This document shows, one piece after another, positions 1-64,000 of a stretch of 64,000 bases of DNA. This DNA comes from Gnetum montanum (Eukaryota; Plantae; Gnetophyta), in assembly GCA_015680685.1 (NCBI GenBank), contig MNCI01002119.1:338923-402922 (forward strand), in the 5' to 3' direction. Positions within the stretch are counted from its first letter, which is position 1. Each line of letters begins with the position of its first letter. A program made the translations under genes and the position numbers. Under the pieces are notes generated by a model that ran no database searches, was not told where the DNA came from, and saw nothing but the letters and a program-made list of their open reading frames with translations.

Positions 1-3000
1 TATGATAACCTCCCCCCCAGCGTAAGGCAGGTGTATCTCCTGATGGATAGGTGACGAGACTGCCCTCAGCTGAGCTAACCATGACCTCCCCAAGATCAAG
101 TTGAAGCCTGGCATCTCCTCGACGACTAAAAACGTGGCTTCCGTGGGGAATTGATTCCCCGCCACAAACTCAATTCACACTGTTCCTTTGACCTGAACCC
201 GTGCTCCATTGAATGATTTGACGCAGGCTGTCGTAGTGGGAGCGATCTGGTCAACCAAACCCAACCTATCCACGATGGAATAGGGAACGACATTAGCAGC
301 CGCACCATCATCCACATGCACCCTCCGGATCCGATACTGGCTGACCCGGATGGTTATGAACATGGGCTCCGTCGTCACTTGACCTTTTTCTGGATCATCT
401 TTAACGGACTCGTCCAGAAAGGTCAGCGAGGTGGGCTTGGGTTGCTCGGCCTCAGGAGGAAACATAATAGCGTGTATTGCTTCCTCTTCAGCTGGCAAGC
501 TGGCATCCACTGATATGGACGTCAACATACGTACCATAGCCTCGCGGTGTTCTCGAGAAGTCATCAAGAGGTCATACAAACTCAGCGTTGTGTTTTTCTG
601 CTTCAGAGCTTACTTAACCTGTGTAAAGGCGTCGAGGAGGTCCTTCTCCCGGCAGGTTGGTTTATCCCCCTTACTTTCCTCCACCCGGCCCAAGAGACGG
701 ATCTCGCGAGGTGGGGCGGTGTCAGAAGAGGGACCGTTCGTCTTTCTACCGGAGGAGGGCTGCTGCGTTTCTGTGCCTTTGTCACGCTTCTGAGGCATGG
801 TCATAGGCATAGAGGCCAGGGGCCTAGGCTTCGGGAAGCCGAGCCTAGAACCATTTTCCTCCTTCCGCTTAGGAGGCGATGCTTGATGGTAAGGGTTGGA
901 GGTCTGCCCCTGCGTGAGAGGAGCAGCCTGTGGTAGGGGCGCCCTAATGACGAAGGGCGCTCTCGGTGTGGGCGCAGACGAAGCTGCGGCTTGGGCTGTA
1001 GCGTGTGACTGAGGCCGTACCTGAGAAGGCGCCCGTATAACGAACGGCGGCCGTGAGGCCCCACCTGCTGCCNNNNNNNNNNNNNNNNNNNNNNNNNNNN
1101 NNNNNNNNNNNNNNNNNNNNNNNNNNNNNNNNNNNNNNNNNNNNNNNNNNNNNNNNNNNNNNNNNNNNNNNNNNNNNNNNNNNNNNNNNNNNNNNNNNNN
1201 NNNNNNNNNNNNNNNNNNNNNNNNNNNNNNNNNNNNNNNNNNNNNNNNNNNNNNNNNNNNNNNNNNCACAGAAACGGTCCAGCCGGAAAGATCTCGAAAC
1301 CGCTGGCTCATTGGGTAGAGCTAAAGAGGGGTCCTTCAGCAATTCACAGTTACGTCTGTGACGCTTCAGGGCCTCTTCGGACACCTTCTTAGTTTGAATG
1401 TGTCCTGCCGCCAACAGCTGTTTTAGCAGTTCGGAGTGTTTTACTGGTAGAGCCGCGTATTTTGAGCGGTCCTTGCGCTCAAAATTCGGCCTCGGCTGGG
1501 GGGCCGGTTCAGGGGCAGGCGCGGCCTAGCTGGTGCCGGCACCAGCCGTGGCCTCAGGTGGTGTTGTTGTCGGAGCTTTCTTGTTCTTGTTCCTTGCATT
1601 CTCAGTCAGTGCGGCCACAGTAGTTGTCGTTGCCTTGCCTTTATCTTTGGCTTTGTTGTGCATGTTCTTGTAAGCAATGTACGCCGGGTCCTTGCTAGCC
1701 TCCGCAGCATCTTGAATGCTCCGGACTTGAACGAAGGCTTGACGTATGTCTCCAGGGGAAAGATAATATAGCTTGGACTTGATAAAGTCATTGACTTCTC
1801 CCTTGAATATAGCCAACATGTGGGAATTCGCGATCGGGTCACGAATCTCATTCAAGGTGGCATTCCAACGCTGTATGAACTTTTGGACTGGCTCGAGCGG
1901 GTCTTGTTTCACTCCCATAAGCTGCTCCAATGTGACTTCCGGCTTCACATTGTACCGGAATCTGGTCACAAATTGGGTCAGCAACTCTTCCAAAGTTGAA
2001 ATGGAAGAGCGTGGGAGAGCTCGGTACCAGTCTAGAGCCTTCCCTGTTAAGGACATCGCAAAGACTCTGACCAAAGTATGTGGCCATTGTTGCAGCAACA
2101 AGGATTCGTATCTAAAGGTGGCCAAGTGGGTGTTGGAATCCCCCTCCCCATTATACTTCGTAAAATGCGGGAGAGACATCCCTGGCGGCAACGACAACAC
2201 GGGGACCGCTGGATTAATTGGATCATCTTGGTAGAAATCTGTGATCTGAATGGTGTCAGATCCAGCGGTCTTAAGGCGTCGTACCTCCTCAGTAAGGGTT
2301 TGGATAAGGTGAAACGCTTGATCCAGACCTGTTGAAGGAGGCGTCTGTGTAGCAGGCATAGGAGTAGGAGGTTGTTGGTTACCTGCTGGCGGCGTAGGGG
2401 TCCGTGCAGGTTGGGAGACCTGCGCAGGTCCCCACCCGCCAATTTGTGACGCGGGGTTAACAATTGCCTGCTGCGGAGCATAATGATAGGTGTAACGAGG
2501 AAGCACCCGTGAAAATTGCGCCGCTGGTGCTGGCGGGGGTTGGGGATCGTAAAAGGCAGATGGATATTGTTGCACAGCAGGGTCAGCCCACTGACTTGTC
2601 GCAGGGTATTGAAGAAAGGGTGGTTGTGGCATGGTCAGAGCATGTTGCTGCGTCGGCGGGGGCAGCAACCTTTGCGCCGAGCGAGTCGTCGGAACCTGAG
2701 GGATGGACTGAGGCGCAGTGGTCGCCGAGATCCCCGCTGGGATGCCGAGTACGTGTTGGGATGGGCCCGCCCCTGCGTCATGGCGCAGTGGTTGTGTTTG
2801 CCACCCAGACAGCTGCGTCTGGGCTAGCGGGAAGCCAGAAAGTTGTGCCTGCGCGGTTGCAGCTGGGTTAAGAGAGGCTGCCTCTCCGTCAAAAGGAAAC
2901 AACGGGTCTTCTTGTGTGTGGAGGGGCAAAGTATGGAATGAATTCTCCGACATGGCCGCGAATTCATCCTCCGCGTCTTCCTCCCGCTGGGGTTCCGCCA

Positions 3001-3388
3001 CAGGTTGGGCAGCCTGGCCTCTGGCCATGATCAATCGAGAGATGAGCTCGTTATGGTGCTCGGTTAAGGGGATTATATCGTAAACCGTGGGCTTAAAATC
3101 GTAACCCCCTCGATGGAGCACCTCAAAGTTTCGTTTTGCCTCAAGCTCGGCTCGGCTGAGGGGCAACCTCGCTTGGATCTTGACGCAAATGAAGTTGTAG
3201 TCTTCAGGAGTTATGACCGTGAAGATAGGGTCTTTCCCCTGAAGCCTTAGTGAACGGCGCAAGGGTCCCTGAGGACCGGTTGCACCGGAGGCTGGCCCTA
3301 TGGTCACTGTCGGGTTCACAGGTGCGACACCCGGATCGACAGTGGTCATGGCAGTTGTAGCAGTTGTGTTTGAATAATAAGAATCCAT
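1..3388 (-). pseudogene. gag: Element A gag-protease polyprotein with a few premature stops and an assembly gap
   Basis: 620-aa ORF 1526..3388 with retrotransposon gag core (FTKYNGEGDSNTHL..FAMSLTGKALDWYRALP). Reading continues in frame past the TAG at 1526-1528 into ORF 944..1414 (up to LDRFC). Protease motif RVHVDDGAAANVVP...GFNLILG. Stops at 1526, 610 and 175 are compatible with C>T changes of Gln/Arg codons. Confidence 0.9.
1073..1266. other. Assembly gap (194 N)
   Basis: Run of n characters. Confidence 1.
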
Positions 3389-3613
3389 GGATCAAAGATA
3401 AAAAACAAATGAGTGGCTTTGAACCTAGAAGAACGAAAAGTTGGCAAAAAGCACAAAAGGCTTTCTACCCTGCCGGATTTCAACGAAATCGTCTTTGCGA
3501 CCGATCTACACCACACGATTGACCTTAGACCTCCTTAGAGGTATTACGTCTACGGCCTAGGGTATGGATCTCTAAATAGGGTTACCCGAAATATTCGGAT
3601 CGGAGCCTAAAGG

Positions 3614-3630
3614 CCCTCCTTCTAGCGCCA
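3614..3630 (-). promoter_or_regulatory. Primer binding site of A (tRNA-Asn type)
   Basis: Minus strand TGGCGCTAGAAGGAGGG, 6 nt from the LTR end. It complements the plant tRNA-Asn 3' end CCCUCCUUCUAGCG-CCA. Confidence 0.9.
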
Positions 3631-3636
3631 GAAAAC

Positions 3637-5162
3637 TGTAACGACAGAAAATGTCGGCAGCTGGAAATACCGACCGATGTTCCGGCGTACACAGTTTTAG
3701 CCACGGATCCGCGTGAGGGCTATGCTGGAAAAACGAATCCGCGGCGCCCTGAACGGTCTTGTCGATCAGACAGGGACTTACAGGTCAGTAAAACAATGTA
3801 AAGCGCGCAAAAGAAAGCGGTCTGATTTCGCGGGGGCGTAAAAACAAAGGAAAAACTATGCGATCGGATTGCAACAACGATAATGCTGAATACGATAATA
3901 GGAGGCTGGCAAAAGAGAAACACGTAGCTTCAAGATCTACACTTTGACTCACAGATGTATATCTCGCCTGAGAAATTACACTGGGGACTCCCCAATTACA
4001 GCGTGTGAAACAAGCACAAAACAACAAGCAAAAATGGTCTGAACAGAAATTCGATCTACCTCGTGGGCTAAGCTTAGATGCAAGGCCGACCAAGCTTCAA
4101 CCTCTACCAATCAACTGTGTCTGATCGATAAAGTCTTTTCAGCAGAAAGATTCTTCCTGTCACCGATGCTCAAATCCGCACTCTGCTTCGGCTGTAAAAG
4201 TGATGATTTCTCTGAGCCAAAGTGCCGGTCTTTGTATTTCTGCTCCAAAGTGCTAAATGCTCTGGTGCTCAAAAGTATGCTCACCTGAATTTTTTCCAAC
4301 CCTGGTATCTCTGTTAATTGAGGCATTTATAGGTCACGACGCTTCCTGGAAAAGGCATAACCCTAATGACGTAGGTCCCGGATATTGCGGGCCCTACCGA
4401 CATGATCTTTTAAGTCAGGCTGTGACTACGCACAACACGCTTGTTTGCGTGTTGTGCGTGTAAGAATGGACATATGCAGGGTGTATCACTCATCCGCGTT
4501 GCGTTGCGTGTATGAGCGTACTGATGTAGAAACAATGAGTTCAAGATCGTTTTACGCTCGTCACGCAGCTGTGCGTGGCAAAGCGTAACTGTATCGTACG
4601 CTCACTACGCAGCCGTGCGTGGTGAAGCGTAAACCAAGTTTTGACTTACGTTTGTTACACAACCACGCGTGATAGAGCGTAAACGATGCATAACTTACGC
4701 TTACCACGCAGCGGCGCGTGGTGGAGCGTAAGGAGAGTACAACTTTGAATCATGACCCACGCACTGGTACGCATCGCTGCGTAACTAGCGTAAGGACCAC
4801 TTATGTTATGCGCCGCAGGAAAAAGTGCCGAGTCATCGTACCTTTCTGGATTTTGCCTTCAAACTGCTTTGGAGCTTATTACGCTCATCACGCTGCCGTG
4901 CGTTGTAGAGCATAAACTTATCCTTGAATAAATTCGCCGTTGGCTGTTTCGGAGCTTATTACACTCATCACGCTGCCGTGCGTGATAGAGCGTAAACTTG
5001 TCCTTAGCCAAATTCGTCATTAGCTGTCTTGGAGCCTATTACGCTCATCACGCTGCCGTGCGTGATGGAGCGTAAACTCGTCCTTAGCCGAATTCGAGGC
5101 GCGTTCTTGCTCAATTTACGAATCTTCGCCTGAGGCCGACCCGTAATTTTCACGGTGTTTCA
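3637..5162 (-). repeat. 5' LTR of element A (about 1.5 kb)
   Basis: TG..CA termini; minus-strand start TGAAACACC shared with the other LTRs; abuts the PBS; TATA-like TATAAAT near 4326-4332 on the minus strand. Confidence 0.85.
4550..5080. repeat. Repeated imperfect palindromes in the U3 region of A's LTR
   Basis: Several copies of TTACGCTCATCACGCTGCCGTGCGTGATAGAGCGTAA. The last three sit at about 80-nt spacing (near 4879, 4959, 5039). Confidence 0.8.
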
Positions 5163-5169
5163 CTCACCT

Positions 5170-6560
5170 TGAGAATGCCCTCCCTAGGAGCGTTCTTCCT
5201 AAGAGCACCCTTTTTGGGAGTGTTCTCCCTAAGAGTGTCCTCCACGAGCATGCCTTTCTACATACCAAATTTATAAGGGTGTAGGATGGTATCACATAAC
5301 CTTGTCCAATCAACATATATGGAGAGAGGTAGCATTCTCCCTAAGAGTAGTGCATGGTGCTCTCATGAGAGTCCTCTCCATTAGAGCACCTTGCATAGCT
5401 ACACTGGCGAGAGCACTCTCCTAAGAGTGCTTCATGCAGCGCTTGTGAGAGTGCTCTCCCTAGGCATGTCTCACGTTGCACACATGATAGTGTTCTCTTT
5501 AAGAGTATCCTCCCTAAGAGCACCTGATGAGTGGCAAGGTACCCCTATGCTCAACTATATGAATATGAGTATGTACGTGCAATCTGATTGAACTCTGTGG
5601 ATGGACTAGTTGTGGCACCTAGATAGTTATACGTTGCTCGTAGTTCGCTATCTTCTCACTTGGACTAGTATTTGCTTGGTCACATATGGTTTAGTCTAGA
5701 GTGAGATATATGATGTGGTTCCTACTACTATTCTATTCCTAAGAACAATAAGAGATAACTTAATTAAGCTAATTAAGCTAATGGGCAATAGAAAATAAGA
5801 TCTAAGCTAGCCTAAGTACGATGAGCATCTATCCTTAATCATCCATATGCATCTTGGACTCGTGTACTACTTCTGGGATTACCAAGTGCACATAACTCGA
5901 AGCACTATTCAATACGCTATTCAGTTACCATGTAGTTACACTTAAATGTTCATGATTAAGGCATACTCATTCCATGTTAACAACATGAATAGTAAATGAT
6001 GATAAAAAATATAAACTAAGAAAATAGTAATAAATAATCAATAATTAAAATAATTAAAAGCTAAGTGAATGCTACAATGATGGATTAATCTCGATCTTTA
6101 TTACCGATCATGTATGTGTCCAAGTACATCACACTTGAACAAAGGTGTCGTATAATTACAAACATCACACTATGGGCATGCACAGAGAATAACTAAAAGC
6201 TAAATTGCCAAAAGAAAATAAATTTTAACTCCCTAATGATCTAGCTACTACCTCACTGTGCACCTAAGTACTATATTTATAGGCTAACACAAGAATCATG
6301 ATATCATGTATACGATATCATATCTAGGCTATGATACTGTGTACCCAATATCAGGGCCTGGTAGACTATGACTAAGCAGCATCTTACGCTACGCACATGT
6401 CAGTGTTCTCCTTGAGAACACCCTTGTTGAGAGCATTCTCTTAGAGATCACTCTCCTTGAGAGTGCCCTCCCTAAAATGCCCTTCCTTTGAGCACCCTCC
6501 TTGAGAGCACTCTCCCTGAGAACACCCTCCCTGAGAGTGGTCTCCTTGAGAGTTGTCCTC
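5170..6560. repeat. Degenerate tandem repeat of about 19 nt (GAGAGCACTCTCCYTRA-like), split by an insertion at 5525-6402
   Basis: Recurring gagagcactctcc / gagtgccctccc / gagcaccctcc units at 5170-5230, 5340-5524 and 6403-6560. Confidence 0.65.
5525..6402 (-). mobile_element. Probable solo LTR of a different (Athila-like) family inserted in the tandem repeat
   Basis: Bounded by TGATGAGTG and CATGTCA; minus-strand TATAAATATA near 6272-6281; the same repeat lies on both sides. The target-site duplication is not convincing (GCACC vs GTGTT). Confidence 0.45.
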
Positions 6561-6639
6561 TATCGAATGGCATGTACTTGCTCCATTAAGAGGGTTCTAT
6601 TTTCTCTAGCTAAGTAACTTATATCTTGGTTGAATCTTA

Positions 6640-8599
6640 TTAATTTTTCTTACATTTGTTGAAAACTTCCTTTAAGAACATTCTTCTATTTTTCAATTGT
6701 CATCAACAGAATATTTTTGGCAGCAAGTAGTTTATTCTCTTCTTGTAAGGCCTTGAGAGCTTTAACATGTGCATACGTATGAGCTTCTGCTTTTGAAGAA
6801 TCCTAATCAACCTTCTCTTTTTCCATCACCATCCTTTTTTCTCCATTAACAATTCATTTAATAGCTCTATTCTAAAATATTCTAATTGATCGGCTACAAC
6901 AAGTTGGGATGGATCCCACCATTCAACTTGTAGGGCTACAAACTTTTCTTGGAGTCTCTATAACTTGGCTTCTACATGTTCGACCCTAACCTCAATCATG
7001 ATCAAATTCCCTTTAGTGTAAATGGGGTTTGATTGTGTCACTGTGACATCTTGGGGGATGTTAAATAAGGACATCATAACTTGTCATGTTTGCAACAAGT
7101 GATCCAAAGCATCCTCATGTTCCACAAGAGTCATTGAGGTATCGGCCAAAACTTGAGTATCACATGCTCCTGTGAAATCTACCAGTGGCACAATAGGATG
7201 TTAAAAATTTTTTTGATGTGGTATGTCACCACCTTTACTACTCTAGCTACATCCTAGTGTTGAATGACCACCACTATGACACCTTCACCAGTTTCTAATT
7301 ACACTTGGAATGATGCAGCATTTCCAAAGATTTGTTGTGACTAGTGTGATTCCCGTCCTCCTAATTAAATTGAGACTTCATCCCTTACAAGGTCAATTGA
7401 TATGGTGGGTCATACAACATTATCAATCACCTTCAAAAAATTGGCCTCATCTCTACTCCCCTAACTGACTGTCTTCACGATGGCCCTAAGATGGCTCATC
7501 AACAGTTACTAATCTTGTGACGGCGATGGTAGTTGCTAGTTTTGCTAGCCTATGGGCTATGTGCTAGGCCCTACTTCTTATTATTGGCTAGGCCTTGTGT
7601 CTAAAAGTTGGCTAGGCCTTGCTGTTTGAGGAGCAATGGGCCCAATCATATGTTCTTGTTTAGGCTCCAACATCTCACCAACATCTTTTCTTGGTGCTGG
7701 TGGCTTGAGTAATTCAGCATATGAAGCATTTTAAGCTTTTCTAAGGATGTCATTGGTGTACCCCAGAATTCTAGCATGTTGGCATAGCTTCTTAATTAGA
7801 CATGGAAAGGGCAGTGCAAACTTTCCTATCTTCTATTCTTCAAACCACCTTAATATTTCTATTAATATAGATGAGGAAAATTGGCATCAACCTTGCCCAT
7901 CAAAATTGCACTTCCTCTTGCCGCATAGGTAGAAATTTTGTTTAACCTCTTTGTTGGGAAAATATGATAGATACCAATTTTAAAGTAAATCCTTTCTTCA
8001 AGGGTTAATTCTCCATATGTCTTATCTTCTTTACCATATGCCTCTTTGAACCATACTTTCCTTGCATTTGCATCAAAGCAAGTTGACAAATGAGCAAATT
8101 TGGGCCCTTTATTTGGAAGATTCAAAATTTTTGCAATGGCCTTTGTTGATAAATCTACTAAAATTCCACCAATATCAATGGTGGTTCCCTCTTCTTTATT
8201 GTGCCAAAACTGATATGTTTCACCCAAATACCATTCTCCACTCTCCAAGAGGATAAGCCATAGTGAAGAGCCCTTAAGTAGATTCTTAACTGGTTCATGC
8301 GAAAATTTGATAAAAGGCCCAAAATTAAGTTCCAAAATCATGGCATAGGATGTGGACTTTTCTTGAATGGCTTGAAAAAATTCTAGGGACAACATGAGGT
8401 GATGTCCTTGTTCTGGCACCCTGACCTCTCCACCTCCTACTTGGCCAAATTGTGTAGTGAAAGGAGTTTCCTAATGGATGCTGAATGATTCTACCTCCTA
8501 CTCTGCATGTTCTGCATGAGTTCCTTTGCCTCTACCTCCTCTTGGGCATTTGGTTGCACCTTGAGAAGGTCCTCCATGTTGTCTTCTTTTAGGGGCCAT
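6640..8599 (-). pseudogene. Decayed extra ORF of older element X (Transposase_32 / Athila-ORF1-like plant transposon protein with a C-terminal coiled coil)
   Basis: ATG at 8599 (MAPKRRQ..) directly after an AG and in frame with ORF 7862..8419 (YQFWHN..IDIGGILVDLSTKAIAKILNLPNKG). After a frameshift it reads LPFPCLIKKLCQHA, typical of this family. The 3' boundary is approximate. Confidence 0.6.
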
Positions 8600-9861
8600 C
8601 TATAATCACATAAGGATCGATTGCTAGTAAGGTTATTTACAAAAATTTAGTTATCTTATACCTTGCTCATTGCCTTTAACAAGTGTCTAATTCTTTGATT
8701 AGTATGATTCTAGAGTTAGAATTTTTTCAAGGAAGTTTCCCTAAAATTTTAATGTCAAACCTGATCTATTTAGGTGACTCATATAATAACTTAGATGGCT
8801 AGGGTGAAGGGAGAAAATTAGTTTGGCATGAATTTCTGATAGTACTTACCCTTATGATATCCTTTGAGTGATAGCAAATTTCAAAAAAATTATGTGCAAG
8901 TTCTATAATATCCCTTCCCCACAACTAAGTTAAAAACTCCAAGTTTAATTAGATTCAATCAGAAAACAAATCGAAGTGTTGAAGAGTAAAATATTGGAAG
9001 TTGAATTTGGACTTGAAAAGCTCTAAAAATCATGGAAGAAAATTTGAAAAACTTCCCCCATGTCAATTATTGAAAATGACATGTGGTGCCTAAGGGTCCC
9101 CTATATATACTTTTTATGGATGCAATATCATGTACACGATAGCGCATACCCAATATCATGTCCCAACCAAGATAGGGTACTTAGTAGAATTGGTAATTTT
9201 TTGAGTTTTTAGTGTCAAAATTGAAGGATTTGAGGTAGATTCGAAAGATCTAGTGTAATAGCAAGTGGGAATTGAGGCACTGAAAGTGTAATGAAGTGGG
9301 GTCATACAATGGAGTTCTTTGAAAAGGATGAGGAAAAATGGCATGTAATGGTTCTAAGGAATGTTTGAGTAAAATGATGATAAAGGAAAGAATAGATTTG
9401 GTAATGGAGTACTCAGAGGGTATAAAATGATGTGGTGATGTGCAACAAGTACAAATTACAAAAGTCACATAAGTGGGTCCTTCCCAAAGTAGGTTCCAAC
9501 CTATTATGTCCTTGTGTAACCACATCTTAAAATGTCCATAGGCACTAGAAAGGTTAAATGCAATCCACACATGTGCAACAAAAGACACATATGTCAAGTA
9601 CCACCGCTATGAGGTATGAATTCTATGCCACACAAGATATACGTTAGAAGTACTTAGACCATGAAATGAGATGAATTGTAGAAGGGATTGCAAAGATTAG
9701 GATGTAAGGTAGCTCACCCTAGGCACAATGAATCCTAAGTGTTGTGCATGATTAAAGTACCATTAGCCTTTCAATCCAAGATCAAAACCAAGTCCATACC
9801 TCTAATCAGTGACATCACATTGTTTCATCCCAATGATAAACAATCATAAGAGCATCATGAT

Positions 9862-11749
9862 TGAAACACCATAAAATTTCAGCACCCTAATGCTTCAGTA
9901 GAGCCTTCGAATTTTGGCAAGGATTTCCACAAGTGCATCATCACGATGGGCTATCAGAATAGTGTAGGCACTAAAGATAGACTATACAGTCTAGCAAGTT
10001 TTCTAGCTCTAGGATTGACAGGCTTGTTGGAATCTCCAATCTACCCAACTGGACAATTAGCCTAGCTAACAATCTACCCAAGGACCATGCTAGGAGTTGT
10101 TGAAAGTGTTCAGGATAAGCTAAACATTTTGGCAAGTTTTCTAATAGAGAAATCTGCTACACTACACAGCGTAGCAAGCCTTGAAGAGACCAATTAAGCG
10201 TCTAAGATGAAAGATGATATCAAGTCAATCTTCCAAATCATTTATCCATGTTGCAACCATTAAGAAAGCTTGCTTCACCAACATAGGGTGCTATGCTATG
10301 CTACGCCATGCATCATAGCACAAAGTAGTAGGGACAGTGCACACAAAGGACCCCCTACCAAGTGACTCAAACAAGGGGATTGCACTTGGCAATGCTTCGA
10401 CCTCCAAAACTGGCTATCCCACTTAATCCTTAGGCCTCAAGCAAGGTTTCTTGGTAAAAATGGTAGATTAAATAAGGATGCATGACACATTGGCTGCTAC
10501 AAAGTGCTATGCTACATAGCATAGCACAATGTAGCAATGATGCAAAACCAATAGAATGCCCCAAGGATGAACTCAACAAGTCCAAAGGCTTTCCGACATG
10601 GAGGACAAAAGTTGTAGTTGTTTTCTTAACTAAGCCTTAGACAAATGCTCTTAGTTTCTATGCAAGACCTTTGTTAAAACCAGTGGCTATGCTCTGCTAT
10701 GTAGCATAGCAAGCAGTTACTTACGCTACACCAACATGCTGAACAGTGTAAGTAGTGCAACACTTACATGGAGGCATAAAAACACCTTCAGTTAGCTCCA
10801 AAACTTGTTGGCAACGATCATTCTCACCTTGACACCTCTTCGATAGATAAAATCAGCAAGTTTGCTTCATTTTTCATACCCCTGGTCAATCCCCAAAATT
10901 GTTCCTACGCTTGACCTTGCTCGCAAGAGTAGGGAAGACGTAGTCATAGAGCATAGGCTCCATTTTGTTTTCATTGTTGGCATGCTTTCTAGATTTTTGC
11001 ACATGTAGATTTAGCAGTATGTTCATAGCGTAACAAGGTTCACATCCAGCATTTTGCACCTACATAGTACAACCATGTTTGCACCTTGTGGGGCCCAGGA
11101 CATGTGGCATCCAGACCAAATTTTTCTCCTACTCTTGGCCCTATAAATACCTCGACGAGCAATGCTCAAAGGGTTGGCTTTTTGCATGGTTGGCTTTCGA
11201 AGAGCATAGTTGGCATTTTTAGCACTCTAGTTGGCTTTTAGTTTTCTGGTTGGCTCCAGACATTCCTTTGTGAGCTTAGCATTTTGGCATCTTAATGAGA
11301 AAAGTGGCAAGTAGAAGAATCCTGAACAACAAGCTACCAACTATAGTTCAGAGATCTATGACCATACTACTCTGTGTAAGCTATGCCTCTTCAGTGATGC
11401 ATGTTCAATTGTACACCTTCCAACAAAACAAAGGATCAAATCCACAACCTTGGGGTGGTGCACTTTCTTACCAAAGTTTGTTTTTCTATTTGTTTACTAT
11501 CATTGTGTTTTGCATTGTTTTCATCGTTTTACATTTATTGATCATTGATTTACTTTGCATACATCATTTCCAAAATGAAAATTTACTAAAGGTTAAGATA
11601 CATCAATTAAGTCCCTATCTGATTGACCAGACCATTCAAGGCACCCCATTTCTGTTTCTCTCCAACATGGCCCTGACATGGATCCGGGGTTAAACTGTTC
11701 ACCCGGCAACCTCTTGGTGTTTCTGCCACCAATGTTTTCGGTCACTACA
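9862..11749 (+). repeat. 5' LTR of element B
   Basis: Starts TGAAACACC, ends GTCACTACA, TATAAATA at 11142-11149; collinear with the E LTR. Confidence 0.85.
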
Positions 11750-11754
11750 ATTTT

Positions 11755-11771
11755 TAGCACTAGAAGGATGG
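11755..11771 (+). promoter_or_regulatory. Degenerate PBS of B
   Basis: TAGCACTAGAAGGATGG versus consensus TGGCGCTAGAAGGAGGG. Confidence 0.75.
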
Positions 11772-11990
11772 TCTTTTTTGTTCTCTTTCTACATCTATTA
11801 GGTAGTCTTGCATGTTTTCTATACCTTGTCACCTACTAGGGTAGACATGACACCCTTGTGGTTGTCTACGGATTGTGTGGTGCATACTGGTTGCAACGAC
11901 GGTTCCTTTGGAACCTGGTAGGATGAAAAGCCTCCGATCACTTATTGATCTCTACGTTTCTCATTTGTGATTTCCTTTTGATCACTCAAA

Positions 11991-12736
11991 ATGATTCCCA
12001 CAAACACTTCCATTTCCACCTCCAACCTTGAGGCTCCTTTCTCAGCTCAAAACACCATAGGTATCGAGTGACCACCTAGCCCAGTGCTGGCACCACGTCA
12101 GTCTCTTAGGATCTGACATCTGTCACCTGAGTTCTTGGCACAATACGTAGAGCGTTATGACTTCCTCTATGCAAAGATCCAAGTAAATCTGCCCCTGGAT
12201 AACTAAGAACTTGAGGAAAAACACAACTTTGAATTCCTTCATCGAAACAGGAGGGAATTTACCCCTACTCCTGATGTTTCCATCCATCTAAAGGAAATGT
12301 ATCAGTGGCTCATAGACTAGCTGATGCGAGTCAGTAAGTTTAGGGAACGAGATATGAAGTCCCATTACAATGAGGCATTCTAGGATGGACAAGAATACCT
12401 GGACTCCCATTTTGAGGGTGGTGGCCAAGCCTACCCTATGGTTATTCCTCCCACCATGGTCTTCCGGTCGAACCCGCTCTTTGTTTCTTTCCCCTTCATG
12501 GTTGCCACAACCCTATCACAATTTGCACACTTGTCAATCATGGCAAGTCATTCTATACCTCCTATGTATCAACAAGGGGGCCCTTCAACTTTGACCCCAG
12601 TCACCCTGCCTTCTTAGTCTACTCCAGCGGCATACCAAACATCGATCACAACTATGCTACCATATGTCCATACTCTACCTACATCTCAGTCACATGTGAA
12701 CTTCACCTCTGCTCCCTCATATGCACCTGTTCCACC
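11991..12736 (+). pseudogene. gag: gag N-terminal fragment of B
   Basis: ATG at 11991; YDFLYAKIQVNLPLD..EEKHNFEF block matches the gag N-terminus of A, C, D and E; many stops. Confidence 0.75.
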
Positions 12737-13857
12737 TAAAACACCATAAAATTTTAGGACTCTCATGTTCTAGCAGAGCCTTGAAACTTAGGTAAGGATT
12801 TCCACAAGTGTAGCATCATGAAAGTTCACACTGAGGGTCTAATCCAACAAGTTTTCTACTTCTAAGACTCACAAGCTTGCTGGGCTCGCCAACCTGCCCA
12901 AATGGATAGTTGGCCTAGCTGACAATCTACCCAAAGACCATGCTTGGAGTTGTCGACGGTGTTCAAGATGAGAAAAATAGTTCGGAAAGTTTTCTAGTGG
13001 AGAGGTTTGCTACGCTGCGTAGTGTAGCAAGCTTTCAAAAAATCAATCAAGCATCTGAATTACAAGATTTAGCAAGATGTTTGCATAAAGCAAACGCAGA
13101 ATTCAGCTAACACAAGGTGCTATGCTATGCTACACTACATAGTGTAGCATAGCATAGCAAGTGTGAGACACAGAAAGACTCCTCTGCCAAGACGCTTTGG
13201 CAAAAAGATCACATTTAGCAACATTTTGGCTTCTAGAACTACCCTGTCTCAGTTAGCCCTTGAACCACAAGTAAAGTTTTCTTGTGAAACTCCACAAGTT
13301 TGACAGAAATGCATGTTACATTGGCCGCTACACTATGCTATGCTACATAGCATAGCATAGCGTAGAAAAAGTGCAAATGAATAAAGTGCTCCAAAGATTA
13401 ACTCAATGTGTGCCAAGGCTTCCAGTGAATGCTGTCGACTCCAACACAAGTTTCCTGTTCAGACTGACGGCTACGCTATGCTATGCTACATAGCGTAGCA
13501 CAGCGTAGCAAGCAGCTATGCTATGCTATGCTACATAGCATAGCACAGCATAGCAAGCAGCTACGCTACATCAATATGCTAGATAGTGTAAGTGAACCGG
13601 TGGCTATGCTGTGCTATGCTACATAGCATAGCACAGCGTACCAAGTAGCTACACTACGATAATGTACTAGACAACATAAGTGATGCAAAGTTGATAGAGG
13701 CATCAGGACATCTTCAGCTACCTCTATAGCTTGTTAGTAATAACTAAGCTCATTGTGATTAGCACCTTTGTACCACTTTGACATACCCCTTAGTCCATCA
13801 CCCAAAATTTGTTGCTACACTTGACGCTATTCATAAGGATAGGGGAGACATAGTCCT
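12737..13857 (+). repeat. Left part of E's 5' LTR, with TGCTA/TAGCA palindromic microrepeats
   Basis: Starts TAAAACACC (mutated TGAAACACC); collinear with the B LTR up to about 10945. Confidence 0.8.
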
Positions 13858-15123
13858 TGTAATGAAGGAAAATGTTGGGTGCTGAAAACACTGATCGAAT
13901 TTTCGTGTACATAGTTCCAACCCTAGATCTGTGCAAGGGCCATGCTGGAGAAAACAAATTCAAGGTGCCCTAAATAGTCTTGTCTATCAAACAGGGACTT
14001 ACTTAAGCAGTAAATTTTGTAGTGATCGGATCACGAGATGATGATTTCAATATGAGGGTATAATATCGGTTGACAAGAAAATGTGATCTGCTCCAAGATC
14101 AAATCTTGAAGGTAGTGATAACAATGTAAACAATGCAAAACAATTATACAATCAATGTAAATAAAATGTAAAAAATCGAATTTGGAGAATGTGCGATCTC
14201 AAAATTTGGGATTGAACTTATAGACCAATATGTTGAATACAATGTTTGCAAGAAGACTTCGATTTAGACGAAGTGCATGCCAAGAACAAGAAGCTATTTA
14301 GAGATGAAACAAGCAAAGGCCAATCTACCTTGTTCTCTAGCCAATATGGACACAAGGGAGTCCAACACGAAGCAAAATTTCTATTAACTTCAAATCTTTG
14401 ACCAAAGTCTTCTCTCTGTCACTGTCTATATTCTTTCGATTGCCGATTCTCTTTTGTTCTCTAGCCAGTCTTTTGCCAAAATTTCCAACTATTTCCAACA
14501 GTTGCCAAATCCAATTTTTCCTACCCTTTGATCATTTTCAACTGGGGTATTTATAAGATTAGGGTTAGGAGAACAACGTGGTTTAGATGACACGTGTCTT
14601 GGGCCCACAAAATACCATTGACCTGATGTGTCATTGCTGAAGTTTGTAATATTATGTTGCGCTACACTCTGAAGCGTAGTATGGCGTAATCTACCCTTGT
14701 CTTTGATGTTGCAAGATTTTCAAGGCTTCGGTAGCAAACTATGCTGCGATTACATTGCAATACGCTAGGGAGCGTATTGTGTCGTAAGAACCACTAATAA
14801 TTGAATTTTGCTATCCCCATCATTGCGACTAGATCAACTGTCTGTTTTCGTTATGCTACATTACGTTGTGTTACGTAACGCGGCGTAATATGTCAAAAGT
14901 TAAGATTTTTGAAACATAGCTAACTTGCAAAGTTGAATCATTGCCATTGTGTATCCCTTGTTTTGTTTTTTCTTCTAGAGTCTATTAGACTGTGCTACGT
15001 AGCGTAGCGTAACAGGCCCTTAGCTGAAAAGGGAACTTGCTGAGCTACGCCACTTGTGGAAATATTTTCTTGAACTTCGAGACCTTGCTGAATCATCGAG
15101 GTCTCGAAATTCATGGTGTTTCA
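13858..15123 (-). repeat. 3' LTR of C
   Basis: Highly similar to 49184-50480; preceded on the minus strand by the PPT. Confidence 0.92.
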
Positions 15124-15127
15124 ATGG

Positions 15128-15136
15128 CCCCTCTTT
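15128..15136 (-). promoter_or_regulatory. Polypurine tract of C
   Basis: Minus strand AAAGAGGGG-CCAT-TGAAACACC; the same motif precedes D's 3' LTR. Confidence 0.8.
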
Positions 15137-16319
15137 GTTGATGTCTAGAGGGCTTGCTCGAGAGATGTCGACAAAGAATATGAAACACCATAGAGGTAAA
15201 GACGCCAACATCGTTCGTCAGCTACTACTCGGATGCCATCCTGTCAAACCTGGAAGTTCTAAGGTTAGGAGCGGAAGGAGCATAGGAGGGATCTTACATT
15301 TGTTTGGGAGGGAGGTTCAGGGAAGACTCAAGCATGCATAGAATGCTTCGCAAACATGTTGCTAGACAACTTCTTACGAGTGTTTTCCCAAGAGGTTATG
15401 CTACTGATGTACTGTATATGCGGGGCTTGCCTGGGCGAGTTGCGTTATGCCCACATGGCTTGAACGAGTTTTGTTTCATCCATTTTTCCTAGCTTTGCCT
15501 ATTTTTTTTTCATGCTTTCCATGAGGCAAGTTTTGTTACACCAGTTCATGGATGTCATGGTTATTCTTATGGGAAAGACCTCTTGTACGCTCACATTTTG
15601 TACAAATAGGAGAAGAGGGTAAGGGTGGTTGTAAGGATAAGGGAAGGTGAAAGTAAGATAAGGTGTCTGGTGGAGAGAAAGGTAGGGTCTGCACTCCCAA
15701 GTAGTCAGGCTAGTCTGAGCAACCACCTCAAAACACTGTGATGCCTCACCCTTCTAGTGAATGCACCTTTGAACAATGCTATCGTAGCAAGTAACCTGCA
15801 AAGCATAACAAAGAACAGAGAACAAAGCAATCGTCCTAATCGCTGGGGAGGCTGTTGAAATAAGTGTCATCCAAAGTGAAAAGGAGAGTGCAGGCCAAGG
15901 AGAAGGAACTATGACAAGAGGAACTAGTCCCTTTGTTGACACCGTGGCTTAGGAAATTACCATCGAAAGCTAGATTCATCTTATCCATCTGACTAGGCAA
16001 AGAACCAGTCAGATGAATCTACGAGGCCAAACTCTGGTGGCGGCAATAGCCAAAGGCAACCAAGGCTATGGGTGACCATAGTTTCCTTGGAGCCTCGAGT
16101 GGCAATGTTGGCCCTGGGAGCTGCAATTGCTGAGTGGCTATCATAGCAGCATCTCTGAGGGATCAGTAGTATGTCTTTCATCATATCCAAGGAATCAGTA
16201 GAATGCCTGGGGGTAGTGGTGTTGCTTTTGTTCCAATGCCCTACCCGTTCTCTCTGATAGGGATTTCATGCAAGAATGATCAGGCTTGCTTGTTGCATGG
16301 ATGGTCTATTAGTAGATTC

Positions 16320-16700
16320 CAATTTTAAGTCATGGCAGACCGTAGTTGCTGGTTTTAAGTCCCAGCAGACCATGGTCCCAGTTTAAAGTCTAAGCATACT
16401 AAAGTGTGCTAGTTTTGCATTGTAGCGGACAGTGGAAGAGCTAGTTTATGGTCCTAGAAGACCGTGCTATGGGTGTCAGTTTCATGTCTTGACCCAGGGA
16501 CAAGTCTATGCTGGTTTAGCATCTTAGTAGATGGATGCTTACCTTGCCATTTTTACATCGTGATGGATGGTCAAAAAGCTTGCCAGTTTAGTGTCGTGGC
16601 AGATGCATGCAGAAAGTGCCAGTTTTACGTTATAACGGACATGTACAACACTACCAGTTTTACGTTGTAGCAAATGATTATTACCTTGCATTTAAGCCGA
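16320..16700 (-). repeat. Array of hairpin+TAAACT motifs in C's 3' UTR
   Basis: Minus-strand copies such as GGTC-TTCTAG-GACC-ATAAACTAG, CATC-TACTAA-GATG-CTAAACC and CATC-CATCAC-GATG-TAAAATGG. Confidence 0.75.
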
Positions 16701-19408
16701 GACAACATATAGATGTAGTACCACTTCAGATACATATGATTCACCGAATTTGGAAGTTCATTGTCATCAATGTCTGCTAGCCAGAATGCTCCGTTGCCGT
16801 ATGCGTTGACGACCAAGAAAGGGCCTTCCTAGTTTGCAGAAAATTTGCTTGCTGGTTCATGAACTACCTTGAGAACTAAGTCTCCTTTCTTGATTAGTCT
16901 CTGATGCAGGTTGTCATGATGCTTCTATTTTTTCCTGTCCTGATATCTTTCAATGTTGTCGAGTGTCTAGATGTGTTTCTCCTCTACTGAGTCTAGATCC
17001 ATGATCTTGGACTCATTGTGATGAGTCTCATTTATAACTGTGGAGAGGACCATCTGTAGTGAGGGAACCTGTAGTTCAAGGGGCAACACTACTTCAGATC
17101 CATAGACTAGGCTGTAGGGTGTCGTACTGGTGGCTATTCTGTAGGTCGTACGATAGGCCCATAGCACATACAGGATCTTCTCATGCCATCATTTCTTGTT
17201 GTTGTTGAGCATCTTTTTCAATAAATTGATGATCACCTTGTTTGTCGCCTCTACTTGATCATTTTCTTGCAGGTAATAAGGTGATGAAAAATATTACTTG
17301 ATACCAAGGTTATTGCAGAAAGAATTGGTTTCAGTACTACTAAATTGTGGCCCATTGTTAGTCACAATAGTCATAGGAAGTCTAAATCTAGTTACTATGT
17401 TATCCAAGATAAAATGGCAAACCTATTTAGATGTAGTCTTTCATAGGGGAATAGCCTCTACCCACTTCATGAAATACTCAGTGGCGGTGATAATGAAGCT
17501 ATGTCCTATGGAAGACTTAGGCATGATGGGGCCTATGATGTCTAGTCCCCATCATTGGAATGGCCAAGTGATCTGTGTAGAATGAAACTTAGTTGGTGAC
17601 ACATGTATTAGATTCATGTAACATTGGCATGTATCGCATGTCTTAATCTTGGCAAGGTAGCCTCATTCCATGTATGGCCAGTAATACCCTAAGCATCTGA
17701 TTTTAGCAACCATGGCTCGTGGGACTATATGTCCTCCACATAGTCCCTCGTGGGCTTCACTAACTATCTTTCATGCTTGGTTGTTGTTAATGCAGGTTAA
17801 TAATACCCCATCAAAGGAGCGTCTCCATAGAGTATTGTCTCCAATGATGACGTATTTCCTGGCATGCTTGCGGATTGCGTCCTTTTGTGCATATGTCAAC
17901 TCGTGCAGTGGTTCGCCATGTAGAAGGTAGGTTCTAATGTTATTGTACCATTCTGGTGTCCCTTCCGCACTTAATGAAGAGATTTGCTCACTTGAATCAT
18001 GGGGTCTGTACATTCCATCATTAAAGTAGACAAGATGGAAAATAGATGTGGTGGCACATTTAAAGCGAGTGTAGCTAATGCATAAGCTACAGTGTTCTCA
18101 CTGCGTGCCAGATGTCGGACGTCAATCGTTGTGAATCGTTTTAGGAGATCTTTAGCCATATCGTAGTAGGGCTGTAGATGCATATCTTTGCAGGCATAGA
18201 CTCCTATGATTTTATTGAGAACAAGCATCGAATCACCTCAGATTGCCAAGTGTCTAACGTTGAGTTCCCTAGCTGTTAACAGTCCCCTAATGAGCCCCTC
18301 GTACTCTGCCACATTGTTCATACAAGGAAACGCCAGGTGGTAAGCCAGTGGGTGAACATCCTCAATGTAATGATGGTGGTGGTACTACCACCTCTGGTGG
18401 TTGAAGCTTCATCAAAATATAACATCGCTTCGAGGCCTACTGATACAAGGCTTAAAATATGTACATGTTCATAAGGAAACTTTGGTTCTATCGTAGCTTG
18501 ATCGTCAATATGTGATGTTACAAGCTGGTGAGCTATCGCTTGGCCTTTCGTGGAAGATTGGCCAACATAGTGTAAGTCAAATTCTGCTATGATGGCTTTC
18601 CAGCAGGCTATCCTACTACTCTCATATAAATTATTTGTGATGGCCCGCAGAATGTTGTTCTTGCAAATTATGTTAACTTGGCTACGGAAGAGATAGTGTC
18701 TACATTTCTTGAGCACAAAAACCAATGCCAAACAATTATGTTGTACTTCATTATACCTTGTTTCATATGCAAATAGAGCATGACTTAGATAATAGATAGG
18801 GATTTTTGACCCATCGTCCCTCTTCTGACACAACGACGTAGTTATAGACACATCCGAGCTTGCCAAGTAGATGTAGAAATCCTGATCCCTTTGTGGTGGG
18901 AAAAACCATTGGCAAGTGTAGCAACTCTTTCTTCAGGTTGTCGAATGCACGCTAGTAGTTCTTGATCCATTCGAAGTTAACCCCCCTTCTTGAGCAAATG
19001 TTGCATAGGATGTAATTTGTCCGTTAACTTCGAGATGAACCTCCTGATAAATTGTAACATACCCTGCAACTCGCGTAGTTCTTTAAGGTTTGTAGGTGCT
19101 GCTAGGCTAACGATGTCCTTAACCTTGTCAAGGTCGACTCGTATGCCAGTCTCTGATACCACAAACCCCAACATGCATCCGGTTTTGACTCCAAACATGC
19201 ATTTTCTTTGGTTGAGCCATAGGTCATGCATGAGACATCATTTAAGGATTAAGTCTAGGTCTTTTGGGTGATCTTCCGACTTCTTAGATTTGATAGCTAT
19301 GTCATCTACGTAGTCGTTCAATCTCTCTAGGATGTAATCACTAAAGATATATGTCATGGCACGTTGATAAGTTGCTCCAGAATTTTTTAACCTGAAAGGC
19401 ATCATGGT
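16700..19408 (-). pseudogene. pol: C pol, 3' part (RT C-terminus, RNase H, archaeal-type RNase H, integrase)
   Basis: Fragments: NDYVDD, KCMFGVKTG..LGFVVS, PIYYLSH, YFDEASTTRGG..NNVAEYE, HEGLCGGH, WGLDIIGP, LWAYRTT..TPYSLVYGSE; many stops and frameshifts. Confidence 0.92.
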
Positions 19409-20774
19409 TGAAACACCACAAAATTTTGGCCTAGCACTTTCAAAAGATCCAAGTTAAGTCATGTAGCTGCCCAAGCATGAGTACAGCATGACCAAACTTT
19501 GACACCTCCAAAACAGCTCTCGATGGTTCATGATTCAACAGGCAAGGTTCCCCTGGGACCCACAGGCAACTACACCAACTTTTGGTGTCCAGAATCAAAG
19601 GTTTTGCACTCAAAATACTTGGTCTTCACTAAATACACTTTGTTTATATTTTCTTACACTGCACAGCGTAAGGCTCAGCGTCACCAACTTTTGGAGCCCC
19701 AAAACTGAGCCAAAATAGGCCAAAATTGAGCACAAGGACCCCCCATGACCTTCACTAATGGTTGCCCAAGGTCCCCAGCCCTCAGAATCTTGATTTTGGG
19801 CTCAAAAATACATTGTTTTCACTACTCACACCCAAGTCACGCCCAGCTCACACCCAGCTCATGCTCACGCCCAGGTCACACCCAGCTCACACTAATAGCA
19901 TGAGCTCAGCATGAGCTGCCAAAAATCTCTCAGAATATATCAGACGCATGCCAAAAACACACCAAGGCAAGATCCAGCATTCGATCCAAGTGAGCCAGAA
20001 TCAAATTTTGAATTCATTGTTAATGTTCATTGTAAGATTCGCAATTTTTAAATTTGCCAAGCTCTTATGCTACTTTCATGGGCATAAGATAGCTTGCATT
20101 GTAAGATACAGTGCACCTAGTCTAGAATGTAGTTTGCCCATGTACACCTGTCATGCAATCCGTTTTCTTGCATCTTGCAGCCACTGATCTGATTCATTCC
20201 TACGCCCAAGACAAGTAGACAAATACTCTGTTCAAACACATAAATGGGGTTGGCAAATGTTGGCAGAAATTTAGCAAGAAACCAACAATCTTGAGCTCGG
20301 ATGCATGTGATTCCCAGCACCTACAAACACCACGCATCGGGGCTTGACGTCTAACTCGCAGCACAACTACGTTCTGACTAGTGCACATTTTTGTCAATTA
20401 ATACAATACAATTTCATTTTTACCATCCATTGTCTTATTCTGAGTTATTTTTCTGCATTTTCCATTTTGCTGCATCTTCCTACATACATTCTGTTTCTAT
20501 TACGTTCATTACGCCCTATTACACTCATTATGCCTTGCTACGTTTGTTACACTCTGCTATTTTCTCTGTTCTATGTTTGTAACGATAACCCTAGCGCAGG
20601 CAATAGCGTACGCTCAGGAAAGTCCTTGGTAGATCTATGTGTGGACCATCCAAGGCACTCTGCCTTCATTTTTCCAATGTGCCCTCATGCAAAGGTAGGG
20701 TCGTCTGTATCTCTCTGGAGATCTTTCAGCGTTTGTTTCCTTCCAACCTTACGTTGACGATTTCGAACAGCACA
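19409..20774 (+). repeat. 5' LTR of D
   Basis: TGAAACACC..ACAGCACA; matches 33444-34781. Confidence 0.93.
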
Positions 20775-20779
20775 GAATT

Positions 20780-20796
20780 TGACGCTAGAAGGAGGG
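20780..20796 (+). promoter_or_regulatory. PBS of D (tRNA-Asn type)
   Basis: TGACGCTAGAAGGAGGG, 5 nt after the LTR end. Confidence 0.85.
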
Positions 20797-20933
20797 CCAC
20801 TTGTTTACCGTTTGATAAAACCTTAGTCACCCCAAAATTCAAAACGTTGCACAGATTAAGCACTAAAACCAAAACTCTTGTTTACCCTTAACCTATTCTT
20901 GCTAGACTTGCTCACGTTGCAGATTTTTACACC

Positions 20934-21382
20934 CTGAGCTTGGTTACGCTCAGATCAGTTTTACTCACGCTAAGCCTGGTTACGCTCAGATCAATTTTAC
21001 TCATGTTGAGCTTGGTTACGCTCAGATCAGTTTTACTCACGCTGAGCTTGGTTATGCTCAAATCAGTTTTACTCACACTAAGCTTGGTTACGCTCAGACT
21101 AGATCTACTCATGCTGAGCCTGGTTACGCTCAGATCAATTTTACTCATGTTGAGCTTGGTTACGCTCAGACCAATTTACTCACGTTGAGCCTGGTTACAC
21201 TTAGACCAGTTTACTCATGCTGAGCCTGGTTACGCTCAGACCAGATTTACTCACGTTGAGCTTAGTTACTCTTAGATCAATTTTACTCACACTGAGCTTA
21301 GTTACACTCAGATCAGTTTTACTCACGTTGAGCTTGGTTACGCTCAGACTAGTTTACTCACACTGAGCCCAGTCCGCTCAAG
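20934..21382 (+). repeat. 36-nt tandem repeat (about 12 copies) in D's leader between PBS and gag
   Basis: Unit CTGAGCTTGGTTACGCTCAGATCAGTTTTACTCACG, containing the inverted repeat CTGAGC-N8-GCTCAG. Confidence 0.92.
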
Positions 21383-21436
21383 CTAGCCTTACATATGCTG
21401 CTTACATAAATTCAGCTAGTCAAACTAGTTATACAC

Positions 21437-24400
21437 ATGAAAGCTTCCCGGATCAAAGCAACATTGCCCATCTCTGGCCTTAATGCTGAAGTCCCAAATC
21501 CTGTGACCACAACTGAATCCTTAGTCACCATTGGAGAGATGAACCTTCAAGGACCAACTCGTTGGTCACTTAGGTTACAAGGCAAAGACCCCACCTATAC
21601 AGTTCTCACCCTGGAACAATACAATTTCATCTGTGTAAAGATCCAAGCCAATCTACCTACTGATCATGCAGAAATAGAAGAAAAATGACATTTTGAGCTC
21701 ATCTATAAGGAAGGCCACAACTTTATCCCCTTAGCATACGATGTGATTCCTCTCTCAAAATCTCATCATGAACTTATAAGCCAACTCCTCATGGCAAGGG
21801 ATCAAACCTTATTGCAACCTATCAGAGAGCTTCAAAATGGAAATGAGGAGGACGATTTTGCAGCTCAATCCAAACACGGGGATTCGTACCATACTCTCAG
21901 TCCACATACTTATGCGAATCCATTATTCCACCCTTTCACTGGGGATACCATGTCTCTCCATTCATTTAAGACCACTCAAACACATGTGCCCCAACAAGAA
22001 GTGTCCAGTATTATTCCCACTTTCCCTATGACCAACTCTCAATTCACTATGCCCATCCCCACTATCCCTCCGATTACTACCTTACCCTCCCTCTTACAAG
22101 TACAACCCCCCTCTCAAATTAATGTAGGAGCAACTTTGCCACCCCAAGTAATTAGGATGCCATCCGTGATACCTTCTACCACATCTACACACTTCATCCC
22201 ATGAGTACAAATTCATGCCACACCCTTGGCTCCTCCAGTACAACACCAGGTACAAAGTCTTCATGCACAACCCACAGTTGGGCAATGGCTTACCCCTATT
22301 GCTCAACAACAACAACAACCCACACCTTACGATATGCTGCCCTTAGTAGCACCTGCTATAAACATGCCACAAGCACAACCTCCGATCACTCAACAATCAT
22401 CATTCCCACCAATCATAAAATAGTCTAATTTGTATGGCACTCAAACTAACTAACCTCCCCCTTTACCTAGTACCCAAGACTGGGCTAAAGCTAAAAAAAT
22501 GATGCAAGAACTAGCTGATGAGGTAAAAGGCCTCAAAACCGCTAACAATGAAGAGCTTAAAGTATTAGACTTTTACCAAGATGATCCTATTAGCTCTTTG
22601 GTCCCACCATTGACCTTGTCCAAAGGAGTTTCTTTGCCTCAACTAACCAAATACAACGGGGAAGGAGATCCCAATGCCCATCTAGTCACATTTAGACTAT
22701 AATGCTTGTTGCTTCAGGCTTGGCCCCATGCAATCTTGTGTGTGTTCACCATGTCCCTTACTGGCAGAGCATTAAACTGGTACCGAGCCTTACCTCGTAA
22801 CTCCATATCCTCTTTGGAGGACCTCTTACACTAGTTCGTTACCAGGTTTAAATACAACCTAAAACCTGAAGCAATCTTGGATAGTTTGATATAGGTAAAA
22901 CAAGCACCCCTTGAACCTGTACAAAAATTTATCCAAAGATGGAGTGCTGCACTCAATGAGCTTCATGAACCAATCCCAAAAACGTACCTTCTTACGATTC
23001 TTAAGGGAGTCATGAATGATTTCTTCAAATCAAAACTATACTACCTAAATGCACGCACTCTAAGCCAAGCTTTTGTACAGATTAAAAACATAGAAGAGGC
23101 AACCCAAAATAGCCATGACTCTGCTTACTTAGCCTTCAAAAATCAACACACCAAAAGGGATAAAGAAAAGGCTAAAGCAACAGTAGCGGCAATAGCAGAA
23201 ACTCAACCTACTAGAATGGCACAGCAAGGCAGACCACCTACTGCCCTCGTTAACTATGAGAGAACTGCTCCCACACACACACCTGAATCATCAACCACAC
23301 AAGCTAATAACAAAGGTTACACACGTACGTTCGAAAGGAAATACCCTGCCCACTACACACCGCTCCCCATGAAGCCTTCTCAATTATTAGACAAACTTTT
23401 GAAGGCTGGGACCATTAAACACAAGCAGTTGTCCCCGAAGGTAGCCTAGAGACATGACCAATTCAATGAATTGGCCAAAAACCTAAGCTTGGCGACACCA
23501 AATGAACCTCCTATTCCAAAAGGCTTCAAACTAGATCAATTTTGCAAGTACCATCAACGGAATGGGCATGGTACTGATTATTGTTTCACCCTCAAACAAG
23601 ACATACAATGTATGATCGATAGGGGTGAAATAACATTTGATGATGCCAACCCTGTTAAACAGTAAAATCAACCTATGGGCATGTACAAAGACCCCCTTAA
23701 TGCTAAGGAAGACCCTTACATTATTAACATGATCCATATCAAAAATGAGCAAGGAATGCCCAGAAAACCTTTCGTGATTCATGTTCCTCCTACAACGTCA
23801 ACATCATCTCCACAATCTTCGTATCCCACATACAATCTGCCTACACCTACAAAACCATTCATCGTTCATGTACCCCCCTGTCAATGCAACCGTAAATGTA
23901 CAACCACCTACCCAGCCCACTCCCTTTGTGGTCCGGGTGCCACCTGCGGTTGCAACCACGGAGGTACCAACACAAAACCAACCAACTCCCTTCGTAATCA
24001 GGGTACCCAAACACCCTGATCTTCAACCCTCTACTCCTCAACTGCAAACCAAACCAACCCCGTTCGTCATTAGGGTGCCTAAACATCTTGACACACAACC
24101 ACCTCCAACTGTTCAATCGCAATCCTAACCCACTCCATTCATAATCCATGTCCCAAAAAAACCTGATGTTCAAGCTCCAACAGTTCCTCCATGACCTTCA
24201 CGAGAATGTCTTGCTGACAGACTTACCAAGGAACGGTTGGAAAAGGAACATCGAAGTCTCGAATTGGGGCCACCAAAACCCATTCCCTTAAACGTTGTAC
24301 CTATGGCTTCGACAACCAACGAGCCGAGCACAAGTCACAAATGTAAAACATCGGGAATGCCAAATACGGCAAAGCCAATTATCACATTAAACCACGTGAA

Positions 24401-25466
24401 AACCACTCCACAAGAGATACAGCTGCTAGGTCCAATGGACCAAGTCTCAATGAACATACCGAATAGTAAAGACTTAGCCAGTGCCCTAACTGAGGTCACA
24501 CAGGCAGTAAAACAAAAAACTACATCCTTAAGTCTGTATGATCTAGTGATGACTTCTCAGGTGCACCATGAAGCCTTGGTACAAATGCTCACTTTGATCC
24601 AGGTTAGTGAGGACCTACCTACCACTGAACCATCAATTCATGCAGTGATGTCTCCACAACAAAGATCAGGTTCCACATCACTAGGCTTTCATCCCGAAAA
24701 CATTAAAATAGATGAAAAAATTGGAGAAATCACCACTACCCCTATGTTCATAACCATTCAAGAAAACAAGTTTAAAATACATAGGGTGCATGTTGACGAC
24801 GGGGCAGCCACTAATGTAATACCTTTCCCCGTCATCGAAAAATTAGGCCTCACAGAGCAGATTCACCCAACGGCAACAATGTTCCTAAAATCTTTTAGTG
24901 GGTCACGTGTCGTGGTTAAAGGCACAATCACTTTGGATTTCATAATAGGGAACCAGTTCCCCACGTCAGCTGAATTTGTAGTCGTAGACGAGATGCCTGG
25001 ATTTAACTTGATATTGGGATGACTATGGTTAGCCCAATTAAAAGCGGTTTCCTCACCCATCCACCAAGAGATTCACTTACCCTATGAAGGTGGTGAAATC
25101 ATCATACACAGTGATACGGCTACACTCAACTCTTTGGCACACGTAGGCACAAACCAAGGCTCAGAGGTTGAATTCAATGAGCCTAAACAGGACGACACTA
25201 CCCTCAAGCTTAAACAAGACACCACACCTATCAAAAACCAAAGTGATAACCAATCCCCAAACCGTGATCCCCCAGAAGATACAGAAACATTACAGAACAT
25301 GGAAACATCAGAGCATGTTGACATAGGAGTTATTCCCCCAAACCTCTCATGGTCTGAATTGCCGTTTAACATAATTAGCGAAGGAGATGCCGAATACACA
25401 ATTACACCAACATGCCCAACACGCCATGTCAATCTGTGAAAATTAAAGAAGTTACTCAACCATTAA
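21437..25466 (+). pseudogene. gag: D gag-protease
   Basis: ORF fragments: TKYNGEGDPNAHL, knuckle CKYHQRNGHGTDYC, PFVIRVP repeats, protease VHVDDGAATNVIP..FNLILG, tail WSELPF. Confidence 0.9.
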
Positions 25467-25474
25467 ACAACAAT

Positions 25475-25965
25475 CGTCCAAAATGACGCTAAACTACTAT
25501 CGTCCGAAATTATGTTAAACTACCACCATGTCCGCAATGACATAAAACTAGCCACAATCATAAAACTAGCCACGGTCAGAAATGGCCGGTTCATCTTAAA
25601 ACCCACCAAAACAGTTTAAATCTCTCTTGTTTCTTGTGGCCCGAAATGGCCTTAAACTAGAATAAGTTATGCTTCCGCTTAATTAAAATTACATTCTAGT
25701 TTGCATGCATAGTTGCATCCCTGCTTTACAAATTACCATGTCCCTCACATTTCTTCTACACTGTTATCACTTTAGTTGCATCCACGCTTATATTTACAAA
25801 TAATTAAGACAACAAAACAACAAAAAATTATATAAGAAAAAAAAAGAAAAATAATAATAAACTTTCGCCAAAAACAACTACAGTCTCTTCTTCCTTCGAC
25901 AAAGATACGATAGTCCATCATGACTTTAAACTGATGCATCTAGCCCGAAATGGCTTTAAACTAGA
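25475..25965 (+). repeat. Hairpin+TAAACT motif array after D's gag-PR stop
   Basis: CGTC-CAAAAT-GACG-CTAAACTA (25475), ATGTC-CGCAAT-GACAT-AAAACTAG (25528), GGCC-CGAAAT-GGCC-TTAAACTAG (25638), AGTC-CATCAT-GACT-TTAAACTG, AGCC-CGAAAT-GGCT-TTAAACTAG. Confidence 0.8.
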
Positions 25966-28571
25966 ACATAGCATACCACCAATTTACCAAAATTGTGCTA
26001 CGTTATTATCATTTACGTTTTGCTCGACATAGTTACAGTTTACATTTACATTCACAAGGAAGCATGAAAAGTAAAACATGAATATACAAATACATGTAAT
26101 ACGGAGTGTTAGCACAAAAAAAAATAGAGTAATTGCATATTATACCATGATCACGTTACATTTGTTTTCACATATTCCAAAATCAACAAAAAAGGGGTAC
26201 ATGATAACAAACTAGCCAAGAAACGACAAGGTTGATAAGAACACCAAGCTAAATCGTGCACTAGTGTTAGGAGGGGGCTAGTACCCAAATTCATCTGCAT
26301 TGTCGAGTCCCACTGCACTGGTGTCAACCTCATCATCAACACGTCCTTGCACCAAAACAAAATCCTAGGTAAGTAAGTTAAAATTTGTGAAACAAACAAA
26401 TGAAAATAACCATCAACAAAACATAAATATACAAGAGAGAATTAGCAAGAGAAATAATAATAAGATGAATAACTACAAAAGTTGTATGTCCCATGGGACA
26501 ATAACTCCAACATTCATTCGGTGTGTTTAATCCTTAATGGGGAACATGGAATCTATTAGGTAACACCAACATCAAAAGGATAACGTTTGCAAATATTATT
26601 AGTTTATGTTACAATAGGCATCATGACCTCACGCTGATTACTTGCTTTGACCAAAATGGGTTGCCATTGCCTAGCGTGATAATTCAATTAATCGTGGATA
26701 GTACAATAGCCATTAGTAACAAAAACACTAAAAATAAAATAAAATAAAATAAAAAAATAAAAAATATATAAACAAAAAAAAACAACGATTAAGTTAATAA
26801 ACACAAATCAAACAACTTAAAACAACAAAAGAACAAATAATAATAATAAATCAACACTAGTCATGATGAGGGGGAAAGTAAAAACAAAGCACCGTGACCT
26901 TGCATATGGCCATTGGCCATGTGCTGGTGGGATTTGTTGCTTTTTTAAGCAAACAGATTTTAAAATAGTAAACAAGCATCCATTCGTCATCATGTTCATG
27001 ACTCATGAACCATGACAATGACCCTGTTTTGTCTTTTTCTTTTTTCAGCGGAAATAAATAAATATATAAATAAAGGGGGGAGTTACATATAATAAATACC
27101 TCATATACCCTCCTATCAGTTTTGTATTATGTTACTTGCCGGTTCTGAACGCAGATAATACGTGGTTTTAATGCTTTTTTTCTTTTTTTCTTTTTTTTTT
27201 TAAACATATTGATACATGTCAAACGCAGGGGCATTAAACACAAAAGGATTCAAGCTTAGTGATTGACACAGGTACCGTTGACGAATGGCCGCGTTGTCGA
27301 TTAACGCGTGACAATCAATCTCAAACGCCATTTGTACTTTTGTTTTGAATCTGCAGCAGAAATATAAAACAAAAGCAGCAGAAATATAAAACAAAAATAG
27401 CAAAAAACCAGCAATTAAAAAATATATATATAATAACGCGTGAATGTGCGAGTTATCGTGAAACCTTTCGCGCTCCCAAAGGCAGGCCCATCCACGCAAA
27501 TGCAACGTTTTCTTCGCACGCCCCGCCCAAGACTCACGCTAAAGACGGCAGGTAGCTCACGCTGCAAAATGGCGGTTAACTCACGCTGCAGACGGCGGCT
27601 GACTCACGCTGTGGTGGCTGACTCACGCTGCAATACCTTGAATACCGGTTATGGCAGCGATTTGGTGTCTGAATACAAGACTTTGCATTTCAACCTTAGA
27701 ACGTCAATTCATAGGATAACCCGTAAACATGAATAAAAGTTTAGCACAAAGTGTCGGTTATTGGTAGTGGATCAACAAAGCCGATGTTGGCTAAAAGAAT
27801 TATTCATGTTACTCACGCTGCCCAGGCCAGTTATTCACGTTGTCTAGGGCACGTTACTCACGCTGCCCGGGGCAAGCAACTCACGCTGCCAAGCAAAAGT
27901 TTGCAAAAATGCACGAAAAAAAAATAATAGAGTTCCCACAACATGCACTTACGCCCGGGCAAAAATACAGGAAAATCGCGGTTAAAAATGCACAAAAAAA
28001 AATTGCAGTTCCTGCAAGTCACCTATGAAATGCAGTGAAATACCCTGCAACTAACATTGGTCCTCCCAACCCAAAACGCAGCCAACAATGCTCAAAACAT
28101 GGCAGTCCATGCTACCCATGCTACGTTGTCTGCCTTGTTCCCTGTAACTCACGCTACCCTCTGTAACTCACGCTACACCCAGTTAGTCGTGCTACTTTTT
28201 TTATTTATTTTTAATCCCTTTAACATATTAGTTCATCTTATTTCTCTTCTCTTCTATTTTATTTTACTTTGTTGTGCCTTTTATTTATTTATTTTACTTT
28301 ATTGTATTTTCCATGATTTCAAGATAGTTTTCTGAAGTAAGGCATAAAAGAAAAAGAAAAATAAAAAATAAAAAAAACCATGAAGATTGAAAATCTACGA
28401 AACCATGAACATCATTACATTTTCATGAAACGTGAATACAATGAATCGGCCCGGTATGGCCTTAAACTGCCATTACATTCCACAATTTTGTTAGACTAAT
28501 CATGTGAAACTCATCTACACTCAAACCTTCCTCATCGAGAAAATGTTGTTTAAATTGGCAGGAACAAGCAT

Positions 28572-31500
28572 ATGGATAGCAAGAACCTCTTTTCAACGTT
28601 GTCTATCAATGGACCACATGAGACCATTCAACGAGAAGTCAATCTAGAATCCATTTATCTGGATTCATCATCAATTTATGACAATTTCGTGGTATCCACT
28701 CAAGGAACACCAGACTACCTAAGAGATATGACTAAAACTTTGGACTTAGAAGCAGACACCATCACTGAGGACCCCATCATCGAAGTCCCCATCACCATGC
28801 CTAGTGACGAGGTTAAAACATTAAAACTAAGTACTCTACTAGATCCGCAAATTGCCAATGATATTACACAAGTGCTGAAGAATAATATCAAAACATTTGC
28901 TTGGTCGTATACTGATATGCCAGGGTTGGACCCTCGCATCATCCAGCATAACATCATCCTCGATGAAAAACTTAGATTAGTAAAGCAAAAAACATGAAAA
29001 GTTAGGCCTGAGGTAATGTTGGTAGTTCGTAACGAAATCACGAAGCTCTATCAGGCCAATTTCATCCGAGTTGTTGACTATGCTGATTGGGTATCCAACA
29101 TTGTTGTCGTCCCTAAGAAGAACGGTAGCATTCGCATATGTATTGACTTCCGTGACCTTAATGTAGCCACTATAAAGGATGACTTCCCACTACCCAGTAT
29201 CGACCAACTCGTTGACTCAACCGCTGGGCATGCATTATTATCCTTTATGGATGGATTCTCAGGATACAACCAAATTAGGATCAACCCAGAACACCAACTT
29301 AGGATGACCTTCATGACACCTTGGGGCACGTTCTGTTATACAATGATGTCATTCGGTCTCAAAAATGCGGGTGCCACATATCAACGGGCGATGACATATA
29401 TATTTAGCGATTACATGCTTAATTCGCTCAATGATTATGTAGACGACATCGCAGTTAAGTCCAAAACAACCAAAGAGCATGCAAAGCATTTAGACTTGGT
29501 ACTCAAACGTTGTCTCAAATACGACCTTAGGCTTAACCCAAAGAAATGCGTCTTTGGGGTTAAGACAGGAAAAATGCTTGGTTTCATAGTCTCCAAAACA
29601 GGTATACGAGTAGACCCCGATAAGGTTAAAGTAATAACTAGCATGCAACTACCTAGGAACCTTACTGAATTACGTGGTCTGCAAGGTAGACTGCAATTCA
29701 TCAGACGCTTTATCGCAAAACTAACAGATAAGCTAAAACCCATGCAGCACTTGCTACGAAAGAACGTCCATTTTCAATGGACTCAACAATGCCAAGAGGC
29801 CTTTGAAAGTATAAAGATGGAATTTGCTCAACTGCCAATAATTCATCCCTCACAAAGCGATAAACCTTTTTACATCTACCTTGTGACATCCAACACATCT
29901 ATTGCATCCATGCTTTGCCAAAAATAAGAAGATGGAGTCGAGATCCCCATTTACTATTTAAGTCATGCCTTGGTTGCCCACGAACAAGGATACAACGACG
30001 TGGAGAGATCATGGTTCACCCTTGTGTTTTCCTTGAAAGAGTGGCAACATTACCTCTTCCGCAACCAAGTCAATATCATTTGCAAAGATAACATGCTCTA
30101 GGCTATCACCAACAATATCTACGAATCAAGTAGGTTAGCTAGATGGAAGACGATGATTGCAGAGTTTGACCTGCGTTATGTTACCCAATCCTCTACTAAG
30201 GGTCAAGCAATAGCCAATCAGCTGACCGCATCACCGACACGAGGTCAAGCAACGATCAACCTTGAATTCCCCAACGAAGACATTAACAGCATAGACGTAG
30301 TGGCCGATAACTATGATGTCATCCTGTACTTCGACAGAGCATCCACCTCCCGAGGGGGAAGTGCTGCAGCCATCATAACGTATCCCTCGAAAAAAATTCG
30401 CCCCTTTGCCTATCGACTAAACTTCCCTTACACCAACAATGTGGCAGAGTATGAAGGTCTTCTTAGAGGTCTTATAGCGGCACTAACTTCGGGAATCACA
30501 CATCTTCTAGTTCGAGGTGATTCATAATTGGTAATCAATCAAGTCATAGAGACCTATGCATGCAAAGCTCCGCATTTGCAACCATACTATGATCTAACTA
30601 AACACTTGCTAAAACAACTAATCAACGTAGACGTGCAACACATCCCTAGGAACGAAAATACTATCACCAACGTGCTTTCCACACTAGCCTTGAACATGAC
30701 ACCTGAGATGTTCCATGCACTGCCTAGTTCCATAACAAATTGTGTCAAACTCGTGACCAACGCCCTCGATGAAATACCCATAGCGTCCATCAGCACTACA
30801 CAAGCAATAGAGTGGTACAACGACATAAAAGAGTACCTTCTACGAGGCGAACCGCCACAACATCTGATGAAAGCTCAAAAGGACGTGGTACGAAAATGCT
30901 CTAGGCAATATGCATTGATAGGGGACATCTTGTGTCGCAAGTCCTATGAAGGCATCATGTTAATGTGCGTTAGTAGCATCGATGGCCAAACGATCGTAGA
31001 ACAGGTTCACGAAGGACTGTGCGGAGGGCATATAGCACCCAAGGCAATGGCAACGAAAATCAGACATTTAGGCTATTACTGGCTGCACATGGAGTACGAT
31101 TACTTCTCCAGGGTCAGGAAATGCAATATTTGCCAAAGGCATAGTAACCTAATACACGTACCACCTAATGATTTGCATACTGCGCAAATCACATGGCCAT
31201 TCCAAAAATGGGGATTAGACATCATTGGCCCTATAACACCACCATCCTTAGCAAAACATAGCTTCATCATCACTATGACTGAATACTTCACAAAATGGGT
31301 AGCAGCTATTCCCCTTAGGAAAATCACGTCTAAACATGTCTGCAACTTCATATTGGAAAACATCGTAACCCTCTTTGGTATCCAAATGACCATAGTCACC
31401 GATAATGGGCCACAGTTTAGTAGTACGGATACTAAAAACTTCTGCAAAAGCCTAGGTATTAAACATTTGTTTTCATCACCTTATTACCCACAAATCAATG

Positions 31501-32051
31501 GCCAAGCAGAATCTACAAATAAAACGATCACCATGGTGCTCAAGAAAATGCTGAATCAGAGCAAAAGACGATGGCACGAGTAGTTAATCTATGCACTATG
31601 GGCATACCGAACAACACACCGAACATCCATAGGTAAAACACCGTATAGCCTAGTATACGGATCTTAAGTTGTCTTACCTTTGGAGTTATAGGTTCCCTCA
31701 CTGTGGATAATGCTCTCTAGTCTCCTTGATGAAAGCCAGAACAATGAACTGTGCATCGCTGATCTTGACTCGGTGGAGGAAGAAAGGGTAAGAACGCTTG
31801 ATCAAATCGAATGGTACCAGAGACAGCAATGGCAACGTCATCAACATGATCCACATAAGCAGCCGATCAAGAAAGGTGACCTAGTTCTCAAGGTGGTCCG
31901 TGAACACTTAGATAAATTCTCAGCTAACTGGGAAGGACCTTACTTAGTCACTAAAGCATATGACAATGGGGCATTCAAGCTCGCCGACATGGACGAAAAC
32001 GAATTGGCCAATCCTACGAATCACATGTACTTGAAACCATTCTACATCTAA
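28572..32051 (+). pseudogene. pol: D pol: RT, RNase H, archaeal-type RNase H, integrase
   Basis: CIDFRDLN, DGFSGYNQI, YVDD; second RNase H YFD..TNNVAEYEGL..GDS; HHCC and D,D35E integrase (WGLDIIGP, DNGPQF, NGQAE); ends KFSANWEGPY..YI with no chromodomain; several in-frame stops. Confidence 0.95.
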
Positions 32052-32069
32052 TGATCCCAAGGTACGTCA

Positions 32070-32380
32070 CGGTCCTGGCATCATGACCTAAAAATGATAC
32101 CATAGAACAATCCCAGAGCTATGACTTAAAACTAGCACCATAGAATGTCCTGGCGTCATGACGGTAAACCGACACCACAGAGCTTTGTCTGACATGACAC
32201 TAAACTATCACGTTTATTCACCAAAGTCTACTAAAACTATAAACTGGCTAGCCTCTTCATAGTCCTCCACGACTATAAACTAGCATGGCATCGTCCACTA
32301 CAACGCTAAAATGGTAACGTCTAACGGGTTATGACGTAAAACTAATCCATGAGAGTCCGTCAAGACTATAAACTGGCAAC
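32070..32380 (+). repeat. Hairpin+TAAACT motif array after D's pol stop
   Basis: TGTC-TGACAT-GACA-CTAAACTA, TAGTC-CTCCAC-GACTA-TAAACTAG, AGTC-CGTCAA-GACT-ATAAACTGG and degenerate copies. Confidence 0.8.
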
Positions 32381-33430
32381 TTCTTCACTAGCCTACCAAT
32401 CTGTAGCTAAAATCAAAAGACATATCATCATCAACCTACTCAATGAATTCATCACATAGACTCCGACAATATCGCTGCTGCTCAATCTTGTTTGCCTGCG
32501 GTTGCACGTGGTGTTCCATCCCATCAATTGCATCCATATTTAAAGTGTTAAGCTAACTCATTCACTTGTGGTTTTCTTATCTTCTTGGAGTTGTGTTTGC
32601 AGGATGACACCTAGAGGTGCTCGTACATGAATGCACTTCATCATGACGACAAGGTACCACATTGTTTTTGATGCATGTAACCAGGTTAATCAAACCGTTC
32701 ACAAGTACATTCCCAATTCCCTGAATGTTCCTCATTCCCTAGCATGTTCTCTCTACTCTGTTCAGTTACACCCCCTTTGATACATTCCATTCATCCCCAA
32801 AATTCTGGAAGCATTTTTTCTCACTATAACTCTACAACCAGTGGCAACACAAAATGATGCATAGCACATGACACAAACACGAGTACAAAACTGACAGCAA
32901 GCTCTTTCCAAAAGAAAAAAAAAGAACAAAGAAAGACTCAAAGAGCAAAATCCATCACAAGACCCATTGACACTTCCCATATAAGCCCTAGGTAGGAAGG
33001 TACTTGTCCTGGAAGAAAAAATTTGTGTCTCAAAAAATCATGTTGCATCCCACCACATGGCTTTGGTTGTGACAATGAGTTCTCTTAAATAGGATACAAG
33101 AGTCTCGTTCCTCCAAAGGATACACATCCCATGTCTTCGTCCCAAGTCCACTAAATACTAGCTATTGACAAAGACCAACATGAAGTGTCCACATAAGAGC
33201 ATTCCTCTTTCCAAAATTAAACAAAATCATCCTTTCATCAATCCCTAATCTCACAGTAACACACCTTCTCCCTATGCATCTCAAAACCTCATTTCCAAAT
33301 CCCATGTACTTCTAAACACAGTGCGATGACATCTGGCCAAGTGCCGACGGACAATGCTTGATACCCAGTTGCTCGTGCTATTTTGTACTTCTTTTTGATG
33401 CCTCTCAGATAGATTCCTCCAGATGTCAAC

Positions 33431-33439
33431 AAAGAGGGG
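33431..33439 (+). promoter_or_regulatory. Polypurine tract of D
   Basis: AAAGAGGGG just before the 3' LTR. Confidence 0.8.
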
Positions 33440-33443
33440 CCAA

Positions 33444-34781
33444 TTAAACACCATAAAATTTTTCCTAGCACTTTCAGACGATCCAAGTTAAGTCATGGAG
33501 CTGCCCAAGCATCAGTACAGCATGAACAAACTTGGACGCCTTCGAAACAGCTCCCAATGGTTCATGATTCAATAGGAAAGGTTCCCCTGGGACCCACAGG
33601 TAATTGCACCAGCTTTCGGCATCTAGAATCAAAGGTTTCACGCTCAAAATACTTGGTCTTCACTAAATACACTTTGGTTACATTTTCTTACGCTGCACAG
33701 CGTAAGGCTCAGCGTCACCAACTTTTGGAGCCCCGAAACTGAGCCAAAATAGGCCAAAATTGAGCACAAGGGCCCCCCATGACCTCCACTAATGGTTTCC
33801 CAAGGTCCCAAGCCCTCAGAATCTTGATTTTGGGCTCAAAAATACACTATTTTCACTGCTCACGCCCAGGTCACGCCCAGCTCACACCCAGCTCACGCTG
33901 ATAGTGTGAGCCTAGCGTGAGCTGCCAAAAATGGCCCAGAACATATCAGACGCATGCCGAAAACACGCCAAGGCAAGATCCAGTGGTTGATCTAAGCGAG
34001 CCAGAATCAAATTTTGAATTCATTGTTAATGTTCACTATAAGATTCGCAATTTGTGAATTTGCCAAGCTCTTACGCTGCTTCCATGGGTGTAAGATAGCT
34101 TGCGTTGTAAAATATAGTGCACCCGGTCTAGAATGTAGTTTGCCCATGTACACCTATCATGTGATCCATTTTTCTTGCATCTCATAGTCGCTGATCTGAT
34201 TCATTCCTATGCCCAAGACAAGTAGATAAATACCCTATTCAAACACATAAACGAGGTTGGCAAATGTTGGTAGAAATTTAGCAAGAAACCAGCAATCCTG
34301 AGCACGAATGCACGTGATTCCTAGCACCTGCAAACACCATGCATCGGGGCTTGATGTCTGACTTGCAGCACAACTACGTTTTGACTGGTGCACGTTTTTG
34401 TCAATTAATATAATACAGTTTCATTTTTACCATCCATTGTCTTATTCTGAGTTATTTTTCTGCATTTTCCATTTCGCTGCATCTTCCTGCATACATTCTA
34501 TTTCTGTTACTTTCATTACACCTTATTACGCCCATTATGCCCTGCTACGTTTGTTACGCTCTACTATTTTCTCTGTTCTACGTTTGTAACGATAACCCCA
34601 GCGTAGGCAATAGCGTACGCTTAGGGAAGTCCTTGGTTGATCTACATGCGGACCATCCAAGGCACTCTACCTTCATTATTCTAGTGTGTCCTCACGCGAA
34701 GGCAGGGTCGTCTGTATCTCTCTGGAAATCTTTCGGCATTCGTTTCCTTCTAGCCTTATGCCGATGATTTCGAACAGCACA
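33444..34781 (+). repeat. 3' LTR of D
   Basis: Collinear with 19409-20774; ends ACAGCACA, followed by the TSD. Confidence 0.93.
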
Positions 34782-34786
34782 ATGAT

Positions 34787-35548
34787 GTAGCAGAAAGTTC
34801 CCCAGGAGGTCATGAAAGTTGTAGTTAGTTGATGTTCTAGGTTGATACGGATTTGATTATAGCCCGAAAACCCATCCATGAAGGATAGCAAGGCATGTCC
34901 AGCTGTTGTATTGATAAGCTAGTCGATACTCGGTAATGGGAAGTTGTCTTTAATTATTGCTTTGTTCAGATCGTGGAAGTCTATACAGATGCGTATTCCT
35001 TCCATTTTCTTAGAAACAATGATGATGTTAGACACCCAATCTGAATAATCAACCGTGCAGATGAAACTAGCTTGATATAGCTTAGTGCTTTCATCACGCA
35101 CTGCCAACATGATTTCGAGCTTAATCTTCTGTGCCTTCTATTTAATTGCTTTGATATGTAGGTATAAAACTATGTTGTGCTGTATTAGTCTCGGGTCTAA
35201 ACCTGGCATGTCTTCGTATGACCATGCAAATGTGGCAATGTTATTTTGGAGCACTCGAGATATGGCGCTTTGCGTTTGTTGGTCAAGAAGAGAACTAACT
35301 TTCAGAGTTTTACTTTCTCCTTTGTGCGTAACAATAGGGACCTCGGTAAGGGGATCCTCGGTCACATCACCAGCTTCCAGGTCTAAGGTTCTAGCCAAAT
35401 GTTCTGGCTAGTTTGGGGATGTTTCTGAGGCTGCTATGGTTATGTCACAGGAGAAAGCATCAGTTCCTATCAAAGGAAGATCAGGCTGCCTAACAATTTT
35501 CCCGTATGGGCTAGTTATGGCTAGGGGTGCAAGTAAAGCTTCGTCCAT
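34787..35548 (-). pseudogene. pol: C pol, 5' part (RT N-terminus), copy 1
   Basis: ATG at 35548 (MDEALLAPLAIT..), FAWSYEDMPGLDP, WVSNI..ICIDFHDLN, MDGFSGYNQI. Confidence 0.9.
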
Positions 35549-36122
35549 TTGTGAATTTGACCTGCAAAACTGCCAAGAATGGAAGTTGTTACATTTTTTT
35601 TGTTACCATGATACAATGATAGAAGGTTTTAGTGGTACATGTTAACAGGGTGCCAATTTAAGGTCTTAGCGGACTGTTACAATATACACAATTTGCAAGA
35701 AAACAGCAAGCCAAGTCTCCTAGGTATTAGCGTAAGGTTTCTGTGAACTATGATGAAAGGTATACCGTGGCATGTCTAGTGTGTCAATATAGCTAATTTA
35801 TAATTTTATGCTCACCGTAATTAATGCGACTGAATTACGAGATGATAAGCTATGTGTTAGTTTAGGGTCTTTTTGGACTGCAATCAATGCAACATCTACG
35901 AGATTAATGTTACGATCTTCATGCTTCATGTGAAATTGACATGCTTGCCTTTCGGGAAAGTTCGCGTTGATCGGATACGAAAAATAGCAAGTCTTCACCA
36001 TCACGCTTATAAGTAGATGGTTCATCCTGAGAGTAATACTGTAAACATTACGAGGTTGAGCTAGGTTAAAGCAGAAAGAAAGCTTAAGTAAACAATGTTT
36101 TGAAGATAGTTTAGGCGTAACC

Positions 36123-38147
36123 ATGGCACCGAAGACCAAAGGCAAACATGCCAAATTGGTAAAGATCGATGAAGTGTAGGAGAGTTTGGAATGGATTTCA
36201 AAGGCCCAGGTTGAAACTAGGGAGGCTACTCCACTTGCCCGGTAAATCATTTTTTATATCTTTCCTACAAAATTGTTGTTTTTATTGTCATGGCATTGTA
36301 ATTGTATTTGTTTCAAAGATGTGCATTGTGTTAGATGTTGATACCTTCCTGTGTGAGCTAAGCTATTGTGATTTGTAATATTTACCCCTATTGCTGTTGT
36401 CAGAGATATACCTTGCGCTGTCACAAGGGTTTGAGTGATCTTGGGTAATATTATGCAAGCACGATGCATAACTAATTAGGAGTCTAGGTATTGTACCCTT
36501 CTGTAGTGTAGATAGGGTTTCGTTATCTTGCCCATGATGGTTGCATGTTACACTGGAGTAACATGCGGTGTTACCTTTATCACCATTGTCAGAGATAGAC
36601 CTTGCACCGTTGCGAGGGTTTGGGCGGTTTTAGTAGTGCATCTCTAGTGTAACATGTAATTTTCTGGAAGTCAAGATAATGAGAACCCTAGTGTTGCGTA
36701 ATTGATTTTTATGAGCATTTTTTTTTGATTTGGTGGTTCTGATGTTGTTATATGTCTAAATTATTTTTTTCTAATGGTATTGTGCTTCATTGTAAAGGAT
36801 TACACTAAAGCCCTTCCTGATTGTCTTGGACATCATGGGAGTTTTGTTCTATTTACATGTCCCTACATCCAGTGTTCCTCCTCCTCATGCTCATGTAGGG
36901 GAGGAGGAGGTTTGGTTCCGAAAAGGCACACAGGAGTTTTTGCAATTTTTGCTACATAATTTCAGTGTAATTATCTGGTCGCATCTATCGGCCGAAACTA
37001 CCACCATCATTTTCGAGATGCCACTGGTTGGGTCAATGCAGAGTAGCTTAACATTTCTAGTGTACGAATCAATCAAGACCGTGAGGGGGCAAGACTACGA
37101 ACAGAGTGCTAGGGGTTTGAGGTGTTTATCTTGGATCTGGGAGATGCCCAGGTTTGATTGTTATCACACCTACAACACGCTGTTCGTGGCTCGTCATCTC
37201 ACGACCTATTTCCAGAATCCACCTAGCATCGTGTATTATGCTAGCGGGTAAGTGTTTTCATGGTGTCATGATGTGCTAACTATTGTATTAAGTATAAAAA
37301 ATTGTCTACATTCTGTGATGTAGGTTTTTCATTGATGCAAATGGTCTTCAAGGTGATATGGGCATGTTATCCATGGCCGAGATGGCCATAAAGGAATTCA
37401 GTTCCATCATCAACATGCATGCTGGTGTCCTAGGACAACTAGGATTTGAAATCCCACACTACCCTATTTGCTATGTCAAATTCTTCGCCAAGTGTAAACG
37501 CTCAGGATGGCTGGACAAGGAGTGGACTTTGGATCATCCTATTACCATTGAGGATGTGTAGGAGAAAATTCTATTGTTTTCTTTGCCTTTTGGATGAGGT
37601 AAATTATGCTATGATTTTCAAATGTACAATCTTTTAGGATGGGAACAGTGTATGAAGTTGTATTATTTTGTTGTGCTGTCTAATTTGTTATTTTATGTTC
37701 ATAGTTAGGAAATTATGGGAGGTTACGGTGATAGCTTCTGGGCATGAGGTGAGCAATCTCTTCTTCCGTTATGGTGACATAAAAGAAGCGTAATGTTGGC
37801 TCTACCACGGAGTGGCCCTAGTTTCCATAACCAATAACCTCCAGGAAGCTGGACTGATGGAGCTATTTTTGGCTGTAATCCCCGATGTCACTGTAGTGGA
37901 AATGGTAACCCTAGTCGACTGCTTCAGCGAAGAAGTTGAGCATCTTCACATGCGCGTGCGTAATGTGGATGTGAGTTTTGATATTAACACTTGACTATTC
38001 ATCAACTTTTTTAGTGTTCCTTCTGATGGTCTTCTAGTAGAAGGAAGGTCAAAGAGGGGTTCTAAGTGTCAGAAGGACATAGAGGAGTGGCTAGGGGTTA
38101 AAAAGAAACCAAAAGGCATTCTCGCCGACAAGATCAAGCTAGAGGTG
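36123..38147 (+). pseudogene. Truncated duplicate of C's antisense accessory gene (exons 36123-36241, 36798-37247, 37324-37598, 37705-38147)
   Basis: GT-AG boundaries with consistent phases; cut at the duplication junction. Confidence 0.75.
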
Positions 38148-39005
38148 GCCAAAAATGGCCCAGAACATATCAGACGCATGCCGAAAACACGCCAAGGCAA
38201 GATCCAGTGGTTGATCTAAGCGAGCCAGAATCAAATTTTGAATTCATTGTTAATGTTCACTATAAGATTCGCAATTTGTGAATTTGCCAAGCTCTTACGC
38301 TGCTTCCATGGGTGTAAGATAGCTTGCGTTGTAAAATATAGTGCACCCGGTCTAGAATGTAGTTTGCCCATGTACACCTATCATGTGATCCATTTTTCTT
38401 GCATCTCATAGCCGCTGATCTGATTCATTCCTATGCCCAAGAAAAGTAGATAAATACCCTATTCAAACACATAAACGAGGTTGGCAAATGTTGATAGAAA
38501 TTTAGCAAGAAACCAGCAATCCTGAGCACGAATGCATGTGATTCCTAGCACCTGCAAACACCATGCATCGGGGCTTGATGTCTGACTTGCAGCACAACTA
38601 CGTTTTGACTGGTGCACGTTTTTGTCAATTAATACAATACAGTTTCATTTTTACCATCCATTGTCTCATTCTGAGTTATTTTTCTGCATTTTCCATTTTG
38701 CTGCATCTTCCTGCATACATTCTATTTCTGTTACTTTCATTACACCTTATTATGCCCATTATGCCCTGCTACGTTTGTTACGCTCTACTATTTTCTCTGT
38801 TCTACGTTTGTAACGATAACCCCAGCGTAGGCAATAGCGTACGCTTAGGGAAGTCCTTGGTTGATCTACATGCGGACCATCCAAGGCACTCTACCTTCAT
38901 TTTTCCAGTGTGTCCTCACGTGAAGGCAGGGTCGTCTGTATCTCTCCGGAAATCTTTCGGCGTTTGTTTCCTTCTAGCCTTATGCCGACGATTTCGAATA
39001 GCACA
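38148..39005 (+). repeat. Duplicated 3' portion of D's 3' LTR
   Basis: Copy of 33924-34781; lacks the LTR 5' end and is followed by the same ATGAT flank. Confidence 0.9.
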
Positions 39006-39010
39006 ATGAT

Positions 39011-39772
39011 GTAGCAGAAAGTTCCCCAGGAGGTCATGAAAGTTGTAGTTAGTTGATGTTCTAGGTTGATACGGATTTGATTATAGCCCGAAAACCCATC
39101 CATGAAGGATAGAAAGGCATGTCCAGCTGTTGTATTGATAAGCTAGTCGATACTCGGTAATGGGAAGTTGTCTTTAATTATTGCTTTGTTCAGATCGTGG
39201 AAGTCTATACAGATGCGTATTCCTTCCATTTTCTTAGAAACAATGATGATGTTAGACACCCAATCTGAATAATCAACCGTGCAGATGAAACTAGCTTGAT
39301 ATAGCTTAGTGCTTTCATCACGCACTGCCAACATGATTTCGGGCTTAATCTTCTGTGCCTTCTATTTAATTGCTTTGATATGTAGGTATAAAACTATGTT
39401 GTGCTGTATTAGTCTCGGGTCTAAACTTGGCATGTCTTCGTATGACCATGCAAATGTGGCAATGTTATTTTGGAGCACTCGAGATATGGCACTTTGCGTT
39501 TGTTGGTCAAGAAGAGAACTAACTTTCAGAGTTTTACTTTCTCCTTTGTGCGTAACAATAGGGACCTCGGTAAGGGGATCCTCGGTCACATCACCAGCTT
39601 CCAGGTCTAAGGTTCTGGCCAAATGTTCTGGCTAGTTTGGGGATGTTTCTGAGGCTACTATGGTTATGTCACAGGAGAAAGCATCAGTTCCTATCAAAGG
39701 AAGATTAGGCTGCCTAACAATTTTCCCGTATGGGCCAGTTATGGCTAGGGGTGCAAGTAAAGCTTCGTCCAT
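39011..39772 (-). pseudogene. pol: C pol, 5' part, copy 2
   Basis: Duplicate of 34787-35548. Confidence 0.9.
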
Positions 39773-40346
39773 TTGCGAATTTGACTTGCAAAACTGCCAA
39801 GAATGGAAGTTGTTACATTTTTTTTGTTACCATGATACAATGATAGAAGGTTTTAGTGGTACGTGTTAATAGGGTGCCAATTTAAGGTCTTAGCGGACTG
39901 TTACAATATACACAATTTGCAAGAAAACAGCAAGCCAAGTCTCCTAGGTATTAGCGTAAGGTTTCTGTGAACTATGATGAAAGGTATACCGTGGCATGTC
40001 TAGTGTGTCAATATAGCTAATTTATAATTTTATGCTCACCGTAATTAATGCGACTGAATTACGAGATGATAAGCTATGTGTTAGTTTAGGGTCTTTTTGG
40101 ACTGCAATCAATGCAACATCTACGAGATTAATGTTGCGATCTTCATGCTTCATGTGAAACTGACATGCTTGCCTTTCGGGAAAGTTCACGTTGATCGGAT
40201 ACGAAAAGTAGCAAGTCTTCACCATCACACTTATAAGTAGATGGTTCATCCTAAGAGTAATACTGTAAACATTGCGAGGTTGAGCTAGGTTAAAGCAAAA
40301 AGAAAGCTTAAGTAAACAATGTTTTGAAGATAGTTTAGGCGTAACC

Positions 40347-43300
40347 ATGGCACCGAAGACCAAAGGAAAACATGCCAAATTGGTAAAGATCGATGAAGTG
40401 TAGGAGAGTTTGAAATGGATTTCAAAGGCCTAGGTTGAAACTAGGGAGGCTACTCCACTCTCCCGGTAAATCATTTTTTATATATTTCCTACAAAATTGT
40501 TGTTTTTATTGTCATGGCATTGTAATTGTATTTGTTCCAAAGATGTGCATTGTGTTAGATGTTGATACCTTCCTGTGTGAGCTAAGCTATTGTGATTTGT
40601 AATATTTACCCCTATTGCTATTGTCAGAGATATACCTTGCACTGTCACAAGGGTTTTAGTGATCTTGGGTAATATTATGCAAACATGATGCATAACTAAT
40701 TAGGAGTCTAGGTATTGTACCCTTCTGTAGTGTAGATATGGTTTCGTTGTCTTGCCCATGATGGTTGCATGTTACACTAGAGTAACATGCGGTGTTACCT
40801 TTATCACCATTGTCAGAGACAGACCTTGCACCGTTGCGAGCGTTTGGGCTATTTTAGTAGTGCATCTCTAGTGTAACATGTAATTTTCTGGAAGTCAAGA
40901 TAATGAGAACCCTAGTGTTGCGTAATTGATTTTTATGAGCGTTTTTTTTGATTTGGTGGTTCTGACGTTGTTAAATGTCTAAATTATTTTTTTCTAATGG
41001 TATTGTGCTTCATTGTAAAGGATTACACTAAAGCCCTTCCTGATTGTCTTGGACATCATGGGCGTTTTGTTCTATTTACATGTCCCTACATCCAGTGTTC
41101 GTCCTCCTCATGCTCATGTAGGGGAGGAGGAGGTTTGGTTCCGAAAAGGCACACAGGAGTTTTTGCAATTTTTGCTACATAATTTTAGTGTAATTATCTG
41201 GTCGCATCTACCGGCCGAAACTACCACCATCATTTTCGAGATGCCACTGGTTGGGTCAATGCAGAGTAGCTTAACATTTCTAGTGTATGAATCAATCAAG
41301 ACCGTGAGGGGGCAAGACTACGAACAGAGTGCTAGGGGTTTGAGGTGTTTATCTTGGATCTGGGAGATGCCCAAGTTTGATTGTTATCACACCTACAACA
41401 TGCTGTTCGTGGCTCGTCATCTCACGACCTATTTCCAGAATCCACCTAGCATCGTGTATTATGCTAGCGGGTAAGTGTTTTCATGGTGTCATGATGTGCT
41501 AACTATTGTATTAAGTATAAAAAATTGTCTACATTCTGTGATGTAGGTTTTTCATCGATGCAAATGGTCTTCAAGGTGATATGGGCATGTTATCCATGGC
41601 CGAGATGGCCATAAAGGAATTTAGTTCCATCAGCAACATGCATGCTGGTGTACTAGGACAACTAGGATTTGAAATCCCACACTACCCTATTTGCTATGTC
41701 AAATTCTTCGCCAAGTGTAAACGCTCAGGATGGCTGGACAAGGAGTGGACTTTGGATCATCCTATTACCATTGAGGATGTGTAGGAGAAAATTCTATTGT
41801 TTTCTTTGCCTTTTGGATGAGGTAAATTATGCTATGATTTTTAACTGCATAATCTTTTAGGATGGGAACAGTGTATGAAATTGTATTATTTTATTGTGCT
41901 ATCTAATCTGTTATTTTATGTTCATAGTTAGGAAATTATGGGAGGTTACGGTGATAGCTTCTGGGCATGAGGCGAGCAATCTCTTCTTCCGTTATGGTGA
42001 CATAAAAGAAGCGTAATGTTGGATCTACCACGGAGTGGCCCTAGTTTCCATAACCAATAACCTCTAGGAAGCTGGACTGATGGAGCTATTTTTGGCTGTA
42101 ACCCTCGATGTCACTGTAGTGGAAATGGTAACCCTAGTCGACTCCTTCAATGAAGAAGTTGAGCATCTTCACATGCGCGTGCGTAATGTGGATGTGAGTT
42201 TTGATATTAACACTTGACTATTCATCAACTTTTTTAGTGTTCCTTCTGATGGTCTTCTAGTAGAAGGAAGGTCAAAGAGGGGTTCTAAGTGTCAGAAGGA
42301 CATAGAGGAGTGGCTAGGGGTTAAAAAGAAACCAAAAGGCATTCTCACCGACAAGATCAAGCTAGAGGTGGCTAATATTATTTATCATCTCTTCTAGGCT
42401 CGCACCTTCCCCAAACTACTCTCCTAGGGAAGAATCCTTACCATAGAGCAGGCTTGGATCATGCGGGAGGTTATGGAGGAGGGGACACAGTATAATTAGG
42501 CTAGTTACCTCGCTGAAGGCTTGCAAGCTGAAATGGTCAAGCTTCGCAAGAAGCTTGAGTCATGTTTCAATGTGCAATTTGCCTTTTTCATAGCTTGCTT
42601 TTGATGTTTTGTCGAATTCCTAGTGGTTCTCAGGGATGGAGTCTGGGTGCAGCAAGACTGTAACCAGATTTCCAAACCATGGATTTCCCAGGTCTTTCTC
42701 ACCATCCAATCCCAAGATCCTCCTGAAGGTATCGGAGAGTGATTTTCACTAACGACTAAGGATTTGGTGGTGCCTTGTGTGTGAGGCCAAGATAGCATGG
42801 GTGGCGCACCTCCTTCTTACACTGGCAATGCGTCCAGGGGAAAACACCTTGTAGTAGAAATAGTGGATTCATCAGTTCAGCAAAAAAAACATTATCCAGC
42901 TGTGGAGTCTTTTGGCCCGACTGGAGAAGAGGGAAGAAAACAACGAATTAAATGTCATAGGAACGATCCTCCGACTAGTGAGTAGAAGATGTATTACGCT
43001 ACGTATAGATGTCGTTGCATCGCATAGCGCTTGTAAGAAGTAAGTAAAGTTTTGTTTTGAATAATTGTGTTGTTTGACAGACAAAGGAAAAGATGCAAAG
43101 GAGTTGACCCCTGAAACAGGGGCCATAGTTTTACGGCGTGGAGAGGGGACCCAAATTTTGGAAAAGGAGGCCCCTATTAGTAACATAGGTGGCACACAGG
43201 TTCCTGTGCCTGAAGGAGAGAAGGGTGTAAAGGATGTTGAGGTCCTTTCAGATGATCTGGGAAAGAAGAAGTGGTTTGTCATTGATGAGTTTGACTTTTC

Positions 43301-44798
43301 TGTGGAGGGAAAATCTCTCGCTGCTACTCCTGGGGTTTTTTTTGAATTGAGCTTTGTGTTATCGTAACGTCTCAATTGCCTTTATGTCTACCGTGCTATG
43401 TCTAACTCATTTTGTCTACATAGTAGGCACTTCTAGTAATAGCGGCATACCTTTTTCAGTAATCCCAACTCAGCATTGGGGTGAGACTCTTGATAAATTT
43501 GCCTTCATGAAGGGCATCGTGAACGATATGATCAGTCACCTAGAGTGAATCGATCCTGAGATTGGTATGTTACTATTATTGCGTAGGGATTGTTGTCATT
43601 GCAACATTGCGTTATTTCGTTGCGTCTAACTGTTATTTTTCTGTTACAGGGTCTTGCCTCATATGGGATCCCAAAGAGCCTGTTGACCTAGACATTGCTC
43701 CCGAACCCTCACTAGAGATGACCACAGTGCCACACAGTCTTTATGATGAGATGCACATATGTGCATTACACTTGACCTGCTCATTATGGGAGTGCTAGAA
43801 CGTCAACGAAGATCTTTGGAGGAGGTTGTAGAAAATAGAAAAGGAGAAAATAGTCCTAACTGATAGGGTTGAGGATCTGGAGTCCCGAAATAAATTTTTG
43901 CAAGCTTGGGATACCAATGATAAGAATTGGCAGAAAGCTGTGATTAACTACGCCCGTTATTGGATGGTCGTCAAAAATAACGTCCAAGCCAGCCATGAGC
44001 TCATTAAGCAATGGATGTAAATGGATCTCCTAGCCCAGAAGAGCCAAGACTAGAAGGATTTTAGTGTGAGGGTCCAAACATGGGGTCAGGCACAAAAGGA
44101 CAATAAGCATGTGTATAAGCCAGAAGTGTTGCCTATCACCAACATTACAGGGATTCTGCTGTTGAAGCACGGTCCCTCTAGCTATTCCTTGATGTAATCG
44201 GTGCCTCTAGGATGTATGAAAAGTTCTAGGAGCAAGTGACAGTAACTACCTCCCCTGAGAGAGAAATGACTCTCCCTAGCGAGGAGACTATTGTCCCTTC
44301 CTTCTTTCCTGAACCACCCCGATGGACTCCTATGGAAAAGGGGAAGGTTAAGGCTGGAACTGATTTAGGGGATGGCATTTGGTCTAAGCTCACTGAGGAC
44401 GAGAACATGCAACACCTATGGGTCAACTTGGAAAAAATTACTTTCACAGCTGATGTAGGACCATCACAGGTAAGTTGTACAAGTGTTGTACTCTTGTTAC
44501 GTAGTTTCAGTGGCGACGCTAACATTTGTTTCATATCAAATCGTAGGATCGACATGAGGAGGCACCGCATGAAGAGGAGCGTGATGGAGATGATGGCCCC
44601 CATGAAGAAGGTCCCCATGAGGAGGAGCATGATGAAGGCGATGGCGCTCATGAAGAAGGTCCCCATGAGGAGTCCCATGAAGAGGATCGTTCACATAAAG
44701 AAACACCATGCAAAGAAGATCCTTACGAAGATGACCCTCACGAGGCAGAGGTGGGGTTAAATGACACAAATGAAAGTGGTGGCAAAGGGGATGTGTAG
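40347..44798 (+). pseudogene. Antisense multi-exon accessory gene of C: FCP1/NIF-like HAD domain, PMD-like domain, coiled coil, acidic tail
   Basis: Exons 40347-40465, 41021-41470, 41547-41821, 41928-42977, 43081-~43332, ~43423-43564, ~43650-44469, 44547-44798, mostly with canonical GT-AG; frame-consistent where checked (introns 1-4 and last). Collinear protein homology to 55891-60755. Contains premature stops. Confidence 0.8.
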
Positions 44799-44929
44799 CA
44801 TGCTGATATTAGCTCAAACATCTTGTCACAATGAAAAGGAATAAAGAGTAGCATTCTTGGATCAATGTGATCGTAAAATAATTTTTTTTTTCATTTTTGA
44901 AAGGAAATGTATTGTTAGAAAGGTTATGC

Positions 44930-45095
44930 GTTTTAGGCTGCTACAAGCCATTAATAGTTTAAGGCCATTTTGGGCCAATTTATCATAAGCGTAAAAGAGT
45001 AAAGAGAATTTCCAGTTTTAGGCCATTTTGGGCCATTTCGTCGTAAGCATAAAAAAAGTAAACAAAATTGCCAGTTTTAGGCCATAGCGGGCTGT
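44930..45095 (-). repeat. Hairpin+TAAACT motif array after C's gag-PR stop
   Basis: Minus strand GGCC-CAAAAT-GGCC-TTAAACTA, GGCC-CAAAAT-GGCC-TAAAACTGG, AGCC-CGCTAT-GGCC-TAAAACTGG. Confidence 0.75.
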
Positions 45096-45194
45096 TAAAA
45101 GCGTAATGATAACGATGTGGTATAAAAGAATGTGGACTGCATGACAATAAGCAATGTACACTAATATGAAATGTTATGCTAACATGTTTATCAA

Positions 45195-48100
45195 TTAGCC
45201 TCGTAGTTTCTTCTTGATCATTTTCAGACTTGGCAATGTATATGGGCGAGGAGGTTTATTACTTCGTTCCTCTATGCCGCCATCTTCTCCCTGGAAGGGT
45301 AGTTCAGCCCAAGCCAAGCTATCATCAACTACTATCTTGGTCTATTCAAGTGTTGGGACAGGAGACTGATCTTCGGGGATTTCAACCTCTGAACCGTGTT
45401 CCATTTCTACATTGTTAACGGCTTGAGGGATCATCTTATCACCATGGATGATCACTTCCCCTCTTGTGTAGGGCAAGTGGATCTCTTGATGAATGGGTGA
45501 TGAGACTACCCTTAGTTGGGTCAACCAAGACCTCCATAAGATTAGGTTGAAACTAGGCATCTCCTTGATGATGATAAACGCTACGTCTGTGGGGAATTGA
45601 TCCGATAAACCAAGACCTCCCTAATGTGTACCGTTTCCTTGACTTGCACCCATGCCCTATTGAATGACTTTAAACATGACATTATCGTGGGACTGATCTG
45701 GTCAATCAAGTCCAGTTTATCCACTATGGGGTATGGAATGACATTGGCAGTAGCCCCTTCATCTACGTGTACTCTCTAGATTCTGTACTGGCCAACCTGA
45801 GTAGTGATGAACATGGGTGTTGTTGTCACTTGATCCTTTTTTGGGTTGTCCTTAATGGATTCATCATGAAATGTCAATTGGTGAGACTGTGGCTGTTCAG
45901 CAGTGGAAGGAAGCATGATCGAATGGATTGCTTTTCTTCTATGGGCAAATTCTCTTCCACAGGTATGGACACTAACATGCGAACCATGGCTTCATGATGC
46001 TTTTGTAATGTCATCAACAAGTCATAGAGGCTCAGCATTGTATTTTTATTTAAGATTCTGCTTGATTTGCATAAAAGAATTGAAGAGATCATGCCCATGA
46101 TCAAATTTTTTTCTACCCTTCTCTTCTTCCATTCGTCCTAAGAGACGAATCTCCTGAGGAGGAATGGTTTTTGGTTGAGGGTTGCATTTTCTTGGGTTGG
46201 GAGAAGATGGTCACGTTTGCATGATGTCATCTTTGTCAGAGGGTGGGGCCAAGGGTGTTGAGGCGAGGGGTGTGGGCTTGGAAAACCCTAGCGTAAGTTG
46301 GTCCTTGGCTGTGTTATCCATCATACGCTCTTCTCCCTTCCTGTTAGGTTGTGATTGGAGCGTTAGCTTAGAGATTTTTTCCTACATAGTAGGAGCAATT
46401 GATGGCTTTGACACCCTGATGACAAAGGGTGTCCTAGGTGTGGGCGTGGGCTAGGCCACAACTTTACTAGTAGTGGGCTATGGAACGAGGGTTTGAGACG
46501 GGACTCAGAGAACAAAAGGTTATCGTTGAGCTACACTTGTTGATGTTGATGGGCTTGTCATCTAAGGTAGGTGAGGAGGTACACTCAACACAAAGGGCTA
46601 CTTTGGCTATTCCTAGCTATCTCCCTCTATGCCCACTATATTGATAGTGTACCTTGCATTATTTGCATTTAACGGGTCTTGGTACACATGCATGGACTGG
46701 TTTTCCGAACGGACTAGACTACTACTATCTAAGATCAATTTACCTTGGTTGATCATGCATTGAATGTCATCTTTCAATGCCCATCTGTAATCCGTGTCAT
46801 GACCACACAGCTGGTGATAGTCACAGAAAGGATCCAGCCTAATGTTTTTGGGAACTGTTGGTTCGTTAGGTAGAGCCAAGGAGGGGTTCTTAAGTAGATC
46901 ACAATGCCTTCTATGGTGTTTTAGACCCTTCTCAGATACCTTCTTTTGTTGAATGTGGCTAGTTCCTAGTAGTTGCTTCAAAATTTCTGAAGGCTTTACA
47001 TGTAGAGCTGTGTATTTTGAGCGATCTTTACACTCAAAATTAGGCTTCGGCTATGGGGATGCCTCAGGGGCGGGTGATGTTTCCTGATCGGTGCTATTTG
47101 AGCTAGTTGCGACCTCAGCAAGTGTCGTAGATACTTTCTTGTTGTTATTTTTCTTCTTGGTCCCTTTGGCCACCACTACTATGGTCATTGTTGTAGCTTT
47201 GCCTTCGTCTTTTCCCTTGTTGTGGGCATTTTTGTAGACCATGTATGCTAGATCTTTACTAGCCTCTACTGCATCTTGAATGCTCTTAGTCTAAGTGAAG
47301 GCTTGGCTGAGGGAGTGGGGAGTAAGGTAATATAATTTGGACTTAATGAAGTCATTGACTACCCCATTGAAGATTGCCAATAGATGGGCCTCCATGATAG
47401 GTTCACGGATTTCATTCAAGGTTGCGCTCCACCGCTGTATAAGCTTTTGAACTAGCTCAAGTGGATCTTGCTTGACTCCCATGAGCTGATCCAGCATGAC
47501 TTATGGTTTCAGGTTGTATTTGAAACGAGTCATGAATTAAGTTAATAGCTCTTCCAAGGTTCAGATGGAAGAGCGTGGAAGTGCACGATACCAATCTAAA
47601 GCTTTATCCATTAGGGACATAGCAAAGACATGAATGATGGTATGTGATCATTACTATAGCATTGGGATTTCCTTCCCCATTTTATTTTGTAAAATGGAGG
47701 AGTGGCATCCCAGGAGGTAATGACAAAATAGGTACTACTAGACTAATAGGATCATCATGGTAAAAATCCATGACCTGTATTGTATCATAGCTGGTAGCCT
47801 TGAGGTGTTTAACTTCCTCAGTGAGGGTTTGAATAAGCTAGAAGACTTGATCCAGACCTATGGACAAAGAGGTGGGTTGTGAAATGGCAGGAGGAGCCAT
47901 GCTAGGTGGTAGGATAGGGGTGGTAGCTTGGCCTATGTGTGATGTTATTGGAACCATCCTTGTAGGCGGTGTCACTTGTTAAATCCACCACTCGGTAGGT
48001 GGTGTAGATGGGACAACCACCGTCAACTGTGCCATGGGATACGCTATTTTCGTGGTTAGGGGCACAGAAAATGACCCTACAGTGGGGTTTAGGGTCTACG

Positions 48101-48922
48101 GGACTTGGTGCTGATGGTGGTGAATATGGGACTTCTACGTAGGCTGCACAACAAGGGATGATGTGTTTGGAACCCACCACACAGTAGTGGCGGGTCTTGT
48201 CATGTAAGCTGGGATGAATGTAGGTGCTATGTGTAATTGCAAAGTAGGTGCTGTGTGCACATATGGTGACATAGGTGCAGGCATACGATGAGATGGATTA
48301 GCTAACTGTGCTTGCGGAGGAATGATTTGTGAAGGGTCATCACCCAGAAGGGTAGCTGAAGAGAAAAAATGTGATTGGGGCAAGTGCAGGACATGGTTAG
48401 CATTAGATAATGACAAGGGTGTAGTGACCATGAACAACGGATTCACACGGGACACCATGGAGGGAGGGGCCATAGCAAAGCTAGTGTGACTACCTCCCTT
48501 GGAATGGAAATATAGATCCTCTTTCCCATCATGAAGTGCTTCATCACGAAACAACTCCTCTCTTGTTCTATTGATGCCCTGGCCATCAACAGTTGGTCTA
48601 AGATCCACTGTTGTTGGTCCGTCAGAGGTATAGTGGCATTAGGTGAAGGAATGAATTCCTTCCCATTGTAGTATATGAACTCATATTCACGTTTTTCTTC
48701 GAGTTCTTGTGGATACATAGGAAAATTTGCTGCAAGTTTAGCATAGAGGAAATTGTAATGTTCCCTGCACTGAGCATGTTCCTCAGGCTCTTTATTTTGG
48801 AGCCTGAGGGATCGACGCAGTTGAACTGGACTAGTTGGCGGCTCAACAAAAGGAGGTGTAACTTGCAGCATCCAAGGGTTTTTGAGGTTAGCAGTGTCAA
48901 CAACGGTGGTTGATGCGGGCAT
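45195..48922 (-). pseudogene. gag: C gag-protease
   Basis: LRRSLRLQNK, gag core, knuckle CDYHQLCGHDTDY, protease region, tail WAELPF..KKKLRG*. Confidence 0.88.
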
Positions 48923-49160
48923 TTTCTACGCAAATAGAGAGTAATGACATAAGGATAGAGATCATAAGGGCAAAGGCAAGCTAAGGCAAAAGAGAAATAA
49001 TAGGCTTTCTATAGTGTAGGATTCCAAAGGAATCATCAAAGCAACTGATCTTTACCACATGTTCTTGTAAACAACCATGGAGGTATTATATTTATGTTAG
49101 TCAAAAATGGGTACAGAAAGCTTACAGGACTACCCGTGAAGCATAGATCAGAGGTTCAGG

Positions 49161-49177
49161 CCCTCCTTCTAGCGCCA
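49161..49177 (-). promoter_or_regulatory. PBS of C (tRNA-Asn type)
   Basis: Perfect TGGCGCTAGAAGGAGGG on the minus strand. Confidence 0.9.
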
Positions 49178-49183
49178 AAAAAC

Positions 49184-50480
49184 TATAATGATGGAAAACG
49201 TCGAGCGCTGGAAACACCAAGTGAATTTTTGTGTACATAGTTCCAACCCTGGATCCGTGTGAGGGCCATGCTAGAGAAAAAAAATTTGAGGTGCCCTGAA
49301 TGGTCTTGTCGATCAAAAAGGGACTTACTTAAGTAGTAAATTTTGTAGTGATTGGATCACAAGATGATGATTTCAATATGAGGGTATAATATCGATTGAC
49401 GAGAAAACGAGATCTGCTCCAAGATTAGATCTTGAAGGTAGTGATAACATTGTAAACGATGCAAAACAGTTATAAAATCAATGTAAATAAAATGTAACAA
49501 ATCAAATTTGGAGAATGTGCAATCCCGAAATTTGGGATTGAACTTATAGACCAATACGTTGAATATAATGGTTGTAAGCAGACTTCGGTTTAGACGAAGT
49601 GCATGCCAAGAACAAGAAGCTATTCAGAGATGAAACAAGCAAAGGCCAATCTACCTTGTTCTCTAGCCAATTTGGGTACAAGGGAGTCCAACTCGAAGCA
49701 AAATGTCTGTTAACTTCAAATATTTGACCAAAGGCTTCTCTCTGTCACCGTCTATATTCTTTTGATTGCCGATTCTCTTTTGTTCTCTCGCCAATATTTT
49801 GCCAAAATTTCCAACAATTGCCAATAGTTTTCAAATCCAATTTTACCTACCCTTTGATCATTTTCAACTGGGGTATTTATAAGATTAGGGTTAGGAGAAC
49901 AACGCGATTTAGATGAGATGTGTCCTGGGCCCACAAAATACCCTTGACCTAATGTGCCATTGCTGAAGTTTGTAATATTATGTTACGCTACACTCTAAAG
50001 CGTAATATGGCATAATCTAAACTTTTCTTTGATGTTGCAGGATTTTCAAGGCTTCGGTAGCAAACTGTGCTACGATTACATTGCAATATGCTAGGGAGCA
50101 TATCGTGGCATAAGAACCACTAATACTTGAATTTTTCTATCCCTGTCATTGTGACTAGATCGACTATCTATTTGCATTATGCTGCGTTACGCTACATTAC
50201 GCTGCATTACGCTACATTACGCTGCGTTGCATAACATGGCATAATATGCCAAAAGTTAAGATTTTTGAAACATAGCTAACCTTCAAGGTTGAAGCATTGC
50301 CACTACGCACCCCTTGTTTTGTTTTGTCTTCTCAAGTCTATTACGCTATGCTGCGTAGCATAGCGTAATAGGCCCTTAGCCAAAAAGGGAACTTGCTGAG
50401 CTACGCCACTTGTAGAAATATTTTGCCTAAACTTTGAGACCTTGCTGAATCATTGAGGTCTCAAAATTCACGATGTTTCA
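49184..50480 (-). repeat. 5' LTR of C
   Basis: Matches 13858-15123; minus-strand start TGAAACATC; adjacent to the PBS. Confidence 0.92.
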
Positions 50481-50485
50481 ATCTT

Positions 50486-51221
50486 GGGGTGGGGACTCCA
50501 TTTCTGATAGGCATTGTTAGCACATAGGATTCCAGCATGTGCATTTTCGACAACGTGGTTATAGTATAGCAAGGTTTGAGGCCAGCAAAACACACCTACA
50601 TTGTACCATCAGGTTTTCATAGTGGCGTCCAGGACATGTAGCACCTAAACCACATTTATCTCATACTCCTAGCCTTATAAATACCCCAGCAAACAACACT
50701 CAAAGGGTTGGCTTTTCCGATTGGCTTTCCTGATAAAAACAAAGAATCGGTATCTTTACATTAATAAGAGTAGTTGGCTTGTCGACATCTAGCATTGACT
50801 GGCATAGTTGGCATTTTCTCTTGAGCACTCTAGTTACTCTTGATTCCTCTGTGCACCTCCAATGTTGTATAACTTGTTATACATCCTTCAAAGAGACAAA
50901 GAATCAAAGCTACGATCTTGAAGTGGTGCATTCTCTCACTCTAGTTTGCTTTATGTTTCTATTTATTATCATCGTATTTTGCATCATCTTTGTCCCATTG
51001 CATTTAATAATCATTATATTACACTACGAGCATCATTTTTTGAAGTAAAACATTTATGTAAGGTTAAGATTACACTGATTAAGTTCTTGTCTAATTGACT
51101 GGACCTTTCAGGGCACCCTAAGTTCATTTTCTCCAACGCGGCCCTTGGACAGATCTGGGGTTAAACTGTTTCACCTGGTAACCTCTCAGTGTTCCAGCCA
51201 CTAACATTTTCGGTCACTATA
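50486..51221 (+). repeat. Right part of E's 5' LTR
   Basis: TATAAATA at 50676-50683; ends GTCACTATA; collinear with B LTR 10950-11749. Confidence 0.82.
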
Positions 51222-51226
51222 GTTTT

Positions 51227-51243
51227 TGGTGCTAGAAGGAGGG
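51227..51243 (+). promoter_or_regulatory. PBS of E
   Basis: TGGTGCTAGAAGGAGGG. Confidence 0.88.
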
Positions 51244-51460
51244 CCTTTGATGCCCCTTTTATGTCTCATGGGTAGTTCTGCATGCTCTCTGTACCCCATC
51301 ACTCACCAATGCAAACGTGACACCCTTGTGGTTGTTTATGCATCATGTGGTACAGACTTGTCATAACGACAATTCCTTTGGAACCCTATAGGAAGAAAAG
51401 CCTTCGATCACCTCTTGATCTCTATTTTTCTTGCTCGTAAATCATTTTCAACCTCGCAAA

Positions 51461-54400
51461 ATGATTTCCTCAACCACCATTGTTGCTACCTCAAACCTTG
51501 AGGTCCCCTTTTAGGTTTAGGGCACCATAGGTGCTGAGTGACCACCTAGCCCAATGCAAGGGCCATGCTGATCTCTCAAGATCCAAAATCGATCACCTAA
51601 GAGCTTGGTACAACATACTAAAATTTATAGTTTTCTCTGCACTAAGAACCAGGAGAATCTACCTTTAGATGCCTAAGAACTTGAAGACAAATGTAACTTC
51701 AAGTTTTCTTACTACAATGGGAGAGAATTTATCCCTATGCCTACTGTTTTCATTCCCCTGATGAAAATGCATCAGTGGATCTTAGATCAGCTGGTATGGA
51801 TAAGTAGGCCTAGGGAGCAGCAAGACACGACATCTTACTATGATGAGGTGTTTCAAGAAGGAAAAGAGGACCTGGATTCTTAGTCCAAGGGTGGGGGTCA
51901 AACTAACCCTGCAACTATCCCTTGCATGGCCTTTTGGTCGAATCCACTCTTTACAAATGCTTCCTTTATGATTACCTCCATCCCATCGCATGCTGCAGTC
52001 TCATCGGCCACGGGTAGCCATGCCATGCCCTCGACGTATCAACGTGCTTATCCATCTATCTCATTTCCAGGTGCTATCCCTCCACAATATATTCCTGAAT
52101 ACATCCCTTCATCGTACCAAGCACTGATCATGGCTACCCTGCCTTATGTCCACACGGTACCTACATCGTAATTACATACAGTCTCTGCTTTCATTCTAGC
52201 ATCTACACCTATTCCACCATCAATGGCAAGCCCATCCCCAACCACGTGATGGACCCCAATCACCTCTCTTCCTACTTCGTAACCTTTCCAAATGTCACAC
52301 TATGCTCACTATCAAGCATACTAGGTCCTGAAAATGGTACAACCAAGCGCAGGATTGTGGTCTTCCCCACTGATCACACAAACGACCTATCCTATGGCAC
52401 CACTAGCAGCTGCTACTCTAGCAGCACCACCCATTGGGTGGTGGACAGCATAATCAGCACCCTTTGTAGGGGCCGTCCCAATGGTGCCACCTATGAGCTA
52501 GGTCACTACCCCTACCACAACACCAATGGTGGCCACCCGCACAACCCCACAACTGTCTACGTTACCCTTGGATCTAGATCAAGCATTTCAACTTATCCAG
52601 ACCCTTACTGAAGAGGTTAGATGCCTCAAAGCCATCGGTTTTGATACAATGAAGATCATGGATTTCTACCATGATGACCCCATCAACCTAGCAGTCCCCA
52701 TGCTCACATTACCCCCTAGGATTTCACTCCTTTACTTTACAAAATACAATGGGGAGGATGACCCCAATGCACATCTCGTGACATTTAGATCTGAGTCCCT
52801 TCTACTACAATAATGGCCGCACACCATCATCCGCATCTTTGCTATGTCTCTGATGGGCAAATATTTGGATTGGTACCGTGCACTCCCATGCTCTTCCATC
52901 TCAACCCTAGAGGATTTGCTAACTCAGTTCATAAATCATTTCAAGTATAACTTGAAACCAGAGGTTACGCTGGATCAATTAATGAGCGTTAAGCAAGATC
53001 CACTAGAATCAGTCCAAAAATTTATATAGCGGTGGAGTGCTATCTTGAATGAGATCCGTGAGTCTATCAAAGAGGCCCATATGCTAGCCATCTTTAAGAA
53101 TGTAGTGAATGACTTTATTAAGTCTAAACTATACTACCTAGCTCCATGAACTCTTAGTTAAGCTTTTGCCCAAACCAAGAGTATTCAAGACGTGGCCGAG
53201 GCAAGTAAAGATCTAGCCTATGTTGCATATAAAAACACATATATCAAGAAGGACAAAGAGAAAGGCAAGGCTACAATAGCCACAGTGGCCATTGTGGAAA
53301 ATAAAGCCAAGCCCAACAACAAGAACAACAAAAAGGTGGCCACTACATCAACTAACCCTGTGCCTGACCCAAGCAACGCTACTCAACCCTCTACGTCGAC
53401 ACCCAAAGCACCCACCCTGCCTAAGCCCAACTTCAAGCGTAAAGATCATTCCAAGTACAACCCACTACCAGTCAAGCCTTTAGAACTTTTGAAGAAATTG
53501 CTAGGGGTGGGGTACATTCAATACAAATGGATGTCAGAGGAGGAAACCAAGAGACATCAATGGTACTAAGAACTCCTTAGGAACCCTTCCTTAGCTTTGC
53601 CCAATGAATCCCCAGTTCCTAAGAACTTCAAGCTAGAGCGATTTTGTGACTACCATCAACTTTGTGGTCATGACACAGATTACTATTTATCGTTAAAGGA
53701 TGATATTCAATGAAGGATTGATCAAGGGAAGTTGGTTCTAGATGAAAGAAACCCCATACATCACTAGAATCAATCTATGCACATTTACATAGATCCACTT
53801 AACTCCAACAACACTGGCTACATCATCAACACCATTGGCATAGATAGTAATCTTGAACTACCTCAGCAGCCATTCATGGTTCGTGTGCCTTAGCGTAGTG
53901 CTCCCACACTAGCAGTGGCCAAAAAAACACTGTAGCAACCATTTGTCATAAAGGTCCCTCCTCAAACATCCACACCACTGCCCGCACTAACGCCACAAAC
54001 ACCATTCATCATTAGGGGGCCAAACCACTCAACTACCCCCATTCCATAAAACCAACATAAGATGACATCACAGCCTTCTCGTTCAAGGAAACGAGAAGAG
54101 CATCCAACAAGTGAAATGGCTACAAAATGTACCACCCCAGGTCCTTCCAAGCCTAATCATTCATCCTCTACGTCTATGCCCACCTCATCACCAAAAGTTA
54201 ACACCGCTATGCATGCACAGTCATCACCACCTCACCTAAAAGGGTCCAAGCCCAAACCCAAAACTGCTCCTCCTTAGGAAATTGATCTTCTAGGATGAAT
54301 GGAAGAAGAAAAGGGTAGTAAACAATAAGAAGTTGGGAAAGACCTCATAAGCGCTCTTACTCAGGTAAAATAGGCTGTAAAATAAAAGAACACAACGTTG

Positions 54401-55255
54401 AGTCTGTATGAACTGATAATGACTCCCACTGCACACCGCAAGGCTTTAGTTTGCATGTTAGTGTCCATACCAGTTGATGAGAACATACTAGTAGAGGATA
54501 AGGCAATCCATGCAGTTATGCTTCCTACTATGTCCGAAGAACCATTGTCATCCCAACTTACATTTTGTGATGATTCCATTAGAGAAGACCCTGAAAAGGG
54601 TTAGCTGATATCAGCACCTCTCTTCGTCACAATTTGGATTGGTCAACATAAGATCCGAAGAGTACACATTGATGACGAGGCTGCTACGAACGTCATCCCA
54701 TTCCCCATAGTGGACAAACTGGGTTTGGTAGACCAAATCAAGCCCATGACAACATCATTTCTAAAGTCATTCAATGGGGCATGGGTAGTGGTGAAAGGTA
54801 CTATTCACATTGACTTTTTGGTAGGGGACCAGTTCCCCACAAGTGCGACATTAATCATGGTGGAAGAGATGCTCGGGTTTAACCTAATCTTGGGGAGGTT
54901 ATGGTTAACCCAACTCAAGGCCATCTCTTCACCCATACATCAGGAAATCCATCTACCTTACGTAGGCAGGGAGGTGGTGATCCATGGTGATGAGGTGATA
55001 ACCTAAGAAATAAATAACATAGGCGTAGAGTAGGGATCAGAAGTCATAACCTCTGAAAACGAGGCACCTACTTCTGTTGACACTAACTGTTTGACAAGAG
55101 AGCCAGCCCAAGGCGCTGGCTTAGAAAATGAAACTATGTGGGTTGAGCTACCTTTCCAAGCAGTAGACGACGATGTAGAAGAATATCAAAATAATGTCTC
55201 TCAGCCTTATGTATCACCAAACCTGCGATGGGTTAGAAAGTAGTCGCGAGGATGA
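51461..55255 (+). pseudogene. gag: E gag-protease
   Basis: FTKYNGEDDPNAHL, DWYRALP, CDYHQLCGHDTDY, protease region to GFNLILGRLWL, tail WVELPF..SRG*. Confidence 0.88.
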
Positions 55256-55409
55256 TTATTACTCGTGTAGCATAACGGCTCCATTGCTCTGTACCCAACT
55301 AACACCCATTATACATTTATTCTTTGTTTGCTTCACATTCATTCATCTACACTAGGTATCTAACTTTGTTTAAAATCCCACCACATGTCCTCCATTTGCA
55401 CTACACCAT

Positions 55410-55740
55410 GGCCTGCTAAGGCCTAAAACTAGAAAATTTTTACGTTACAGCCTGCTAAGGCCTAAAACTAGCAAAATTTTCCACTTGCATTATGTTACGG
55501 CCCGCTAAGGCCTAAAACTGGCAAAATTTTCCATTAGCGTTACACTGTTACAGCCCGCTAAGGCCTAAAACTGGTCTACCCCACATCTCCGCGATTGCCC
55601 GAAATGGCCTAAAACTAGCGATGGCCTAGAATGGCCTTAAACTACCACTACGGCCTGCCAAGGCCTAAAACTGGTTATTTTAAAAAAAAAATTATTTTTC
55701 TTATCATCTGACAGTGGCTTGAAATGGCCTAGAATTAAGA
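55410..55740 (+). repeat. Hairpin+TAAACT motif array (about 8 copies) after E's gag-PR stop
   Basis: GGCC-TGCTAA-GGCC-TAAAACTAG and variants with loops CGCTAA, CGAAAT, TAGAAT, TGCCAA. Confidence 0.85.
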
Positions 55741-55890
55741 CAATAAAAAATGATAAAAACATATAACATAAATAAACACAAACCAAAATAAAGAAAATCT
55801 TTTCAAAATTCATCCTCTATTTAAAATCTCAATCAAATAAGGTTTACAACTTTTCTTCAAAAAATTTGAATAAAATCCCCTGCTACAATC

Positions 55891-58800
55891 CTATAAATTT
55901 TCTTCTGCACCATCATCTTCTCCCTCAACAGGCCTTATATCTTCATCTAGATTCTTTATCATAGAAATCAAGGTATTCAGCTAAAGTTACAAAAAAAAAA
56001 CAAGAATAAAATAAGTAGTTACATCACAAAAAAAGTGACTAACCTAAGATGGCCCCATGTCTGTCTTAGGGAATATGCGATCCAAGCTAGCCTCGAGGAG
56101 TTGCAAGACCTCCTCTTCAGTAATGTCTGCCCAATACCTATCGTCTAAGTTAGCATCTACTACAACCTTCTCCTCTTCAATAGCTATCCATATTTGTGGC
56201 CCTTGAGAAAAGGAGGCAGTGGTGGTCCCACCTGTGGGGAAACTCACATTTCGTTCGGGGGATTCACTAACTGTCACTTGTTGTATGAACTTTTCATAAG
56301 CACCAGAAGTGCCAATGACATCAAGAACACTTCATGTGTATATAGCTTAACAGAAGCATCCCAATATTATTTATGATAGATGGCACATTCTAGTTTATAC
56401 ATGTGCTTATGGTTTTTCTATGACTACCTCCACTCATAAACTCTTGTGCTATAGTCCTTTCAATCTTAGTTCTTCTAGGCCAACAAGTCCATTTGCATAC
56501 GCTGCTCTATTATTTCCTTTGTGGCCTTGTTTTTGCACCGCACGGTCGTCCAATATCTCACATAATCAATGACGTTTGTGCGCCAAATACCATCATTGGT
56601 ATCTCAGGCCAAAAGGAACTCATTCCTAGAGCAGAGGTCTTCCACCTCAGCAGTTAAATTCACCTTCTCCTTTTCAAGTCTCTGGACTCATTTGCACAAG
56701 TCTTCATTGACATGCCTGCACTCCCATAGGGGGCATGCTAAGTACAACTCACATTTGCTAACCTTGTCATATATGCGACGAGGTACTTTGGTCACTTCTG
56801 GTGGGAATGCAGGCATAGCATTGACCTTAACTGCTTCCTTGGGGTCCCACTTGAGGTGAGAGGCTATCAACCACATAAAAAAAGGCATTAGTCACAGCGG
56901 CATAGAAAATTTTAGAACCTTAAAAAGTCTAGCATAGCTACTTCACTCACTTCTGGATTGATCCTCTTTAGACGATCGATCATGTTGTCGACCATCTCCT
57001 CCATGAAAGAAAATTTATTCGGGGTCTCAGCCCATGGTCGCAAGCGGATCGAAGAAGGCCCTGTAGTGTTAACAGTGGTATCTGCCACATAACAAAACAT
57101 GTTAGTTATGATCGAGAGGACTACAATAAAGCTGACAAGAAACACAAATGACAGTGTAAAGCTCCTACCCAGCAAACCCTTAGGGGTGATAGTAGGAGGG
57201 TCACCCATCGACATACTATCAAACATGCGGTCAAACTCACCAGCATCAAGTTGTAGCTCCCCTCCTTCTAGCTAACTCAACAGCATGGCAGCATCCTCTA
57301 CGTTCATCTACTCCTCTGGCACAAAACTACATTTAGTGAAGGGATCATCGGTAGAAGCCTCTCTTTGGTTGACTAGGGCCTCTTCTTTATTCACTAGGGC
57401 CTTTCTTACTATGGGACTAGCATTTTCCTCATCGACAGGAGCATCCTCCTCATTAGCAGGAGTGTCCTTCTCATCGGTAGGAATGTTCTTCTTGTCATCA
57501 GGAGCATTCCCCTCATCAGCAAGAGCCCTTGCCTTTGTAGTAGGAGCTCCTTCTTCCTTGACTAGGGCCCTTTCATCTATGGTTGGGGGCCCTACATCTT
57601 TATTAGTCACCCTTGTTTTAGGGGCTGTCACCTCTTCTTCACCTTCTTCTTCTTCTTCTTCCTCAACTAGTAAAGCGTTGTCACATTAGGCGAAAGCATA
57701 CTAACTTGAAACAAATGTTATGCTATGCTACGCTACCTAGCATAGCATAGCGTAGTGAGCATTAACCAAAAAATGACAGCAAATAAAAAGAGGAAGTGTT
57801 TACCAATGGGAAGCTGCATTCTGTGAATCTTGAACTATAGTTTCTGCCCCCTTTGTTTGTCTGCATGGGGAGGCTCCTCAGCTGGGCGAGACCTTTTATG
57901 TTGCAAATTACTAGCCACTCTGTAATGATGCATTTTCCCTTTGACATGCTCCCCATGGTAGCAGGGGAACCTTTCCTAGGCTATCCTAGCCACGGAAGTT
58001 GCATGCCACCCGATCCCTAGTCGTCATTGAAAATGATTTCCCAATGGCTTCTGGGGGATCTTGGGACTGGGTGGTACAGAAGACTTAGCAAATCCATGGT
58101 CTAGAAATCTAGTTATGATTTTTTAGCACCTAGACTCCATTCTCACGGACTACCAAGAATTCCATAAAGCACCGCAGGTAGGCCACAAAGAAGGCATGAT
58201 GCACATTGAAACGAGATTCAAGATTCTTACAAAGTTTGACCATTTCAGCCTATAGACCTTTGCAAAGATGCTTGGCCCAATTGTAATGGGCCCCCTCTTC
58301 CATAAATTCTCTCATTATCCAAGGTTTCTTTATCCCAATGATTTTTCCTTGGAAAACCAGCTTGGGGAATACATGGGCACGGAAGACGGGATAAACCATT
58401 TTGGCCACTCTTAGCGTAGCCTTCTCAATGTGGATCCCCTTTCAGTCCTCCACCACCCCTAGCCACTCCCCAGTGTCTGACTAATCATTTCCCTCCCTTT
58501 CGATCTTTTGTACCATAGGGATACCATCAGCATGGATACCAAAGAGATCCAAAAATAGTTGGTCATTAATATCAAGCGACACTAGCACGTCGTGGATGCA
58601 TGTGTAGAAGCGGTTTGCTCTTTCATAAAAGGAGTTGGCTAGGGCAAGCATCTCGGCAGCAAGGATGCTTGGGTTGATGATCAAGAACAAATCTATGAGC
58701 CCAGCATCCTGAAGGTTATTGATGAGCGTGTTTGGGGCCCCGTTGTAGAGCCAGTGTTGGGTCTCTTCCACCTCCTCATACTTGAAGTAGATGTTAGCCT

Positions 58801-60755
58801 CATTATGCCCAAAGGTGATCACAGTGACCTCATAGGATTTCTTCGCCACTGTAGCAGTTTGCAAAGAGAAAATAAAACAAAATAACACAAAAGAAAAAAA
58901 TAGAAGAAAAAATGAAACAGTACTCGAACATGCAAGCATAAGAATCATGGTCTGCATACTAGGTTTAAACGGAGACAGAAATGGTGGGAGATCCACCAAC
59001 ACGTCTTCAATGGTGATCGGCCTAAGGGATGCCCAATTCCTATTCAACTAACTGAACTCCTTACACTTCTAGTAAAACTAGGAGTAATATGTTGGATAGG
59101 TTTTGTACTCACCCCTGCATTGGCCTATCAAACTGGCATGCACATTCCCAGTGGTGGAAAACTCCTGCAGGGCCATCTGTGCCAAAGCCAAGGCATCAGT
59201 ATCATCGTGAAGCCCATTCTTGTCGATATAAAACCTGGTAACATACAAAAAAAAAAGAAAAAGCACACATACTATTAACATTATTTCCTAGCATAGCATC
59301 CATTGCATAATGAGATGGAATACACTCACAGAACTCACTCGTAGGCAAAATACACAGTTCTTGGTGGGTTCTAAAAATAGGTCCCCACATGACGGGAAAT
59401 GAACAACGTGTTGTACGGGTGATATTAGTTATACTTAGGCATCTTCTAGATCCAACTCAAATGCCTCAAGCTTTTCAAGCACTGATTACCTTCTACCTGG
59501 TTGCCTCCACTTGTCCCATCGGTCAAAAATCTCAGAATGCCCCGGTTAGCCCTGGGCAAAAATGTTCTTGTGAATGTGGCTGCTATCTCTACAGATAAGT
59601 GTGACCAAATGATCACACTAAAGTGCTGGAGGAGGAATTTTAGGAAGTCCCGTGTGCCTTCTCGGAACCAAACCACCTATCGCTCCACACATCCATGGGG
59701 TGGAGGAACATTGGCCACCGGTTTGCTTAGGCAACACAGGACTCCTACAATTTCCAGGACAATCAAAATGGGTTTTAACATCACCCTACACAACATAATG
59801 GAAAATGTTAGTAGTATGTTTGAGTGGAGTTTGCACATAGCGTAGCATCTTTATCTATTTGTAAATAGTGTAGCATAACCCTTTCTTAGCAAGTAGCATA
59901 GCATGAGCCCTCGATCGCATATTTTTTTAAGAAAAAAAAAGGAACAAAGTTGAAAATTACAAGTAGTGTGATGAAATAACATTTGCAGCATAGCATGGCC
60001 ATCAGGCATCACACAGTGTAGCAATACTAGCTATTCCTTATAGTAACTATCACATGACGCACATAACAAACGTACAAGCATAATAATATAACAAATTTAC
60101 AGCTAAGGCAAATTCATCGATAGAACCACAAGATCAATAGCTTAGTAACATGATATTACCAATGCATTGGTCTAAAGGTCCTACAACATACTAGCCTAGT
60201 CTAGAAAAAATTATTAAATGCAAATTTTAAACGAGAAAGAATTTAATACGCTACTGTTGTGTTAACCAATCTCGTGTCGTACAAAATGATTAGCGCTACG
60301 CTGCATTAAACATGTGTTATGTTCTCAGATCTCACGCATGGCTACACCCCCCTAAGGGTTGTACACTATGCTATTTGCATGCCAGGGTTCCAGGATTACC
60401 TAAACCTCTGTGGTGAAGTAGTCACAACAATGGCAGCCTAGGCGATAATGCATGCAACCTTAACGTAGCGTCCATACACCCGTCGTGGCCAAATCAGCAA
60501 CAAAAGCAGTGTAACGGCCAAAATGGCAACAAAAACAATGACAGAAGATGTGGATTTTATTGCAAAAAAATAAAAAAAAAGAGGGTGAAGAAACAATAAT
60601 AGCAACCTAGAAAGCAAGGGTAGCGTAGCAACTTATCGGGTCGATGGAGTCTCCTATCTTACTACGATGCACGCCTGTGATAGATGCTCCAAGGTGTCTT
60701 TCACCTCGTCTACCTTGGCGAGCACTCAATGTTTGTGTTCCCCTTTAGGTGCCAC
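55891..60755 (-). pseudogene. Antisense multi-exon accessory gene of E, orthologous to that of C
   Basis: Exons 60755-60637, 59785-59339, 59234-58960, 58848-~57800, further exons down to 56044, last exon 55980-55891. Peptides KPILIVLEIVGVL..VWFREGTRDFLKFLLQHFSVIIWS, FYIDKNGLHDD, NNLQDAGLIDLFL, WIMREFMEEGAHYNWAKHL and WDPKE..LWEC align with C. Confidence 0.8.
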
Positions 60756-60889
60756 TATCTCAATTACAAATTCTCTGTTAATCGCTACGCTAAATCACCT
60801 TGCTCTCTATCAGTACAACAACTCTATGCTCTAGATGTGGGCTCTACGCTCTTACAATGAAAATGATGAGTTTATTAGGTGTAAACCCC

Positions 60890-60897
60890 TATTTATA
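60890..60897 (-). promoter_or_regulatory. Candidate TATA box of E's antisense gene
   Basis: TATAAATA on the minus strand about 140 nt upstream of exon 1. C has TATAAGTA at 36008-36015, about 115 nt upstream of its ATG. Confidence 0.55.
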
Positions 60898-61074
60898 GCC
60901 AACATGGTAAGATGAACTTGTCATTTACATGTCTCAATTAATGTGGGACATTCCGTATAGTGTAGCACTCCCATCATAGCATAGCATCACTGTTTGCATC
61001 ATAGCAAGTGGGCCCAACCAAGAATTTCATCCCACCTTAAACTAGCAACTTACCTTCGCAAGAATAACCTGTTA

Positions 61075-61262
61075 GCAGTCCACAAAGACCTTAAACTAAT
61101 AGCATTGACTTACAAACCTAAGCTGTTAATGGTCCGCAAAGACCTTAAACTAACACTTACAACTAACAATTCAACCAAGTTAAACATTCCGTAAAGACCT
61201 TAAACTCGCAATTTTAAATTACAACTTTGCATCCTGGTAGTCCGCTACGACCTTAAACTAGT
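61075..61262 (+). repeat. Hairpin+TAAACT motif array upstream of E's pol
   Basis: GTC-CACAAA-GAC-CTTAAACTA, GGTC-CGCAAA-GACC-TTAAACTA, GTC-CGCTAC-GAC-CTTAAACTA. Confidence 0.75.
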
Positions 61263-61405
61263 AGCTTACAGACTTTGTATCATAGTTGGTGATTGTTTCA
61301 AATGTTTCATATCTTATTGTTGCTTTACAATATTTACTCTCATGGTTGCTACAAATAGGTATCACTTGACCTGGCGTTTATCTTATTGTGGCAGGTTAAG
61401 CAATA

Positions 61406-64000
61406 ATGGACATGCATCGCAATTTATCTTCACTTCTAGCCTTAACAGGTCCATATGGTGAGCTTACAAGATAGCTAAATCCAAAGTTAATAGACTAGGG
61501 ATCGTCCACCAATAGCACTGTGGCATCCTTAGAAACATCCCTAGACTAGCTTGAACATCTGGTCCAAGCCTTAGATTTAGAGGCTGGAGATGTAGCTGAG
61601 GAACCTCTCATTGAAATGCCTGTGACTACATCTAGAGGGAAAATAAAAATGTTAAAACTTAGCTCCCTCCTAAATTCACAAATGCATAAAGATGTATCCA
61701 AAATCCTTCAAGATAACATCAATGTATTTGCGTGGTCTTATGATGACATGTCAAGCTTAGATCCGAGGCTTATATAGCATAACATTGTCTTAGACCCACA
61801 TATGAAGGCATTCAAAAAAAAGGCTCAGAGAGTTAAGCCAGAGATCGCACTAGCTGTACGTGATGAAATCGCTAAGCTATATCAGGTTGATTTCATTCAG
61901 GCATTTGATTACTTAGAATGGGTATCAAACATTGTTGTAGTTTCTAAGAAAATGGGAGGAATACTAATCTATATAGAATTTCGGGATCTAAACAAAGTAA
62001 CAATCAAAGATAAATTCCCACTACTAAGTATTGATCAACTTGTCAACACTACAGTTGGTCACGCTCTGCTATCTTTCATGGACAGTTTCTCCGACTACAA
62101 TCAAATTCGTATCAACCTAGAGCATCAGTTAACAACCACTTTCATGACCCCATGGGGTACCTTCTATTACACTATGATGCTCTTTGGACTCAAGAATGCC
62201 AGAGCAACCTACCAAAGAGCCATGAATACATCTTTAGTGACTACATCCTAGAAACACTAAATGACTATGTAGATGACATAGAGGTCAAATCTAAAAAGGC
62301 TGCTGATCATCCCAATGATCTAGGTGTAGTCCTTAAACATTGTCATATGCATGACTTACACATTAATCCAAAGAATTATGTCTTTGGGGTAAAAATCAAG
62401 CGTATGCTAGGGTTCGTAGTTTCAGAGGCTGGGATACAAGTGGACCCTGATAAAGTTAAGGCCATCGTTAATCTAGCATCCCCTACCAACCTTAAAGAAT
62501 TATGTGGGTTGCAAGGTAGGGTATAGTTCATTAGAAGGTTTATAGCGAAGTTGACTAACAAGTTACACCCCATGTAACACTTACTAAAGAAAGGGGTTAA
62601 CTTTGAATGGATAACCCAGTGCCAACAACCCTTTGATGACGTAAAGAAAGAGCTTATACACCTCCCAACTATTTACCCACCGCAGAGGTTCTACATCTAC
62701 CTTGCTACCTCAGACATGTCTATTGTGGCATTTTTGTATAAAAAAAGAGAGGATAGCTCTAAGACCCCAATCTATTACTTAAGCCACGCATTGATAGCAT
62801 ATGAAGCCAAATATAACAAAGTGGAAAGAAATTGCCTTGCCCTAGTGTTTACATTAAAAAAGTGGAGGCATTATCTATTCCGCAGTCAAGTGAACATCAT
62901 ATGCAAAAGAAACATACTTCGGGCTATCATAAATAACTTGTATGAAAGTAGTAGGATAACCCAATGGAAAGAAATAACAGTAGAGTTCAATTTACATTAT
63001 GTGGCCCAATCATCAATGAAAGGTCAAGAGATAGCTACATAGCTTGAAACCTCACCTGTTGATGATAAGGTAATCATAGAATCCAAATTCCCAAATGAAC
63101 AAATTAGCACTATCAATCTTGTACCATCGCATTTCGAGGAAACTATGCACTTTGACGGTGCCTCAACTATGTGAGGTGGTAGTGCTACCACCGTCATTTC
63201 ATCACCCTCAGTGAACATGCAACCTTTTGCTTACCTCTTTGCATTCCTTTATACGAACAATGTGGCTGAGTACGAAGGACTCCTCAGAGACCTCTTAGGA
63301 GCCCAGTAATTAAAAATTCAACATTTGGCAATTCGAGGTGACTCCCAACTTGTCATCAATCAAATCACTAAGGTCTATGCTTGCAAAGCTACTCATCTAC
63401 AACCCTATTATGACCTAGCCAAAATTTTGCTCAAAAATTTTGCCACAACAGATGTCCAACATGTGCCATGCAATGAAAACACCGTAGTAGATGCCTTGGC
63501 CACGCTAGCATTAAATGTGCCACCACACCTATTCGCAACCTTGCCCGCATCGATAACCGAGTGTATGGAGCCTATCACTCAAGCGGTACATGTAGCCTCT
63601 GTAAGTGTTGCTAACACCCAAGAGTGGTATGCCAACATTAAATCCTATCTGCAACATGGAAAATCCCCACGCAGTTTAACATCTACCCAAAGGGATACAA
63701 TTAGAAAGCATGCTCGGAAATATGTACTAATGGGAGATAACTCTTTATGCAAACACTCCTTTGACAGGATATTGCTAGCATGCATAAATGAGGACCAAGC
63801 GCAAAAGATCATCAATGAAGTCCATAAAGGACTATGCGGTGGACACATAGCCCCTAGGGCCATGGCAGCAAAGATTAGGCACCCAGGATATTACTAGCCT
63901 CACATGGAATGAGATTTCCTTGCCAAGATTAAGACTTGTGACATGTACTAATGATATGAAAATCTTTTACATGTTTCACCTACCGAGTTACACCCTACAC
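61406..64000 (+). pseudogene. pol: E pol: RT, RNase H, archaeal-type RNase H, start of integrase (runs off window)
   Basis: WVSNIVVV, FRDLN, YVDD, PIYYLSH, FDGAS..TNNVAEYEG..GDSQLVINQ, HKGLCGGH. Confidence 0.92.

What the first reader, a model, noticed from the sequence alone, without database searches (positions are those of the whole stretch)
41928..42800. PMD-like domain fused to the pseudophosphatase: a parallel to MAIN/MAIL1-PP7L and a candidate anti-silencing factor
Seen: exon 4 (E equivalent 58848-~57950) gives NLQ(E/D)AGL..LFL...EM..L.(D/N)SF.E.......V.VS.DIN..LF...F.(V/I)..DG and later WIMRE.MEEG..YNWA..L..GL.AEMVKL, the most conserved block between C and E. Established: plant mobile domain (PF10536) and related transposon domains show L.E.W....TF....E.TIT..DV..LLG.P..G and Y.W...L..L patterns. 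PMD occurs in Gypsy elements, Arabidopsis MAIN/MAIL1 act with the catalytically inactive phosphatase PP7L, and MAIL3 is a PMD-phosphatase fusion. Inference: pairing a PMD-like domain with an unrelated (HAD-type) dead phosphatase would be convergent and points to a chromatin or transcription role. The PMD resemblance is remote and judged by eye.
Basis: inference. Interest (0 to 1): 0.8.

Follow-up and report, generated by a model that had tools for sequence, protein, structure and literature searches.

The report
Retrotransposon's backwards pseudophosphatase fusion gene
Two dead copies of a plant-type retrotransposon carry, backwards between their protease and reverse-transcriptase genes, an extra gene whose exons were conserved and are predicted to splice a broken phosphatase-like domain onto a helical domain that may be a distant relative of the plant mobile domain and would likely help the element stay transcribed.

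Summary
The exon is real. It occurs at 41928-42862(+) and 58848-57923(-), 47% identical over 294 aa, with no frameshift. dN/dS is 0.27 and 0 of 16 stops are shared. GT-AG introns at homologous places put it in frame behind a NIF/FCP1-like domain with degenerate catalytic motifs. The gene lies antisense in the 6-7 kb protease-RT spacer of two sister Tat/Ogre-like elements and diverged in step with their pol. The PMD label is unproven. There is no Pfam hit, no relative among 1.84 billion proteins and no usable model (pLDDT 30). My own PMD profiles mostly failed their positive control. I put a PMD/Transposase_32/DUF1985-type fold at about 0.55. Anti-silencing is untested. Antisense PMD ORFs of Tat/Ogre elements are known. 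The spliced, intron-nested gene and the HAD fusion were not found in print. Verdict: new variant of a known kind, interest 0.5.

The parts
41928..42862 (+). Exon 4 of the accessory gene, element C: helical domain of about 200 aa (candidate PMD/Transposase_32-type) plus tail; 9 in-frame stops; 3' end not fixed
57923..58848 (-). Exon 4 homologue, element E; 7 in-frame stops
41021..41470 (+). Exon 2, element C: NIF/FCP1-like HAD domain; motif I reads DIMGV, and motif IV has no acidic residue (motif positions assigned from recalled HAD layout)
   Evidence: (PF03031 E 2.8e-4, 21 bits against cut-off 21.8)
41547..41821 (+). Exon 3, element C (275 nt); no family match
41471..41546 (+). Predicted GT-AG intron, 76 nt
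41822..41927 (+). Predicted GT-AG intron, 106 nt
58960..59785 (-). Exon 2 (59785-59339; motif I reads EIVGV) and exon 3 (59234-58960, 275 nt) of element E, with a 104-nt intron; a 111-nt intron follows (58959-58849)
40347..40466 (+). Candidate short first exon with ATG; weak match to 60755-60636(-)
   Evidence: (E 0.001)
43380..44500 (+). Further conserved exons (match 57136-56038 in E), including a stretch that looks coiled-coil by eye; exon limits not fixed
   Evidence: pN/pS 0.43
37705..38152 (+). Truncated third copy of exon 4 inside tandem duplication 33924-38152 / 38148-42375 (98%)
13860..50482 (-). Host element C: LTRs 49186-50482 and 13860-15125 (87%), gag-PR about 48900-45340, RT 5' part about 39660-38990, RT 3' part-RH-aRH-INT 19408-16710; interrupted by element B
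50877..64000 (+). Host element E (LTR 5' limit not fixed; runs off the window): PBS-like motif 51231, gag about 52400-53800, PR 54200-55009, antisense accessory gene about 60755-55900, RT from about 61400
19411..34781 (+). Related element B nested in the RT of C; its 3-kb PR-RT spacer shows no match to the accessory gene

Best explanation
This is an exon of a now-dead accessory gene that lies antisense between protease and reverse transcriptase in two sister Tat/Ogre-like retrotransposons; it is predicted to be spliced behind a degenerate FCP1-like phosphatase domain, and it likely encodes a distant PMD/Transposase_32/DUF1985-type helical domain that would act in the nucleus to keep the element transcribed. 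Shown: the coding exon, selection on it, co-divergence with pol, conserved splice signals and phases, and degenerate catalytic motifs. Inferred: that the antisense orientation lets the introns survive reverse transcription, because they are not spliced from the genomic-sense RNA; that the spacer is an Ogre-like intron in gag-pol sense; the fold (about 0.55); binding of the element's own DNA or chromatin by the helical domain, with the dead HAD domain as a phosphoprotein-binding adaptor, possibly for the Pol II tail (about 0.3 for the whole chain).
For: Selection: pN/pS 0.35-0.45 across the accessory exons, like gag (0.45). Synonymous divergence 0.64-0.76 against 0.53-0.66 for gag/pol. C and E are sister RTs (99/93) within a window-only clade (100/100) (120 columns, 74 rows). 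Splice phases are conserved. NIF assignment: Pfam E 2-3e-4; Atlas 30 of 30 hits NIF, score 0.91. MAFFT aligns the N-terminal module and a conserved FP with PMD proteins. A mixed PMD profile ends at the same residue (110) in both copies: E 7 of 1000 shuffles, pair 5 of 1000, NIF control 498 of 1000, and E beats 120 of 120 pol chunks. Copy C aligns in register with a weak PF20167 ORF in this window (5 of 300 shuffles). Prior: Tat eORFs are antisense PMD(-coiled coil) proteins (PMC4408406, passages); 431 of 434 PMD eORF hits in Ogre are reverse-strand (PMC6317226 supplement). PMD-C resembles the DUF1985 domain of the anti-silencing factor VANC.
Against: No Pfam family for the whole exons, and none of the named families for 8 of 8 fragments. 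Score of E against L002 is at shuffle level (176 of 300), and 9 of 10 pairwise tests were not significant. The reversed pair also scores against the N-module (19 of 1000); copy C alone is 88 of 1000; the C-terminal module gives 397 of 1000. hhalign against PMD-A: probability 0.2%. Several profile variants were tried, so the best p-values are not corrected, and the regex test was written after seeing exon 4. No convincing nuclear signal: one KKPK in C, none in E; exon 4 is net acidic. Host PMD-C proteins also promote silencing of elements (PMC5418596, PMC7156037). Element B spread without a recognisable copy of the gene.
Confidence: 0.45

Rival explanations
1. The gene and fusion are real, but exon 4 encodes an unrelated helical domain; the PMD pattern is ordinary amphipathic-helix spacing, and the protein serves another step, such as RNA handling, particle assembly or integration targeting.
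For: No Pfam, PDB or database relative. The reversed control scores almost as well as the real pair on the N-module. eORFs fall into 314 unrelated groups in Ty3/gypsy elements (PMC6317226, passages).
Against: Four anchors occur in the same order with similar spacing (119 residues between two of them in C and E, 117 in L002, post hoc). On the whole-domain profile the pair gives 39 of 1000 and the reversed pair 372 of 1000. My negative tests also missed a true PMD.
Confidence: 0.3
2. The domain is PMD-like, but the protein dampens rather than frees the element: it is a self-limiting repressor or a dominant-negative decoy for a host phosphatase pathway.
For: MAIN/MAIL1 with presumably inactive PP7L are needed for element silencing. 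The HAD motifs are degenerate in both copies.
Against: The silencing defect was linked to MORC1 expression, and PMD-C proteins oppose Polycomb. The known element-borne relative, VANC, is anti-silencing.
Confidence: 0.15
3. The cassette is a captured host gene, or a second transposon that landed in the spacer and was carried along passively.
For: It keeps introns, as a host gene would, and element B lacks it. No host genome was available to look for a cellular copy.
Against: All exon blocks stayed under purifying selection while C and E diverged to pS of about 0.65. No inverted or direct terminal repeats were reported around it. No cellular relative of exon 4 was found among 1.84 billion representatives.
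Confidence: 0.1

Closest known systems
Antisense PMD(-coiled coil) extra ORFs of Tat/Ogre LTR retrotransposons (PMC4408406, PMC6317226)
   Same: Same superclade features: aRH between RH and INT, gag-PR separated from RT. Antisense accessory coding region; helical domain followed by a coiled-coil-like region.
   Different: Described eORFs are single ORFs 3' of pol or 5' of gag. This one is multi-exon, sits between PR and RT, begins with a NIF-like domain, and does not hit PF10536 or PF24924.
Transposase_32 (PF20167) / ATHILA ORF1 (PF03078) accessory proteins (PMC11728184)
   Same: Retrotransposon accessory helical domains. Copy C aligns weakly and in register with a PF20167-like ORF at 7865-8467 in this window.
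   Different: No direct Pfam hit; different place in the element; HAD fusion.
VANC / DUF1985 anti-silencing proteins of VANDAL (Mutator-like) transposons
   Same: Element-encoded accessory protein; reported structural homology to PMD.
   Different: DNA transposon. DNA binding and demethylation are shown for VANC and untested here; no PF09331 hit; no tandem target array was looked for.
MAIN/MAIL1-PP7L and the MAIL3 fusion (PMC7156037, PMC9899485)
   Same: A PMD paired with a phosphatase-like domain that is presumed inactive.
   Different: Host genes; PPP metallophosphatase fold, not HAD. The PMD identity of exon 4 is unproven, so convergence is conditional.
Ogre PR-RT intron (PMC6317226)
   Same: A non-coding gap between GAG-PROT and RT; a similar pyrimidine-rich stretch ending in TGGCAG lies before RT in B, C and E.
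   Different: The gap averages 274 bp between ORFs in Ogre. PR-to-RT distance is about 6.2-6.9 kb in C and E, against 0.96-1.4 kb in 32 of 33 related loci.

Membership tests
PMD (PF10536) / DUF7745 (PF24924) | Score at Pfam gathering cut-off | tested here: not met
   0 families for both copies at E<=10; none of these families for 8 fragments. Controls from related loci did hit.
PMD (PF10536) / DUF7745 (PF24924) | Remote profile-profile homology | tested here: inconclusive
   hhalign 0.2%, but the true-PMD control also fails (0.8%). Mixed profile 5 of 1000, reversed 19 of 1000.
PMD / DUF1985 (VANC) fold | Structural match | tested here: inconclusive
   Model pLDDT 29.6; Foldseek no match at E<=0.001. 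The PMD-A control model (pLDDT 43) also found nothing.
Transposase_32 (PF20167), DUF1985 (PF09331), ATHILA (PF03078) | Pfam score | tested here: not met
   only an indirect weak alignment.
NIF/FCP1 HAD phosphatase (PF03031), exon 2 | Family resemblance | tested here: inconclusive
   21.0 and 21.4 bits against cut-off 21.8; Atlas 30 of 30 hits NIF at 0.91. Likely, but just under threshold.
NIF/FCP1 HAD phosphatase (PF03031), exon 2 | Intact catalytic motif I (DxDxT) and acidic motif IV (motif definitions recalled) | tested here: not met
   DIMGV in C, EIVGV in E; the motif IV position reads ARH/SRH. No PDB alignment was obtained to anchor the positions.
Tat clade of Ty3/gypsy (host element) | Additional aRH domain; between RH and INT as in Ogre/Retand | tested here: met
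   RVT_1, RT_RNaseH_2, RVT_3 and rve in that order in element B; C and E align with B through this region. Definition.
Ogre or Retand subclade | RT placement among reference elements | tested here: inconclusive
   Window RTs form their own clade apart from 71 metagenome RTs; best identity 49-54%; no named reference set or outgroup.
VANC-like anti-silencing factor | Sequence-specific DNA binding and loss of methylation on cognate elements | not testable with these tools
   Needs experiments.

The most novel reading that the evidence does not exclude
An undescribed Tat/Ogre-like lineage hides a spliced antisense gene inside its protease-RT intron. The gene encodes a VANC/PMD-fold DNA-binding domain fused to a dead FCP1-like phosphatase: a retrotransposon-borne, sequence-specific anti-silencing factor that docks on phosphorylated RNA polymerase II, and an independent origin of the PMD-plus-pseudophosphatase module.
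Probability: 0.2. Interest if true: 0.85.

Novelty: new variant of a known kind. Interest (0 to 1): 0.5.

Why it matters
The function of extra ORFs in plant LTR retrotransposons is an open question, and among the papers read here a tested anti-silencing protein was shown only for DNA transposons (VANC). A conserved, intron-bearing accessory gene nested backwards in the pol region would be missed by ORF-based surveys. It would also show that retroelements can carry spliced genes over long times. If the fold is PMD-like, it gives a second, independent PMD-pseudophosphatase pairing and a testable hint at how PMD proteins engage transcription.

Tried and rejected
No whole genome is held. Word-index searches found nothing for exon 4 (longer lengths: 1266 candidates, 0 hits; near lengths: 5288, 0) or for the NIF pair (longer: 1044, 0). 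The full HMMER scan gave 1 hit, to profile positions 235-265 repeated 11 times in one protein; I rejected it as repeat noise and did not fetch it. DNA collections: no relative of exon 4 in metagenome (232 pattern matches, 0 confirmed), viral (97, 0) or prokaryote contigs (251, 0); nothing in viral contigs for the 7.9-kb ORF or the RT. PDB sequence searches were empty for exon 4, NIF and L002. Exon 4 gave no domain hit with E below 15 in the 80 related loci. The AlphaFold model and its Foldseek matches are meaningless at pLDDT 30. A PMD-A control model did not retrieve VANC21 or any clear fold. PMD-A-only and L002-only profiles had no power: they missed their positive controls. One search ended at the time limit with partial output. 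Fragment hits to GIPC1_GH2, DUF3864, F-box-like and T3SS_needle_F are far below cut-off and were rejected. In one search the exon-3 and RT rows were in the wrong frame and were redone. RNA reads laid at 85% (131, 17, 63 and 22 reads; none at 99%+) come from related copies, also cover introns and show no intron joint; they are not taken as evidence of expression or splicing. Earlier-findings look-ups returned nothing on this element (one search listed 8 unrelated notes). No tRNA gene in the window, so the primer tRNA was not identified.

Full report
Setting. The window is a nest of Ty3/gypsy LTR retrotransposons; no genome is held. A land-plant host is inferred from RT identity of 49-54% to Ogre-type elements and from CpG depletion (o/e 0.53). 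Element C lies on the minus strand between LTRs 49186-50482 and 13860-15125 (87%). Its RT is split by nested element B (LTRs 19411-20774 and 33446-34781). Element E lies on the plus strand from about 51 kb. B shows RT, RH, aRH and integrase in the Ogre/Retand order (definition in PMC6317226, passages). The three RTs form one clade apart from 71 metagenome RTs, with C and E sisters (120 columns, no outgroup).

Observation. Exon 4 is at 41928 (C) and 58848 (E). With X at stops the copies are 47% identical over 294 aa without frameshift. dN/dS is 0.27, third positions diverge most, and 0 of 16 stops are shared. Exons 2, 3 and 4 are separated by GT-AG introns at homologous places, exon 3 is 275 nt in both, and the joined frame has 11 and 14 stops against 32-36 in other frames. 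Exon 2 is NIF/FCP1-like (Pfam just under cut-off; Atlas 30 of 30), with degenerate catalytic motifs (motif layout recalled). The fusion is therefore well supported from DNA. It was not seen in RNA.

Place in the element. The gene runs antisense between PR and RT in both C and E. PR-to-RT distance is about 6.2 and 6.9 kb, against 0.96-1.4 kb in 32 of 33 related loci. Synonymous divergence of the accessory exons (0.64-0.76) is close to that of gag/pol (0.53-0.66), and pN/pS (0.35-0.45) is like gag's. It was thus inherited with the element and kept under selection, then decayed. B has no match in its 3-kb spacer. All three elements have a similar acceptor-like site before RT, which recalls the Ogre PR-RT intron. 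Antisense orientation would explain why the introns survive reverse transcription (inference).

Is exon 4 a PMD? Direct tests say no hit: Pfam on whole exons and on 8 fragments, protein collections, PDB, and a model of pLDDT 30. To get controls I fetched 80 RT-related loci and found Pfam-validated PMD/DUF7745 proteins in them (5 ORFs scanned, picked from 295 non-pol ORFs). hhalign of exon 4 against 20 aligned PMD-A pieces gave 0.2%, but a true PMD gave only 0.8%, so that test has no power. The C-terminal module gave 397 of 1000; the whole domain gave 39 of 1000, against 372 for the reversed pair. Of 10 pairwise tests only C against the window's PF20167-like ORF stood out (5 of 300). MAFFT aligns the anchors, but it aligns whatever it is given. 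These hints are uncorrected for multiple trials. With the prior that antisense eORFs of Tat/Ogre elements are often PMD proteins, I put a PMD/Transposase_32/DUF1985-type fold at about 0.55. Membership of PF10536 itself is not met.

Mechanism. Most likely the protein was a nuclear accessory factor that favoured the element's own transcription, the helical domain binding element DNA or chromatin as VANC does, and the dead HAD domain acting as a phosphoprotein adaptor. Every functional step is inferred. PMD-C and VANC are reported as structurally homologous (bioRxiv 10.1101/2024.09.27.615353, passages; PMC13547354, passages). Against this: no clear nuclear signal and an acidic exon 4, and host PMD proteins also support silencing.

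Literature seen. Passages only: PMC6317226 (5 supplementary files searched), PMC11963269, PMC5418596, the bioRxiv preprint, PMC11728184, PMC13547354, PMC7156037, PMC12859917, PMC9289625 (supplements not readable, and its full domain chart could bear on novelty), PMC4408406, PMC9899485. First third of PMC7264820. Nine searches were run. By titles and abstract starts, those aimed at a NIF/FCP1 domain in a retrotransposon or at a spliced antisense gene between PR and RT showed no such report, and the eORF domain table searched has no NIF or phosphatase entry. The library lacks most subscription papers, including Steinbauerova 2011 and the VANC21 structure paper, which I did not see.

Verdict. Observation confirmed; interpretation partly supported. 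New variant of a known kind (Tat/Ogre accessory gene). Interest 0.5: the architecture is unusual and solid, while the headline PMD and anti-silencing claims remain open.

Noticed in passing
window 7865-8467 (-): A second, different accessory-type ORF of 201 aa with a weak Transposase_32 match (PF20167, E 0.02-0.055, far below cut-off). It scores 0 of 1000 shuffles against the mixed PMD N-module profile. Its host element was not worked out.
   Followed up: partly
window 33924-38152 / 38148-42375: 4.2-kb tandem duplication (98%) from inside B's 3' LTR to the middle of exon 4; a young duplication or an assembly artefact.
   Followed up: partly
window 25440-28550: Element B has a 3-kb PR-RT spacer without recognisable coding match to the accessory gene; loss or a different cargo.
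   Followed up: partly
window 1526-3391 (-): Open 621-aa gag ORF (PF03732) of another family member, less CpG-depleted than the exons studied; runs of N near 1.1-1.3 kb.
   Followed up: no
window 20888-21405: Array of 36-bp repeats between PBS and gag of element B.
   Followed up: no
window 3626(-), 20784(+), 49173(-), 51231(+), 57272(-): The same 13-nt PBS-like motif follows four LTR ends; a fifth match at 57272 lies inside the accessory gene of E and may be chance. Primer tRNA not identified.
   Followed up: partly
window 10289-10556, 13118-13683, 57711-57797: Short palindromic TGCTA/TAGCA-rich repeats, one of them in a predicted intron of the accessory gene of E.
   Followed up: no
window 42020-42066: 3 RNA reads of one run skip 45 nt with non-GT-AG ends; probably a deletion in a related copy.
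   Followed up: no
L002:16544-17233 (+): A stand-alone PMD ORF (PF10536 E 1.3e-11, weak DUF1985) downstream of an Ogre-type RT; used here only as a control.
   Followed up: partly
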